In this document: piece after piece, positions 1 to 64,000 of the stretch
How the letters are laid out: each line of letters opens with the position of its first letter
Numbering within the stretch: the stretch's first letter is position 1
DNA from: Laetmonice hystrix
Taxonomy: Eukaryota
Assembly (NCBI GenBank): GCA_965235115.1
Contig: OZ249436.1
Span: 4,962,001-5,026,000, forward strand
Reading direction: 5' to 3'
Length of the DNA stretch: 64,000 nt
The notes under the pieces: generated by a model
The model's input: only the letters and a program-made list of their open reading frames with translations
What the model was told of the DNA's origin: nothing
Databases searched by the model: none
Made by a program: the position numbers and the translations under genes

Positions 1-3000
1 CTCCTTTGCTTGTTCGGTACTTGGCGATGGGATATCTAATATAGAAAAGGCGTACAACGTCATTTGCCATTGTTAACTAAACCTTGACGGCAAACAGTCA
101 TCAAACCTTGCAACGTTGTTGGACGCTTACAGATGGTCTGTAGGGGACACAGATTAGATTGGAGTAGATGATAGACCAAACGTATGGCCTGCCTCCTGGA
201 CAATAAAGGCATGGAAACATAAAACATGAGGCGTCCCTATACTACTGGCTACTCTTGTATTCAAGCAGACGGTACAGGAAGGCCAAACAGTACAGGGAGG
301 AATCGCTACAAGGTATACTGGCTTGCCTAGCACCCAAGCGAACACTACAGTGAGGCCGAACAGTACACTGTGGGGCCAAACAGTGTGGTAGGCCAACCAG
401 TAGAGTGAGAAGTCCCTACATCTTACCCGTTGGCCTCTCGTAGCCATGCAAAAACTACAGTGAGGTAGTATAAACGAAAGGTACAGGCGAGGAGCATCTA
501 ATGTTAAAATCTGGAGAAGATACTCGAATGTTAAGTGTACACATCACAACCATATATCTATAGCGAACGTACGAGACCTATACGTTTGACAGTTATACAT
601 CTGGCCTAAGAATCATAATTTTTGGGGACGTAGTTTCAATTCGACGTATCATTTTTCGCTTATCATTGCTTTAACCTGTCTCTCGCCTAAGAGCCACAGG
701 TGCCTGCCAGCCCGGCCAGGTGTACGTGGTGATTCCACCGTTGGCCGGAAGGCGGCAGTGCAGTCAGCCTCGCCGCCGCCGCTGCGCTGCACCCTGGTGT
801 TTTCTGCCTGCACCATCTCTGTGTAGTCCTTCTTTGCTTGTTCGTTACTTGGCGATGGGATATCTAATATAGAAAAGGCGTACAACGTCATTTGCCATTG
901 TTAACTAAACCTTGACGACAAACAGTCATCAAACCTTGCAACGTTGTTGGACGCTTACAGATGGTCTGTAGGGGACACAGATTAGATTGGAGTAGATGAT
1001 AGACCAAACGTATGGCCTGCCTCCTGGACAATAAAGGCATGAAAACATAAAACATGAGGCGTCCCTATACTACTGGCTACTCTTGTATTCAAGCAGACGG
1101 TACAGGAAGGCCAAACAGTACAGGGAGGAATCGCTACAAGGTATACTGGCTTGCCTAGCACCCAAGCGAACACTACAGTGAGGCCGAACAGTACACTGTG
1201 GGGCCAAACAGTGTGGTAGGCCAACCAGTAGAGTGAGAAGTCCCTACATCTTACCCGTTGGCCTCTCGTAGCCATGCAAAAACTATACAGTGAGGTAGTA
1301 TAAATGAAAGGTACAGGCGAGGAGCATCTAATGTTAAAATCTGGAGAAGATACTCGAATGTTAAGTGTACACATCACAACCATATATCTGTAGCGAACGT
1401 ACGAGACCTATACGTTTGACAGTTATACATCTGGCCTAAGAATAATAATTTTTGGGGGCGTAGTTTCAATTCGACGTATCATTTTTCGCTTATCATTGCT
1501 TTAACCTGTCTCTCGCCTAAGAGCCACAGGTGCCTGCCAGCCCGGCCAGGTGTACGTGGTGATTCCACCGTTGGCCGGAAGGCGGCAGTGCAGTCAGCCT
1601 CGCCGCCGCCGCTGCGCTGCACCCTGGTGTTTTCTGCCTGCACCATCTCTGTGTAATCCTCCTTTGCTTGTTCGTTACTTGGCGATGGGATATCTAATAT
1701 AGAAAAGGCGTACAACGTCATTTGCCATTGTTAACTAAACCTTGACGGCAAACAGTCATCAAACCTTGCAACGTTGTTGGACGCTTACAGATGGTCTGTA
1801 GGGGACACAGATTAGATTGGAGTAGATGATAGACCAAACGTATGGCCTGCCTCCTGGACAATAAAGGCATGGAAACATAAAACATGAGGCGTCCCTATAC
1901 TACTGGCTACTCTTGTATTCAAGCAGACGGTACAGGAAGGCCAAACAGTACAGGGAGGAATCGCTACAAGGTATACTGGCTTGCCTAGCACCCAAGCGAA
2001 CACTACAGTGAGGCCGAACAGTACACTGTGGGGCCAAACAGTGTGGTAGGCCAACCAGTAGAGTGAGAAGTCCCTACATCTTACCCGTTGGCCTCTCGTA
2101 GCCATGCAAAAACTACAGTGAGGTAGTATAAACGAAAGGTACAGGCGAGGAGCATCTAATGTTAAAATCTGGAGAAGATACTCGAATGTTAAGTGTACAC
2201 ATCACAACCATATATCTATAGCGAACGTACGAGACCTATACGTTTGACAGTTATACATCTGGCCTAAGAATCATAATTTTTGGGGACGTAGTTTCAATTC
2301 GACGTATCATTTTTCGCTTATCATTGCTTTAACCTGTCTCTCGCCTAAGAGCCACAGGTGCCTGCCAGCCCGGCCAGGTGTACGTGGTGATTCCACCGTT
2401 GGCCGGAAGGCGGCAGTGCAGTCAGCCTCGCCGCCGCCGCTGCGCTGCACCCTGGTGTTTTCTGCCTGCACCATCTCTGTGTAGTCCTTCTTTGCTTGTT
2501 CGTTACTTGGCGATGGGATATCTAATATAGAAAAGGCGTACAACGTCATTTGCCATTGTTAACTAAACCTTGACGACAAACAGTCATCAAACCTTGCAAC
2601 GTTGTTGGACGCTTACAGATGGTCTGTAGGGGACACAGATTAGATTGGAGTAGATGATAGACCAAACGTATGGCCTGCCTCCTGGACAATAAAGGCATGA
2701 AAACATAAAACATGAGGCGTCCCTATACTACTGGCTACTCTTGTATTCAAGCAGACGGTACAGGAAGGCCAAACAGTACAGGGAGGAATCGCTACAAGGT
2801 ATACTGGCTTGCCTAGCACCCAAGCGAACACTACAGTGAGGCCGAACAGTACACTGTGGGGCCAAACAGTGTGGTAGGCCAACCAGTAGAGTGAGAAGTC
2901 CCTACATCTTACCCGTTGGCCTCTCGTAGCCATGCAAAAACTATACAGTGAGGTAGTATAAATGAAAGGTACAGGCGAGGAGCATCTAATGTTAAAATCT

Positions 3001-6000
3001 GGAGAAGATACTCGAATGTTAAGTGTACACATCACAACCATATATCTGTAGCGAACGTACGAGACCTATACGTTTGACAGTTATACATCTGGCCTAAGAA
3101 TAATAATTTTTGGGGGCGTAGTTTCAATTCGACGTATCATTTTTCGCTTATCATTGCTTTAACCTGTCTCTCGCCTAAGAGCCACAGGTGCCTGCCAGCC
3201 CGGCCAGGTGTACGTGGTGATTCCACCGTTGGCCGGAAGGCGGCAGTGCAGTCAGCCTCGCCGCCGCCGCTGCGCTGCACCCTGGTGTTTTCTGCCTGCA
3301 CCATCTCTGTGTAATCCTCCTTTGCTTGTTCGTTACTTGGCGATGGGATATCTAATATAGAAAAGGCGTACAACGTCATTTGCCATTGTTAACTAAACCT
3401 TGACGGCAAACAGTCATCAAACCTTGCAACGTTGTTGGACGCTTACAGATGGTCTGTAGGGGACACAGATTAGATTGGAGTAGATGATAGACCAAACGTA
3501 TGGCCTGCCTCCTGGACAATAAAGGCATGGAAACATAAAACATGAGGCGTCCCTATACTACTGGCTACTCTTGTATTCAAGCAGACGGTACAGGAAGGCC
3601 AAACAGTACAGGGAGGAATCGCTACAAGGTATACTGGCTTGCCTAGCACCCAAGCGAACACTACAGTGAGGCCGAACAGTACACTGTGGGGCCAAACAGT
3701 GTGGTAGGCCAACCAGTAGAGTGAGAAGTCCCTACATCTTACCCGTTGGCCTCTCGTAGCCATGCAAAAACTACAGTGAGGTAGTATAAACGAAAGGTAC
3801 AGGCGAGGAGCATCTAATGTTAAAATCTGGAGAAGATACTCGAATGTTAAGTGTACACATCACAACCATATATCTATAGCGAACGTACGAGACCTATACG
3901 TTTGACAGTTATACATCTGGCCTAAGAATCATAATTTTTGGGGACGTAGTTTCAATTCGACGTATCATTTTTCGCTTATCATTGCTTTAACCTGTCTCTC
4001 GCCTAAGAGCCACAGGTGCCTGCCAGCCCGGCCAGGTGTACGTGGTGATTCCACCGTTGGCCGGAAGGCGGCAGTGCAGTCAGCCTCGCCGCCGCCGCTG
4101 CGCTGCACCCTGGTGTTTTCTGCCTGCACCATCTCTGTGTAGTCCTTCTTTGCTTGTTCGTTACTTGGCGATGGGATATCTAATATAGAAAAGGCGTACA
4201 ACGTCATTTGCCATTGTTAACTAAACCTTGACGACAAACAGTCATCAAACCTTGCAACGTTGTTGGACGCTTACAGATGGTCTGTAGGGGACACAGATTA
4301 GATTGGAGTAGATGATAGACCAAACGTATGGCCTGCCTCCTGGACAATAAAGGCATGAAAACATAAAACATGAGGCGTCCCTATACTACTGGCTACTCTT
4401 GTATTCAAGCAGACGGTACAGGAAGGAAAAAACAGTACAGGGAGGAATCGCTACAAGGTATACTGGCTTGCCTAGCACCCAAGCGAACACTACAGTGAGG
4501 CCGAACAGTACACTGTGGGGCCAAACAGTGTGGTAGGCCAACCAGTAGAGTGAGAAGTCCCTACATCTTACCCGTTGGCCTCTCGTAGCCATGCAAAAAC
4601 TATACAGTGAGGTAGTATAAATGAAAGGTACAGGCGAGGAGCATCTAATGTTAAAATCTGGAGAAGATACTCGAATGTTAAGTGTACACATCACAACCAT
4701 ATATCTGTAGCGAACGTACGAGACCTATACGTTTGACAGTTATACATCTGGCCTAAGAATAATAATTTTTGGGGGCGTAGTTTCAATTCGACGTATCATT
4801 TTTCGCTTATCATTGCTTTAACCTGTCTCTCGCCTAAGAGCCACAGGTGCCTGCCAGCCCGGCCAGGTGTACGTGGTGATTCCACCGTTGGCCGGAAGGC
4901 GGCAGTGCAGTCAGCCTCGCCGCCGCCGCTGCGCTGCACCCTGGTGTTTTCTGCCTGCACCATCTCTGTGTAATCCTCCTTTGCTTGTTCGTTACTTGGC
5001 GATGGGATATCTAATATAGAAAAGGCGTACAACGTCATTTGCCATTGTTAACTAAACCTTGACGGCAAACAGTCATCAAACCTTGCAACGTTGTTGGACG
5101 CTTACAGATGGTCTGTAGGGGACACAGATTAGATTGGAGTAGATGATAGACCAAACGTATGGCCTGCCTCCTGGACAATAAAGGCATGGAAACATAAAAC
5201 ATGAGGCGTCCCTATACTACTGGCTACTCTTGTATTCAAGCAGACGGTACAGGAAGGCCAAACAGTACAGGGAGGAATCGCTACAAGGTATACTGGCTTG
5301 CCTAGCACCCAAGCGAACACTACAGTGAGGCCGAACAGTACACTGTGGGGCCAAACAGTGTGGTAGGCCAACCAGTAGAGTGAGAAGTCCCTACATCTTA
5401 CCCGTTGGCCTCTCGTAGCCATGCAAAAACTACAGTGAGGTAGTATAAACGAAAGGTACAGGCGAGGAGCATCTAATGTTAAAATCTGGAGAAGATACTC
5501 GAATGTTAAGTGTACACATCACAACCATATATCTATAGCGAACGTACGAGACCTATACGTTTGACAGTTATACATCTGGCCTAAGAATCATAATTTTTGG
5601 GGACGTAGTTTCAATTCGACGTATCATTTTTCGCTTATCATTGCTTTAACCTGTCTCTCGCCTAAGAGCCACAGGTGCCTGCCAGCCCGGCCAGGTGTAC
5701 GTGGTGATTCCACCGTTGGCCGGAAGGCGGCAGTGCAGTCAGCCTCGCCGCCGCCGCTGCGCTGCACCCTGGTGTTTTCTGCCTGCACCATCTCTGTGTA
5801 ATCCTTCTTTGCTTGTTCGTTACTTGGCGATGGGATATCTAATATAGAAAAGGCGTACAACGTCATTTGCCATTGTTAACTAAACCTTGACGGCAAACAG
5901 TCATCAAACCTTGCAACGTTGTTGGACGCTTACAGATGGTCTGTAGGGGACACAGATTAGATTGGAGTAGATGATAGACCAAACGTATGGCCTGCCTCCT

Positions 6001-9000
6001 GGACAATAAAGGCATGGAAACATAAAACATGAGGCGTCCCTATACTACTGGCTACTCTTGTATTCAAGCAGACGGTACAGGAAGGCCAAACAGTACAGGG
6101 AGGAATCGCTACAAGGTATACTGGCTTGCCTAGCACCCAAGCGAACACTACAGTGAGGCCGAACAGTACACTGTGGGGCCAAACAGTGTGGTAGGCCAAC
6201 CAGTAGAGTGAGAAGTCCCTACATCTTACCCGTTGGCCTCTCGTAGCCATGCAAAAACTACAGTGAGGTAGTATAAACGAAAGGTACAGGCGAGGAGCAT
6301 CTAATGTTAAAATCTGGAGAAGATACTCGAATGTTAAGTGTACACATCACAACCATATATCTATAGCGAACGTACGAGACCTATACGTTTGACAGTTATA
6401 CATCTGGCCTAAGAATCATAATTTTTGGGGACGTAGTTTCAATTCGACGTATCATTTTTCGCTTATCATTGCTTTAACCTGTCTCTCGCCTAAGAGCCAC
6501 AGGTGCCTGCCAGCCCGGCCAGGTGTACGTGGTGATTCCACCGTTGGCCGGAAGGCGGCAGTGCAGTCAGCCTCGCCGCCGCCGCTGCGCTGCACCCTGG
6601 TGTTTTCTGCCTGCACCATCTCTGTGTAGTCCTTCTTTGCTTGTTCGTTACTTGGCGATGGGATATCTAATATAGAAAAGGCGTACAACGTCATTTGCCA
6701 TTGTTAACTAAACCTTGACGACAAACAGTCATCAAACCTTGCAACGTTGTTGGACGCTTACAGATGGTCTGTAGGGGACACAGATTAGATTGGAGTAGAT
6801 GATAGACCAAACGTATGGCCTGCCTCCTGGACAATAAAGGCATGAAAACATAAAACATGAGGCGTCCCTATACTACTGGCTACTCTTGTATTCAAGCAGA
6901 CGGTACAGGAAGGCCAAACAGTACAGGGAGGAATCGCTACAAGGTATACTGGCTTGCCTAGCACCCAAGCGAACACTACAGTGAGGCCGAACAGTACACT
7001 GTGGGGCCAAACAGTGTGGTAGGCCAACCAGTAGAGTGAGAAGTCCCTACATCTTACCCGTTGGCCTCTCGTAGCCATGCAAAAACTATACAGTGAGGTA
7101 GTATAAATGAAAGGTACAGGCGAGGAGCATCTAATGTTAAAATCTGGAGAAGATACTCGAATGTTAAGTGTACACATCACAACCATATATCTGTAGCGAA
7201 CGTACGAGACCTATACGTTTGACAGTTATACATCTGGCCTAAGAATAATAATTTTTGGGGGCGTAGTTTCAATTCGACGTATCATTTTTCGCTTATCATT
7301 GCTTTAACCTGTCTCTCGCCTAAGAGCCACAGGTGCCTGCCAGCCCGGCCAGGTGTACGTGGTGATTCCACCGTTGGCCGGAAGGCGGCAGTGCAGTCAG
7401 CCTCGCCGCCGCCGCTGCGCTGCACCCTGGTGTTTTCTGCCTGCACCATCTCTGTGTAATCCTCCTTTGCTTGTTCGTTACTTGGCGATGGGATATCTAA
7501 TATAGAAAAGGCGTACAACGTCATTTGCCATTGTTAACTAAACCTTGACGGCAAACAGTCATCAAACCTTGCAACGTTGTTGGACGCTTACAGATGGTCT
7601 GTAGGGGACACAGATTAGATTGGAGTAGATGATAGACCAAACGTATGGCCTGCCTCCTGGACAATAAAGGCATGGAAACATAAAACATGAGGCGTCCCTA
7701 TACTACTGGCTACTCTTGTATTCAAGCAGACGGTACAGGAAGGCCAAACAGTACAGGGAGGAATCGCTACAAGGTATACTGGCTTGCCTAGCACCCAAGC
7801 GAACACTACAGTGAGGCCGAACAGTACACTGTGGGGCCAAACAGTGTGGTAGGCCAACCAGTAGAGTGAGAAGTCCCTACATCTTACCCGTTGGCCTCTC
7901 GTAGCCATGCAAAAACTACAGTGAGGTAGTATAAACGAAAGGTACAGGCGAGGAGCATCTAATGTTAAAATCTGGAGAAGATACTCGAATGTTAAGTGTA
8001 CACATCACAACCATATATCTATAGCGAACGTACGAGACCTATACGTTTGACAGTTATACATCTGGCCTAAGAATCATAATTTTTGGGGACGTAGTTTCAA
8101 TTCGACGTATCATTTTTCGCTTATCATTGCTTTAACCTGTCTCTCGCCTAAGAGCCACAGGTGCCTGCCAGCCCGGCCAGGTGTACGTGGTGATTCCACC
8201 GTTGGCCGGAAGGCGGCAGTGCAGTCAGCCTCGCCGCCGCCGCTGCGCTGCACCCTGGTGTTTTCTGCCTGCACCATCTCTGTGTAGTCCTTCTTTGCTT
8301 GTTCGTTACTTGGCGATGGGATATCTAATATAGAAAAGGCGTACAACGTCATTTGCCATTGTTAACTAAACCTTGACGACAAACAGTCATCAAACCTTGC
8401 AACGTTGTTGGACGCTTACAGATGGTCTGTAGGGGACACAGATTAGATTGGAGTAGATGATAGACCAAACGTATGGCCTGCCTCCTGGACAATAAAGGCA
8501 TGAAAACATAAAACATGAGGCGTCCCTATACTACTGGCTACTCTTGTATTCAAGCAGACGGTACAGGAAGGAAAAAACAGTACAGGGAGGAATCGCTACA
8601 AGGTATACTGGCTTGCCTAGCACCCAAGCGAACACTACAGTGAGGCCGAACAGTACACTGTGGGGCCAAACAGTGTGGTAGGCCAACCAGTAGAGTGAGA
8701 AGTCCCTACATCTTACCCGTTGGCCTCTCGTAGCCATGCAAAAACTATACAGTGAGGTAGTATAAATGAAAGGTACAGGCGAGGAGCATCTAATGTTAAA
8801 ATCTGGAGAAGATACTCGAATGTTAAGTGTACACATCACAACCATATATCTGTAGCGAACGTACGAGACCTATACGTTTGACAGTTATACATCTGGCCTA
8901 AGAATAATAATTTTTGGGGGCGTAGTTTCAATTCGACGTATCATTTTTCGCTTATCATTGCTTTAACCTGTCTCTCGCCTAAGAGCCACAGGTGCCTGCC

Positions 9001-12000
9001 AGCCCGGCCAGGTGTACGTGGTGATTCCACCGTTGGCCGGAAGGCGGCAGTGCAGTCAGCCTCGCCGCCGCCGCTGCGCTGCACCCTGGTGTTTTCTGCC
9101 TGCACCATCTCTGTGTAATCCTCCTTTGCTTGTTCGTTACTTGGCGATGGGATATCTAATATAGAAAAGGCGTACAACGTCATTTGCCATTGTTAACTAA
9201 ACCTTGACGGCAAACAGTCATCAAACCTTGCAACGTTGTTGGACGCTTACAGATGGTCTGTAGGGGACACAGATTAGATTGGAGTAGATGATAGACCAAA
9301 CGTATGGCCTGCCTCCTGGACAATAAAGGCATGGAAACATAAAACATGAGGCGTCCCTATACTACTGGCTACTCTTGTATTCAAGCAGACGGTACAGGAA
9401 GGCCAAACAGTACAGGGAGGAATCGCTACAAGGTATACTGGCTTGCCTAGCACCCAAGCGAACACTACAGTGAGGCCGAACAGTACACTGTGGGGCCAAA
9501 CAGTGTGGTAGGCCAACCAGTAGAGTGAGAAGTCCCTACATCTTACCCGTTGGCCTCTCGTAGCCATGCAAAAACTACAGTGAGGTAGTATAAACGAAAG
9601 GTACAGGCGAGGAGCATCTAATGTTAAAATCTGGAGAAGATACTCGAATGTTAAGTGTACACATCACAACCATATATCTATAGCGAACGTACGAGACCTA
9701 TACGTTTGACAGTTATACATCTGGCCTAAGAATCATAATTTTTGGGGACGTAGTTTCAATTCGACGTATCATTTTTCGCTTATCATTGCTTTAACCTGTC
9801 TCTCGCCTAAGAGCCACAGGTGCCTGCCAGCCCGGCCAGGTGTACGTGGTGATTCCACCGTTGGCCGGAAGGCGGCAGTGCAGTCAGCCTCGCCGCCGCC
9901 GCTGCGCTGCACCCTGGTGTTTTCTGCCTGCACCATCTCTGTGTAATCCTTCTTTGCTTGTTCGTTACTTGGCGATGGGATATCTAATATAGAAAAGGCG
10001 TACAACGTCATTTGCCATTGTTAACTAAACCTTGACGGCAAACAGTCATCAAACCTTGCAACGTTGTTGGACGCTTACAGATGGTCTGTAGGGGACACAG
10101 ATTAGATTGGAGTAGATGATAGACCAAACGTATGGCCTGCCTCCTGGACAATAAAGGCATGGAAACATAAAACATGAGGCGTCCCTATACTACTGGCTAC
10201 TCTTGTATTCAAGCAGACGGTACAGGAAGGCCAAACAGTACAGGGAGGAATCGCTACAAGGTATACTGGCTTGCCTAGCACCCAAGCGAACACTACAGTG
10301 AGGCCGAACAGTACACTGTGGGGCCAAACAGTGTGGTAGGCCAACCAGTAGAGTGAGAAGTCCCTACATCTTACCCGTTGGCCTCTCGTAGCCATGCAAA
10401 AACTACAGTGAGGTAGTATAAACGAAAGGTACAGGCGAGGAGCATCTAATGTTAAAATCTGGAGAAGATACTCGAATGTTAAGTGTACACATCACAACCA
10501 TATATCTATAGCGAACGTACGAGACCTATACGTTTGACAGTTATACATCTGGCCTAAGAATCATAATTTTTGGGGACGTAGTTTCAATTCGACGTATCAT
10601 TTTTCGCTTATCATTGCTTTAACCTGTCTCTCGCCTAAGAGCCACAGGTGCCTGCCAGCCCGGCCAGGTGTACGTGGTGATTCCACCGTTGGCCGGAAGG
10701 CGGCAGTGCAGTCAGCCTCGCCGCCGCCGCTGCGCTGCACCCTGGTGTTTTCTGCCTGCACCATCTCTGTGTAGTCCTTCTTTGCTTGTTCGTTACTTGG
10801 CGATGGGATATCTAATATAGAAAAGGCGTACAACGTCATTTGCCATTGTTAACTAAACCTTGACGACAAACAGTCATCAAACCTTGCAACGTTGTTGGAC
10901 GCTTACAGATGGTCTGTAGGGGACACAGATTAGATTGGAGTAGATGATAGACCAAACGTATGGCCTGCCTCCTGGACAATAAAGGCATGAAAACATAAAA
11001 CATGAGGCGTCCCTATACTACTGGCTACTCTTGTATTCAAGCAGACGGTACAGGAAGGCCAAACAGTACAGGGAGGAATCGCTACAAGGTATACTGGCTT
11101 GCCTAGCACCCAAGCGAACACTACAGTGAGGCCGAACAGTACACTGTGGGGCCAAACAGTGTGGTAGGCCAACCAGTAGAGTGAGAAGTCCCTACATCTT
11201 ACCCGTTGGCCTCTCGTAGCCATGCAAAAACTATACAGTGAGGTAGTATAAATGAAAGGTACAGGCGAGGAGCATCTAATGTTAAAATCTGGAGAAGATA
11301 CTCGAATGTTAAGTGTACACATCACAACCATATATCTGTAGCGAACGTACGAGACCTATACGTTTGACAGTTATACATCTGGCCTAAGAATAATAATTTT
11401 TGGGGGCGTAGTTTCAATTCGACGTATCATTTTTCGCTTATCATTGCTTTAACCTGTCTCTCGCCTAAGAGCCACAGGTGCCTGCCAGCCCGGCCAGGTG
11501 TACGTGGTGATTCCACCGTTGGCCGGAAGGCGGCAGTGCAGTCAGCCTCGCCGCCGCCGCTGCGCTGCACCCTGGTGTTTTCTGCCTGCACCATCTCTGT
11601 GTAATCCTCCTTTGCTTGTTCGTTACTTGGCGATGGGATATCTAATATAGAAAAGGCGTACAACGTCATTTGCCATTGTTAACTAAACCTTGACGGCAAA
11701 CAGTCATCAAACCTTGCAACGTTGTTGGACGCTTACAGATGGTCTGTAGGGGACACAGATTAGATTGGAGTAGATGATAGACCAAACGTATGGCCTGCCT
11801 CCTGGACAATAAAGGCATGGAAACATAAAACATGAGGCGTCCCTATACTACTGGCTACTCTTGTATTCAAGCAGACGGTACAGGAAGGCCAAACAGTACA
11901 GGGAGGAATCGCTACAAGGTATACTGGCTTGCCTAGCACCCAAGCGAACACTACAGTGAGGCCGAACAGTACACTGTGGGGCCAAACAGTGTGGTAGGCC

Positions 12001-15000
12001 AACCAGTAGAGTGAGAAGTCCCTACATCTTACCCGTTGGCCTCTCGTAGCCATGCAAAAACTACAGTGAGGTAGTATAAACGAAAGGTACAGGCGAGGAG
12101 CATCTAATGTTAAAATCTGGAGAAGATACTCGAATGTTAAGTGTACACATCACAACCATATATCTATAGCGAACGTACGAGACCTATACGTTTGACAGTT
12201 ATACATCTGGCCTAAGAATCATAATTTTTGGGGACGTAGTTTCAATTCGACGTATCATTTTTCGCTTATCATTGCTTTAACCTGTCTCTCGCCTAAGAGC
12301 CACAGGTGCCTGCCAGCCCGGCCAGGTGTACGTGGTGATTCCACCGTTGGCCGGAAGGCGGCAGTGCAGTCAGCCTCGCCGCCGCCGCTGCGCTGCACCC
12401 TGGTGTTTTCTGCCTGCACCATCTCTGTGTAATCCTTCTTTGCTTGTTCGTTACTTGGCGATGGGATATCTAATATAGAAAAGGCGTACAACGTCATTTG
12501 CCATTGTTAACTAAACCTTGACGGCAAACAGTCATCAAACCTTGCAACGTTGTTGGACGCTTACAGATGGTCTGTAGGGGACACAGATTAGATTGGAGTA
12601 GATGATAGACCAAACGTATGGCCTGCCTCCTGGACAATAAAGGCATGGAAACATAAAACATGAGGCGTCCCTATACTACTGGCTACTCTTGTATTCAAGC
12701 AGACGGTACAGGAAGGCCAAACAGTACAGGGAGGAATCGCTACAAGGTATACTGGCTTGCCTAGCACCCAAGCGAACACTACAGTGAGGCCGAACAGTAC
12801 ACTGTGGGGCCAAACAGTGTGGTAGGCCAACCAGTAGAGTGAGAAGTCCCTACATCTTACCCGTTGGCCTCTCGTAGCCATGCAAAAACTACAGTGAGGT
12901 AGTATAAACGAAAGGTACAGGCGAGGAGCATCTAATGTTAAAATCTGGAGAAGATACTCGAATGTTAAGTGTACACATCACAACCATATATCTATAGCGA
13001 ACGTACGAGACCTATACGTTTGACAGTTATACATCTGGCCTAAGAATCATAATTTTTGGGGACGTAGTTTCAATTCGACGTATCATTTTTCGCTTATCAT
13101 TGCTTTAACCTGTCTCTCGCCTAAGAGCCACAGGTGCCTGCCAGCCCGGCCAGGTGTACGTGGTGATTCCACCGTTGGCCGGAAGGCGGCAGTGCAGTCA
13201 GCCTCGCCGCCGCCGCTGCGCTGCACCCTGGTGTTTTCTGCCTGCACCATCTCTGTGTAGTCCTTCTTTGCTTGTTCGTTACTTGGCGATGGGATATCTA
13301 ATATAGAAAAGGCGTACAACGTCATTTGCCATTGTTAACTAAACCTTGACGACAAACAGTCATCAAACCTTGCAACGTTGTTGGACGCTTACAGATGGTC
13401 TGTAGGGGACACAGATTAGATTGGAGTAGATGATAGACCAAACGTATGGCCTGCCTCCTGGACAATAAAGGCATGAAAACATAAAACATGAGGCGTCCCT
13501 ATACTACTGGCTACTCTTGTATTCAAGCAGACGGTACAGGAAGGCCAAACAGTACAGGGAGGAATCGCTACAAGGTATACTGGCTTGCCTAGCACCCAAG
13601 CGAACACTACAGTGAGGCCGAACAGTACACTGTGGGGCCAAACAGTGTGGTAGGCCAACCAGTAGAGTGAGAAGTCCCTACATCTTACCCGTTGGCCTCT
13701 CGTAGCCATGCAAAAACTATACAGTGAGGTAGTATAAATGAAAGGTACAGGCGAGGAGCATCTAATGTTAAAATCTGGAGAAGATACTCGAATGTTAAGT
13801 GTACACATCACAACCATATATCTGTAGCGAACGTACGAGACCTATACGTTTGACAGTTATACATCTGGCCTAAGAATAATAATTTTTGGGGGCGTAGTTT
13901 CAATTCGACGTATCATTTTTCGCTTATCATTGCTTTAACCTGTCTCTCGCCTAAGAGCCACAGGTGCCTGCCAGCCCGGCCAGGTGTACGTGGTGATTCC
14001 ACCGTTGGCCGGAAGGCGGCAGTGCAGTCAGCCTCGCCGCCGCCGCTGCGCTGCACCCTGGTGTTTTCTGCCTGCACCATCTCTGTGTAATCCTCCTTTG
14101 CTTGTTCGTTACTTGGCGATGGGATATCTAATATAGAAAAGGCGTACAACGTCATTTGCCATTGTTAACTAAACCTTGACGGCAAACAGTCATCAAACCT
14201 TGCAACGTTGTTGGACGCTTACAGATGGTCTGTAGGGGACACAGATTAGATTGGAGTAGATGATAGACCAAACGTATGGCCTGCCTCCTGGACAATAAAG
14301 GCATGGAAACATAAAACATGAGGCGTCCCTATACTACTGGCTACTCTTGTATTCAAGCAGACGGTACAGGAAGGCCAAACAGTACAGGGAGGAATCGCTA
14401 CAAGGTATACTGGCTTGCCTAGCACCCAAGCGAACACTACAGTGAGGCCGAACAGTACACTGTGGGGCCAAACAGTGTGGTAGGCCAACCAGTAGAGTGA
14501 GAAGTCCCTACATCTTACCCGTTGGCCTCTCGTAGCCATGCAAAAACTACAGTGAGGTAGTATAAACGAAAGGTACAGGCGAGGAGCATCTAATGTTAAA
14601 ATCTGGAGAAGATACTCGAATGTTAAGTGTACACATCACAACCATATATCTATAGCGAACGTACGAGACCTATACGTTTGACAGTTATACATCTGGCCTA
14701 AGAATCATAATTTTTGGGGACGTAGTTTCAATTCGACGTATCATTTTTCGCTTATCATTGCTTTAACCTGTCTCTCGCCTAAGAGCCACAGGTGCCTGCC
14801 AGCCCGGCCAGGTGTACGTGGTGATTCCACCGTTGGCCGGAAGGCGGCAGTGCAGTCAGCCTCGCCGCCGCCGCTGCGCTGCACCCTGGTGTTTTCTGCC
14901 TGCACCATCTCTGTGTAGTCCTTCTTTGCTTGTTCGTTACTTGGCGATGGGATATCTAATATAGAAAAGGCGTACAACGTCATTTGCCATTGTTAACTAA

Positions 15001-16125
15001 ACCTTGACGACAAACAGTCATCAAACCTTGCAACGTTGTTGGACGCTTACAGATGGTCTGTAGGGGACACAGATTAGATTGGAGTAGATGATAGACCAAA
15101 CGTATGGCCTGCCTCCTGGACAATAAAGGCATGAAAACATAAAACATGAGGCGTCCCTATACTACTGGCTACTCTTGTATTCAAGCAGACGGTACAGGAA
15201 GGCCAAACAGTACAGGGAGGAATCGCTACAAGGTATACTGGCTTGCCTAGCACCCAAGCGAACACTACAGTGAGGCCGAACAGTACACTGTGGGGCCAAA
15301 CAGTGTGGTAGGCCAACCAGTAGAGTGAGAAGTCCCTACATCTTACCCGTTGGCCTCTCGTAGCCATGCAAAAACTATACAGTGAGGTAGTATAAATGAA
15401 AGGTACAGGCGAGGAGCATCTAATGTTAAAATCTGGAGAAGATACTCGAATGTTAAGTGTACACATCACAACCATATATCTGTAGCGAACGTACGAGACC
15501 TATACGTTTGACAGTTATACATCTGGCCTAAGAATAATAATTTTTGGGGGCGTAGTTTCAATTCGACGTATCATTTTTCGCTTATCATTGCTTTAACCTG
15601 TCTCTCGCCTAAGAGCCACAGGTGCCTGCCAGCCCGGCCAGGTGTACGTGGTGATTCCACCGTTGGCCGGAAGGCGGCAGTGCAGTCAGCCTCGCCGCCG
15701 CCGCTGCGCTGCACCCTGGTGTTTTCTGCCTGCACCATCTCTGTGTAATCCTCCTTTGCTTGTTCGTTACTTGGCGATGGGATATCTAATATAGAAAAGG
15801 CGTACAACGTCATTTGCCATTGTTAACTAAACCTTGACGGCAAACAGTCATCAAACCTTGCAACGTTGTTGGACGCTTACAGATGGTCTGTAGGGGACAC
15901 AGATTAGATTGGAGTAGATGATAGACCAAACGTATGGCCTGCCTCCTGGACAATAAAGGCATGGAAACATAAAACATGAGGCGTCCCTATACTACTGGCT
16001 ACTCTTGTATTCAAGCAGACGGTACAGGAAGGCCAAACAGTACAGGGAGGAATCGCTACAAGGTATACTGGCTTGCCTAGCACCCAAGCGAACACTACAG
16101 GCTCGACCACCAAAGCTCCTTTTTT

Positions 16126-16459
16126 AGGGGAGTGGCGGTGGCCTAGTGGGCATGGATGTCAACACCTTATGCTATGCGAATGGGTGCAGTAATCTTAGGG
16201 CCTGGGTTCGATTCCTGTAGAGGACTATACAACTTTTCTCTTTAGGGACATTGTCAAAGTAATTGGGTTACCCCTGATGCCCGTGCATTTCAAAAGAAAA
16301 ATACAGTCTACGCCAGTGCCAGGATTACCTTAACAGTCAATGTTCGGTAGAAATCATGTGTAGCTCTAACTAGGAAAATATGGATTCCGTCTCATTTCAA
16401 AAAGATGTGTGTAGGGGGGAGGGTCCATTGTCCTGCTCGACCACCAAAGCTCCTTTTTT
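16126..16459 (+). ncRNA. Putative 334-nt Pol III transcript (monomer from AGGGGAG to TTTTTT), predicted rod-like fold
   Basis: A box TGGCCTAGTGG at 16139-16149, B box GGTTCGATTCC at 16205-16215, and a T6 run ending each unit immediately before the next head. Extensive self-complementarity across the unit was seen by eye. Transcription is not shown, and an internal TTTT at 16234-16237 could terminate early. Confidence 0.55.
16139..16215 (+). promoter_or_regulatory. Type-2 RNA polymerase III internal promoter (A and B boxes), repeated in each 334-bp copy
   Basis: TGGCCTAGTGG matches the A-box consensus TRGCNNARYNG. GGTTCGATTCC matches the B-box consensus GGTTCGANTCC. The boxes are 55 nt apart. 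Confidence 0.75.
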
Positions 16460-19400
16460 AGGGGAGTGGCGGTGGCCTAGTGGGCATGGATGTCAACACC
16501 TTATGCTATGCGAATGGGTGCAGTAATCTTAGGGCCTGGGTTCGATTCCTGTAGAGGACTATACAACTTTTCTCTTTAGGGACATTGTCAAAGTAATTGG
16601 GTTACCCCTGATGCCCGTGCATTTCAAAAGAAAAATACAGTCTACGCCAGTGCCAGGATTACCTTAACAGTCAATGTTCGGTAGAAATCATGTGTAGCTC
16701 TAACTAGGAAAATATGGATTCCGTCTCATTTCAAAAAGATGTGTGTAGGGGGGAGGGTCCATTGTCCTGCTCGACCACCAAAGCTCCTTTTTTAGGGGAG
16801 TGGCGGTGGCCTAGTGGGCATGGATGTCAACACCTTATGCTATGCGAATGGGTGCAGTAATCTTAGGGCCTGGGTTCGATTCCTGTAGAGGACTATACAA
16901 CTTTTCTCTTTAGGGACATTGTCAAAGTAATTGGGTTACCCCTGATGCCCGTGCATTTCAAAAGAAAAATACAGTCTACGCCAGTGCCAGGATTACCTTA
17001 ACAGTCAATGTTCGGTAGAAATCATGTGTAGCTCTAACTAGGAAAATATGGATTCCGTCTCATTTCAAAAAGATGTGTGTAGGGGGGAGGGTCCATTGTC
17101 CTGCTCGACCACCAAAGCTCCTTTTTTAGGGGAGTGGCGGTGGCCTAGTGGGCATGGATGTCAACACCTTATGCTATGCGAATGGGTGCAGTAATCTTAG
17201 GGCCTGGGTTCGATTCCTGTAGAGGACTATACAACTTTTCTCTTTAGGGACATTGTCAAAGTAATTGGGTTACCCCTGATGCCCGTGCATTTCAAAAGAA
17301 AAATACAGTCTACGCCAGTGCCAGGATTACCTTAACAGTCAATGTTCGGTAGAAATCATGTGTAGCTCTAACTAGGAAAATATGGATTCCGTCTCATTTC
17401 AAAAAGATGTGTGTAGGGGGGAGGGTCCATTGTCCTGCTCGACCACCAAAGCTCCTTTTTTAGGGGAGTGGCGGTGGCCTAGTGGGCATGGATGTCAACA
17501 CCTTATGCTATGCGAATGGGTGCAGTAATCTTAGGGCCTGGGTTCGATTCCTGTAGAGGACTATACAACTTTTCTCTTTAGGGACATTGTCAAAGTAATT
17601 GGGTTACCCCTGATGCCCGTGCATTTCAAAAGAAAAATACAGTGAGGCCGAACAGTACACTGTGGGGCCAAACAGTGTGGTAGGCCAACCAGTAGAGTGA
17701 GAAGTCCCTACATCTTACCCGTTGGCCTCTCGTAGCCATGCAAAAACTACAGTGAGGTAGTATAAACGAAAGGTACAGGCGAGGAGCATCTAATGTTAAA
17801 ATCTGGAGAAGATACTCGAATGTTAAGTGTACACATCACAACCATATATCTATAGCGAACGTACGAGACCTATACGTTTGACAGTTATACATCTGGCCTA
17901 AGAATCATAATTTTTGGGGACGTAGTTTCAATTCGACGTATCATTTTTCGCTTATCATTGCTTTAACCTGTCTCTCGCCTAAGAGCCACAGGTGCCTGCC
18001 AGCCCGGCCAGGTGTACGTGGTGATTCCACCGTTGGCCGGAAGGCGGCAGTGCAGTCAGCCTCGCCGCCGCCGCTGCGCTGCACCCTGGTGTTTTCTGCC
18101 TGCACCATCTCTGTGTAATCCTCCTTTGCTTGTTCGTTACTTGGCGATGGGATATCTAATATAGAAAAGGCGTACAACGTCATTTGCCATTGTTAACTAA
18201 ACCTTGACGGCAAACAGTCATCAAACCTTGCAACGTTGTTGGACGCTTACAGATGGTCTGTAGGGGACACAGATTAGATTGGAGTAGATGATAGACCAAA
18301 CGTATGGCCTGCCTCCTGGACAATAAAGGCATGGAAACATAAAACATGAGGCGTCCCTATACTACTGGCTACTCTTGTATTCAAGCAGACGGTACAGGAA
18401 GGCCAAACAGTACAGGGAGGAATCGCTACAAGGTATACTGGCTTGCCTAGCACCCAAGCGAACACTACAGTGAGGCCGAACAGTACACTGTGGGGCCAAA
18501 CAGTGTGGTAGGCCAACCAGTAGAGTGAGAAGTCCCTACATCTTACCCGTTGGCCTATCGTAGCCATGCAAAAACTACAGTGAGGTAGTATAAACGAAAG
18601 GTACAGGCGAGGAGCATCTAATGTTAAAATCTGGAGAAGATACTCGAATGTTAAGTGTACACATCACAACCATATATCTATAGCGAACGTACGAGACCTA
18701 TACGTTTGACAGTTATACATCTGGCCTAAGAATCATAATTTTTGGAGACGTAGTTTCAATTCGACGTATCATTTTTCGCTTATCATTGCTTTAACCTGTC
18801 TCTCGCCTAAGAGCCACAGGTGCCTGCCAGCCCGGCCAGGTGTACGTGGTGATTCCACCGTTGGCCGGAAGGCGGCAGTGCAGTCAGCCTCGCCGCCGCC
18901 GCTGCGCTGCACCCTGGTGTTTTCTGCCTGCACCATCTCTGTGTAGTCCTTCTTTGCTTGTTCGTTACTTGGCGATGGGATATCTAATATAGAAAAGGCG
19001 TACAACGTCATTTGCCATTGTTAACTAAACCTTGACGGCAAACAGTCATCAAACCTTGCAACGTTGTTGGACGCTTACAGATGGTCTGTAGGGGACACAG
19101 ATTAGATTGGAGTAGATGATAGACCAAACGTATGGCCTGCCTCCTGGACAATAAAGGCATGAAAACATAAAACATGAGGCGTCCCTATACTACTGGCTAC
19201 TCTTGTATTCAAGCAGACGGTACAGGAAGGCCAAACAGTACAGGGAGGAATCGCTACAAGGTATACTGGCTTGCCTAGCACCCAAGCGAACACTACAGTG
19301 AGGCCGAACAGTACACTGTGGGGCCAAACAGTGTGGTAGGCCAACCAGTAGAGTGAGAAGTCCCTACATCTTACCCGTTGGCCTCTCGTAGCCATGCAAA

Positions 19401-22400
19401 AACTACAGTGAGGTAGTATAAACGAAAGGTACAGGCGAGGAGCATCTAATGTTAAAATCTGGAGAAGATACTCGAATGTTAAGTGTACACATCACAACCA
19501 TATATCTATAGCGAACGTACGAGACCTATACGTTTGACAGTTATACATCTGGCCTAAGAATCATAATTTTTGGGGACGTAGTTTCAATTCGACGTATCAT
19601 TTTTCGCTTATCATTGCTTTAACCTGTCTCTCGCCTAAGAGCCACAGGTGCCTGCCAGCCCGGCCAGGTGTACGTGGTGATTCCACCGTTGGCCGGAAGG
19701 CGGCAGTGCAGTCAGCCTCGCCGCCGCCGCTGCGCTGCACCCTGGTGTTTTCTGCCTGCACCATCTCTGTGTAATCCTTCTTTGCTTGTTCGTTACTTGG
19801 CGATGGGATATCTAATATAGAAAAGGCGTACAACGTCATTTGCCATTGTTAACTAAACCTTGACGGCAAACAGTCATCAAACCTTACAACGTTGTCGGAC
19901 GCTTACAGATGGTCTGTAGGTGACACAGATTAGATTGGAGTAGATGATAGACCAAACGTATGGCCTGCCTCCTGGACAATAAAGGCATGGAAACATAAAA
20001 CATGAGGCGTCCCTATACTACTGGCTAGTCTTGTATTCAAGCAGACGGTACAGGAAGGCCAAACAGTACAGGGAGGAATCGCTACAAGGTATACTGGCTT
20101 GCCTAGCACCCAAGCGAACACTACAGTGAGGCCGAACAGTACACTGTGGGGCCAAACAGTGTGGTAGGCCAACCAGTAGAGTGAGAAGTCCCTACATCTT
20201 ACCCGTTGGCCTCTCGTAGCCATGCAAAAACTACAGTGAGGTAGTATAAATGAAAGGTACAGGCGAGGAGCATCTAATGTTAAAATCTGGAGAAGATACT
20301 CGAATGTTAAGTGTACACATCACAACCATATATCTATAGCGAACGTACGAGACCTATACGTTTGACAGTTATACATCTGGCCTAAGAATCAAAATTTTTG
20401 GGGGCGTAGTTTCAATTCGACGTATCATTTTTCGCTTATCATTGCTTTAACCTGTCTCTCGCCTAAGAGCCACAGGTGCCTGCCAGCCCGGCCAGGTGTA
20501 CGTGGTGATTCCACCGTTGGCCGGAAGGCGGCAGTGCAGTCAGCCTCGCCGCCGCCGCTGCGCTGCACCCTGGTGTTTTCTGCCTGCACCATCTCTGTGT
20601 AATCCTTCTTTGCTTGTTCGCTACTTGGCGATGGGATATCTAATATAGAAAAGGCGTACAACGTCATTTGCCATTGTTAACTAAACCTTTACGGCAAACA
20701 GTCATCAAACCTTAGAACGTTGTCGGACGCTTACAGATGGTCTGTAGGGGACACAGATTAGATTGGAGTAGATGATAGACCAAACGTATGGCCTGCCTCC
20801 TGGACAATAAAGGCATGGAAACATAAAACATGAGGCGTCCCTATACTACTGGCTAGTCTTGTATTCAAGCAGACGGTACAGGAAGGCCAAACAGTACAGG
20901 GAGGAATCGCTACAAGGTATACTGGCTTGCCTAGCACCCAAGCGAACACTACAGTGAGGCCGAACGGTACACTGTGGGGCCAAACAGTGTGGTAGGCCAA
21001 CCAGTAGAGTGAGAAGTCCCTACATCTTACCCGTTGGCCTCTCGTAGCCATGCAAAAACTACAGTGAGGTAGTATAAATGACAGGTACAGGCGAGGAGCA
21101 TCTAATGTTAAAATCTGGAGAAGATACTCGAATGTTAAGTGTACACATCACAACCATATATCTATAGCGAACGTACGAGACCTATACGTTTGACAGTTAT
21201 ACATCTGGCCTAAGAATCATAATTTTTGGGGGCGTACTTTCAATTCGACGTATCATTTTTCGCTTATCATTGCTTTAACCTGTCTCTCGCCTAAGAGCCA
21301 CAGGTGCCTGCCAGCCCGGCCAGGTGTACGTGGTGATTCCACCGTTGGCCGGAAGGCGGCAGTGCAGTCAGCCTCGCCGCCGCCGCTGCGCTGCACCCTG
21401 GTGTTTTCTGCCTGCACCATCTCTGTGTAATCCTTCTTTGCTTGTTCGTTACTTGGCGATGGGATATCTAATATAGAAAAGGCGTACAACGTCATTTGCC
21501 ATTGTTAACTAAACCTTGACGGCAAACAGTCATCAAACCTTGCAACGTTGTCGGACGCTTACAGATGGTCTGTAGGGGACACAGATTAGATTGGAGTAGA
21601 TGATAGACCAAACGTATGGCCTGCCTCCTGGACAATAAAGGCATGGAAACATAAAACATGAGGCGTCCCTATACTACTGGCTAGTCTTGTATTCAAGCAG
21701 ACGGTACAGGAAGGCCAAACAGTACAGGGAGGAATCGCTACAAGGTATACTGGCTTGCCTAGCACCCAAGCGAACACTACAGTGAGGCCGAACAGTACAC
21801 TGTGGGGCCAAACAGTGTGGTAGGCCAACCAGTAGATTGAGAAGTCCCTACATCTTACCCGTTGGCCTCTCGTAGCCATGCAAAAACTACAGTGAGGTAG
21901 TATAAATGAAAGGTACAGGCGGGGAGCATCTAATGTTAAAATCTGGAGAAGATACTCGAATGTTAAGTGTACACATCACAACCATATATCTGTAGCGAAC
22001 GTACGAGACCTATACGTTTGACAGTTATACATCTGGCCTAAGAATAATAATTTTAGGGGGCGTAGTTTCAATTCGACGTATCATTTTTCGCTTATCATTG
22101 CTTTAACCTGTCTCTCGCCTAAGAGCCACAGGTGCCTGCCAGCCCGGCCAGGTGTACGTGGTGATTCCACCGTTGGCCGGAAGGCGGCAGTGCAGTCAGC
22201 CTCGCCGCCGTCGCTGCGCTGCACCCTGGTGTTTTCTGCCTGCACCATCTCTGTGTAATCCTTCTTTGCTTGTTCGCTACTTGGCGATGGGATATCTAAT
22301 ATAGAAAAGGCGTACAACGTCATTTGCCATTGTTAACTAAACCTTTACGGCAAACAGTCATCAAACCTTAGAACGTTGTCGGACGCTTACAGATGGTCTG

Positions 22401-25400
22401 TAGGGGACACAGATTAGATTGGAGTAGATGATAGACCAAACGTATGGCCTGCCTCCTGGACAATAAAGGCATGGAAACATAAAACATGAGGCGTCCCTAT
22501 ACTACTGGCTAGTCTTGTATTCAAGCAGACGGTACAGGAAGGCCAAACAGTACAGGGAGGAATCGCTACAAGGTATACTGGCTTGCCTAGCACCCAAGCG
22601 AACACTACAGTGAGGCCGAACAGTACACTGTGGGGCCAAACAGTGTGGTAGGCCAACCAGTAGAGTGAGAAGTCCCTACATCTTACCCGTTGGCCTCTCG
22701 TAGCCATGCAAAAACTACAGTGAGGTAGTATAAATGAAAGGTACAGGCGAGGAGCATCTAATGTTAAAATCTGGAGAAGATACTCGAATGTTAAGTGTAC
22801 ACATCACAACCATATATCTATAGCGAACGTACGAGACCTATACGTTTGACAGTTATACATCTGGCCTAAGAATCATAATTTTTGGGGACGTAGTTTCAAT
22901 TCGACGTATCATTTTTCGCTTATCATTGCTTTAACCTGTCTCTCGCCTAAGAGCCACAGGTGCCTGCCAGCCCGGCCAGGTGTACGTGGTGATTCCACCG
23001 TTGGCCGGAAGGCGGCAGTGCAGTCAGCCTCGCCGCCGCCGCTGCGCTGCACCCTGGTGTTTTCTGCCTGCACCATCTCTGTGTAATTCTTCTTTGCTTG
23101 TTCGTTACTTGGCGATGGGATATCTAATATAGAAAAGGCGTACAACGTCATTTGCCATTGTTAACTAAACCTTGACGGCAAACAGTCATCAAACCTTGCA
23201 ACGTTGTCGGACGCTTACAGATGGTCTGTAGGGGACACAGATTAGATTGGAGTAGATGATAGACCAAACGTATGGCCTGCCTCCTGGACAATAAAGGCAT
23301 GGAAACATAAAACATGAGGCGTCCCTATACTACTGGCTACTCTTGTATTCAAGCAGACGGTACAGGAAGGCCAAACAGTACAGGGAGGAATCGCTACAAG
23401 GTATACTGGCTTGCCTAGCACCCAAGCGAACACTACAGTGAGGCCGAACAGTACACTGTGGGGCCAAACAGTGTGGTAGGCCAACCAGTAGAGTGAGAAG
23501 TCCCTACATCTTACCCGTTGGCCTCTCGTAGCCATGCAAAAACTACAGTGAGGTAGTATAAATGAAAGGTACAGGCGAGGAGCATCTAATGTTAAAATCT
23601 GGAGAAGATACTCGAATGTTAAGTGTACACATCACAACCATATATCTATAGCGAACGTACGAGACCTATACGTTTGACAGTTATACATCTGGCCTAAGAA
23701 TCATAATTTTTGGGGACGTAGTTTCAATTCGACGTATCATTTTTCGCTTATCATTGCTTTAACCTGTCTCTCGCCTAAGAGCCACAGGTGCCTGCCAGCC
23801 CGGCCAGGTGTACGTGGTGATTCCACCGTTGGCCGGAAGGCGGCAGTGCAGTCAGCCTCGCCGCCGCCGCTGCGCTGCACCCTGGTGTTTTCTGCCTGCA
23901 CCATCTCTGTGTAATCCTTCTTTGCTTGTTCGTTACTTGGCGATGGGATATCTAATATAGAAAAGGCGTACAACGTCATTTGCCATTGTTAACTAAACCT
24001 TGACGGCAAACAGTCATCAAACCTTGCAACGTTGTCGGACGCTTACAGATGGTCTGTAGGGGACACAGATTAGATTGGAGTAGATGATAGACCAAACGTA
24101 TGGCCTGCCTCCTGGACAATAAAGGCATGGAAACATAAAACATGAGGCGTCCCTATACTACTGGCTACTCTTGTATTCAAGCAGACGGTACAGGAAGGCC
24201 AAACAGTACAGGGAGGAATCGCTACAAGGTATACTGGCTTGCCTAGCACCCAAGCGAACACTACAGTGAGGCCGAACAGTACACTGTGGGGCCAAACAGT
24301 GTGGTAGGCCAACCAGTAGAGTGAGAAGTCCCTACATCTTACCCGTTGGCCTCTCGTAGCCATGCAAAAACTACAGTGAGGTAGTATAAATGAAAGGTAC
24401 AGGCGGGGAGCATCTAATGTTAAAATCTGGAGAAGATACTCGAATGTTAAGTGTACACATCACAACCATATATCTGTAGCGAACGTACGAGACCTATACG
24501 TTTGACAGTTATACATCTGGCCTAAGAATCATAATTTTTCGGGGCGTAGTTTCAATTTGACGGATCATTTTTCGCTTATCATTGCTTTAACCTGTCTCTC
24601 GCCTAAGAGCCACAGGTGCCTGCCAGCCCGGCCAGGTGTACGTGGTGATTCCACCGTTGGCCGGAAGGCGGCAGTGCAGTCAGCCTCGCCGCCGTCGCTG
24701 CGCTGCACCCTGGTGTTTTCTGCCTGCACCATCTCTGTGTAATCCTTCTTTGCTTGTTCGCTACTTGGCGATGGGATATCTAATATAGAAAAGGCGTACA
24801 ACGTCATTTGCCATTGTTAACTAAACCTTTACGGCAAACAGTCATCAAACCTTACAACGTTGTCGGACGCTTACAGATGGTCTGTAGGGGACACACATTA
24901 GATTGGAGTAGATGATAGACCAAACGTATGGCCTGCCTCCTGGACAATAAAGGCATGGAAACATAAAACATGAGGCGTCCCTATACTACTGGCTAGTCTT
25001 GTATTCAAGCAGACGGTACAGGAAGGCCAAACAGTACAGGGAGGAATCGCTACAAGGTATACTGGCTTGCCTAGCACCCAAGCGAACACTACAGTGAGGC
25101 CGAACAGTACACTGTGGGGCCAAACAGTGTGGTAGGCCAACCAGTAGAGTGAGAAGTCCGTACATCTTACCCGTTGGCCTCTCGTAGCCATGCAAAAACT
25201 ACAGTGAGGTAGTATAAATGAAAGGTACAGGCGAGGAGCATCTAATGTTAAAATCTGGAGAAGATACTCGAATGTTAAGTGTACACATCACAACCATATA
25301 TCTATAGCGAACGTACGAGACCTATACGTTTGACAGTTATACATCTGGCCTAAGAATCATAATTTTTGGGGACGTAGTTTCAATTCGACGTATCATTTTT

Positions 25401-28400
25401 CGCTTATCATTGCTTTAACCTGTCTCTCGCCTAAGAGCCACAGGTGCCTGCCAGCCCGGCCAGGTGTACGTGGTGATTCCACCGTTGGCCGGAAGGCGGC
25501 AGTGCAGTCAGCCTCGCCGCCGTCGCTGCGCTGCACCCTGGTGTTTTCTGCCTGCATCATCTCTGTGTAATCCTTCTTTGCTTGTTCGTTACTTGGCGAT
25601 GGGATATCTAATATAGAACAGGCGTACAACGTCATTTGCCATTGTTAACTAAACCTTGACGGCAAACAGTCATCAAACCTTGCAACGTTGTCGGACGCTT
25701 ACAGATGGTCTGTAGGGGACACAGATTAGATTGGAGTAGATGATAGACCAAACGTATGGCCTGCCTCCTGGACAATAAAGGCATGGAAACATAAAACATG
25801 AGGCGTCCCTATACTACTGGCTAGTCTTGTATTCAAGCAGACGGTACAGAAAGGCCAAACAGTACAGGGAGGAATCGCTACAAGGTATACTGGCTTGCCT
25901 AGCACCCAAGCAAACACTACAGTGAGGCCGAACAGTACACTGTGGGGCCAAACAGTGTGGTAGGCCAACCAGTAGAGTGAGAAGTCCCTACATCTTACCC
26001 GTTGGCCTCTCGTAGCCATGCAAAAACTACAGTGAGGTAGCATAAATGAAAGGTACAGGCGAGGAGCAGCTAATGTTAAAATCTGGAGAAGATACTCGAA
26101 TGTTAAGTGTACACATCACTTGTAACCATATATCTGTAGCGAACGTACGACACCTATACATTTGACAGTTATACATCTGGCCTAAGAATCATAATTTTTG
26201 GGGGCGTAGTTTCAATTCGACGTATCATTTTTCGCTTATCATTGCTTTTACCTGTCTCTCGCCTAAGAGCCACAGGTGCCTGCCAGCCCGGCCAGGTGTA
26301 CGTGGTGATTCCACCGTTGGCCGGAAGGCGGCAGTGCAGTCAGCCTCGTCGCCGTCGCTGCGCTGCATCCTGGTGTTTTCTGCCTGCACCATCTCTGTGT
26401 AATCCTTCTTTGCTTGTTCGTTACTTGGCGATGGGATATCTAATATAGAAAAGGCGTACAACGTCATTTGCCATTGTTAACTAAACCTTGACGGCAAACA
26501 GTCATCAAACCTTGCAACGTTGTCGGACGCTTACAGATGGTCTGTAGGGGACACAGATTAGATTGGAGTAGATGATAGACCAAACGTATGGCCTGCCTCC
26601 TGGACAATAAAGGCATGGAAACATAAAACATGAGGCGTCCCTATACTACTGGCTAGTCTTGTATTCAAGCAGACGGTACAGGAAGGCCAAACAGTACAGG
26701 GAGGAATCGCTACAAGGTATACTGGCTTGCCTAGCAACCAAGCGAACACTACAGTGAGGCCGAACAGTACACTGTGGGGTCAAACAGTGTGGTAGGCCAA
26801 CCAGTAGAGTGAAAAGTCCCTACATCTTACCCGTTGGCCTCTCGTAGCCATGCAAAAACTACAGTGAGGTAGCATAAATGAAAGGTACAGGCGAGGAGCA
26901 GCTAATGTTAAAATCTGGAGAAGATACTCGAATGTTAAGGGTACACATCACTTGTAACCATATATCTGTAGCGAACGTACGAAACCTATACGTTTGACAG
27001 TTATACATCTGGCCTAAGAATCATAATTTTTGGGGGCGTAGTTTCAATTCGACGTATCATTTTTCGCTTATCATTGCTTTAACCTGTCTCTCGCCTAAGA
27101 GCCACAGGTGCCTGCCAGCCCGGCCAGGTGTACGTGGTGATTCCACCGTTGGCCGGAAGGCGGCAGTGCAGTCAGCCTCGCCGCCGTCGCTGCGCTGCAC
27201 CCTATTGTTTTCTGCCTGCACCATCTCTGTGTAGGGCCTCATCCTTCTTTGCTTGTTCGTTACTTGGCGATGGGATATCTAATATAGAAAAGGCGTACAA
27301 CGTCATTTGCCATTGTTAACTAAACCTTGACGGCAAACAGTCATCAAACCATGCAACGTTGTTGGACGCTTACAGATGGTCTGTAGGCGACACAGATTAG
27401 ATTGGAGTAGATGATAGACCAAACGTATGGCCTGCCTCCTGGACAATAAAGGCATGGAAACATAAAACATGAGGCGTCCCTATACTACTGGCTAGTCTTG
27501 TATTCAAGCAGACGGTACAGGAAGGCCAAACAGTACAGGGAGGAATCGCTACAAGGTATACTGGCTTGCCTAGCACCCAAGCGAACACTACAGTGAGGCC
27601 GAACAGTACACTGTGGGGCCAAACAGTGTGGTAGGCCAACCAGTAGAGTGAAAAGTCCCTACATCTTACCCGTTGGCCTCTCGTAGCCATGCAAAAACTA
27701 CAGTGAGGTAGTATAAATGAAAGGTACAGGCGAGGAGCATCTAATGTTAAAATCTGGAGACGATGCTCGAATGTTAAGTGTACACATCACAACCATATAT
27801 CTGTAGCGAACGTACGAGACCTATACGTTTGACAGTTATACATCTGGCCTAAGAATCATAATTTTAGGGGGCGTACTTTCAATTCGACGTATCACTTTTC
27901 GCTTATCATTGCTTTAACCTGTCTCTCGCCTAAGAGCCACAGGTGCCTGCCAGCCCGGCCAGGTGTACGTGGTGATTCCACCGTTGGCCGGAAGGCGGCA
28001 GTGCAGTCAGCCTCGCCGCCGTCGCTGCGCTGCACCCTGGTGTTTTCTGCCTGCACCATCTCTGTGTAATCCTTCTTTGCTTGTTCGCTACTTGGCGATG
28101 GGATATCTAATATAGAAAAGGCGTACAACGTCATTTGCCATTGTTAACTAAACCTTGACGGCAAACAGTCATCAAACCTTGCAACGTTGTCGGACGCTTA
28201 CAGATGGTCTGTAGGGGACACAGATTAGATTGGAGTAGATGATAGACCAAACGTATGGCCTGCCTCCTGGACAATAAAGGCATGGAAACATAAAACATGA
28301 GGCGTCCCTATACTACTGGCTAGTCTTGTATTGAAGCAGACGGTACAGGAAGGCCAAACAGTACAGGGAGGAATCGCTACAAGGTATACTGGCTTGCCTA

Positions 28401-29262
28401 GCACCCAAGCGAACACTACAGTGAGGCCGAACAGTACACTGTGGGGCCAAACAGTGTGGTAGGCCAACCAGTAGAGTGAGAAGTCCCTACATCTTACCCG
28501 TTGGCCTCTCGTAGCCATGCAAAAACTACAGTGAGGTAGTATAAATGAAAGGTACAGGCGGGGAGCATCTAATGTTAAAATCTGGAGAAGATACTCGAAT
28601 GTTAAGTGTAGGCCTACACATCACAACCATATATCTGTAGCGAACGTACGAGACCTATACGTTTGACAGTTATACATCTGGCCTAAGAATCATAATTTTA
28701 GGGGGCGTAGTTTCAATTCGACGGATCATTTTTCGCTTATCATTGCTTTAACCTGTCTCTCGCCTAAGAGCCACAGGTGCCTGCCAGCCCGGCCAGGTGT
28801 ACGTGGTGATTCCACCGTTGGCCGGAAGGCGGCAGTGCAGTCAGCCTCGCCGCCGCCGCTGCGCTGCACCCTGGTGTTTTCTGCCTGCAACATCTCTGTG
28901 TTATCCTTCTTTGTTTGTTTGTTACTTGGCGATGGGATATCTGATATAGAAAAGGCGTACAACGTCATTTGCCATTGTTAACTAAACCTTTACGGCAAAC
29001 AGTCATTAGGACGACCTCACAACGTTGTCGGACGCTTACAGATGGTCTGTAGGTGACACAGATTAGATTGGAGTAGATGATGGACCAAACGTATGGCCTG
29101 CCTCCTGGACAATAAAGGCATGGAAACATGAAACATGAGGCGTCCCTATAGGCTATACTACTGGCTACTCTTGTATACAAGCAAACGGTACAGGGAGGCC
29201 AAACAGTACAGGGAGGAATCGCTATGTACAAGGTATACTGGCTGGCCTAGCACCCAAGCGAA

Positions 29263-29408
29263 GACACCTTATGCTATGCGAATGGGTGCAGTAATCTTAG
29301 GGCCTGGGTTCGGTTCCTGTAGAGGACTATACAACTTTTCTCTTTAGGGACATTGTCAAAGTAATTGGGTTACCCCTGATGCCCGTGCATTTCAAAAGAA
29401 AAATACAG
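29263..29408 (+). mobile_element. 5'-truncated copy (about 145 bp) of the 334-bp element at the same target site
   Basis: ACACCTTATGC...AAAAGAAAAATACAG matches 16162-16306 with one substitution (GGTTCGGTTCC). It is followed by TGAGGCAGAAC, the same host position as the 17642 junction. Confidence 0.92.
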
Positions 29409-29666
29409 TGAGGCAGAACAGTACACTGTGGGGCCAAGCAGTGTGGGAGGCCAACAGTAGAGTGGGAAGTCCCTACATCTTACCGGTTGGCCTCTCGTAG
29501 CCATGCAAAAACTACAGTGAGGTAGTATAAATGAAAGGTACAGGCGAGGAGCATCTAATGTTAAAATCTGGAGAAGATACTCGAATGGGAAGCGGTACAC
29601 ATCACAACCATATATCTGTAGCGAACGTACGAGACCTTATAGGTTTGCCTTGTGTGGACAGGGCAT

Positions 29667-30356
29667 AAGGCCCGACAGTACATGTAGAGAGCCCTTACTG
29701 TAGTGTTTGCTCGAGTATGACGCCAGTCAATACATGTAGGGAGCCCTCACTGTACTGTTTGCTCCAGCCCAACCCAGTCATGACATAGAGGCAGCCCTTA
29801 CTGTAGTGTTTGCTGCAGTCTGAGGCTAGTCAATACATGTAGGGAGCCCTCACTGTAATGTTTGCTCCAGTCTAAAGCTAGCCAATATACGTAGAGAGCC
29901 CTCACTGTAGTGTTTGCTTAAGTATAAGGCCAGTCAATATATATGTAGGGAGCCCTCACTGTAGGGTTTGCTCTAGCCCAAGGGCAATTTCAATACATGT
30001 AGGGAGCCCTCATTGTAGTGTTTGCTAGAGTAGATCTATAAGGCCAGTCAGTACATCTGGTGAGCCCTCACTAGTGTTTGCTCAAGTATAAGGCCAGACA
30101 GTACATGTAGAGAGCCCTCACCTTAGTGTTTGCTCGAGTATAAGGCTAGTCAATAAATGGAGGGATCCCTCACTGTAGTGTTTGCTCCAGCCCAAGGGCG
30201 GTCACTACATGTAAGGAGCCCTCACTCTAGTCTTTGCTCGATTATAAGGCCAGTCAGTACATGTGGTGAGCCCTCACTGTAGTCTTTGCTCGAGTACAGT
30301 ACATGTTGGGAGCCCTCGCAGAGTGGTTGCTCGAGTATAAGGCCAGTCAATATTAT
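29667..30356. repeat. About 52-bp minisatellite, about 13 diverged copies; resumes at 35004-35058 after a transposon
   Basis: Consensus is approximately CATGTAGGGAGCCCTCACTGTAGTGTTTGCTCGAGTATAAGGCCAGTCAATA. One more unit follows the TIR element from 35011. Confidence 0.92.
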
Positions 30357-30591
30357 CATAGAACTGTACTGGGAGGGAAGACCAACTCTCTCTTTTTTCC
30401 GCTTGGGGCGCTAGTAGTCTTATGCGTTTGCAGCGCCCTCCAGTGGTTATGAGACCCGTAACGTCATCTGCCTTGGCCCAAGTGTAAACATGGGAAGGAC
30501 CGATCGTCTATTGTGTCCCTGGATGCACAAATTATCAAAATAGAGCAGGACGAAATGCAGGGAAGGTTAATTAGGAACTAATGCACTTTAA

Positions 30592-31816
30592 GGGTCGCTA
30601 CTTTTTGGCGCTAAAGAAGAACGTTCGCTGGTTGTCAAGGCCATATATATATGAAGGCCGCCAGGTGGCAAGTCAAAATATTCCAGAGGCATTTTAGGAC
30701 ATTTTTGAGGTCATTTTTGAATTCCTCGTGTGAAAGTATGGTTAATACGCAGTATTAACCTGGATTTGAATCAATAGTACGTACATTGCATGTGGAAGCT
30801 TTTCTCTGCTGCTGAAAATATGAGGTGAGAACAAGGCCTGCCGGAACTACTTGCAGCACTTGTTAGACTCTGTCTGTGGCCCACTGACTGTGTGCATGAA
30901 CCGAGCGACTTGTATGCTTGGTCTAAACTCTATTTTAATGACGTCACAAACGAAACGTATCTACTTAACCCAGAAAGACCTACATAAAAGTATATTTAAT
31001 TTGGTGGATCGACAAGCAAAATGTAAAATAGGGTTGTCTGACACACTTAGCTTTGGCTTAGCCTGGCTTAGGTTTAGGCTAGCTTAGCTTTGTGGCTTAG
31101 GACCTATGTTTAGACTAGGCCAATACTCGGTATACTAGATCTAGCGCTATATTATAGACGATCTAGTTGAGCAATAGAGCCAAGGCCTACACCTACAGAC
31201 ACTAGAAATAGAATGTAGACAGTGCATGGACGAGGATGTATTGTGTTAAAGTTTGCATTATGGTGGGGGAAATCCCCCACACCCCCTAGGCTAGGGCTAG
31301 GCTTTATTAACGATCAGAGAATAATTGTGTGGGGGAAATCCCCCACACCCCCTTTATTAACGATCAGGGAATGATTGCATCTAACTGTGTGGGGGAATTC
31401 CCCCACACCCCCTTTATTGAGAATGATTGCAGTATCTGGGTGGGGTAAATCCCCCACACCCCCTCCTATCAACCATACTATTAAGATATAGTTCCTAATC
31501 TGGCGTAGGAATATTATGATTTTTTTAAACGCCATCTTGGATTTAGCCGCAACGTCTTTCTCAGCAGTGGAAATGCATGTTCAACATACGAAATTAGGAT
31601 GTTTACGATTGATATGAAATAGTAGGTTAGTAAAGTAGTGTCTAAGAATCATGCAGGTAGAATTTGGTTGCATTGGCTGTAGTATAAATGTGATAAAATC
31701 TGGTTAGAAAAGTCGAATCGAGGATCGTCGGACAGGACAAGGGGCGGGGCTTGTTGCCAAGAAAAATTCCTATGGAACGTATGACGTGATGCAAGTTTTG
31801 GCGGGACCAGCGACCC
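30592..31816. mobile_element. TTAA-target non-autonomous element (Kolobok-like)
   Basis: TTAA(30588-30591)GGGTCGCT ... AGCGACCC TTAA(31817-31820). The TIR is only 8 bp. Confidence 0.6.
31264..31463. repeat. Four copies of a GTGGGGGAAATCCCCCACACCCCC hairpin motif
   Basis: The motif recurs at about 31264, 31329, 31389 and 31440 inside the TTAA element. Confidence 0.8.
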
Positions 31817-31820
31817 TTAA

Positions 31821-34094
31821 GGTTACACATGGGTGAAAAAAGTGACTTTTTTAATAATGAAGCTAGACCTTTGATATTATGTCCAAAACATCGACTTGTA
31901 ACAGGAACGAGAAAAAAGGGTGAAATTTTTCGCCATGGCAACAGTTGCCATGGTAACGGCGGCCATCTTGCTTTTTTCTGGACATTCTGACAGGCCTCCT
32001 TAGTCATCCATTAATTTTGCAACTATAATGAATTTTGATGTTATTTCTTTTTACATGGGTTTATAAGAGTCTACTGCACACAATAAGGTGTTTTTGATTT
32101 ATACATTTAAAAGAAAAAATATTCTTTTAACAGCTTTTTCATCAAATTTCAGTTTTTTCAATTTTTTTTTCACATTTTAATGGGTTCCTCCTCTGAAATT
32201 ATTGGACTTATCAAAAAGCTAACCCCCTTATTGTGTAGAGCAGGTTTTTATTTATATGTCTGCCAAATTTCATGTCTTTAGGATGATTATTAAAAAAATT
32301 AATGGATGACTAAGAAGAGCAGATACACCGAAAAGTGGTTTTGAGAAAAACAGCTTTAAAGTTAGGGCTTTGGTATGGTACATAATATCCCCACTTCCAA
32401 TAGATCCAATAGTATTTTTTGGATATTTCATGGATAAAACTATATATTTAATTAATGTAAGTTATTTTCCTACTCATATATATATAGTACTTATTCTCGG
32501 GCGGGGCCTCGGAAAATTACTAACCCCAATTTGACCTAATTACAGTCAACTTAAAATAGGTCAACCAATGGTTTGCTAAAATGGATTTGTTAAAAAGGGG
32601 TCTTTTGACCTGCAGCAAATTTCACATTACCAAACAATGTAAATAATATTCAGAACAGTCACCTCTGTATGATTTATGAGTTTTAAATACGCTGCACTCA
32701 ATGACCCCAAGAAATTACTGTACTTTGAAAAGATTTCACACCAATGAACACCAGACAAATTATCCAACCAGGCAACCTATACTAGGCTATAGTAGCCTAC
32801 AGAGGGGTAAGGTCTTGGTGGGTTCAATTTGCTTAGAGTTACTTAGAGAAAAAGTGTCTAGAACAAGTCTAGTGTGATGCTGAACCATCACGCCAACACA
32901 GTAATGGCTTACCATAGGTGTCGGAAGATAAATTTCCCCCGGGCGGGTAGGGGGTGGTTGTTAGCCAACTTTAGGGGAAGAATTTGCTACGGGATGGTTG
33001 AACAACGTCAGTTCAGAAAATTCTATGGAGAAAAAAGGAAATTGGTTGCCAAAAGGGGTTTAGACCCCCGAACGGCCCCACCCCCCACCCCCCGGATCCG
33101 CCACAGCCTGGCCGGGGGCAAGGGTGAAGGGGGGGGGGGGGGCCGGGGCTACCACTGCCTGGTTACTGGTAGGCTACCCGCCTTGGCTCTGGCCCACACA
33201 ATGTCAAAATAGGCTGCCAGGCATGGCATAGTGCATTTCAGAGGAGGGGGGCTTCAGCCCCCCCCCTGCTTGGATGACAAGGGGGGCAGCCCCCCCCCCC
33301 CCTCGCCGGCGGGTCCAACGCCTCTGTTTTCGTTTGTGCCAGGTGCCACCGTATGTTACCATGGTGATGGTACCATCGACTGGTCGGATCTAGCTCCCTG
33401 TACATTCGACTAACCGTTGCAGCTGCAGCATTTGAAACCATGCTTGGTCCCGTGCTTGGTAGCAACCATTTTGACAGCTATACAGGTGTCTGCTTCCCCC
33501 TGTGAACAAGTTTTAGACCTAACCGGAGTCGTAAACAGACCGGTGACAGAAACAAGGCCGGAAGTTCACCCGAGTGGCCTGTGATCCATTCGGGCCCACT
33601 CGGCACCGGCTGAAGCCCATTGTGACGCTACTGCGCATGCTCATCCTTATGCAAATAAGGTCCATGACCTAGTTCTGTCACGTGATACCCTTATTTGGGA
33701 GTTCTCGGGATTTCCAGTCATCAGACTCCATCAGAAAAAAGCGGGAATGGAAAGTGGGTGGAGCTAGTATTCCATATATGGTTATGCTTGTAAAGAAGCC
33801 ATCAAGATTCCGATTCCAACGGTATACAACACACGTCGGTCGGGCGTGTGCAGTACTGTCTAGCAGTTGACCAAATAGGCCTAATTTGTAGCAATAAATC
33901 GTTGGAATTTTCATTTTAGAACAAAAGCTGGGGTGGTTGTGTTTACTAAGTACTCTTTTTCTATATTTTAAAACCAACTTTGAGGAAAACGGCTTTGGGA
34001 AGTGATTGACAACATGTGTGGCTATGAGAATATGTCACTCGAAAAAAATCGATGTTTTGACCATATTTTGACATTTCTACACCCGTGTGTAACC
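31821..34094. mobile_element. TTAA-target non-autonomous element (Kolobok-like)
   Basis: TTAA GGTTACACATGGGTG ... CACCCGTGTGTAACC TTAA(34095-34098). A subterminal CAAAACATCGA is mirrored at both ends. Confidence 0.8.
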
Positions 34095-35591
34095 TTAAAG
34101 TGCATTCTACCCGTTAATTAATTACTGCAGTAGACTTATCTAGCCCGCACAGACAAACTTATGCATTTCAAACGACTGACACCGAATTATGCACTTGCGC
34201 CAGTTCAAGCGGGCTTGGCCGCAAGGCTTGGGTCAACCCCCAATAAGAACGGCCCATTAGAAAAACTAAATCACAACAATAATTTTAGAATCTATCCATG
34301 CCGGATTTTAGAGTAATCCTCGATCTATAAATGTATATGGCATTCACATCTGTTACTTAATCTTTTCAAAATTTACCCCAAAAACCTGTCAGATTACGAG
34401 GGTACGAAATTGTAACGTCACAAACTTTGCCGATCTCCGGCTATGACAGTGCTTGGATTGAGAAAGGAGGGACCTTGCTAAACCATTCTAAGTCTATGAC
34501 ATTGTTTGGTTCAATATTCTATCCCTTTATATCACGTTTCGACGTCCTTCCTTGTGTATTTTAGTAGTTAGGTGCGTTTCAACTGCCGAAGCGAAGCGCC
34601 GTCCGCCATTTTATTTAGGGCCCGTTATGATCACATTCCATTGTGACCCATTGTGACGTAGCGCTATTGTGCATTGTTCCTGACGTCGCTGATTGGGTCT
34701 CTCAATCACGGAGTGGACAGGGCCCAGTAAAATCGATTTTTAAAATATCTACGAGTTTGCTGGGGCACCTAGATTTTGTCCAAGCCTTTGCTACATTCTG
34801 CTCCACTGCCTATACACGTTATCCATAATCAAGTTGATGTTTAAATCCAAGAGAGTCTAGGCCTAATGTCGCCGTCCTATGCCGAGCGTTGCACCCGAGC
34901 ACCGGTCTCATAACCACATGGGGGCGCTGCGAACGACCCTACATATTTGAGCGATAACTGGGGCAGGAAAGAGAGTTGGCCTTCCCTCCAGTACAGTTCT
35001 ATGATATTATGTAGGGAGCCCTCACTGTAGTGTTTGCTTCAGTCTAAGCTCAGTCAATTCTGCCCCTAGGGAAAAACGGGGAAAACGAAATATCACTATC
35101 GATAGGCAGATTTAAAAATTTAGATTCAGATTTAAGGTACTTGGATGGGAAATATAATACGTAACCTGACGTATACAACTGCAGTCATCCAGTGGGCCCG
35201 GTTTTTTAGTTGAGCTCGAGTCAAACTGGAGACGAAAAGTTCGTCTCAAGGTCACGGCCCTATGAGTCACGCAACAAGACTGTTACATAATCAATTGATT
35301 CTACTTAAAACATAACACAAACGCAGAATATGTAAAAAAAAAACTAAATAGCATTTATTAATTTAGATAAGGTTTATTTGTGCACTCATAGAGAAAGACT
35401 ATCCTAAGATAAAACAGAGCCACTTCTCTGTGTCCTGTGTCTCGTTCACGTCCAGACGTATCTCCTGCTTGGATACTAACAACTACATGAACTCTCGATT
35501 AAAACAAGCAAGCAAACTATTCTACCCATGTATCAACTCATCTTATTACTGTAATACGGCAAGTCTTTCAACACATCCTTCGGGGGTCTTG

Positions 35592-35698
35592 CCCGGTTCT
35601 CATTCCAAATCCCGCCCCTAGGAGTCTCTGATGGGTCAATGAACTTATGAAGCGACCATCAGAGACACCTAGGAGTGGAATTGGGAATGAGAACTGGG
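35592..35698. repeat. About 107-bp palindromic (MITE-like) element
   Basis: CCCGGTTCTCATTCC..CCTAGGAGTCTCTGATGG pairs with CCATCAGAGACACCTAGG..GGAATGAGAACTGGG. Confidence 0.7.
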
Positions 35699-36500
35699 TT
35701 ATCGAGAACACAGATCGATCTCATACGGTCAGGTAAACCATACGATTCAGAATGAGAAAATTAAAGCTTAGAACTTGTTAGTTTATCATTAACATGATCA
35801 TAATACTGCATCGATCCCGTATATATTGTTCCCGGGTACTTAATTCTACAGTTAACATGACATTTGTGATCAGATCTATAGTGTATACTTCATACATGTA
35901 TTTGCAGCACCTAGTTTCCTAATAAAGATTCAGACTCAACCCAAATGGAACATTGTAATTGTGGTAGGAATATAAAATCACATATAGGCCCCTTGCCATT
36001 AAAACGTGATGAGTTTAGGACTTAAACACAAGTGAAAACACTCTACTTGATGACAAACCTACCACAGCCTACTGAGAAACAGGTGCTCCCATTCACCCCG
36101 CAACACTGGGACACCTAAACATGGCTGGTGCACACTGTAACCTGTAAAAGGCATAACACTACAATACTGGGCAGTGGATTGGAATGACCGTGTTTCTTCC
36201 AATGTGGAAACATTCAACCTCCACAGGTAAAGCCTCAATGTAAGGACGTATTCAGCAGAAGTCAACCATGAACGAGGACAATAAAAGCTATTTCTAAATT
36301 TCTGACTCTGAAATAGACAGACGTTACGGATGGTTCAACATTTTCTGTAGAGAGCATCCCCGGTACTCCTTCCCATGACCTCTCAAGACCTCTCATGACC
36401 TCCCACAAAGAGAACTGAAGAAATGTTTGTTTCTCGGATAACGAAATACAATTTTTAATAGTTTTTATTGGCGTTAAAAACCCACTGTAAAGTTTGTTAA

Positions 36501-36840
36501 AGGTGCTATTCGTGGAAAAAAGTTCAATTTTTTAAATTTTAATTTTGTTGACGTTTATGTGATCTCACCTATCATGGAAATAGATTCACAACAAAGGGAA
36601 TCAAATTTTTTCATAGATAACGGCACAAATGGGGCTCTCTCAGAAGGCCTGTGGAGACCCTGACACGCCCCACCATAGGAAATGGCTCTATCTCGGTGCG
36701 CACCGAGATAGGTTTCAAATGCTGCACACAAACTAATAGAAGGTTTATCAGGCCAATGGTATCGGTAGGAATTTCTTCTAGTACTATGTGCACAATGTAT
36801 GATAGGAGAAATGCCATTCTGATCGAGACGAATAGCACCT
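36501..36840. mobile_element. 340-bp MITE with TTAA TSD (Kolobok-like)
   Basis: TTAA AGGTGCTATTCGT ... ACGAATAGCACCT TTAA, a perfect 13-bp TIR. Confidence 0.85.
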
Positions 36841-37019
36841 TTAACACAAGACCCACTCGGAGTTACAACCCTCAACTGGGTATGAACCAATTATCTGTGG
36901 GTCGTACGTATGGATGGATGGAAATATGGACATACGGACGTAGGTCAAATGAGAAGCTCACACCCCTTCGGGTTGGTGGATAAAAAAGGTTGAACCACCC
37001 AAAACAGTCCAGTTACAAT

Positions 37020-37520
37020 CAGGGCTTGCCAAATTTGATTGAAAGGTGGTTGCCCGGTGGGCTACCAATGATAACAACCTGGTTGCCCAACAATGACTGG
37101 TCGTTGCCCGGCACTGTAGGGCACGAAATAGCGGCATTTGGTGACATTTGGTAGGCTACATTTTAAAAGCACAGCAGACAGGCATTTTTGCACGTACATG
37201 TATACATGTGAAATTAATTTCTTCCCCAGGCAAACAGGAAGGCGAATCTCTCAAACAGTCAAGTCATTAAAGTCAAACAGTTTCCAAGGTTGCAGGAGTT
37301 GATGGAGGCTCAGAGTCTACAGCCAACACCGCAGCTAGGCACACTGTTTGGTAATCATCCAGGTGCCTGTTCCCTCATTCAGCTATACATTTATGCTCAG
37401 TGCCAGTGACTGCTTCTTACAGACCAGTTGCCCGCCAGGCTTTACCTAGACAAGTGCTGGTAGCCCGACACTTCAAAGTGGTTGTCCCAGGCGTCCGGGC
37501 AGACGATTTGGCAAGCCCTG
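37020..37520. mobile_element. 501-bp MITE with CAGGG termini (hAT-like) and a 5-bp TSD
   Basis: CAGGGCTTGCCAAAT ... ATTTGGCAAGCCCTG (15-bp TIR), flanked by ACAAT on both sides. Confidence 0.8.
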
Positions 37521-37758
37521 ACAATACTGTAGTTAAGAACCATTGTGTCTTTCTTTCTAATGATATTAGATTATGTACATGTATAATATGTATACAGTAA
37601 CGTATGTACATGTATAATATTCCAAAGACTACGTCTATGAATATTCACGGTGATCGTACACATGTACCTTGTCCTTTCTTACATTTTATTTTCTATCTAC
37701 CTGAGCATACAACACTATCTAGGAATATTTCCCAGCTATTGTTTTAAATGTCATTGAA

Positions 37759-39651
37759 TCAGTGAAGATCCATAGCATTGAAGGTCAGCGTACAACAGAG
37801 TGGCCGATTTACATGTTCTGGGTAGCTGGTCATCTCTGTCTGTGCCTCAGCTGACGAGTACTGCCACCGATTTCTGGCAACAAGTGGGTCATAGCACACA
37901 CACGCCCTCTCCTGGCAAGGACGTACACCATCGACAGCCGCACTTTTCCCATTAATGAAATAGATCTTGTTGTCAACGGCCACTACTGTGGCGCCACCTG
38001 GCAGTTTCTCATGTAGTTTGTGTTTCTCCCAGTGAAAGTTCACGGGGTCATACGTCACAATAGACTGCCCTGATCGAGGTACAATGTACACCATTTTCTG
38101 TGGTTGCCAGACAATTGGCCAGAGTGGCTTTTTCTGTCCAAATAACTCCATCATAGTGTGCCCTGCCATGGCGATTTTCATTGGGATGTGTGGGTGCCAC
38201 TTGTTAGTGACAGGATCATAACTTTGTACATCTTTAGATGTTTTAAGGTTGCCACTGTTGTCCCAGTAGTTGCCACCAGACACAAGAATAACATTCTCAG
38301 TGACAACTGCACTCAGAGCTGCCAGTTTCTGCTCCATTCTTGTCACCACCTTCCATTCGTCCTCAGCAAAATTGTATCGCTCAACAGCATTTGTGAACTC
38401 GGCATTGCGGACTTCACCTCCCAAGGCATAGACGTGGTTGTCATAAGTAACAAGTGCAAAATCTGCCCGTGGGAAGTTCATGGATGCCAGTCGACCCCAC
38501 TTATGTGACCGGGGATCAAAAATGTGGCAGGCGCTGGTGGCAAGGCCAACTGATGAAGTTTTAAACCCACCACAGACAACCATGAAGTTATTGACAACTG
38601 CCACTGAGGCATGATGGAAACTGAACTCTGTGGGTACGTGGCATTTTGCTCGAGTTCGACCCTTGGCTATAGGCTTCCACTCATGGCCCTGGTATATGAA
38701 CATAGAACTACTTCTTCTCTCTGGGTAGAACTGCTGCTCTGGTTCAAGGCGTCCAGACAGACTCACAATCACTTTCTCCCCACGAACTCTCGTCCATTCA
38801 GTATTGTTAAGCACCCTCTCATACAACGGTTTCTTTTTGTACTCCAAGGCCTTTTCCACAATTTCACGGCAGGCAGGATCCCCTCCTAAGAAAGCCCGAT
38901 TTTTCAACAATTCATTAAGTTTGCCAAGAGTCATCAGTGGGAGTCGGATCACGCTGAGAGCCTGTTTGACTTCAGACTGTCGCCGTACAGGGTCTTCATC
39001 CAGCCAGCTCTTCACCAGACCCAGGAGGTAGTCCTCTGGCTGATGTAGAGTCCCTTGGGACAAAACATACCGGAGGGCTTCAATACTGAGCCTCAGAAAA
39101 TGTCCTTCCTCGACCACTGTATCTAGGTTCTCTGTGAGACAATCCACAACCTGTTGGTCTAACTTGACACGTTCTGACTGCAAGTGATACATGAAGACAA
39201 GGTTAAGGACATCGACACAGTTATCAACGTCCACCGCATCTTCAAGGAACCCCATGCAGGTCTCAGTGACCACTGTCACCTGGAGATGGGAGGCAGCTGC
39301 CAGAACATCAAGGATGTTTTCTCGTGTCAATCCCAGAGGTTTCTCTGTGTAAAAGTACTCCAGGAGAGGCTCCAGGCCCGCTGCTGTCACACCCTTTAAC
39401 TCCACACTATCCTCACGGCTCTCCTGCATGCTCCCCTCGAACATCACTCGGAAGAAATCACTCACCGCTGCCATGATAACACGATGAACTTTGAAGGATT
39501 TATCCTCTACAATGATCGTGTAATCGAGAAGTGCACTGTTTGTCCACAGAGTTTGGATACCCCCGAGAAGACACTTCCCCAAACGTGCTATCTTGTGATG
39601 GCGTTCCTCCATCTCCCAGAAATCATCCATCTCAGAGCGTGGCACTGCCAT
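37759..39651 (-). CDS. Kelch-like protein (BTB-BACK-Kelch repeats), 630 aa, CDS in a single exon
   Basis: BTB motif (DYTIIVEDKSFKVHRVIMAAVSDFFRVMF), BACK region (VDNCVDVL...WLDEDPVRR..IRLPLM), and Kelch repeats with GG and W (VYALGGE...VERYNFAEDEW; LVSGGN...SYDPVTNKW). A splice acceptor lies just upstream of the ATG. Confidence 0.93.
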   Translation of the reverse strand: MAVPRSEMDDFWEMEERHHKIARLGKCLLGGIQTLWTNSALLDYTIIVEDKSFKVHRVIMAAVSDFFRVMFEGSMQESREDSVELKGVTAAGLEPLLEYFYTEKPLGLTRENILDVLAAASHLQVTVVTETCMGFLEDAVDVDNCVDVLNLVFMYHLQSERVKLDQQVVDCLTENLDTVVEEGHFLRLSIEALRYVLSQGTLHQPEDYLLGLVKSWLDEDPVRRQSEVKQALSVIRLPLMTLGKLNELLKNRAFLGGDPACREIVEKALEYKKKPLYERVLNNTEWTRVRGEKVIVSLSGRLEPEQQFYPERRSSSMFIYQGHEWKPIAKGRTRAKCHVPTEFSFHHASVAVVNNFMVVCGGFKTSSVGLATSACHIFDPRSHKWGRLASMNFPRADFALVTYDNHVYALGGEVRNAEFTNAVERYNFAEDEWKVVTRMEQKLAALSAVVTENVILVSGGNYWDNSGNLKTSKDVQSYDPVTNKWHPHIPMKIAMAGHTMMELFGQKKPLWPIVWQPQKMVYIVPRSGQSIVTYDPVNFHWEKHKLHEKLPGGATVVAVDNKIYFINGKSAAVDGVRPCQERACVCYDPLVARNRWQYSSAEAQTEMTSYPEHVNRPLCCTLTFNAMDLH

Positions 39652-40294
39652 CTTTTTGGCATCCTAAACAGATTACAAAACACTAGTGTAAGCATTCTCA
39701 CAAAACTAGACATTGGGATTAAAGGTTGGGGAATGGAGAGGGATATCTGTTGGCCCCTAAGCCTAAGAGTAGCCTTTATAATTTTTTGAAAATAATCAAA
39801 TGAACAATATTATTAGCTTTAATTTATTTATTTAATTTGCTAAAACATTGCAATGATGTAATGTTTATATCCAATTGACCTTGTTTGTAGGTCAAGGGTT
39901 GGGCAGTGTAATAATTTATGAGTGCCCCCAATAACAACATTACAATGCTTTTCCTATGGTGAGAGAGCTTGTGAGGACTGATTTGATGGCATGACCAAAG
40001 AATTCATGTGAAAAAGCAGAAATCCACCCAGGAACAGCTGCAAAGTGCACAAATATGCAAGTGTGTGAAGTTTGGGTCCGTGCGAAGTACAAAAGATTTA
40101 CAATTTAGGGAGGTTTGGGGACCGAGGGTGTGAGAGAGGCACTGTTCCTAATTCTATTATTACGCCTGTGAAAAACTCAATACAGTCATCTAGAAAAGCT
40201 GTACTCCAAAGTAATAGGTAAAAAAAAAAAATGGCATGGGATGGTCACTACATCTGGTGGCAGAGAACGGTACTAATATGTCCTATTGGATTAA

Positions 40295-40825
40295 ACTGGC
40301 GTGATATTCCAAAAAATGAAAGTAATACCAAAGTTATAATTTTTTTGTGTATAGCTTAGTCATAGTATAAACTTTCAAATAAAAACATAAAAAATTATAG
40401 GTTTTTACTCTTATTTTCAAGAAAAGGATGGGTAAAGATTGGTCAATTTAACATAATGAACTCAATGAGACCTGTTTTTTCCATTAAAGCTTTTCCACTA
40501 GACATCAAAAATTAGAACGGTGATCTACCTTTTTCTCTTGTTTAAAATGATCAATATTGTCCTAAGATGATGTAAAATTTGGACAAATGTTAATAGCAGA
40601 AGTAGTTCAGCAGTAGTAAAAACGTCCCAGAAAGTCTATTTCCCCATTGAATTCTATGTTAAATTGATCAATCTTTACCTGTCATTTTCCCGAAAATTAG
40701 CATGGTGACCAATCATTTTATTTTGAAGCTTATACTATGACTATGGCTGCTATACACACAAAATTAGAACTTTGTAATTGTTTTTAATTTTTGGCCTATG
40801 GCTATGCCATGGCTATGACGCCGGT
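40295..40825. mobile_element. Degenerate MITE with a TTAA-type target
   Basis: TTAA ACTGGCGTGATA ... TATGACGCCGGT TTAT. The TIR is imperfect and the right TSD is mutated. Confidence 0.5.
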
Positions 40826-42450
40826 TTATCATTAAGCCGATAAGGCTATTAGTATACATTACGTGAAGTGGAATATGACGGGGGGGGGGGGGTGCACAGA
40901 CCGCAACTGGTACTAAAAGGAGTGTTTGGTGGGGGAACGGTTGGGAACCACTGTTCTGATATCTCAGGGGCCACCGTGCTACCTCAGGCTCAGCCTCAGT
41001 CAGACTGTATACGCCTTACGTCCCCCCCCCCCCCTTACCCCCTGCATTAGTCTTATGTTAATTGTTATGGATCCGCCCCCTGTTCTCGTACCCAGCGCAT
41101 GTATATCTACCAGCTAACTAACGTTACAAGTGTCAGGGTAAATATACCGTTCCACGAGTCCTTTTATTTCTTCAAACCGGCCATCAAAGTCCGAAGATTC
41201 GTGGCCCTCAACTTCACGCTTCACATCCCTCCATTCGACCGGAAGTGGTTTCTTGGTTCCACGCTAGAGGCCGCCACATACATTGGTCAAACCAACACGA
41301 GAGGGCGCTACAGTAGGCAGAAAGATCAAAATGTCGAAGATTTTTGGGACATTGTTCAATCATTAAAGGGCAGTAATTCCAAAGGATCCCCTCCCCACGC
41401 CCCAAGTGGTAATTTATTTTTCTTCTAACAAAGGAATTAAGGAAGACCCATCGTAGCATTACAAATTTCTTTTAGATGTAGGCCTACATGAACATGTATA
41501 AAATGTTCTAAAGCGACTTTTATTGAAGGGAAAAAAAGGAATAGAAATGGCAAGATGAGAAGAGAACCACGCCCTATCCGAGTACAATGCAACCTTCCGA
41601 TTGTATTTTGCATGTGGATCTAAGATTAATGGTTGCAAAAGAAATAAAGTAACTGAAGTTACTCCAACTGCCAATTAGAGAGCTGTTCAAGTATTTACCG
41701 AATGATAAATGCCGAGCCATGAAGAGGTTAGATCGCCTTTATTGCATACGAAACCAATATGATGGCCCTTGTACATCATTCTTCTTGACATTATAATATA
41801 CAAAGCCGTTGCACCTGAATTATGTGATGTCCACCCAGGGAAAAGCAAGTGACAGAAAAACACCGTTAAGATAAATAAATGATTATATTGGGATAGAATG
41901 AGTGTCATACTACTTTACAGAGTGCAATATAAAGTACTGCACACATAAAAATGTTTAAAAACAGCCACCTTCAGGTTGCTCTGACCTTGAGTACTTTCAC
42001 TGCTCCGTAAATCTTGTTGTGTAGAGTTATTGAATAAAAATTGGTTATGTTTTAGAAAAAAAGAAATCTAGAAATGGGTTTTCCCAAAAATCTATTAAGC
42101 CATAGGGAAGTATCCAGGATTTTGGAAAGGTTTCATGGCGAAAATCTTTTTTTTAAATGGGGGGGGGGAGGGTCTAACATGGCCAATTCAGAAAGCTCTA
42201 TTAGAGAAAAAAAGGAAAATTTACACGCCCTCTCTGACCCCTCCCCCCCCCCCCCAAGACACACCGCATTCCCCACCGATACCTGGCCATAATATAATTA
42301 ATTTACGGCAGAGATGCTCTATTGTCCCCTGATAATTTCCAGTAAACATGAGAAATGGCTGACCATCTTCCAATTATCACTTGGTAAGTGGCTGATTTGA
42401 TAAACTGTCATGGTAACAAATTGGTGAAATAACATATTTTGATAATCATG

Positions 42451-45400
42451 TTAACTCTCGGTTGTAACTGTCTCAGCCTCACCCCCTGCATCCGGTGGGT
42501 TAAAGTCAGTTATTTTTATATCTATTTCTGTCCTAGTTTCTTTGCATGAATCACAGGCATTCTCCGCCGCATTACTGGGCGTGCTTGCTTCCACTGGCGC
42601 CACCTTTTCGGATACTTCCGAACCACCGTTTCCATTAACTAACATGTCCACCTTTGCTGAAGCATCACTAGTTTTGGTCAGTGCAAGACTTCCAGGAGGC
42701 TTTGTCCCATCACTTGAGCCCTGTACCATTTGTGCTTGCTTAGCTTTCTGCTCTGCTTCGTATATCAGGCGACGTTCTCTATTAAACCAAAGTCGATGGC
42801 CTGTAACAGACAAACACTGATAGTCACATCGTTTCAACACACACAAGACATTTTTCAAACTGTTGAGCTCTTCAAGTGTAAAAAAAAGTTTTAAACCTTT
42901 CAGTTTGGATCAAAGGAAATGGGCAGTATGTGCACTGTAAGCCCATCTGATGTTTTACGTGTGTTATCCTATAGTACAGCTCACCTGGGCAGTCTGCCTG
43001 TTGTTTATGGCATCTCGGTCGACAGCATGCTTTGCACAGATTGAACTCACAGCGAACTCCCTGAAAATGTAATACCTCTTGTCAAGTTTGATTCTGATGT
43101 CACCCAGCTGTACAAATGTTAATAGTTAGAACACCTAATGTTCTAAACAGAGCCTATATTATTGGCCTGAACCCAGAAACACTGACTGGTCCCCTGCTAA
43201 CTCCTCCCGCCCTCGGAGATTGAGACAGGTACACACCAAGCAAAACGGGCAGATTTCTGCCTGTTTGGGAGTCGTGACGTCAAAAAAAAAAAGACAACCG
43301 GAGCGACAGATCACTTAGCAACAGGCCGTACGACCATGGTGATATTGTCATGTCACAATCAGTAGACGTAGAAAAAAACATTTGGCATCGGTGTGTGCCA
43401 ATGAGAGCGAGTCGCTCTTCGGCCAATGAAATGGGCTAACGGGCTGCTGTGTACAGGTCTGTCTCAATCTCCGATAGGAGTTGAGCAGGGAACCAGTCAG
43501 CCAGAAACACTGCTGCCAGTCTAATGAATGTGTTCCCTTATAATGAAGAAGAGATTTCTAAATCTACTATCTCAACATGTTCTACTCATTACCTTTGGGT
43601 TGCCACACTGATCACACTGCTCATATTTTCGACCATTGCTCTCGAAGCTCTTGTATGGATTACGCTGCATCCTCTTCAACTTGTTCTTTGACAGAGGTTC
43701 ATCATTGTTTTTAATGACTGCAGGAACCTCTAGGGGGCGCTTCCGACTCTCACGTAGTAGTTTCTGTGCAGGATCGCCACTTCTGTAAAACAATATTTAT
43801 ATGAGCATGGTTAGATTATGGTAATTTTCTGCCAGTGTCTGTACAATAGAAGCCAGACTGAGCTGAACTGTAAACGGTCCACTTACTTGGGTCTTACATA
43901 CGGCTGACATATCCAGTAAGGTAGGACACTCTTTTCACCAGACTCGTCCACTTTATGTTTTGCAATGTCCTCCTAGAAATTGATAAATCACAAGTAACCC
44001 TTAGGTATTCAGGTAAATGAAGGTTACTGGTACCTTTCCAGCAGAACTATCAGTAGAACATAATCATATACTACATTATTAAAAATACCACTGTGATTTT
44101 AACAGGACTGCACCAAAATAATTTCAATGCCACTTCGGGCTCAAATGCTACAGCTTCCCCTTTGTAAAGGTGAGCTTTCAGTGTCACAGTATGAATTACA
44201 TGATATCAAGGATGGCAGTCACCGGGTCACATCACCAGCCTCTCAAACCAGTACACAACTAGCCTGTCCACTGACCTTGGAGGCTTCCTTGATTAAACGG
44301 ATGAATTCTCTGAACTCAGGAATGAGCTTGGCCCTTGCCAGCAGAGGTCGAAGGTCAAGGTGAACCTGAAGGCTAGACCCAAACGGATAAAATTTATATG
44401 AGAAAAATCAACCATAAAAATTACAAAAATCATAATGCAATCTTTCTTACAGTATTAACTCCTTAAATTCTCCCGATACAAGGTAAATGGATTCTATACC
44501 AGTGGTGGAAGATTTTGAAGAGATGCCCTCGGATGAAGGACAAAGGACAAGGGTATTGCTCATAAAGGTCAAGATATTCTTCACCCATGTCCCAGGCTGC
44601 ATACGTTCCACCAGTAAATAGTCCTGGGTTGTACAGATTGCCCTCTGTTGAAGAAAAGAAATCATCATGTAACATTCTCCACAGCTTCTAAGAGACAGTC
44701 TAATTTTGGACCTCTAAATAAAGCTGATGGGAATCACTGCTCTATAGCTAAAAGTCAACTGATTCTTTCAAAATTTAATGCTTGTCCAGTTTAATTATAG
44801 TTTTTAATACTCTGCAAAATAGTATTGTAGTTTAGGGAAGCAATCTATATACATCATAACCCCTATGGATGCACAAGCCACAATTTTTTACCATCAAGGT
44901 ACCAGACTTGAACAAATGCATTGTATTCCAGGCAAGTGTATTGTGGCATGCCAGTTACCTGCACTCATGACTCCATCGACACCAGTCTCTTTGATACAAC
45001 GTTCAACATCCCTCATGTACTGAATGTTTCCATTGGCATACACGGGTATCTTCACAGCATCCCTGGTGACATACATTAACATCAAAGTCTGTAGGGTACA
45101 ACTTAGCGTTACATAGCATTAGATCTTGTCAGGATAAAGATTTTAAAAAATAGATGCCTGACAGATTTCAAATTTTCAACAGATTTGCTGGTACTGGGAA
45201 GCACTGTGTGAGTGGGTAGATACATCACTGACCTGATAGCTTTGATCATGGTCCAGTTAGCCAGCCCTGTGTTGATACCCTTCTGTTCTCGCGTCCTTCC
45301 ATGCACGGTCAGCAGCTAAAAGTACCATAAGATTATCATCAGAGCAAGCAAGATTAACAAAAGTTACTTGATACAAATGTAGCCTTTGTATTGTTTTGTT

Positions 45401-46627
45401 ATTTCTGTGCCTTATGAAGACATACCTGACACCCAGCAGCCTCCAAGGTTTTTGCATACTGGACTGTTCGTTCAACAGATTCCAAGATTCTCATCTTACA
45501 AGTGATGGGAACTTTAAGGTGTTTGTGACACTTTCTCACTGCAACATAAAACCTATTAGTTTTAATCACTCTCATTAAAGTAAGATAGGGCCTTAGACTA
45601 GATAAATCAATAAATGTATATATAATGGAGAATCTAATGAAATTCTATTTGACTGACCTGGCATTGAGTTGAATATCCAATGAAATTCATCAGTTTATGG
45701 CCCGATGAATTTCATTGGCTGTTCAACTCAATGCCAGCCTTGCCAGGTCAATAATTTTGTCAACAAGCACTCATGAAACGATCACCTCATTAATTCTGCT
45801 GGTCACAATGTCCACCATCATCAAACGCAGGAAAAAAAAGTTAACCTCACAAGTTTTTTAAACATTAATATTTCCATCACTTACAAGCCTTTTTTTGTAG
45901 TCTGAATCCTTTCTAATTGATGAATGTCCCTTCTTTTATCTAAGGTAAGGCTAGAGCTAAGAAATACTGACCCATTTTGCTAACGAGATCCCATTCATCT
46001 TGCAGGAAAGCACCGTAATGACCACGCTTGGCAATTGACTGCGGACAACCAAGGTTCAGGTCAATGGCATCACAACTGTCTTCTGCCAGTTTAGCTGCCT
46101 TCAGCAGAGTGTCTGGGTCGTTTGCACAAAACTGTAAATGAACCAGAACATATCAATATCAGTTTTGACATTAAGTAGTGCAGAAGAGAACAAAATGAAC
46201 TCTAATAAACAACTACAGTGTGACTAAAACAACATTTAGATTTACAACCTTTTTTTATTTTCATAACATTTTAGTCCAAGATTTTGTAATATGGTGTCCA
46301 ACTCTTGGACAGGCGAGGTAGTAAAGAAATTCAATCTCTGCAATGCCATACCTGCGCAATGAGAGGACGATCTTCAGGGGTAGTCACAAGGTTTTCTTTC
46401 CTGTAGCGAGCATCTTTCACAAACATTGATGCATGTAACATTGGAGTGTAGCACAACTCTGCACCATAGCGTCTACTCAGCAGACGCCATGCAAGTTCAC
46501 TCTGGTCTACCATCGGGGCCACTACAAGGCGAGAACTTTTTAACGTCTTCTGCCAAAATTGATAACCGGACAGCTTTTCAGGGTAGTCTAGCTCTTCTGA
46601 CACCACTTTCAACTCATCTGAAGACAT
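42451..46627 (-). CDS. DUS1L: tRNA-dihydrouridine(16/17) synthase-like, 11 coding exons
   Basis: Exons (all GT-AG, frames join): 46627-46352, 46131-45972, 45538-45426, 45315-45233, 45062-44959, 44644-44500, 44372-44276, 43972-43887, 43782-43593, 43060-42985, 42800-42451. Motifs: [78 protein letters not shown], and a C-terminal Cys cluster [14 protein letters not shown]. Confidence 0.95.
43182..43500. mobile_element. 319-bp MITE with a 9-bp TSD (Mutator-like) in a DUS1L intron
   Basis: CTGACTGGTCCCCTGCTAACTCCT..TCGGAGATTGAGACAG is mirrored at the right end. TSD CCAGAAACA at 43173-43181 and 43501-43509. Confidence 0.85.
45654..45750. repeat. Palindromic element in a DUS1L intron
   Basis: CTGGCATTGAGTTGAATATCCAATGAAATTCATC pairs with GATGAATTTCATTGGCTGTTCAACTCAATGCCAG. 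Confidence 0.8.
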
Positions 46628-47379
46628 TTTCTTTGAATGCAAATTCCTTCCAGAGTAATTGTCTTTCTGAAAACAGTAGAAGGGTAGAATTTCATTGCAT
46701 TCATTTACAAAAGCCCTGAAATTGATCCAATAGGAATAAAGAATAAGTAGCCTGTAGGTCACGTTTTCCACAAACTCACGGTCAGGCAGTCAAACCAATG
46801 TTGTAGGGTCAAGAGGCTCTCACAGGCAGACAATATGTAGGCCTATAAAACTATATATCAACCCTCTCAACTCGGGCCAGTGTGAATCAACTTTCCGAAC
46901 TGCAGTATTTATGCAGTCAACTAGTTTGATGTGGAAATCTGTAGTATGTTTTAAACCATGAACCAAACTGTGTGCCAGAACCTGTCTACTCCACTGAATG
47001 CTATAGTTAAGACCCGTGTTTTACCAAGGCACTGACTGTTTGGCAGGCTGTAACTTTTTTTTTATTTCGGTGACCCCCAATTTTTTTTGTTTTAAACTAT
47101 TAGTCCTGATCCACTTTATTTTGTCACCAAGTTTCAGGAAAAAATTGGTGGTCATTTTTTAACTATTAGTCAAAATGTCTGAAAAATCCTGTTTTTCCCA
47201 TTGAAACCTATAGTAACGACCCATTTTTTACGGAGGCCTGTATAAAAAAAATTTAATTCGGTGACATATGATTTTTTTTCTTTCTTTGTACTCCTAAGGA
47301 CAAAGGCTATCCCCCATAAAAATATTTTGAAAATTCTAGTGGTCAATCAAATTCCGTCGAACACTCACATTTCCCTTTA

Positions 47380-48951
47380 AGTTTCTAAACGGTGTCTTCC
47401 AGAACACCGTTTAGTTGTCGAGTGACGCTGGCCTAGTGACTCTCGGACGCTCTGCGAAGAGGTCCATTATCGCAACTTTGCGGCCTTCGTTTTGGTATTA
47501 AACTTCTTCCACGGAGCATGAAATCGATTTTTATAGAGAGCCACGGTATTGAAATTTCTATTCCGACCTTGATTATAATTATCGGACAAATATACCGTCC
47601 ACACGGTCCAGTTGTTTATGAGCAAGTCGGGTCCGTAGCTCCATCAGCCATCTGCAGTGCACCGAGTGACCGGGAACTGATAAAAGTTAGGTCGGTCACT
47701 GGTACCCGAAACGGTTTGTTTCACTCTTTGCCGTCACCGTCTGTTTGAGCAGGTAGCGCGACCTACTTATGCGGTCCATTCCGGATCCACTGTAGTGGTC
47801 GAAAATACGCACACCCGATAAACAGGGTCACCGCTCGTCGCGTGCGCTGCGATGTATTTGACCAAACAAACTGAGAATTTCACCTACTAAGATAACATCC
47901 AACAAAATACATTTACGTATCTGTTGAAGTAACCTCTTTTGTGTACTCATAGGAAGTTTCAGTGCCAAAAGTGGTCTGAAACATGACTTTGAGGCGATGA
48001 TGCGCGGTAGGACCGAGATAGAACCCCGGCAGCATAGCAGTCGTTGGGGCATTTGTACTCGACGGTCAGAGTCCGTATGGACGTCAGGACTAGGACTCTT
48101 GACTTGTTGTACTCCAACAAGTCAGAGTCCTAGTCCTTATGTCCATACTGAACTAGACTTGTTGGAGTAGCCTAGCCGTAGCCGTAGGGCTAGGCTAGCC
48201 TATAGTTCAGTTTCTAAACGGTGTCTTCCAGAACACTGTTTAGTTGTTGAGTGAGGCTGGCCTAGCGACTCATGGACGCTCTGCGAAGAGGTCCGTTATC
48301 GCAACTTTGCGGCCTTCGTTTTGGTACTAAACTTCTTCCACGGAGTATGAAATCGATTTTTATAGAGAGCCACGGTATTGAAATTTCTATTCCGACTTTG
48401 ATTATAATTATTGGACAAATATAACGTCCACACGGTCTGGTTGTTTACGAGCATGTCGGGTCCGTAGGTCCGTCAGCCATCTGCGGTGCACAGAGTGACC
48501 GGGAACTGATAAAAGTTAGATCGCTACTGGTACCCGAAACGGGTAGCTTCACTCTGCGCCGTCAGCGTCTGCTTGAACAGAGCGCGACCTACTTATGCGG
48601 TCCCTTCCGGATCCACTGTAGAGGTCGAAAATACGCACACGCGTATAAACGCGGTCACCCGTGCTGCGCTGTATTTGACCAAACAAACTGAGAATTTCAC
48701 CTACTAAGAAAACATCCAACAAAATACATTTACGTATCTGTTGAAGTAACCTCTTTTGTGTACTCTCAGCAAGTTTCAGTGCCAAAAGTGGTCTGAAACA
48801 TGACTTTGAGGCGATGATGCGCGATAGGACCGAGATAGAACCCCGGCAGCATAGCAGTCGCTGGCGCATTTGTACTCGACGGTCAGAGTCCGTATGGACG
48901 TAACTCGTAAGGACTAGGACTCTGAGTCTGACTTGTTGGAGTAGGCTAGCC
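47380..48951. repeat. Imperfect tandem duplication (period 829 bp) upstream of DUS1L
   Basis: AGTTTCTAAACGGTGTCTTCCAGAACAC at 47380 and 48209. The paired ORFs at 47828 and 48549 are near-identical. There is an internal inverted repeat at about 48076-48148. Confidence 0.9.
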
Positions 48952-50784
48952 TAATGCCACAAGGTCAATTCTAAATCTAATGCACTTGAGGAAAATTGCC
49001 AAAATCACAGCAGATAATCACGACTTGAAATATGCTCATAATTACTGACGATTATCGAGAAATTACCATTCAACATAGGACCTCCTCCTTGCTTTCACAC
49101 GTTGCGCTGATACCGGATGTAGAAATAGTAAAGTGCAAAATTTGACATGATTGGTTAGTCTCGGCTCAGTCCGCCAGGGGGCTGGAACATCGATGTGCAT
49201 GGATCCACATCGATGATTGAAACAGTCAGCCTGACTTCTTGGCCTTGGGGTGTTAGCCGTGTTTACGGACGTATATTGAAAGTGTATACACATCACATCA
49301 GAATTGTAACTTTATAGACGGCTAGACTCTGTTTGTCTATGCGGTGTTTTACTTGTTCATCAAAAAAGGGGGCACATGCAAACAGACCAAAAATACACAG
49401 TCACAGAGCCAGAGGCCTGAAAATAAAACTGAATCTTTTAACATTTTGACTGTTCACACTGTAGGACTGGCTCCAGATAGTTTTCGATGTTATCTAGAAT
49501 ATCTTTTGTGCCATTTCAATGGGTTTCGGTATAGATGCACCAAAGATCTGTGAAAGATCATTCTAAATCATATCGGTCATTCTTTGCTTTGGTTGCAGAA
49601 TCCCCCAAGTGGAAGAATATGGAACTAAGAAAACTTGATTGTAGCCGTTGACAAATTTTGCTAAACAGAGAAGGGAAGTATTATCCGGAAGTGATTATGG
49701 AAAACACCAACACGGCAATGCCGAACTTTATCTCAGGTTGAAAGGTAAAGAAATGTCATTTCCTTATTGGAACAAGACAGTCAGTATATAGGCCCATTTT
49801 CCTACTGACGGTCTCCTCTTCAAGTACAGTTTGTCATAGTTCAATAGTTGCCCCCCCCCCCGACAGCATGAGTCAGTGCAGGAAATTAGGAATGCATGAT
49901 GAGCCATCATCAGGACAGGGGGCGTGACGACGCCGCCTGAGCCCCTGGAAAGTTGTTCGTTACGTCATCATTTACCCTACATCAGTAGTACATAACATGG
50001 GTATAGCCTTAGGCTTTGACTGCAATGGCAATGCCCCTCCAAAGTTAAAAACTATTGAAAATTATGTTGCCTTATGTCAGCTTCAATCTACTATAATCTA
50101 GGACTAGGCAAGGAAGTTATTTTTACGAATTGCAGTCTCAGTCAAACTCTAACTTAGTCTAAGTGGATTCCTCTAAGTCTAAGTAAAATTTTTCTTTTCA
50201 ACAATTTAAATAGATATACTGCAATTAGTTTGAATGACGAACCTATCACCAAAGACTGTCAGTGTCACTGTCAATCAGTTATAGATCTCTAAAGCCAGTG
50301 AGATTAAAATCAAATCGCAGACTGAGACACAGGGAAGGTTTAATCACATTTTGGGGGGATAAAAACTTCCGTTGTGATGTCACAAATCACACCCTCTGCA
50401 GGGGTCACATAATAACCCTCCATGAATTTTGCTCCATGGGTTTTCCGGTTCCAGTTTTACATGACAAAAACTTGATGTGAGACCGTATACATGTGTAGAA
50501 TGGCCTTGGCCTCCCTTGTCAACCGAGCCTTGTCTATATACATACGTGTCGTCATAGAGCTTGCTTTGCGAGCTGCTTTGCGAGCCGTTTCATGGCTCGC
50601 TGCGCTCGCTATTACTTGTAAAGATTTAACATTACCTGATGTTCTCTAAAAACATCTCATTGTGATTTATTTCCAAGAGACATTTTGTTTTACAGGTGTC
50701 TAGGTAATGAAACCAGAAACAGTGAGAAAGTGAAGTGTTACATAATCTCCTCAGGTTATTGGTAACCTAAGGAACGGATCAAAG

Positions 50785-53700
50785 ATGGGGTCATTATTCC
50801 GGAGTGAAGAGATGACATTGTGCCAGCTGTATCTCCAGGCTGATGCAGCGTACGCTGCTGTCTCACAGTTAGGAGAACTTGGAATCATGCAGTTTAAAGA
50901 TGTGAGTAAAGATGTTTGTTCGAAGGAATTTTCTTGGAAAACAATCTGATGAGGCAGAGAGGAAAATCTTTTTGGAAGAAAATTTTTCGCCTAGTCGAAG
51001 AGATCAAACTTGAGAAATCAGAATGGCGGCCATCTAGGTATCCACGAGTGTGTGAAATCGTGTCTGGATTGAAAATGGAAGACGTTCAAAATATATTTCC
51101 AGCTGCAATTGTGTTTAGTAGAAATGTAATAAGTATTGGATTGTGTTTTCAGCTCAACCAGGAGACTAATGTCTTCCAAAGGAAATATGTGAATGAGGTA
51201 CGCAGGTGTGAGGAGATGGAACGCCAACTCAGTAAGTAAACAATGAAGGTGCACACTCGCCTAACGCAGTGTCCATAAATTACAGAAATAATGGTGTCAT
51301 AATGGTTTGCCATGAAGGGTGTTCTGAGAGGCCTTCTCTGTCTTGTATGCAGTTACTCAATGTTTGAATGTCTTTGTTAACAGGGTACTTTGAGAAGGAA
51401 TTATGTATGGAGAATATGAAACCAGACTCCGTGCTAAGTGCTCCCAAGGCTCCATCTCCACAGGAAATCGTTGACTTTGAGGTCAGTATTGTACATATTA
51501 TCATAAAATAACAGCATGATGTGCTAACCTGAGCATGCTCTCCATGCTTGAAAAAAATCACTGTCCAATCATCTGAGACAACTAAAATATGTCTTTGGGC
51601 GAGTAAAATTTAATGTTTGTTCGGACGAGTGTGGAAACGTGAAAGTGAATTACTGTCAGGCAAGTGGCTCATGGCTGCCGCTTGCCTAAAGGGCAAGTGA
51701 AGTTGATAGATATTGTTTGAGCCCTGATAGGCACTGGTAATGTGGCAGTTGGTAATGTATTTTGAGTCACTTATCAGACACATATGGTTCCTGTGATTTC
51801 CCATTGGTTTTACGCTGATTATTTCACACTTAAAGCTGCAAGAAAGAAAATACACTTTGGAGTATCATAGAATGCTGGAATGATTTTATAAGAGTACAGT
51901 TTCCATACGTGCTTGTGTTTATTATGTATTGTGTCTGCACACTTATAGATCAACAAACATTACTGCCCAGTAAGTCAATCTTATCTTGAGACCTCAGTAG
52001 GTTTTATTAAGTGTACAATCATTTGAAAATGAAAAATGTTTCTTGGTTTTACAGGCTACATTTGAGACTCTTGAGAGTCAACTAAAGGAAGTGAGCAATA
52101 ATATTGAAGCTCTGGCTCGTAATTACTACGAGCTTCGTGAGTTAACAAATGTCCTGAGCCTCTCTCAAGCTTTCTTTGAAACCGTAAGTACTGCGGCATC
52201 AACCAAATTATTTATGTATTTGAGCTGATGGTGTGACACAATAACCTTAATCACATATTGATTTTTTTTATTACTCTTATTAAAAAAAAATTAAAAGTAA
52301 GACCTTCATGGCCATTGATTGCCTGTGGGGACCAACGATTTTTTGTTGTACTGGCCTATTTTAATTATTAAACACAAGTGATTGTAGAAATGCTCTGATA
52401 AAGAAATGTAGTATTTAACATAAGTTTATGCGTCGTGTGTAAGTATTAATGTTGATATTGTTTGGATATTTGTGTGTTGTCATGGGAATCATTCAGGATT
52501 GTCAGAGTTTGGAAACAGTACCTGAGGTGCGACAGGATATTGAAATGGGCAGAGTGCAAGAGTTTGAGGGGTCTCGCATGAAACTGGAGTGAGTATTTTC
52601 CCTATCATAAACACAGTCCATTTCTTCTAAGAGAAGGGAGTCTTGTGTCACATGTTGAATTCTTATATTTAAAAATGTAATCCCAACTTATTAACCTTTC
52701 CAGATAAGCTCATAATCATCTCATTTCCCCAACAGGTTTGTAACAGGTGTGATCAATCGGGATCGATTAGAACCGTTTATGCGCCTACTTTGGAGAGCAT
52801 GTCATGGGGCCACCTTCCTGAGACACACAGAAATTAGTGAGGACATACATGACATTACACTGGTAGGTCTACGTTCTCTGCCAGCCTGGTTTTAGTGGTC
52901 ATAGATGCCTAGATGTTGATGATATGAACTGTGAAAGTAGCACAGTAACAAAGTGAACATTTTTTGTGATGATGCAGCACCAGAATGTAAATGAAAACCA
53001 CTCTATCATGTCTTTTTTTGTAAGCAGTGCTGCCAATTGTTGTTTTATTTGTGTTTGGTAGCCACCTGACACTCGGAACTGGGTAAGAGTGTTGCTCATA
53101 ACAGAACTCACATGGATAACTTAACTGTTTTCAGTTGTAATAATTTTGCAAGATTTGCAGCTTTCCTTGAATTTCTAAACCATTGTTTTATTGCTATGAG
53201 TGATATTCAGTGCCTACTGCCTGCAGATTTTTACTAGAACTAGCCAATTATGTACCATAATTCGCAGTGTATAGGTCACAACTTTGTTCACCGAGATGGA
53301 TTTTGGCAGCCTGGCCTGCCCCTGGACATGGCAGAAAGGCCCACACTCAGGTTGATCAATGCCATGGACATAACTTTTCCTGGTATATCTTATCTTCTTT
53401 CCTGAAAGTGCCATTCTTGTTTGGCTATACTTTACACCACGACCACCCTCTTATACTTTTATTGCCGGCACAATATAATGAGTGTGTAGTTAAAATGAGG
53501 GTATTTAATAGACTCCGCCGGACCGCCACTAATTACTAAATAAAAATTGCCTTTTGGTATGGGACACTGACTCCAGGCCACACATGTGGTACATAATCAG
53601 TTTAGTGATGACAGTCAGTTATACCAGATCATCTCATATTGTGTGGCATGATTTAAAACTAACCTCCTTGCATCAAACATAACCAATTGGTAGTGGACTT

Positions 53701-56700
53701 TCTAAAACAGCTTCTACGCTGAGAAGAAATGGAAAACCCCGCCTTCCTTGTCATGCTTGCAACATTAACCACTGGAGTCATTCAAAGAGAGGACAGCGTT
53801 TGTTTATACAGCCACAGGCTGTGTGCTGACTCCCCGCAGTCTCTTCAGGGGTATAATGTTTGTTTACCGGCATTGTAGTAGCAGAACCTTTGTGAAGTGA
53901 GGACTACTAATTACAGACTTGACGTGTAGGCAGACTGAGGGACATATTGTGAGGACTACTAGTTACAGACTTGATGTGTAGGCAGACTGAGGGACATGTT
54001 GTGGGGACTCCTAGTTACAGACTTGATGTGTAGGTAGACAGAGGGACATATTGTGAGGACTACTAATTACAGACTTGATGTGTAGGTAGACTGAGGGACA
54101 TATTGTGGGGACTACTAGTTACAGACTTGATGTGTAGGTAGACTGAGGGACATATTGTGAGGACTACTAGTTACAGACTTGATGTGTAGGTAGACTGAGG
54201 GACATATTGTGGGGACTCCTAGTTACAGACTTGATGTGTAGGTAGACAGAGGGACATATTGTGAGGACTACTAATTACAGACTTGATGTGTAGGTAGACT
54301 GAGGGACATATTGTGGGGACTACTAGTTACAGACTTGATGTGTAGGTAGACTGAGGGACATATTGTGAGGACTACTAGTTACAGACTTGATGTGTAGGTA
54401 GACTGAGGGACATATTGTGAGGACTACTAGTTACAGACTTGATGTGTAGGTAGACTGAGGGACATATTGTGGGGACTACTAGTTACAGACTTGATGTGTA
54501 GGTAGACTGAGGGACATATTGTGAGGACTACTAATTACAGACTTGATGTGTAGGTAGACTGAGGGACATATTGTGAGGACTACTAATTACAGACTTGACG
54601 TGTAGGCAGACTGAGGGACATATTGTGAGGATTACTAATTACAGACTTGATGTGTAGGTAGACTGAGGGACATATTGTGAGGACTACTAATTACAGACTT
54701 GACGTGCAGGTAGACTGAGGGACATATTGTGAGGACTACTAATTACAGACTTGACGTGTAGGCAGACTGAGGGACATATTGTGAGGACTACTAATTACAG
54801 ACTTGACGTGTAGGCAGACTGAGGGACATATTGTGAGGATTACTAATTACAGACTTGACGTGCAGGTAGACTGAGGGACATATTGTGAGGACTACTAATT
54901 ACAGACTTGATGTGTAGGCAGACTGAGGGACATATTGTGAGGACTACTAATTACAGACTTGACGTGTAGGTAGACTAAGGGACATATTGTGAGGACTACT
55001 AGTTAGAGACTTGACCTGTAGGTAGACTGAGGGACATATTGTCAAATTGAGAGAAATCACATATGTCACAGTAGTTTGGCTATCACATCTCTTTACTGAA
55101 CCTATCCCTCACAGTTCTCTGCAAGAGATCTAAAGTATTTCTATCAGACAAAGCAAAAAGTCAAAGAGATCTAAAGTAAACTGCACAGTGTAGATTGCTT
55201 ACAGATCGACTTGGGATGATGCAAGTAGTTTTTATCTCTAGTCAAAACATGAGGTGTAAAAATGATGTTTTACTTGAGTTCCCCAACAATGAGAAAATCA
55301 CCCCAGCACGTTTCAGAGTTAAGTTTAACTTTAGAACTTATACTAGAACGTAGCAAAGCTGAGTTGGAATGGGCGAACCTATGGACCAATGAAAGAGACT
55401 TAATGTCACCAGTTGATCAATATGTGTGATCATGTTTGTCTGGTTCAGATGGCTGTGGTATCGCAGGACTACCGGGTATTTAAACAATGGGTACTTAGAC
55501 CAGAAGTAGACGTCTTTTAACTGAGGGCCTTCTTCTTTCAGAACGTAATGGTGAAGAAGGAGGTTTTCACAGTGTTCTTTCAGGGCGAGCAGCTGAGGAG
55601 CAGGGTCAGGAAGATCTGTGAAGGGTAAGCTCAGTTTGATCTTCTCCACTCTCAGAATCTCAGGACTGGGGAGAGGGAGAAGGAGTCTGGAATGTAAATG
55701 CTGGACTATGCATTTCTGTCAGTCTACTTTGTAGAAATCAAGTTTCAGAACTATAACTGTCAGGTACTTTGCTGAAAGAAATCTCTCAAGATATCTTTGA
55801 AGGTAAGAGACATGACCAATTCTTTTTGTATGCTAAGTTGGAAAGAGATTGTTGCCAGCTTGATGCTCTCATTTTGACCGCTGTGTGTTCGACCTTCAGG
55901 TTTCGGGCAGTGCTCTACCCCTGCCCTGAAACCAGCATGGAGAGACATGAAATGTTGAAGGGAGCACAGGACAGGATCAAAGACTTAGATGTGGTAAGTA
56001 GACAACCTCGAGCGCAGCATCAGCTTTGTAATATTTGATAAAGTACATGTAGTAGGATTCCTGGAGAATATGATTATTCAAAATCTTACTTGTTTTGTTG
56101 ACACTACATCTAAGTTGTGTTATATTCAACTGTCTCAGAATCTAAAATGCTTGAACGAGTCCTACTTCTGTGTATTAAATATACATTGTAGGTGTCAAAA
56201 TCTTACTTGTTTTGTTGACACTACATCTAAGTTGTGTTATATTCAACTGTCTCAGAATCTAAAATGCTTGAACGAGTCCTACTTCTGTTTATTAAATATA
56301 CGTTGTAGGTGTCAAAATCTTCAAGAATCTTTGATTTAAGTGATGGAGTCTAAAGATGTACTTAGTAATTTATCCAACTATACAGTGCTAAGATTCCCAG
56401 ATCATCATTTGATGGTCAGAGTTGTTCTGTCCCTAACATAGCTACTGTCCCCATCCAGGTCATCCAGCAGTCTCAGGAGCAGCGTCGTCGGGTTCTGGAA
56501 TCCATCACTCGTAACTTCACCACCTGGACCATGAAGGTGTTCAAAGTGAAGGCCATCTTCCACACCCTCAACCAGTTCCGTGCTGAGCATCACAGCTTCA
56601 TTGCTGAGGGATGGTGCCCCGTCAATGACATGGACCGCATCCAGCAAGCTTTGTCTCATGCTGCCGTCAGTTTTAACCTTATTTCTATGTATACATGTAG

Positions 56701-59700
56701 ATATTTAAGTTCTGGGGTATTCTCTGGCATTGTAATGGGGCTGTCTGGTATCCATAAGGTGTCACATGAGATGGGAATAATAGAAATTGTCCAGTCGATC
56801 TCGAATAGGCATCTCCTGGCCATACCTATGATTTGGGCTTACATACAGGTATGTTGAGATTTCTCAGAATCTAGTTAGTTCCTGCAGGGCGGCTTCATAC
56901 AAAGAATGAAGAAAAAGGGCAGCTGTTTTCAAGTTAAGTTATGATTGGATGTGGTGTTTGTAGGAGGTATCACAGACTGGGGCTCCTTCCCTCATCCACC
57001 GCCTGCCATCCCAGGACCTGCCAACCTACCACAAGCTCAGCAAGTACACCTCCGCCTTCCAGGCACTCATAGATGCTTACGGTATAGCAACCTACCAGGA
57101 GGTCAACCCAGGTATGTCACTGTGTCGGGGTCAGGGTCAGGGGTCAAGGTTATCCTGATATTTTATACTGTAAGGTCTCTGAACAATAACAGCACTGTGT
57201 CCTACATTCAGAATTATTTACAAGCTTTTCTTCAGAGAAGGACTGCCTTTCAAAGTGGGTTCGCCTTGAGGTTACTTAAAAAGAAATGTTTCCATTCGTT
57301 AACAGCTCCGTTTGCAATCATCACATTCCCGTTTCTCTTCTCTGTGATGTTTGGGGATGCTGGGCATGGAATGTTGTTAACGTTCTTTGGTCTCTGGATG
57401 CTGTTGAAGGAACGCTCGCTGGGCAAGGTCAAGGGTGACAATGAGGTCAGTTGTTCAAGGTCACCTTTTGCAACAAAAATCTGAAATATAAACCTACTTG
57501 ACAAAGAAGACATCAGTAGTTGAAAAAATTATTATGCAATTTCTATTCTCCTTTTCAGATCTGGAATATATTTTTTGGAGGCCGTTACATGATATTCTTA
57601 ATGGGCCTTTTTTCAATATACTCGGGACTGATCTACAATGATATATTCTCCAAATCCATCAATGTCTTTGGTTCATCCTGGCATGCTATATATGAGTGAG
57701 TTCAGTCTTCTTTTGCAAAGCACAGGAATTATAACATGGCTTGCTTCAAATGGTCTTTCATGGCATGATTATTGATTTTAAAATGATAACTCATAATGGG
57801 GAAATTTTTAGATTTTGGAAAGATGAGAGTTTTTTTTTTTTGAAGGGGAGGGGGAACAAGCTAATGGAACTTTTATGCTGAAAGTTTGCGTATGATCATG
57901 TTTTCAGTAATACAACACTGGCAATGGATATTAATTTCCAACTGGATCCAAACGATACAAGAGTCTATACAGGGACTCCTTATCCATTTGGATTAGATCC
58001 GGTAAATTGTTTGTTGATTTCTTAAAGTAGAAATTCATCCATATAAATGTGGTGATGAACGAGAACATTTTTAACTTTAAACTTACCTAGATATCGTTGA
58101 TATCCATATTATTCTCAGCCAAAATATTCTATATTTTTGCTTAGTTACAAGTCAAAATGGCAATGAAGTATGTTTACCCCCTCACACATGGAGTTGGGTA
58201 TGTACCCCCAGGTAAAAGATGGGCAAATTGAGTCGAGGTCCCCAGTTGTAAGAGGACATTGACAGGGGTTGATTTCCAGGTGTGGCAAACGGCATCAAAC
58301 AAAATCACTTTCACCAACTCCTTCAAGAAGAAAGTGTCCGTCGTATTGGGTGTCCTTCAGATGTTATTTGGGGTCATTCTCAGTCTGGCAAATCACATGT
58401 AAGTATATTCTGGATCTCCTTATGTTTCAAGTTAAACATCGTGACGTCGATACTACTAGATAGTTTCCCATATACAAAAGTTAATGTCATGAAAAGTATA
58501 AGTTTTTGTACCAAGATGCTGTAATGGTTTAGACTTAAACTCATAGCTTTAACATAGAAATAAGAATAAACATGTGATACATAGGCCAACGGATTATTTT
58601 AAGAATTTCCACTGTTAAGTTATGATCTGCTCAGATTCTATTTGAGATCTTAGTGTTTTGAAATAATGTAAGATCGCTATCAAGCCTTTCGAAACCTTGT
58701 TACTAATAGTGTCTTGCTAGCGTGTGGTCTGGAAATGGCAGCATTCCCTTAATTTATGTTCTCCAGCTCTTCTTAACCCCTGGCAGGTGGAGTCACACTT
58801 AATTTATTCATATATTCTTTGATAATTTTAAAAATAGAAATGTCAGAAGAGCCAGTTGTATTTCAGACATTTCAGACGCTGGTTGAACATCGTCTCCGAG
58901 TTTATCCCGCAGATATTGTTCCTCACCTGTATCTTTGGTTACCTGTGTGTTCTCATCTTTGCCAAGTGGATTGTCTTTACACCAGCTGACTCCGATCAAG
59001 CCCCCAGTCTCCTTATAGGTCGGTCCATGCATGCCACTTATATTATGTTTCATTGGGTTATCAGTTATTTGGCATACATATTACAATATACAGGCTGGAA
59101 ATTGCCACAATTGGATTATGTTAGCTTGGCCTTTTCTAAGCTTTTCTTTAGGTGATTAAAACTATTTCTGTTACTGCTCCAATTAAAGCAAGACTTTTTC
59201 ATGGCCAATGTAGGGGTTGGATCACTCAAAGTTGAAGTGATACTTGTACACCTTTTCTGCACCATTTTAAACATATACAACGTAACAAAAACCAACATTG
59301 GTATATTTATATACCTCCCAGTTCTTTAGACAAATATACCTAAGGAAGCCATAAAGCGGGTATTTACTGATTCATTATACACTTTATACACCTCCATGTA
59401 TTATTAAGATATGATGACCTGCCTTGTTCAATAGTTGCTCAAAGTTAGCATTCAATGATTAAGTTAAAGTGTAAGTTTAGAAAATATTACATGTTATAAG
59501 ATTTTGCAGACCATATTGGCCGGATGCAAGGGTGTAGTTACTGTTACTCTCGAGATTATCCCTATTCCCAGTTGCGAGGAAGTCAGAATTTTCTAGCCTT
59601 TTCTCTTGTTTGGAGACTGACCCTTAATTTGCTGGCCAAGCACAATGGAATTCAGTTAAACATGAATACAAAACATACGCAACCTTAAATCTAGGCTAGA

Positions 59701-60508
59701 TAGTAAGTAAGCCATTCTTTGGATTAACTTCACAAAATGTTTTTACGTCTGTGTCTTGAGAGCTCCCATAAAAAAAAATCTTGTAAGAATAAATCAAAAC
59801 AGCTAGAAGACGTGGGAGGGTTTCTGTCAGCCGATATGTTGTGCAAGTGGCACATTATATTAATTGATAACACAAGAACCTGGCTTTCTGTGTTCCTCTG
59901 ACAACCTTGACATGTCCTCACAAATACATTCACAATAAACACAGGTTTCTTCAGCCCACTAAAACCTGGCTTCAGAAATCTTTATAGTGGCAGTGAAATC
60001 ATAATCATTGTTAGTGTTATTCTTTCACAATTAATTTCAGTTTTATTAAGTCCATTTCAGTGAACGTTTTGTTTGTTGTGTTCGCAGGTTTAATAAACAT
60101 GTTCATGTTTAAATCGGTGGACGCATGGTTTACAGGCCAGGTGAGCTCTGAAATCTCGCTGGGGGGGTGGGGGTGGGGGGTTAGTAAAGGTGGGGTACAT
60201 ACATGAGTAATATAACACATTGTGAAAGGGACTGAGAGCTCAATATATCGTACACTTCACACACATTTTCCATCCAATACCTCTGCCGATAACTTGAGCA
60301 TGATTCTGTTTGATAAAATCCTGCATGCCTGACTGGTATTATCAAGTTGTAGGTTTCTAGCCAGTAGTTTGGAGCGAGAGTTTGATGGTTGCCTGGTGTG
60401 TTTTAGTTTGCTGTCCAGATAACCCTCGTCCTGCTGGCTGGCCTCTGTGTTCCTTGGATGTTACTGGTAAAACCTCTCTACCTCCGCTGGCGTCACCAAG
60501 TAAAGAAG
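50785..60508 (+). CDS. ATP6V0A: V-type proton ATPase V0 subunit a (116 kDa family); 17 coding exons seen, 3' part not found in the window
   Basis: Exons: 50785-50901, 51153-51231, 51384-51481, 52055-52183, 52497-52588, 52736-52862, 55542-55624, 55900-55993, 56459-56665, 56964-57111, 57306-57445, 57559-57695, 57908-58001, 58280-58398, 58867-59018, 60088-60140, 60407-60508. Motifs: [91 protein letters not shown]. The SYLRLWALSLAH region was not found. Paralog not assigned. Confidence 0.93.
53897..55042. repeat. 52-bp minisatellite, 22 copies, intronic
   Basis: Unit GTGAGGACTACTAATTACAGACTTGATGTGTAGGTAGACTGAGGGACATATT, period 52. Confidence 0.97.
56078..56321. repeat. 117-bp tandem duplication, intronic
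   Basis: TCAAAATCTT recurs at 56078, 56195 and 56312. Confidence 0.93.
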
Positions 60509-62113
60509 GTATGTAACCTCAGCTATCCCACAGCTCGCCTCTCAACACCATTTTTATTTAGACACAATGAAAGTTGATATAAAGTTTATCTAGCCATGTG
60601 AATGAAAACTTTTTTATTATTTAAAATAGCAATGCCAACTCTGATATTCAAAATATTCAAAATATGCTCTGTGTCTACAGTTGTAGCATATCTTTCCATC
60701 AGTGAATTTTTATCACAGTAAGTCCACCATACTCTGCACGGAAAATAAATTCCAGTTTAACAAGTTGTTTTAACATAAATAAGAGAGTTAATTATCAATA
60801 ATATGTTCTTTGACTGATTTGCGCTTTCAGGATAAAATGAGGTTTTCCTTTTTGCTAAGATCTTTATTAATAGTATATATATAGAAAGTGATAACTGTCA
60901 TTAAAATATTTACTATTAGTCCTAGTTTTCAAGACAGTAATTGGCATTTAGAGAAATTACCATTATATTTCCCTTATTGAATGCCCACCTTTAAATGCTC
61001 TGATCTATGATTCTCCAGATACGATCAAATACATTGAATACAAAAATTTCAGATATTTAGATTGCAGTTCAAGAAACGTTTTTATTCTGAGTCTGAGGTA
61101 ACTTAACTTTGTCGTAAGGCGCAAGGAAAGATCCTGCTTTGTTTGAGGGTTTCAAGGGAATGTATATGCTTTGTGGGAGATATTGCAGATAAAAACAGTT
61201 GCCAACCAAAAAGCATTACAGCCTAACTTTAAGTCCCTGCGTTGATAGTAAGAGTGTCCTGCTCTATGAAGTTAGAGAAATGCCTTGTATGCATCCTCTA
61301 CTATTAAAAGTTCATCATGAAAGGTCACTGTTCCACAGGTTCTGACAATGAAATTACGGATGCGTACCATACTAAGTTTTAATAAAATACTAGTTTTTGA
61401 ATAGTGAGTTATTGAATACTGAAATGGCAGCAACCAAGTTTGACGCCTCTATGTAGATGAGTAAGAACATATTTTTATCAGGTTGTCATACACTGAACTG
61501 TATGAATATACCCAGATATACTTGTAAGCCTAAAATAAACGATGCCTATTTGGTTATCAAATTGGCGCAGTGCGATTGAAGAATGGCCTTTGTATGAATG
61601 TGTTGGTGTATTTTCAACCTCTTTTGTTATCCTTGAAAAATAATTATATTAAGCTGTGGAGGAACTATGCTATGTATTGGTATGGGTATTGTAAGCCAGT
61701 ATTCTGTTAAGTACGTGTATTGTCTAAATTATGCTACCCTTACCTGGATCGCCACTCTGTAGAGCCACATACGTGCCTATGTCGTCATAATTCCCATGTT
61801 TCTTCCAAATATTACCAGATATAGTGTAGTACCATTACTGATGAGTTTATTGACGAATATATCAACGTTTAGGTTATAAAGGCCCTTTTATGGTGCATAG
61901 ATTAGTTCCAAGGACTGCCTTGTGTAGCCAGTAGATCATCCTGAACTCAAGATTTCCGACACCAAATCTTTTGCCGATTTATTATATCATGAATGATATT
62001 ACCTCTACGGGTATTTATTGCGTGAGATTTCCTGTCGTGAGAAACTGTATTGTTCCATCCCTACTACCGAGACCACATATTATATTCAAACATGAAACTG
62101 GATTGACAATATA

Positions 62114-62967
62114 TCGGGTGGATAAAAAAAAACGCCCCGAACTTTAAACTCCAATATTTCAAAAAGTATTGATTGTAATTCAATGAAATTTTTCTTACTA
62201 TAACTTCATGATGTTTTCTCTCAGTTGTTAATGTTACAACTCAATAGCTTGGATAATATGTTCGGGGGGCTAAAAACAAAAATCATTGTACAAAAGCGCA
62301 ATGCCGGGCTAAAGCGAGTGGTAGTCGCACCAGAGTCCCTGGCCTCACACTAGAGTAGGTGGTCAATTGGTCCCCCGTTTTCACTTCATACTGCTCTCAG
62401 TCTCTTTTTACATGCGCCAATGCACGTCCTGATCTCTGATAGGGAATTATCTTCCCATTATTGGGAAATAAGCAGCGTTCTGAACGTGTTGCTAAACGTG
62501 ATAATGATACGATTCCACTTGAACTTCTGGTTACAGTCATATCGTCCTAATGTTGCAGTTTCTCTGTAGGGTTTGGCACAGTAAACATCTGGTTTTCTCT
62601 AGAAGTACTAGGATTAGCACATAATTTATTATATCTAGTGGTTTACAACATTATACATATTGTAAAACATGCAAAAACTAAATATTGAAAACTTTTTTAC
62701 CCAAGGTACAATGCGGTGCATCAAACAGGTCTCAAATTGGACATCTGGCACCTGCATGATATTTGACCTAATTCCGGCATTGTGTTTTTAGACAATGATT
62801 TTTGTTTTTAGCGCCACGGGATTAATATCACAGCTATTGAGCTGAAATTTTAACATACAAGAGATAATATCATGAAGTTATATTAAGAGAAATTTTATTG
62901 AATTATAATGCAAAGTTATTGAAATATTAAAGTTTAAAGTTCGGGGCGTTTTTTTTTATCCACCCGA
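62114..62967. mobile_element. About 850-bp non-autonomous TIR element with TA TSD (Tc1/mariner-like)
   Basis: TA TCGGGTGGATAAAAAAAAACGCCCCGAACTTTAAACT ... AGTTTAAAGTTCGGGGCGTTTTTTTTTATCCACCCGA TA. Imperfect pairing continues further in. Confidence 0.88.
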
Positions 62968-64000
62968 TATATAGAATTATTCATTTGTTTTACATTCTCG
63001 TTTTCAGTTTGCTATTAAGATTCAGTCTCTCCCTAGTTACGCTGTAGAATAGCTTGTGCTTCTCACATTCCCGAAATGAAAGAAAAAAACGTCCTGTACT
63101 TATTGGTGGATGATTTCGTAGCGATTTGGTAATAATATGTTTTAATTTATTTCTGTGTCGTGTGTGGGAAATAGCCATTCAGTATACCCAATCATTTCCA
63201 AGGACGAGTGAGTACCATAATGATTCAGTCAAAATGCCATAGGCACAGGGTTTTCTCTCTATTTGTCTGTGCAAGATCTCTCAGTGTTGTAAAACTAGTT
63301 TCTGTGTGATTTATTGTACTAGTACCTGTGTTCAGTTTAGTTTTTAAGTTGATAGTCTGGCCCACAACTCGCTGTGAAATCCAAGTCAAGCTGAAACTTT
63401 TATGTGCAGATATCATTTCTTATGTGGAAATTTGCTGGCTTCCTTTGTCAAATCGCAGCACTGGGATCAAATGTAAACGTGTCGATGCACTAGGATCAAA
63501 TGTATACGTGTCAATTCACTCTCAGAGGCTTTCTGAACAAACATTCTAGGGAATGCACGCTATGTTTTCACAGTTATAATTCATGAAAGAATGCTGTTTT
63601 AACTCGATAAACTATATTACCCCATTGCGTGAACAGTGTGATACCATATACCGGTAATACTAGAGATGGTATCAGTGAGGTAGTTTTTGTAGTGATAACT
63701 CCATCCATCTGTCACCCAGTATTATCCAGTCGTAACACTGAACTGAGTAGAGTTATATAAGGTTTACTGTCTTGTTCTCAACTTCTGTTCTACTCATACC
63801 GAAATTATTAAATCATCAAATTACGTAGCTGACTCTACAAGTACTTGAAACATGCAAATGAATGGAGACAATCACTAGAACTAACATCTTATAGAAGTTG
63901 GAAATGTTTAATGATAAAGAGCAACCCTTTCACAGCTGCTTCCTATGTTGTATGCAATGTCCTCATTTGTGTCAGTATGTAGTCTGAATTAATAACACCA

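Follow-up and report, generated by a model that had tools for sequence, protein, structure and literature searches.

A 334-nt tandem retroposon with tRNA-type boxes shares both termini with a Penelope-like element of the Laetmonice hystrix genome

In the 64,000-nucleotide stretch of Laetmonice hystrix DNA analyzed here (the window), a 334-nt unit is repeated head to tail. The initial annotation read this unit as a non-coding mobile RNA without a hammerhead, carrying a Pol III promoter and folding end to end into a closed, viroid-like rod. What kind of element is it, and does its tandem form reflect a self-paired circular RNA? Recent work argues that animal retrozymes, whose hallmark is taken to be the hammerhead, act as the non-autonomous partners of Penelope-like elements (PLEs); the 334-nt family behaves in its genome as retrozymes do, in that its tandem units are short, its termini match a PLE, and its young copies number in the thousands, and it has a tRNA-type module in place of a detectable ribozyme. 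We consider it quite likely that the unit is a non-autonomous, non-coding retroposon mobilized by a PLE of the same genome. A full-text literature search turned up no account of an element of this kind, which may already be catalogued in Repbase, Dfam, or SINEBase, and an exact-sequence search of the literature did not find the unit sequence.

A Single Insertion in a Host Satellite

TRF assigns positions 16101-17643 a period of 334 with 4.6 copies and 100% matches, and successive units show no mismatch across the 1,543 nt of the array; the annotated tandem unit is thus a real array of 4.6 units. It lies in a host satellite of 828-830 bp that occupies 1..29647 (plus strand) with 32 full-length monomers of 96.6-100% identity, plus partial ones. 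Each monomer contains one CACTACAG site, which is the target. The array is a single insertion on the plus strand (16101..17643; four full units plus 207 nt) that splits one 828-bp monomer, so that the satellite spacing there is 2370 (828 + 1542), and it is accompanied by a 5-bp TACAG duplication. The left copy of this duplication (16096..16100, plus strand) corresponds to the empty paralogous site GCGAACAC^TACAGTGAGGCC, of which the window holds 31 exact examples. The right TACAG (17638..17642, plus strand) is target DNA and element tail motif at once, an overlap that would have provided microhomology for priming. A different monomer carries, at the same CAC^TACAG site, another family copy without a duplication (unit 62-207, 99.3%; 29264..29409, plus strand).

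The window array is 5'-truncated at unit position 1 and terminates at the fixed 3' end of the family. Its A at 16161 is a minority variant; the family has G there, as seen in contigs of four DNA sequencing runs. A search for runs containing the sequence listed none of RNA, and one other organism has 73% of the sampled words.

Fixed 3' Ends and Scattered 5' Starts

The exact 26-mer tail of the unit occurs 4,304 times in the 627-Mb genome of this animal (reversed control, 0), and 2,483 exact matches are found for a 27-mer spanning the 208|209 junction; about 1,800 tails therefore close an insertion. Among 97 distinct complete segments, 83 have their 3' end at unit 205-211 (..AAAAATACAGTC) and 14 have it elsewhere. 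The 5' starts, on the other hand, are scattered, with 48 positions among the 67 starts of one census, and 30 of the 45 solo copies begin at unit 24-62. By size, there are 45 solo segments (49-208 nt), 38 longer ones (313-3,819 nt), and none of 213-312 nt, a solo-to-multiunit ratio that is not a genome estimate, since the junction census (loci L001-L083) includes the best matches (L001-L020), hand-picked loci (L021-L040 and L071-L080), and the first 30 matches on contig 1 (L041-L070). A fixed 3' end combined with scattered 5' starts is the pattern expected of target-primed reverse transcription.

Insertion sites across the family are CAC^TACAG-like. The 3' flanks begin with G, GT, or GTC followed by AGG.., or with TAC.., and so extend the tail motif, and the 5' flank closes with the trinucleotide CAC in 15 of 83 cases and with TCA in 14 of 83. 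A target-site duplication is clear at the window copy alone (5 bp), and several insertions are blunt. An apparent duplication of ~30 nt at L049 was withdrawn, since the host there is itself a tandem repeat and the assignment is ambiguous.

Arrays reach 11.4 units and are found on many contigs. Among 14 distinct arrays with at least three full units, six are clonal (0 or 1 singleton variant), and T-run length (T6 or T7) is uniform within each of these; heterogeneous or dimer-type higher-order arrays are found at L006, L007, L020, L075, L077, L078, and L082. Arrays could also have expanded after insertion by unequal crossing-over, and clonality fits either route. The family is a young, high-copy, non-coding retroposon, in keeping with the annotated reading of a non-coding mobile element present as tandem monomers.

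Would a plain DNA-level satellite suffice, made by unequal crossing-over, extrachromosomal circles, and microhomology reinsertion, with no RNA stage and with its tRNA-like boxes as fossils? The many clonal arrays and the higher-order patterns would suit such an origin, as would the microhomology at junctions (TACAG on the 3' side, AACAC at some 5' sides). The unit also appears in three DNA runs as 364-letter unitigs (334+30 nt), which look circular in the way that any collapsed tandem repeat does. However, the ends are asymmetric, with 83 of 97 at one position and the starts spread over dozens; the 45 sub-unit copies contain no internal repeat through which they could recombine; and the termini and target sites are those of an element encoding a reverse transcriptase (RT), in the same orientation. 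We therefore regard a purely DNA-level origin as highly improbable. The fixed 3' end, the variable tandem core, and a common microsatellite-like flank are also what the tandem-repeat cargo of a non-autonomous rolling-circle DNA transposon would show, and Helentron-type non-autonomous elements with such cargo are described for bivalve satellites. We give this origin almost no credence: insertion falls between the C and the T of CAC^TACAG instead of at A^T or T^T, neither a terminal 5'-TC / CTRR-3' nor a 3' hairpin near the end was seen, 5' truncation is the rule, and the termini match a PLE and not a Rep/helicase element.

A Penelope-like Element with the Same Termini

A GIY-YIG search of the genome gives 126 matches, most of them within a 759-aa frame that recurs every 5,575-5,605 nt. 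In the 662 aa of this frame that were read, RVT_1 (5e-10, aa 193-344) and GIY-YIG (1.8e-8, aa 501-590) domains are found, and the nearest Atlas clusters carry RVT_1, GIY-YIG, and HTH_animal. The 5,575-nt element is a PLE, with RT and C-terminal GIY-YIG in one frame.

Both termini of this PLE are represented in the small unit. From position 212 onward the unit aligns with PLE nt 4-37 at 83% over 35 nt, and the corresponding 5' terminal region (TACGCCAGTGCCAGGATTACCTT..., 16309..16347, plus strand), a homolog of the ~37 nt with which the PLE begins, reaches a local score of 37 against 12.1 +/- 2.0 for shuffles (0 of 1,000 reach the score). The final ~65 nt of the PLE correspond to unit sequence that stops at position 208, the end AAAATACAGT being common to both, and this 3' terminal region (16245..16308, plus strand), ending AAAAATACAGTC, scores 36 against 14.2 +/- 2.2 (again 0 of 1,000). 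The PLE start and end sequences match the unit at these positions; the natural unit therefore runs from 209 (5', TACGCCAGTGCC...) to 208 (3', ...AAAAATACAGTC), and its boundary is 16308|16309 (unit 208|209). The phase given in the initial annotation, with the unit starting at 16101, is consequently wrong, that position being merely where the window copy is truncated.

The homology between unit and PLE is short (~37 nt and ~65 nt). Unit 209-334 was also considered as an old copy of the element itself, and this was rejected, since its similarity to unit 1-208 (score 22) is at the level of shuffles (22.6 +/- 4.0). A degenerate-pattern search for another partner carrying the last 21 nt of the unit found none; its three matches are all extreme 5'-truncated copies.

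The PLE also resembles the small element in where and how it inserts. Its 3' junctions lie in hosts common to both elements, namely a 33-nt minisatellite at L092 and L082 and, at L095, an 828-satellite-like site. PLE copies stand head to tail at 5,575-5,605-nt spacing on many contigs, and over 3,270 nt the units of an array show 100% identity, a uniformity also seen in the clonal arrays of the small element. Since the PLE builds the same type of array, the tandem form would be a property of the retrotransposition system and not of a rod or circular RNA. The combination of features that the annotation did not recognize as a described family is thus not an isolated one, as both termini match a PLE of the same genome.

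As to a ribozyme in the PLE itself, Rfam returns nothing, either for the whole 5,575-nt unit or for a sub-search of 141 nt; a regular-expression search finds CTGAAGA..GAAA..UCGA-UA at PLE unit position 730, which we take to resemble the minimal PLE hammerhead. A passage of one study calls the hammerhead motif universal in PLEs with a C-terminal endonuclease (PMC8557442).

Promoter-Type Motifs and the Ribozyme Search

The annotated tRNA-type A and B boxes on the plus strand are present in every unit, and so is a T6 run. The A box TGGCCTAGTGG (16139..16149, plus strand), the B box or T-loop GGTTCGATTCC (16205..16215, plus strand), and the T6 run, which resembles a Pol III terminator and lies immediately upstream of the tRNA-like head (16120..16125, plus strand), each recur every 334 nt. 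From TGGCCTAGTGG to GGTTCGATTCC the distance is 66 nt start to start, a workable spacing at the level of motifs. For the A box, searched with what we assume to be its consensus (TRGCNNAGTGG), the 64-kb window contains five matches, all within the array, where 1.08 are expected by chance; the B-box motif likewise has five, all within the array, against 0.20 expected. All five T-runs of the window array are intact. ARAGORN finds no tRNA in the unit, and Rfam gives no tRNA match at E<=10, with only the 11-nt T-loop scoring (E 1.5). Judged by these motifs, the element is probably transcribed by Pol III through its A and B boxes and T-run.

The absence of a hammerhead from the small element also holds: Rfam searches covering 2.7 kb at E<=1 and 700 nt at E<=10 return no ribozyme, and neither strand contains CUGANGA. 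One candidate has CUGAUG at unit 174 and, after it, GAAA as well as GUC at 206-208, and was suggestive since the 3' end of the family falls there; it was rejected, as A9 is C, helix II is impossible, and this stretch has its homolog in the 3' end of the PLE.

Within each unit, the T6 or T7 run would halt Pol III short of a full 209..208 template, and the Pol III motifs, taken with the retroelement boundaries, therefore misfit a simple linear template. Starting just behind one T-run and reaching as far as the following one, the predicted Pol III unit is the 209..208 unit in circularly permuted form.

Fold of the Unit and the Case for a Circular Template

The proposed viroid-like rod is no better than chance. 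Most of the pairings listed in its favor can be drawn, in that seven of the eight helices checked are present in the best rod-only circular fold and ATCTT/AAGAT is absent; without multiloops, this fold has 110 pairs at -83.5 kcal/mol. Its stability is nevertheless ordinary. The linear minimum free energy of the plus strand is -94.4, against -94.8 +/- 5.0 for shuffles (z +0.08; 55 of 100 shuffles as good), the circular one is -88.9 against -91.3 +/- 5.4 (z +0.45; 131 of 200), and the rod-only circular fold has z -1.32 (24 of 200). The minus strand, on which the fold was said not to work, does equally well, with z +0.18 (linear), +0.46 (circular), and -1.61 (rod-only; 14 of 200). The gap between strands in absolute energy is present in shuffles too and is therefore due to composition. 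Covariation adds nothing to the case, with a double change in 1 of 110 pairs and 220 of 500 shuffles doing as well, and the check has little power: in the alignment of 32 copies, 98.9% of cells are paired in data and shuffles alike, the copies being too similar. The sole locally notable structure is an imperfect inverted repeat of 17 bp flanking the T6 run (unit 1-47; 16101..16147, plus strand), with z near -2 on both strands (-2.0 on plus, 28 of 1,000; -2.6 on minus, 12 of 1,000). In this stem a single double change, CG->UA, is present in three copies.

A circle could arise without a rod, if a unit-length Pol III transcript running from after one T6 to the next were closed, or pseudo-closed, by the pairing of its ends in the 1-47 stem, and the PLE RT then rolled round it from the internal UACAG. 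Pol III start and stop would in this case replace the retrozyme hammerhead in setting the monomer. The predicted transcript is exactly one period long, a permutation of 209..208 whose ends would pair in that stem, and the solo copies start mainly near where it would begin (unit 24-62). Moreover, the clonality and uniform T-runs of 6 of the 14 arrays favor a continuous template over repeated jumps at U-runs, and the intact T-runs of the window (5 of 5) make read-through multimers of Pol III unlikely. On the other hand, the rod fold gives no signal, the arrays listed above as heterogeneous or dimer-type depart from the expectation, and the pile-up of starts at 24-62 is equally explicable by stalling of the RT at the 1-47 stem. 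The ends of the RNA raise a further difficulty, as Pol III transcripts carry a 5'-triphosphate and a 3'-OH and are not joined by the RtcB-type ligation that retrozymes use. The 5.6-kb autonomous PLE yields the same clonal arrays with no Pol III unit, and a circle is unneeded. We thus consider a circular template unlikely; if a Pol III-defined template did prove true, it would be a path by which a tRNA-type gene gives rise to tandem DNA arrays with no ribozyme involved, and the element would be the first PLE partner of SINE type.

Proposed Mobilization by the PLE

We propose that mobilization by the PLE, the reading we prefer, begins when the PLE endonuclease nicks CAC^TACAG-like sites. Pairing between the nicked DNA end and the RNA's UACAG(UC) tail would then prime reverse transcription. 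The cDNA may frequently be 5'-truncated, leaving solo copies of 49-208 nt, or may continue into further units and yield head-to-tail arrays. If confirmed, this would mean that the PLE machinery, and not circles made by a ribozyme, is the source of the tandem habit, and that PLEs are able to support SINE-like parasites. The family also documents PLE integration in nature with unusual clarity, through a precise CAC^TACAG target, putative microhomology priming, clonal multiunit insertions, and dozens of empty paralogous sites within one satellite.

Comparison with Known Systems

Viroids, HDV, and other rod-like circular RNAs are, like the small element, a few hundred nucleotides long, and a rod can be drawn for it as for them; its fold, in contrast, is at shuffle level on either strand, and no ribozyme was found. 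The likeness to tRNA-derived SINEs with a LINE tail goes further, extending, as far as the cited account describes them, to A and B boxes in a head that resembles a small RNA, a 3' tail derived from the partner, 5' truncation, and high copy number (PMC5786205). In contrast to these SINEs, the small element has a PLE and not a LINE as its partner and inserts as multimers; within its Pol III unit the tail is followed by the partner's 5' end, and the T-run lies upstream of the head and not after the tail.

Among non-autonomous PLE derivatives, MRC1 of Chlamydomonas shares with the small element, in the sections that describe it, 3'-end similarity to an autonomous element, pseudo-LTRs, insertions of several copies head to tail, copies often truncated at the 5' end, and a preference for tandem-repeat targets (PMC8557442). 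The small element differs in that its partner is an animal PLE with a C-terminal endonuclease, that the 5' end is common as well, and that it has a tRNA-like promoter module.

The schistosome elements Sm-alpha and Sj-alpha are ~335 nt long and occur in tandem form. One account describes them, in its relevant part, as short, high-copy, tRNA-derived retroposons of the Pol III type that are also called satellite DNA (PMC2770079). By description, the small element is likewise short, high-copy, Pol III-type, and satellite-like, whereas theirs is an active hammerhead and it has none, the boxes alone surviving of its tRNA-like part (ARAGORN 0; no Rfam tRNA at E<=10).

A close comparison is with metazoan non-LTR retrozymes, which the cited passages describe as non-coding repeats of ~170-450 bp, arranged in tandem as anything from dimers up to large multimers, scattered through invertebrate genomes (PMC7229834; bioRxiv 10.64898/2026.07.22.740005) and matching PLE termini (bioRxiv 10.64898/2026.07.22.740005). 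Their defining type I hammerhead cuts multimeric RNA into monomers, which are then circularized, according to the same passages (PMC7229834; bioRxiv 10.64898/2026.07.22.740005). The small element resembles them in its short tandem units, which at 334 nt fall within the 150-450 bp used to delimit such repeats and occur on many contigs, and in its similarity to PLE termini. It is unlike them in having no detectable hammerhead or other Rfam ribozyme, in carrying A and B boxes and a T-run, and in that folding does not support a self-paired circle. The element is thus a hammerhead-less, tRNA-box-bearing relative of the animal non-LTR retrozymes, and it does not require a circular RNA template.

Genomic Distribution and Target Sites

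In the 627-Mb animal assembly (35 contigs), the last 26 nt of the 334-nt unit match exactly at 4,304 positions (0 for the reversed control), and a 27-mer across unit positions 208|209 occurs 2,483 times, so that roughly 1,800 tails terminate an insertion. Insertions were examined in a biased sample of loci, L001-L083, chosen by differing routes: best BLAST hits (L001-L020), hand-picked short hits (L021-L040), the first 30 exact matches on contig 1 (L041-L070), hand-picked long arrays (L071-L080), and loci from a pattern search (L081-L083). Within this sample, 83 of 97 distinct complete segments have their 3' end at unit 205-211 (..AAAAATACAGTC), and the other 14 terminate at different positions; the 5' starts are scattered. 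The 83 fixed-end segments comprise 45 solo copies, 49-208 nt in length, and 38 longer ones of 313-3,819 nt, and none of the segments at these loci measures 213-312 nt. Such a pattern, constant at the 3' side and variable at the 5' side, is the hallmark of target-primed reverse transcription.

The window host is a satellite of 828-830-bp monomers (1-29,647; 32 full-length, 96.6-100% identical, mean 98.8%), which contain 18-nt CAAACAGTACAGNGAGGC-like sub-repeats. The small-element array interrupts one monomer, and monomer spacing is 828-839 nt with the one exception of 2,370 (828 + 1,542). The exact empty site, GCGAACAC^TACAGTGAGGCC, is retained in 31 monomers; at the occupied site the sequence is ..CAC TACAG [unit 1 ... 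GAAAAA] TACAG TGAGG, with 5 bp duplicated. Another monomer carries a second copy (29264-29409; unit 62-207, 99.3%) at the same site, with no target duplication and with the 5' junction of this copy within a shared AACAC. Each monomer has six TACAG motifs and one CACTACAG, and both insertions lie at CACTACAG. Elsewhere in the genome, the flanks include a minisatellite with 33-nt units (TACAGTCAGGTGGGGTATATAGGnCCTAATCAC), one with 52-nt units that is like the one at window 29665-30352, and other sequences with TACA or TACAG, and at each flank type the tail motif extends into the flank by 0-3 nt; the nicked target would, we infer, pair with UACAG(UC) of the small-element RNA.

The window has two 52-nt minisatellites, at 29665-30352 (13 copies, 74%) and 53897-55042 (22 copies, 95%); the former, in reverse complement, reads ..CACTACAGTGAGGGCTCCCTACATG.. 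and is the same kind of host as for the insertions at L027, L032, and L058. On contigs 11, 1, and 13 (L023, L075, and L014, respectively), several 5'-truncated copies form chains, spaced by ~1 unit (22-33 nt) of a TACAGTCAGGTGGGGTATATAGG..CTAATCAC minisatellite. These chains reflect either separate hits on adjacent minisatellite units or a linker that moves with the element; a 30-40-bp "tail" has been reported for Penelope-like elements (PLEs), and we liken the linker to it.

Related sequences were also encountered. Runs X3, X4, and X7 (a second organism's run and two marine metagenome runs) contain the unit as a 364-letter unitig (334 + 30), in which the base at 16161 is G instead of the A of the window; these samples therefore contain the family or its host. 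A different repeat at L040:501-540 (contig 19) matches unit 61-100 at 90% (AACACCTTATGCTATG..), continues with GGTTGAATTCC, and may be a related tRNA-like element. The window further holds an uninterrupted, intronless 630-aa BTB-BACK-Kelch frame (37759-39651, - strand) and a frame at 56945-57484 (+ strand), probably one exon, with a match to the V-ATPase 116-kDa subunit over residues 121-166.

A Penelope-like Element with Matching Termini

A GIY-YIG domain search of the genome returned 126 matches, most of which represent a 759-aa frame repeating every 5,575-5,605 nt, with as many as seven in a row. One natural unit, on contig 7 (contiguous loci L091, L096, and L092), spans 5,575 nt and has two long frames. 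ORF1 (837 aa; L091:2793-3270 into L096:1-2033) matches NADAR (2.5e-24) and, below Pfam's cut-off, a GDSL-like lipase (esterase; 1.5e-6), a combination that, to our knowledge, has no description for PLEs. ORF2 (759 aa) matches RVT_1 (5e-10) and, at its C terminus, GIY-YIG (1.8e-8) in Pfam, and the Atlas clusters nearest to it carry the same families. Since reverse transcriptase (RT) fused to GIY-YIG defines PLEs (PMC5753468; PMC8557442), the 5,575-nt unit is a PLE. Units in its arrays show 100% identity across 3,270 nt.

The 3' end of the PLE reads ..GGGTAAACCTGATGCCAGTGCATTT[28-nt insert]CAAATAAAATACAGT and that of the small unit ..GGGTTACCCCTGATGCCCGTGCATTTCAAAAGAAAAATACAGTC; after the PLE-PLE junction follows GAAGCCAGTGCCAGGATTATCTTGGGACAGAAATGTT, and the small unit reads TACGCCAGTGCCAGGATTACCTTAACAGTCAATGTT from 209. 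BLAST aligns the extreme ends of both sequences at 83% over 35 nt and 78% over 45 nt, with terminal local scores of 37 and 36 that 0 of 1000 shuffles reached (12.1 +/- 2.0 and 14.2 +/- 2.2). Because these termini are common to both, the natural small-element unit runs from 209 to 208, a boundary that fits the extra linker inserted precisely at 208|209 in units of L011, L013, L020, and L034; unit position 1 (window 16101), the start of the window array, is just the truncation point of that copy. Independent PLE copies (L092, L082) end in the 33-nt minisatellite, also a host of the small element, and PLE copy L095 ends in an 828-satellite-like monomer, at the site that the small element also uses.

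At PLE position 730 (L091:2817-2848), CTGAAGAAGGCAGTCCTCTGCCGAAATCGATA combines a CUGANGA core with a 5-bp stem, GAAA, and a UCGA palindrome that precedes UA. This candidate looks like the minimal hammerheads described for PLEs, but an additional A follows its core, and Rfam gave no match to it, either over the whole PLE unit or in a 141-nt search. A second group of GIY-YIG frames (L084-L089 and L093; contigs 30, 31, 2, 4, and 32), 542-561 aa long plus two of 2,386 and 2,444 aa, is mutually 73-99% alike and has no similarity to the 334-nt unit.

Promoter Motifs and Fold of the Unit

The window has a single array of the unit at 16101-17643 (period 334, 4.6 copies, 100% matches by TRF), and a script comparison of successive units found 0 mismatches across 1,543 nt. 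Each unit carries, on the + strand, a T6 run (16120-16125), TGGCCTAGTGG (16139-16149), which fits the A-box consensus, TRGCNNAGTGG, and GGTTCGATTCC (16205-16215), which fits the B-box consensus, GGTTCGANNCC. Both motifs match five times in the 64-kb window, always within the array, with 1.08 (A box) and 0.20 (B box) matches expected by chance; the tandem array and both boxes of the initial annotation are thus real. ARAGORN called no tRNA, Rfam gave no match over 15500-18200 at E<=1, and over 700 nt at E<=10 its sole match was an 11-nt T-loop.

The initial annotation had further proposed a viroid-like rod specific to the + strand and suggested comparing its energy with shuffled sequences. Linear MFEs (kcal/mol) were -94.4 on the + strand (shuffles -94.8 +/- 5.0; z +0.08; 55/100 as good) and -77.9 on the - strand (-78.9 +/- 5.5; z +0.18; 58/100); the corresponding circular values were -88.9 (-91.3 +/- 5.4; z +0.45; 131/200) and -71.5 (-73.9 +/- 5.2; z +0.46; 127/200). 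A circular rod-only fold, with the multiloop cost set prohibitively high so that just two hairpin loops linked by interior loops are permitted, gave -83.5 (-76.8 +/- 5.1; z -1.32; 24/200) and -66.7 (-59.4 +/- 4.5; z -1.61; 14/200). The proposed pairings exist, in that the rod-only + strand fold (110 pairs) includes 7 of 8 checked helices, but their stability is at chance level: about one in eight shuffled sequences forms an equally good rod. Nor is the fold specific to the + strand, the minus-strand rod being at least as unusual, and the 17 kcal/mol gap between strands recurs in shuffles and so reflects base composition, not RNA-specific design. Among 32 genomic copies, too alike to give much power, covariation analysis found two-sided change in 1 of 110 pairs (equaled in 220/500 shuffles). 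The sole notable local structure is formed by unit 1-47, an inverted repeat that encloses the T-run (z -2.0 on + and -2.6 on -). With the fold of the unit at chance level and the minus strand equally good, two of the outcomes that the annotation itself had named as speaking against it, we reject the viroid-like rod, whose energies are no better than those of shuffles on either strand. Its broader view, a mobile noncoding RNA element lacking a hammerhead, is partly supported: the family is mobile and has no hammerhead, but it is neither a rod nor an orphan kind, given its PLE termini.

Array Structure and Predicted Pol III Transcription

Eighteen listed arrays with at least three full units reduce, after merging of overlapping views, to 14 distinct ones, six of them clonal. 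The window array (4 full units) has no variant and is the reference; those at L048/L052 (5), L071 (5), and L072 (4) show no within-array variation, and those at L073 (10) and L074 (4) show one singleton each. The five besides the window array each have their own fixed variants, and in four (L071-L074) the T-run is uniformly T6 or T7 inside the array. The remaining eight (L006, L007, two in L020, L075, L077, L078, and L082) are heterogeneous or dimer-type. Clonal arrays are compatible with a multi-unit or continuous template or with in-place growth.

The T-run precedes the A box by 14 nt. Pol III would begin directly after one T-run and terminate at the following one, giving a transcript of exactly one period. 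This predicted RNA would represent the 209..208 element in circularly permuted form: RT would start at an internal position (208), with the PLE-like 5' end farther downstream. Copied from 208 to its 5' end, such an RNA would yield solo copies beginning near unit 26. Thirty of the 45 solo copies start at unit 24-62, a picture equally expected if RT stalls at the 1-47 stem. Copies extending upstream of unit 26 (44 of 83) need a multi-unit transcript, a closed template, template jumps, or growth after insertion. A multi-unit Pol III transcript is unlikely because the T-runs are intact in every unit. We also consider a circular RNA template improbable, since the autonomous PLE, which has no Pol III unit, forms arrays of the same kind; the array habit is accordingly taken as a property of the PLE machinery.

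Comparison with Known Elements

In the main texts of the papers searched, neither a PLE-dependent tRNA-type SINE nor the exact sequence of the small element was found. The closest known kin of this element are the non-LTR retrozymes of animals, tandem units of 150-450 bp that bear type I hammerheads and are expressed as self-paired circles (PMC7229834); a recent preprint (bioRxiv 10.64898/2026.07.22.740005) showed that they match PLE termini. The small element shares their genomic behavior and the PLE termini; however, it lacks the hammerhead that defines them and has a tRNA-type module instead. Sm-alpha and Sj-alpha, which are tRNA-derived and hammerhead-bearing (PMC2770079), are also close, and a third match is provided by nonautonomous PLE derivatives, for which PMC8557442 describes multicopy head-to-tail insertions.

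Follow-up and report, generated by a model that had tools for sequence, protein, structure and literature searches.

The 334-bp tandem repeat in the window, the whole 64,000-nucleotide stretch of Laetmonice hystrix DNA that was analysed, represents a single young insertion of a mobile RNA element that encodes no protein and is present in many copies. The element, which has a tRNA-type promoter and in which no ribozyme was found, very probably lives as a non-autonomous parasite on a Penelope-like element (PLE) in this genome. For its tandem arrays as a whole, we lean slightly towards a PLE reverse transcriptase (RT) lapping an RNA circle joined tail to head.

Perfect 334-bp periodicity extends over 16101-17643 (1,543 bp; 4.62 units; 0 mismatches), and unit positions are numbered with window position 16126 as position 1. 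The five CTCC-T6-AGGGGAG junctions are located at 16116, 16450, 16784, 17118 and 17452. An earlier note, made from the letters of the window, had described a 4.6-mer with five identical junctions and no differences between copies, starting 25 nt upstream of the head; both observations were reproduced, the start being unit position 310. The note had also placed the right end inside the unit, and this end does fall at unit 176-182, but it corresponds to the end that is fixed across the family and is no random break. In one 828-bp unit of the host satellite the insert accounts for 1,542 additional bp (a spacing of 2,370 versus 828-830), the insertion point being AACAC/TACAG/TGAGG with TACAG on both sides. 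The relevant features are as follows.

16101-17642, forward strand: insertion of the 334-bp non-autonomous element, 4.62 units head to tail, consisting of unit 310-334, four full units and unit 1-181.
16126-16459, forward strand: one full unit, from head to T6, with repeats at 16460, 16794 and 17128 and a partial unit at 17462-17642.
16096-16100, forward strand: left TACAG, a 5-bp target duplication or the host half of the target; the right copy is at 17638-17642.
17633-17643, forward strand: fixed 3' end and putative internal RT priming site, AAAAA^TACAGT (unit 172-182), common to PLE 3' ends.
29264-29409, forward strand: second copy, 5'-truncated (unit 37-182), at the same site in another satellite unit.
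1-29620, no strand assigned: host satellite of 828-830 bp with the CAC^TACAG target; PLE insertions are found in this repeat family elsewhere too.

Genome-wide, the 3' motif of the element gave 5,275 matches and a control gave 0. A DNA search with unit 184-284 yielded no candidates and carries no weight. A large 334-bp source satellite, raised in the earlier note as an alternative origin of the insert, was not found; the ~5,300 copies are dispersed, with 1 to about 18 per array, and the units are non-coding, tandem and within the size range of retrozymes (150-450 bp). At the loci examined (L005-L070), the 3' end is fixed at a single internal site, AAAA^TACAG, and the 5' ends are variable; 52 terminal copies at L031-L070, loci chosen by a TAC-containing motif, end at this shared site. 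Target duplications range from 0 to about 55 bp. The targets are CAC^nACAG, as for the PLE, and TACAG is also present inside every unit. In more than half of the copies that include the head, the sequence before it is the tail of the element itself, and stacked inserts at a single site are common (L017, L029, L055, L071). A reading of the repeat as an LTR or TRIM element, with apparent ends at 285 and 50, was rejected as an artefact of the search margin, the true 3' ends lying at unit 176-184 and the 5' ends being variable.

The likely helper is a young PLE with RT and GIY-YIG domains and a hammerhead-type motif. A profile scan of the genome with RVT_1 listed 150 RT matches. The PLE copy at L085 contains a 759-aa open frame with RVT_1 (E 5.5e-10), a C-terminal GIY-YIG domain (E 8.2e-9) and, visible in the translation, a linker Cys motif (assignment to the Neptune/Nematis clade is by a CX2-5CxxC linker motif together with RT phylogeny). 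This PLE occurs in dispersed arrays of 2-7 copies with a period of about 5.58 kb, and private variants were common to all three sampled copies of one array. Position 657 of L085, a candidate difference between internal and terminal PLE copies, was private to that copy and was discarded. Unit 123-206 is homologous to L085 604-709, just past the ORF2 stop (E 1.8e-6 and 0.003), and of 20 terminal PLE copies, 19 stop at AAAA^TAC in minisatellite and satellite targets that the element also uses, one region being no longer PLE sequence. The common segment is one shared with a PLE and lies inside the RNA, where the criterion for tRNA-derived SINEs is a 3' tail shared with a LINE. As segment, end site and targets are all shared, the element is read as a PLE parasite, and the PLE protein would mobilise it in trans. 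A hammerhead-type motif is predicted in the PLE terminal repeat (L085 about 1411-1453), ~730 nt beyond the segment homologous to the unit, and its additional nucleotide preceding stem II and its palindrome in loop 3 match traits described in PMC4209133; Rfam did not detect a hammerhead in L085 and returned only one chance CsrC match.

The unit itself contains the following features.

16139-16149, forward strand: A-box-like motif (unit 14-24); the T19G form of an older subfamily is nearer to a tRNA D-arm.
16205-16215, forward strand: B-box-like motif (unit 80-90); its sequence is the same as that of the T-loop consensus segment in the Rfam tmRNA model.
16248-16331, forward strand: PLE-homologous segment (unit 123-206, versus L085 604-709), covering both flanks of the priming site.
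16441-16459, forward strand: 3' arm of a terminal stem, with unit 2-16 as its pairing partner, and T6 terminator-like run; the variable junction is formed where this run meets the following head.

The first of these was called by comparison with the A-box consensus. Monomer 5' ends cluster at unit 1-6, in line with the 5' ends 11-13 nt upstream of box A expected of tRNA-derived SINEs, and transcription by Pol III from the two boxes seems likely on these grounds. An internal T4 at unit 109-112 would need to be passed by such transcription and counts against the favoured explanation. ARAGORN with default settings found no tRNA; relaxed hits occurred everywhere and were discarded as noise. For both unit and satellite, Rfam at gathering and E-value thresholds returned no match of any significance, including no hammerhead in the unit, and a relaxed search for hammerhead cores on both strands of the circularised unit yielded three one-mismatch cores; in the two with a downstream GAAA no stem II/III could be recognised by eye. 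A hammerhead cut at GUC-183 was likewise rejected, there being no stem II/III and the GUC often being part of the target. A ribozyme outside the known classes may be present. The predicted terminal stem has pair probabilities of 0.97-1.0 for unit 3-8 and 12-16, and the fold of the whole unit is no better than that of shuffled sequences (z 0.08).

Insertion may proceed as follows. The PLE protein would nick the target, and the freed DNA end would anneal by 3-6 nt to ACAG(UC) in the RNA (unit 178-183) and prime reverse transcription internally. Internal initiation of this PLE type would explain the fixed 3' end of the family; such initiation by a PLE protein has been reported in vitro (PMC11167929), and a 2014 paper put forward circles as the templates from which PLE tandems arise (PMC4209133). 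Linear RNAs would give inserts of up to about 180 bp, stopping at the head. Some of the RNA would be joined tail to head at the boundary between U-run and head, the terminal stem keeping the ends together, and the RT could then lap a single circle repeatedly until it drops off, leaving identical units that all carry the junction of that molecule. Joining could involve ligation of a processed Pol III monomer, or cutting of the U6-A hairpin loop of a read-through RNA and subsequent RtcB-type ligation. Extra copies and mosaics would be generated later, by unequal crossover and by new insertions at the TACAG that the element carries. The full form of this proposal, in which a Pol III transcript that has no known ribozyme becomes a covalent circle by the joining of its terminator to its start and serves as rolling-circle template for a Penelope-like RT, is plausible but put at slightly below an even chance.

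Retrotransposition of the insert, a Pol III-like head and a template containing tail-to-head joins, all claimed in the earlier note, are supported by these data. Its use of identical junctions as evidence for a circle carries little weight in the window itself because T6-A is the majority form of the family, with 1,870 exact copies genome-wide and 73 of 138 junction rows (these rows include some overlapping or duplicated loci); it is other arrays that favour a circle. T7 junctions outnumber T5, and this excess and the dominance of T6-A resemble what inherited junctions subject to slippage would give, more than what new ligation of terminated transcripts would. At many loci, as the note had anticipated for one circle per event, the junction is constant within the locus and differs between loci. 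Private variants occur in all units of the arrays L035, L048, L067, L083, L084 and L106/107, pointing to one template per array. Junctions lacking the A, or reading T5-AA or T5-CA, recur on different haplotypes, and among the first 100 matches listed at least 10 arrays have a non-T at position 334, one of them with 18 copies; at control position 144, a site within the PLE-derived segment and perhaps under constraint, no unit-spaced tandem cluster was detected among 52 matches. The array-wide recurrence of rare junctions across haplotypes argues for a junction made anew and then copied. Four inserts (L084, L109, L075 and L082) start beyond position 183, so that two passes of the junction were needed, and each repeats one rare junction feature. 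On this evidence a covalent RNA circle is somewhat favoured as the template.

Stops at the head were also compared between laps. In lap one there were about 81 stops versus 1,256 passes and in later laps 3 sites (2 events) versus 1,560 passes, counting G/C-preceded starts only, extrapolating from 100 of 143 listed matches and including DNA-level duplicates, for which reasons the p-values are overstated. The sites read comprised 10 continuing ones preceded by G/C and 2 additional head-start sites; the comparison is not a clean one, as lap-one stops may stem from monomer source loci unable to make multimers. A position-ordered sample gave 9 stops in 30 first passes and 0 in 8 second passes, numbers too small to decide alone, the tally omitting the rearranged or interrupted L037, L041, L046, L060 and L063 and parts of L042, L044, L048, L062 and L070. 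Discordant two-junction inserts (L008a, L046, L061, L017b, L111, L009) are about as numerous as concordant ones.

Other templates and DNA-level duplication also contribute to arrays, as shown by mosaics (L021, L111, L008a), with haplotypes mixed within L021, L006 and L111, and by the period-2 alternation in L007 and L020. This duplication, proven by the two period-2 arrays and by the duplicated inserts at L050 and L032/L033, suits a model in which the same PLE parasite is copied from a long read-through RNA, made by Pol II or leaky Pol III on an array already present, homogeneity arising by tandem expansion of DNA in source and daughter loci and no circle being involved. The mostly conserved and seemingly inherited T6-A junction, with T7 accompanying G217A in L057 and L075, fits this model, as does the scarcity of head stops in multimers, expected of a transcript starting upstream. 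However, a T6 run should stop Pol III read-through, variants at the junction position are found on several haplotypes far more often than variants at the control site, and in the complete match list of the one assembly there is, for L084, no locus that combines its junction with its haplotype and could be its sister or source. We consider this model unlikely.

A still less probable source is linear Pol III monomers, with the RT jumping from the 5' end to the 3' U-tail of another molecule or of the same one, held as a non-covalent 'pseudo-circle' by the terminal stem, which would keep the ends of a linear monomer close. Template jumping is described for the R2 RT (PMC11194090), and linear RNAs starting at unit 1-6 were clearly used in 9 of 24 junction-less inserts. 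The A or C at the junction looks untemplated, and the mosaic inserts L111 and L021 fit this model. Each jump, however, should redraw the untemplated base, whereas rare junctions are constant within arrays, including the two-junction inserts L109 and L082; each jump should also offer a head stop, yet head stops in later laps are about tenfold rarer.

A model in which monomers insert again and again, in register, at the TACAG site inside the element has the target motif in every unit and the common stacking of inserts in its favour, together with the left flank of L073, which is that of the head-start monomers L071/L072, but it predicts mixed haplotypes and out-of-register joints where the window, L035, L048, L050, L083 and L084 are uniform, it still requires a template containing the junction, and it is very improbable. 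A DNA-level copy of a 334-bp satellite or an assembly artefact, suggested by 100% identical copies inside a near-identical satellite and a copy number known from the assembly only, is scarcely credible given a family whose thousands of members are dispersed, end at one 3' position, are truncated on the 5' side, show target duplications and have a PLE to match, and given private variants per array across hundreds of loci, which collapse or expansion errors are not expected to produce.

The Laetmonice element bears on the question why PLEs and retrozymes insert head to tail. Hammerhead cleavage is reported to be unnecessary for insertion in vitro (PMC11167929), and the present element shows that the tandem outcome needs no recognisable hammerhead. 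A young 334-nt substrate, intact helper copies and a shared recognition segment of ~85 nt make rolling-circle target-primed reverse transcription directly testable. If the circle model is correct, there would be a ribozyme-free, SINE-type path to circular retrotransposition intermediates, and hundreds of genomic arrays would each record the ligation junction of one RNA molecule. What is added to known elements is a tRNA-promoter, SINE-like element whose helper appears to be a PLE.

Like the Laetmonice element, tRNA-derived SINEs have an A/B-box head and a helper-derived segment, and their counterparts here are the monomers of about 180 bp from head to priming site; the Laetmonice element differs in having a PLE rather than a LINE as helper, in lacking an A-tail or repeat tail, in being primed, as proposed, in the middle of the RNA and in the frequent presence of its own tail before the head. 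No tRNA-promoter SINE-like element with a PLE helper was found in a literature search of titles and the beginnings of abstracts, whose coverage excluded most subscription journals and the Repbase/Dfam entries. Animal non-LTR retrozymes, as described in PMC7229834 and bioRxiv 10.64898/2026.07.22.740005, are likewise protein-less tandem units of 150-450 bp with a GC content below 50% and few copies per array, and PLE dependence and rolling insertion from circular RNA have been proposed for them, as for this element. Retrozymes are characterised by a type I hammerhead in each unit and by expression as linear and circular RNA. No hammerhead was found in the Laetmonice unit, A/B boxes and a T6 run are present, the PLE-derived part is the RT priming region rather than the hammerhead, and shared ends and targets link the element to its partner. 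Non-autonomous Chlamys PLEs such as MRC1 are from green algae and have partners with an N-terminal EN, with no mention of a tRNA-type promoter in the available text (PMC8557442), whereas the Laetmonice partner is a C-terminal-EN, hammerhead-bearing animal PLE. The SINE-like hammerhead repeats of schistosomes (PMC6765202) resemble the Laetmonice element in being tandem, non-autonomous and transcribed by Pol III, as is probable here, but are cut from multimers by their hammerhead, and no helper is named in the available text. Poseidon, a PLE of Anolis (PMC11167929), shares with the Laetmonice element tandems, 5' truncation and, as proposed here, an RT start internal to the RNA 3' end and a need for sequence past the start site; it differs in being autonomous, in cutting AT-rich DNA and in priming without homology between RNA and target, where the Laetmonice element has CAC^nACAG targets and an apparent microhomology of 3-6 nt, a difference that tells against the favoured explanation.

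The first 29.6 kb of the window consists of a satellite with 828- to 830-bp units, two of which carry the 334-bp non-autonomous element.

1-29620: 828-bp satellite
16101-17643: insert of 334-bp units inside one satellite unit, 1,542 bp, 4.62 units, perfect 334-bp periodicity
29264-29409: second, truncated copy (unit positions 37 to 182), same site in another satellite unit

The longer insert runs from unit position 310 (position 1 being window position 16126) to ~181 and has TACAG on both flanks. In the assembly, its perfect periodicity and five CTCC-T6-AGGGGAG tail-to-head junctions confirmed the identical copies and junctions claimed in the earlier note. Position 36 is A in all five heads (unit starts) but G in the majority of sampled copies, and a start at unit 310 was also seen in two other inserts (L017 and L042).

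A search of the genome (627 Mb in 35 contigs) detected 5,275 matches to the motif preceding unit position 180 and 1,870 sequences identical to the junction in the window, with none for either control; among the matches listed, clusters of 1 to ~18 were present at unit spacing. Ends were mapped for 25 loci, selected without TAC, and for 40 clusters taken in order of position over the first 19 Mb of contig C1, selected by a motif including TAC. In these samples the 3′ ends were fixed at unit 176 to 184 and the 5′ ends were variable; the target was CAC^nACAG, with 3 to 6 nt identical to the element's ACAG(TC) where an empty repeat unit was comparable, and target duplications ranged from 0 to ~55 bp. 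Such ends and targets form the pattern of target-primed reverse transcription, which would initiate within the RNA. Given these family-wide ends, the left end of the window insert is a truncation, and the right end, internal to the unit as the earlier note described, is the family's priming site.

Long target duplications were observed in full-length monomers starting at the head (L044, ~55 bp; L047, ~24 bp; L052, ~13 bp), truncated inserts mostly had none, and many head-start copies had an extra G at position 1. A 364-nt contig from run X5 (organism B) spanned the whole unit and a junction with 3 differences, indicating that the family is present in this second labelled organism.

Within the unit, the following features were located.

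Unit 14: A-box-like motif
Unit 80: B-box-like motif
Unit 109: internal T4
Unit 329-334: T6

The unit ends were predicted to pair with each other at high probability; the whole unit folded no better than shuffles, and its 334 bp gave neither an Rfam family nor a tRNA or hammerhead. Unit 151-176 and 258-283 appeared, by eye, to be a degenerate internal duplication of a motif containing CATTTCAAAA.

A GIY-YIG scan of the genome identified the proposed helper, a young Penelope-like element (PLE) family that has a 759-aa frame and occurs as dispersed arrays, each with 2 to 7 copies arranged head to tail. The period (5,569 to 5,609 bp) was array-specific and mostly constant inside one array, and a private variant was common to all three sampled copies in one array. 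One period, L085, was annotated.

C7:18340570-18374328 (G000 genome) and others: 5.58-kb PLE units, as many as 7 per array
L085:1392-3911: ORF1, 839 aa, NADAR (Pfam E 3e-24) and SGNH/GDSL-like domains
L085: ORF2, reverse transcriptase (RT) and GIY-YIG, overlapping ORF1 in the -1 frame

The overlap contains a TTTAAAC heptamer (L085 3902), which we take to be a slippery site. Just 3′ of the ORF2 stop, L085 matched unit 123-206, the similarity lying to either side of AAAATACAGT (E values of 1.8e-6 and 0.003). Nineteen of 20 terminal PLE copies ended at the AAAATACAGT point, the remaining region no longer having PLE sequence, and these 19 ends ran into the element's own targets, including the window's satellite family and the same minisatellites. 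A partnership between element and PLE is almost certain. L085 also has a hammerhead-type motif with traits as described for PLEs in the available text of PMC4209133; the terms NADAR and SGNH are absent from the main text of PMC8557442 as available. The accessible part of PMC11167929 reports internal initiation by a PLE protein in vitro, there without target homology.

A second GIY-YIG family (789-aa frame; C2:22011, C6:5237, C15:38002, C17:28026, C18:8200 and C21:23535194) was clustered near contig ends and may represent a subtelomeric PLE. Two further GIY-YIG frames (2,386 and 2,444 aa) were present at C2:9593361 and C32:4418.

Linear transcripts would yield SINE-like monomers, while some RNA would be joined at the boundary between U run and head and then lapped by the PLE RT. 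We lean slightly towards this origin for the tandems; the genomic evidence for rolling-circle reverse transcription is suggestive but indirect. Uniform private variants were found in many arrays (L035, L048, L067, L083, L084 and L106/107). Junctions were T5 in L007, T7 in L048 and L067, without the A in L083 (six junctions), L084 (five) and a C20 array (at least ten), and T5-AA in 18 cases in one C7 array among the matches listed; a T5-CA type was also found. Constancy within a locus and difference between loci, proposed in the earlier note as a sign of one circle per event, were borne out at many loci. The no-A, T5-AA and T5-CA variants were found repeatedly on different haplotypes. Ten arrays with a non-T at position 334 were detected among the first 100 of 165 matches, versus no unit-spaced cluster among 52 matches for a control position in the same TT-A context, which may be constrained.

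A read-through RNA template followed by expansion in DNA is the strongest alternative, though an unlikely one. DNA-level events are real: a period-2 alternation is present in L007 and L020, and several inserts have been duplicated along with their flanks. T6-A is the dominant junction, T7 is commoner than T5, and T7 accompanies G217A in two loci, a picture that suggests inheritance more than fresh ligation. Set against expansion, L084, L109, L075 and L082 begin beyond position 183, and the junctions within each have one rare feature in common; a one-junction seed would there contain no repeat from which to expand.

Non-covalent end-to-end jumping is less probable again. Against one circle per event, discordant junctions were present in ~6 two-junction inserts, and haplotypes were mixed within L006, L021 and L111. 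Stops at the head, by contrast, speak for such a circle. Heads without a preceding A numbered 143, with 68 of 100 listed being G/C preceded by hand count; ten G/C-preceded heads continued past 183, comprising 7 mutated junctions inside arrays and true starts at 3 sites (2 events), and 1,560 of 2,816 junction-preceded heads did so. Stops at the head amounted to ~6% on lap one, the first RT passage round the unit, versus 0.2 to 0.4% on later laps, in an extrapolated comparison that counts duplicates, ignores A1 starts and possibly compares different source loci. The small position-ordered sample alone, with rearranged pieces dropped, gave stops in 9 of 30 first passes versus 0 of 8 second passes, numbers too low to be decisive. 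Re-insertion is very improbable, and a DNA copy or artefact is the least probable reading.

For such joining of RNA, RtcB is unable to ligate a 5′-triphosphate to a 3′-OH, so Pol III RNA ends would need processing. In read-through RNA, a junction-spanning hairpin (z of -2.3 in 1 of 34 windows) could be cut in its U6-A loop, which would leave RtcB-compatible ends and preserve T6-A. Speculatively, such a cut and RtcB joining would reconcile inheritance with junction variability.

The satellite borders a minisatellite, with which it has the CAAACACTACAGTGAG motif in common, and both are targets of element and PLE alike.

29665-30352, opposite strand: 52-bp minisatellite adjoining the satellite

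Because the same flanks are found repeatedly around inserts (L055, L071, L072, L073 and L077), both repeats may be parts of a mobile DNA carrier. Elsewhere in the window are an intronless 634-aa frame (37759-39663, minus strand) resembling, by eye, a BTB-BACK-Kelch protein and another, different 52-bp minisatellite (53897-55042; 22 copies, 95% matches).

Among known systems, the element operates like an animal non-LTR retrozyme, as far as the available portions of PMC7229834 and bioRxiv 2026.07.22.740005 describe it; a hammerhead defines that family, whereas the unit has none detected. It has the sequence hallmarks of a non-autonomous PLE, a group that includes MRC1 in the sections of PMC8557442 available, and its head is of the tRNA-type SINE kind. 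Schistosome Pol III repeats, in the accessible account (PMC6765202), have a similar head and carry a hammerhead. Judged on sequence, the 334-bp element appears to be real: a parasite of the PLE identified above, Pol III-type and ribozyme-less.

Follow-up and report, generated by a model that had tools for sequence, protein, structure and literature searches.

The insert at 29263..29408 of the window, the 64-kb stretch of contig C1 analysed here, is very probably a copy of a non-autonomous retroelement that is moved in trans by a Penelope-like element (PLE) resident in the same genome. The window belongs to a 627-Mb eukaryotic assembly, to which all genome-wide counts refer. The reading is built on observed copy numbers, on junctions, on the domains of the partner, on motifs common to the two elements and on a joint change of segment and target. 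The element itself, a short, non-coding unit of 334 nt that is arranged head-to-tail and dispersed as monomers and multimers, appears retrozyme-like in its working but hammerhead-free, and SINE-like but without a terminal tail or duplications; it is referred to below as the SINE.

How PLEs prime, and why they form tandems, are open questions in the field. Here a young intact PLE shares one genome with a non-coding passenger of high copy number, and older forms of the two elements are present as well. The system gives a minimal cis element in the form of a stem-loop of about 100-200 nt, with a natural 207-bp mini-PLE keeping only that region, as well as a defined target and a natural specificity switch. 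It makes testable the mobilisation of a SINE-like RNA by a PLE in trans, the formation of tandems without a ribozyme, and the role of RNA in the choice of site.

Two inserts at one site of a satellite array

The host is a satellite with a repeat length of about 828 bp; an array of 34 units occupies positions 1..29640 (plus strand), with one intact CACTACAGTGAGG in each uninterrupted unit. Two of the 34 units are broken by inserts, both at the same site. Within window positions 1-16000 a few variant types of the 828-bp unit alternate in a higher-order pattern, and the units are more diverged nearer the end of the array. A 52-bp satellite, which is free of inserts and has its target sites on the opposite strand, adjoins that end (29665-30352). 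Across the window CACTACAGTGAGG is found at 1-29640, 29665-30352 and 35020.

Insert 1 (16101..17642, plus strand) comprises four full 334-nt units plus 206 nt (4.6 units), arranged head-to-tail and with 0 differences among them; unit positions are numbered such that position 1 is the base after the tail-TACAG junction (window 16307). Its length of 1,542 bp and its duplication of TACAG, an uncommon type of junction, were both re-measured and agree with the original prediction, and it occupies a different host unit from insert 2 at the same site. Insert 2 (29263..29408, plus strand) is a 5'-truncated single copy that spans unit positions 189-334, the last five bases of which, TACAG, are common to the target. 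The two inserts share the predicted 3' end, terminating in AAAAGAAAAATACAG and then running into TGAGG, and this tail sequence occurs at 6 places in the window, where 0.02 would be expected. Within insert 2 a B-box-like motif (29307..29317, plus strand) holds a private change of A to G that is seen in 1 of 151 copies; it is followed by an upstream cis motif (29350..29392, plus strand), which is common to the PLE 3' UTR and represents the 5' arm of the junction stem, and by the fixed 3' junction (29394..29413, plus strand), where the A-rich tail gives way to the target TACAG-TGAGG.

The left host flank of insert 2 (29253..29262, plus strand) lacks the CAC of the intact target, and the 5' junction reads as host GCGAA, then G, then ACACC. 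Most of the family has G at unit position 189 (73 of 95 distinct contexts), as insert 2 does at 29263, whereas the units of insert 1 all have A, such that insert 2 comes from a different source allele. It had been proposed that insert 2 was about 145 bp long with a single difference from insert 1, and that it had lost target bases at an AACAC microhomology. A recount does give 1 difference in 145 bases, and the CAC of the host is indeed lost, but a length of 146 bp and 2 differences is the preferable reading, the G189 allele taking the place of the microhomology.

The host of insert 2 is the last unit of the array and, as predicted, is diverged: over the 83 bp immediately to the right it differs from the host of insert 1 by 1 indel and 5 substitutions, with 6 matching bases ahead of the first difference, and the two flanks together (about 620 bp) show about 28 substitutions (hand count). 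The related proposal that the insert is younger than its host is supported when insert and host divergence are compared using 1/145 (Fisher p = 0.028) but is weakened when 2/146 is used.

The SINE-like family and its probable Penelope-like partner

Genome-wide the 334-nt unit is represented by 4,292 exact tails and 2,408 head-to-tail junctions, with a reversed-pattern control of 0 in each case; copies were read with their flanks at 92 loci, against thousands of sites genome-wide. What makes the unit SINE-like? An A-box-like motif (unit 167-177; 16139..16149, plus strand) is kept in old and young subfamilies, and a B-box or T-loop-like motif (unit 233-243; 16205..16215, plus strand) gives a weak T-loop match (E 1.5), both motifs being named by their likeness to the A- and B-box consensus. 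The two persist in copies that are 72-100% alike, and their spacing exceeds that of a standard tRNA. A run of T6 followed by A (unit 148-154; 16120..16126, plus strand) is a candidate Pol III terminator and a candidate start; the run is not strictly conserved, ranging from T3 to T8, and an internal T4 elsewhere in the unit would have to be read through by Pol III. For a transcript that extends from 154 to the next T run, the predicted fold pairs both ends with most pair probabilities at 0.98-1.0, and matched changes preserve this end-pairing stem across the old and young subfamilies. Neither ARAGORN nor Rfam made a tRNA call in the window, where Rfam also found no known RNA family at gathering score, only the T-loop fragment at E 1.5. 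Among contigs from four sequencing runs, the unit has a tandem or circular form in three runs of unknown kind and an uneven depth in one, which is not readable as expression; among the runs listed for this stretch none is of RNA.

In other respects the unit departs from a typical SINE. The tail is internal and near-constant in length (59 of 82 identical), and target-site duplications are not typical of the inserts, the commonest junction offset being 0 (19 of 48). A relaxed descriptor, which detects the hammerhead of the PLE, found none on either strand in 61 of 61 full-length SINE variants; Rfam likewise gave no hammerhead in the SINE, but missed the control hammerhead of the PLE too. An HDV-like ribozyme was considered on the basis of 24 overlapping plus-strand matches to a loose, control-free descriptor with a P2 of 4-5 bp, and was rejected. 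The rod shape that had been attributed to the unit, as a rod-like circular RNA, also fails (fold z = +0.18 for the plus and +0.52 for the minus strand, 100 shuffles each), and in the models only the local stem around the junction appears to have support.

The original prediction placed an RT/endonuclease partner outside the window and proposed a check for longer RT-encoding elements at the target. A pattern search from which the SINE tail and the intact target were excluded, and which covered the TCAGGTGG flank only, returned a second tail at the target in 3 of 34 rows, and this tail belongs to a PLE of 5,581-bp period whose copies are tandem or partial-tandem. Its tail has 99 matches, 45 of them tandem and 54 in flanks (hand count), with 24 of the 54 flank ends reading TACAGT(C/G)AGG; the tail pattern fixes TAC, and its last letter misses about a quarter of sites. 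The 64-kb window itself has no match to the PLE.

ORF2 of the PLE (L075) encodes 759 aa, in which RVT_1 (E 7e-10) is followed by GIY-YIG (E 8e-8) within one ORF, and the translation reads with a C-x4-C-xx-C linker before the endonuclease and CCHH residues. The leader carries a minimal type I hammerhead core with a palindromic helix III. By these features the partner is a Penelope-like element, putatively of Neptune/Nematis type, as that type is described in the cited passages of PMC8557442. The comparison with R2, NeSL and Tx1 elements that had been drawn is replaced, among the families at the searched flank, by a Penelope-like element with a GIY-YIG endonuclease. The PLE is young, with many intact copies. 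Over the C-terminal 207 aa about 90 of its 152 matches reach 98-100% identity, and many lie in open 759-aa frames. Relatives number 1,653 among 8,000 scored candidates, those listed having similar domain sets; a DNA scan of metagenomes found none, and a comparison of ORF2 with the PDB gave no sequence match. Upstream of ORF2 lies an ORF (L075:945-3464, contig C7) of 839 aa from stop to stop with NADAR (E 3e-24) and GDSL-like esterase domains, a pairing that is unusual for a retrotransposon ORF1; GDSL ORFs are known in Athena PLEs, as reported in the relevant passage of PMC5408684.

The likeness between SINE and PLE is confined to the surroundings of the junction, with 87% identity over 30 nt downstream (E 2.5e-4) and 78% over 45 nt upstream (E 0.003). 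In the SINE this tandem junction (16302..16331, plus strand) consists of the target-like priming segment TACAGTC followed by the downstream cis motif that is common to the PLE. Where the PLE has its hammerhead-bearing leader the SINE has the A and B boxes and the T run. Both motif arms are predicted to pair as a stem that encloses the priming site, and at one position of this stem the few sequences compared show three different pairs, G-C (young SINE), C-G (old SINEs) and U-A (PLE). The stem segment of the SINE alone folds no better than shuffles (z = +0.49), and old SINEs retain a PLE-like hairpin ahead of the tail. That the similarity is short, at 30 and 45 nt with E of ~1e-3 to 1e-4, counts against mobilisation by the PLE. 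The 16-nt shared motif is also found alone after a tyrosine-kinase-like exon at L079, probably by chance; L079 and L082, which have this motif only, were set aside, and L083 is a young-type copy. In a minisatellite target at L074:418-1392 (contig C20) a 207-bp head-to-tail repeat, the mini-PLE, contains the PLE junction region only and represents a natural minimal element, in which unit variants alternate.

Target, priming and template

Exact SINE tails are followed by TACAGT(C/G)AGG at 1,227 ends genome-wide (control 0). In loci L001-L041, which were found by similarity and not by flank, 55 of 64 3' ends fall at unit position 329 or beyond and 9 of 64 lie off the junction, as expected from the fixed 3' end and variable 5' truncation of the original prediction. 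Among the best 100 of the 4,292 tail matches there are, by hand count, 57 tandem junctions and 43 flanks, and these 43 read TAC in 39 cases, TACAG in 33, TACAGT(C/G)AGG in 13 and TACAGTGAGG in 3. The proposed check of 3' flanks thus finds ends that are fixed and mostly at TACAG, but the strict TGAGG specificity does not hold (3 of 43 non-tandem ends in that sample): the target is looser than CACTACAGTGAGG. Flank homology to the RNA continuation amounts to at least 4 nt in 37 of 42 distinct flanks, which agrees with the suggestion that priming takes place on the shared TACAGT. On the 5' side a recognisable host motif is present at 48 of 99 distinct junctions, some few of the listed rows being no genuine ends of inserts. 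Of these 48, 19 directly follow CAC and 29 lie no more than one base away, with only 2 keeping five further bases as insert 1 does. From these counts the typical event is a flush insertion at CAC|TACAG, without duplication, and the cut position originally proposed, directly before TGAGG, has to be moved.

The intact target site is present 96,812 times genome-wide (control 33), in the 828-bp, 52-bp and short GC-skewed minisatellite families. The 13-mer CACTACAGTGAGG is common to several otherwise unrelated satellites (828-bp, 52-bp and others), in about 95,000 copies. The flanks of the SINE represent at least three unrelated satellites as well as unique DNA, and homologous satellites with TGAGG junctions are found elsewhere at loci L031, L037, L052 and L061. 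With 747 filled against 1,898 empty sites of the C type, and 480 filled against 94,914 empty sites of the G type, the C type has by far the higher occupancy. Loci L065, L036, L053 and L033 are small minisatellite clusters in which adjacent units carry as many as seven separate SINE inserts, some of which adjoin PLE fragments.

Has the target always been the same? Searched for next to other neighbouring sequence, the shared downstream motif turned up in 27 rows; eight of these were examined, and five of the eight are older SINE copies, 72-85% alike, that carry a TCAC(A/T)CA-like segment instead of TACAGTC; most have an extra hairpin at the place of the PLE's hairpin. Old-type internal junctions with a TCACACA-like segment number 39 (control 0; selected by pattern). 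In an intermediate SINE subfamily 6 of 6 3' ends lie in TC(A/G)CT, that is, in TCAC-type repeats, as do old SINE ends at L084 and L091, while the old end at L078 matches neither target. A pattern for the oldest SINE tails was discarded as mostly noise (133 against a control of 60). Older PLE copies, 67-87% alike, likewise have their 3' ends in TCAC-type repeats: among the best 100 of 173 matches, with young copies and one unrelated repeat set aside, the 19 old PLE ends read TCAC in 11 cases, TCA in 14 and TACAG in 0. A pattern search found no old PLE tandem junction, so the RNA segment of the old PLE is presumed. A dispersed repeat with identical flanks (for instance at C1:99607 and C1:25555731) also contains a motif closely similar to that of the old PLE 3' end. 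The target has changed in both the SINE and the PLE, and the RNA segment has changed alongside it, at least in the SINE. This joint switch is the strongest argument for a dependence of the SINE on this PLE lineage and for a role of RNA-DNA pairing in priming.

How might such a copy arise? Pol III would transcribe the SINE from the A and B boxes, with a start near unit position 154 and termination one unit later at the T run, giving an RNA whose ends could pair. The PLE protein would bind the stem-loop common to SINE and PLE, and its GIY-YIG domain would, to judge from the junctions, cut near CAC|T in satellite DNA. The nicked bottom strand would then pair with the internal RNA segment UACAGU and prime reverse transcription there, rather than at the RNA end, a step to which the 4-7 nt of junction homology point. 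PLE junctions read TACAC at a variant site, which suggests that the fifth base of TACAG comes from the target; this would fit a nick to the left of TACAG with pairing of the primer to the RNA.

The 5' ends carry information on the template. Thirty loci chosen on the 3' junction alone consist of 16 single inserts, 11 multi-unit inserts and 3 duplicates. In the single inserts the 5' end falls at positions 152-195 in 13 of 16 and at 1-151 in none, whereas it falls at 152-195 in none of the 10 measurable multi-unit inserts. This pattern would fit two templates: linear transcripts with a 5' end near 154 could give rise to single inserts that stop at or before about 154, and a continuous template, either an RNA circle or a read-through multimer, could give rise to tandem inserts with scattered 5' ends. 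Units differ by a mean of 4.3 within arrays against 9.4 between them (17 arrays, two overlapping), with identical units in three arrays and alternating A-B-A-B variants in three (L007, L017, L074). The length of the T-run junction varies hardly more than that of other runs (103 spans), so that the multimers look templated and de novo end-joining at each insertion is disfavoured.

Could the family instead have spread as DNA, either by rolling-circle (HUH) transposition or, at the shared TACAGT, through extrachromosomal circles that recombine or through gene conversion? Rolling-circle DNA transposition also yields perfect tandems with one fixed end, and the A-B-A-B variants could reflect unequal crossing-over. 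Such spread is nevertheless highly improbable, given that 13 of 16 single inserts stop just after the Pol III-like start, which indicates an RNA template, that the matching autonomous element encodes RT and GIY-YIG, and that flanks are drawn from at least three unrelated satellites and unique DNA. Still harder to credit is an ordinary SINE moved by a site-specific LINE of the R2, NeSL, R4 or Tx1 type, with the PLE merely sharing the niche. A fixed 3' end, 5' truncation and small target deletions, all seen here, are signs of target-primed reverse transcription in general, and the RTs of the genome were surveyed only by the filter on the TCAGGTGG flank. Yet in that search the PLE is the only second family at the target, and the SINE has PLE motifs to the left and right of the junction, is arranged in head-to-tail tandems as the PLE is, changed its target with the PLE and has an internal tail of near-constant length. 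The least probable account is that both window inserts go back to one insertion followed by deletion or conversion: they share a nucleotide and an array, 13 kb apart, and 2 differences in 146 bp are not clearly below the 4.5% of the host, but insert 2 has the family's other allele at 189, its junction has two extra bases and so is not the product of an AACAC deletion, the hosts already differ at no more than 7 bp from the junction, and another 480 junctions with TGAGG (1,227 minus 747) mean that the site is hit repeatedly. Inserts 1 and 2 are independent events, as originally proposed, a conclusion drawn chiefly from the allele, the junction and recurrence across the genome.

With mobilisation by the PLE as the preferred reading, what selects the site? 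It is conceivable, if on balance rather doubtful, that the 5-8 nt loop segment does so, with loose cutting at CAC|T and RNA pairing deciding which cuts are used, in a telomerase-like manner. In favour of this are the joint switch from TCAC to TACAG and the fit of CAC|T to both the old and the new targets (one old left junction, L091). The SINE, with C at position 7 of its RNA, ends in TCAGG in 747 of 1,227 cases and the PLE, with G, in 6 of 24 (p = 0.0005), although with clusters collapsed the bias is 36 of 65 against 6 of 20 (p = 0.07; hand counts). Against this, SINE and PLE alike use the C-type site far more than expected from its 2% of targets (1,898/96,812), and loops may have been captured from targets after a change in the protein. 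If loop selection were true, altering the segment would give a eukaryotic retrotransposon a new target, and the template, circular or pseudo-circular, would be a Pol III RNA that has paired ends and no ribozyme.

Relation to known systems

The non-LTR (animal) retrozymes resemble the SINE in having non-coding tandem units of about 170-400 nt with PLE-terminus sequence; PLE-driven movement has been proposed for them, with circles as proposed intermediates, and the passages concerned give no target analysis (PMC7229834; bioRxiv 10.64898/2026.07.22.740005). In the retrozymes so described each unit has a type I hammerhead, unlike the 61 of 61 SINE variants, and the SINE differs further in its A and B boxes, its T run and its target-matching priming segment. 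Schistosoma Sm-alpha and Sj-alpha are likewise tandem SINE-like units that are apparently transcribed by Pol III, as is presumed here, with the promoter of an upstream unit reading into the next; a hammerhead is present in these, and the passage on them names neither a partner enzyme nor a target (PMC6765202). A known non-autonomous partner of a PLE is the Chlamys-type MRC1, which differs in belonging to green algae and to the clade with an N-terminal endonuclease, and for which a Pol III head or target-matching segment is absent from the cited passages (PMC8557442).

With regard to the partner, Neptune and Nematis PLEs as described in part in PMC8557442 and PMC4209133 share with it the order of RT then GIY-YIG, the CX2-5CxxC linker and CCHH, as well as a minimal hammerhead with palindromic helix III, tandems and microsatellite-type targets (the latter in old copies here). 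The partner differs from these descriptions in its upstream NADAR and GDSL-like ORF, and in having moved from TCAC/CA repeats to CAC|TACAG satellites. Tandem structure and internal initiation are known features of PLEs. For Poseidon_Ac the passages on in vitro work in PMC11167929 describe cleavage of both DNA strands and a start of reverse transcription at a stem-loop internal to the RNA, as would be the case here. However, this purified lizard PLE, which prefers AT-rich sites, starts internally without homology to the cut DNA, in contrast to the 4-7 nt of homology here, and this weighs against mobilisation of the SINE by its PLE. A butterfly preprint (10.1101/596502) mentions short non-autonomous Penelope elements, in the passage concerned without detail. 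The full-text literature searched contains neither a PLE-moved, ribozyme-free tRNA-type SINE nor a joint switch; Repbase/Dfam, bioRxiv supplements and most subscription journals lay outside its scope, and a prior repeat-database entry for the element is possible.

The genome also holds a second, distant PLE-like family, with 33% identity and open frames of up to 789 aa. Its copies lie mostly near contig ends, including those of C2, C5, C6, C12, C15, C17, C18 and C21 (for instance C6:5024-5536), and the family is possibly telomere-associated.
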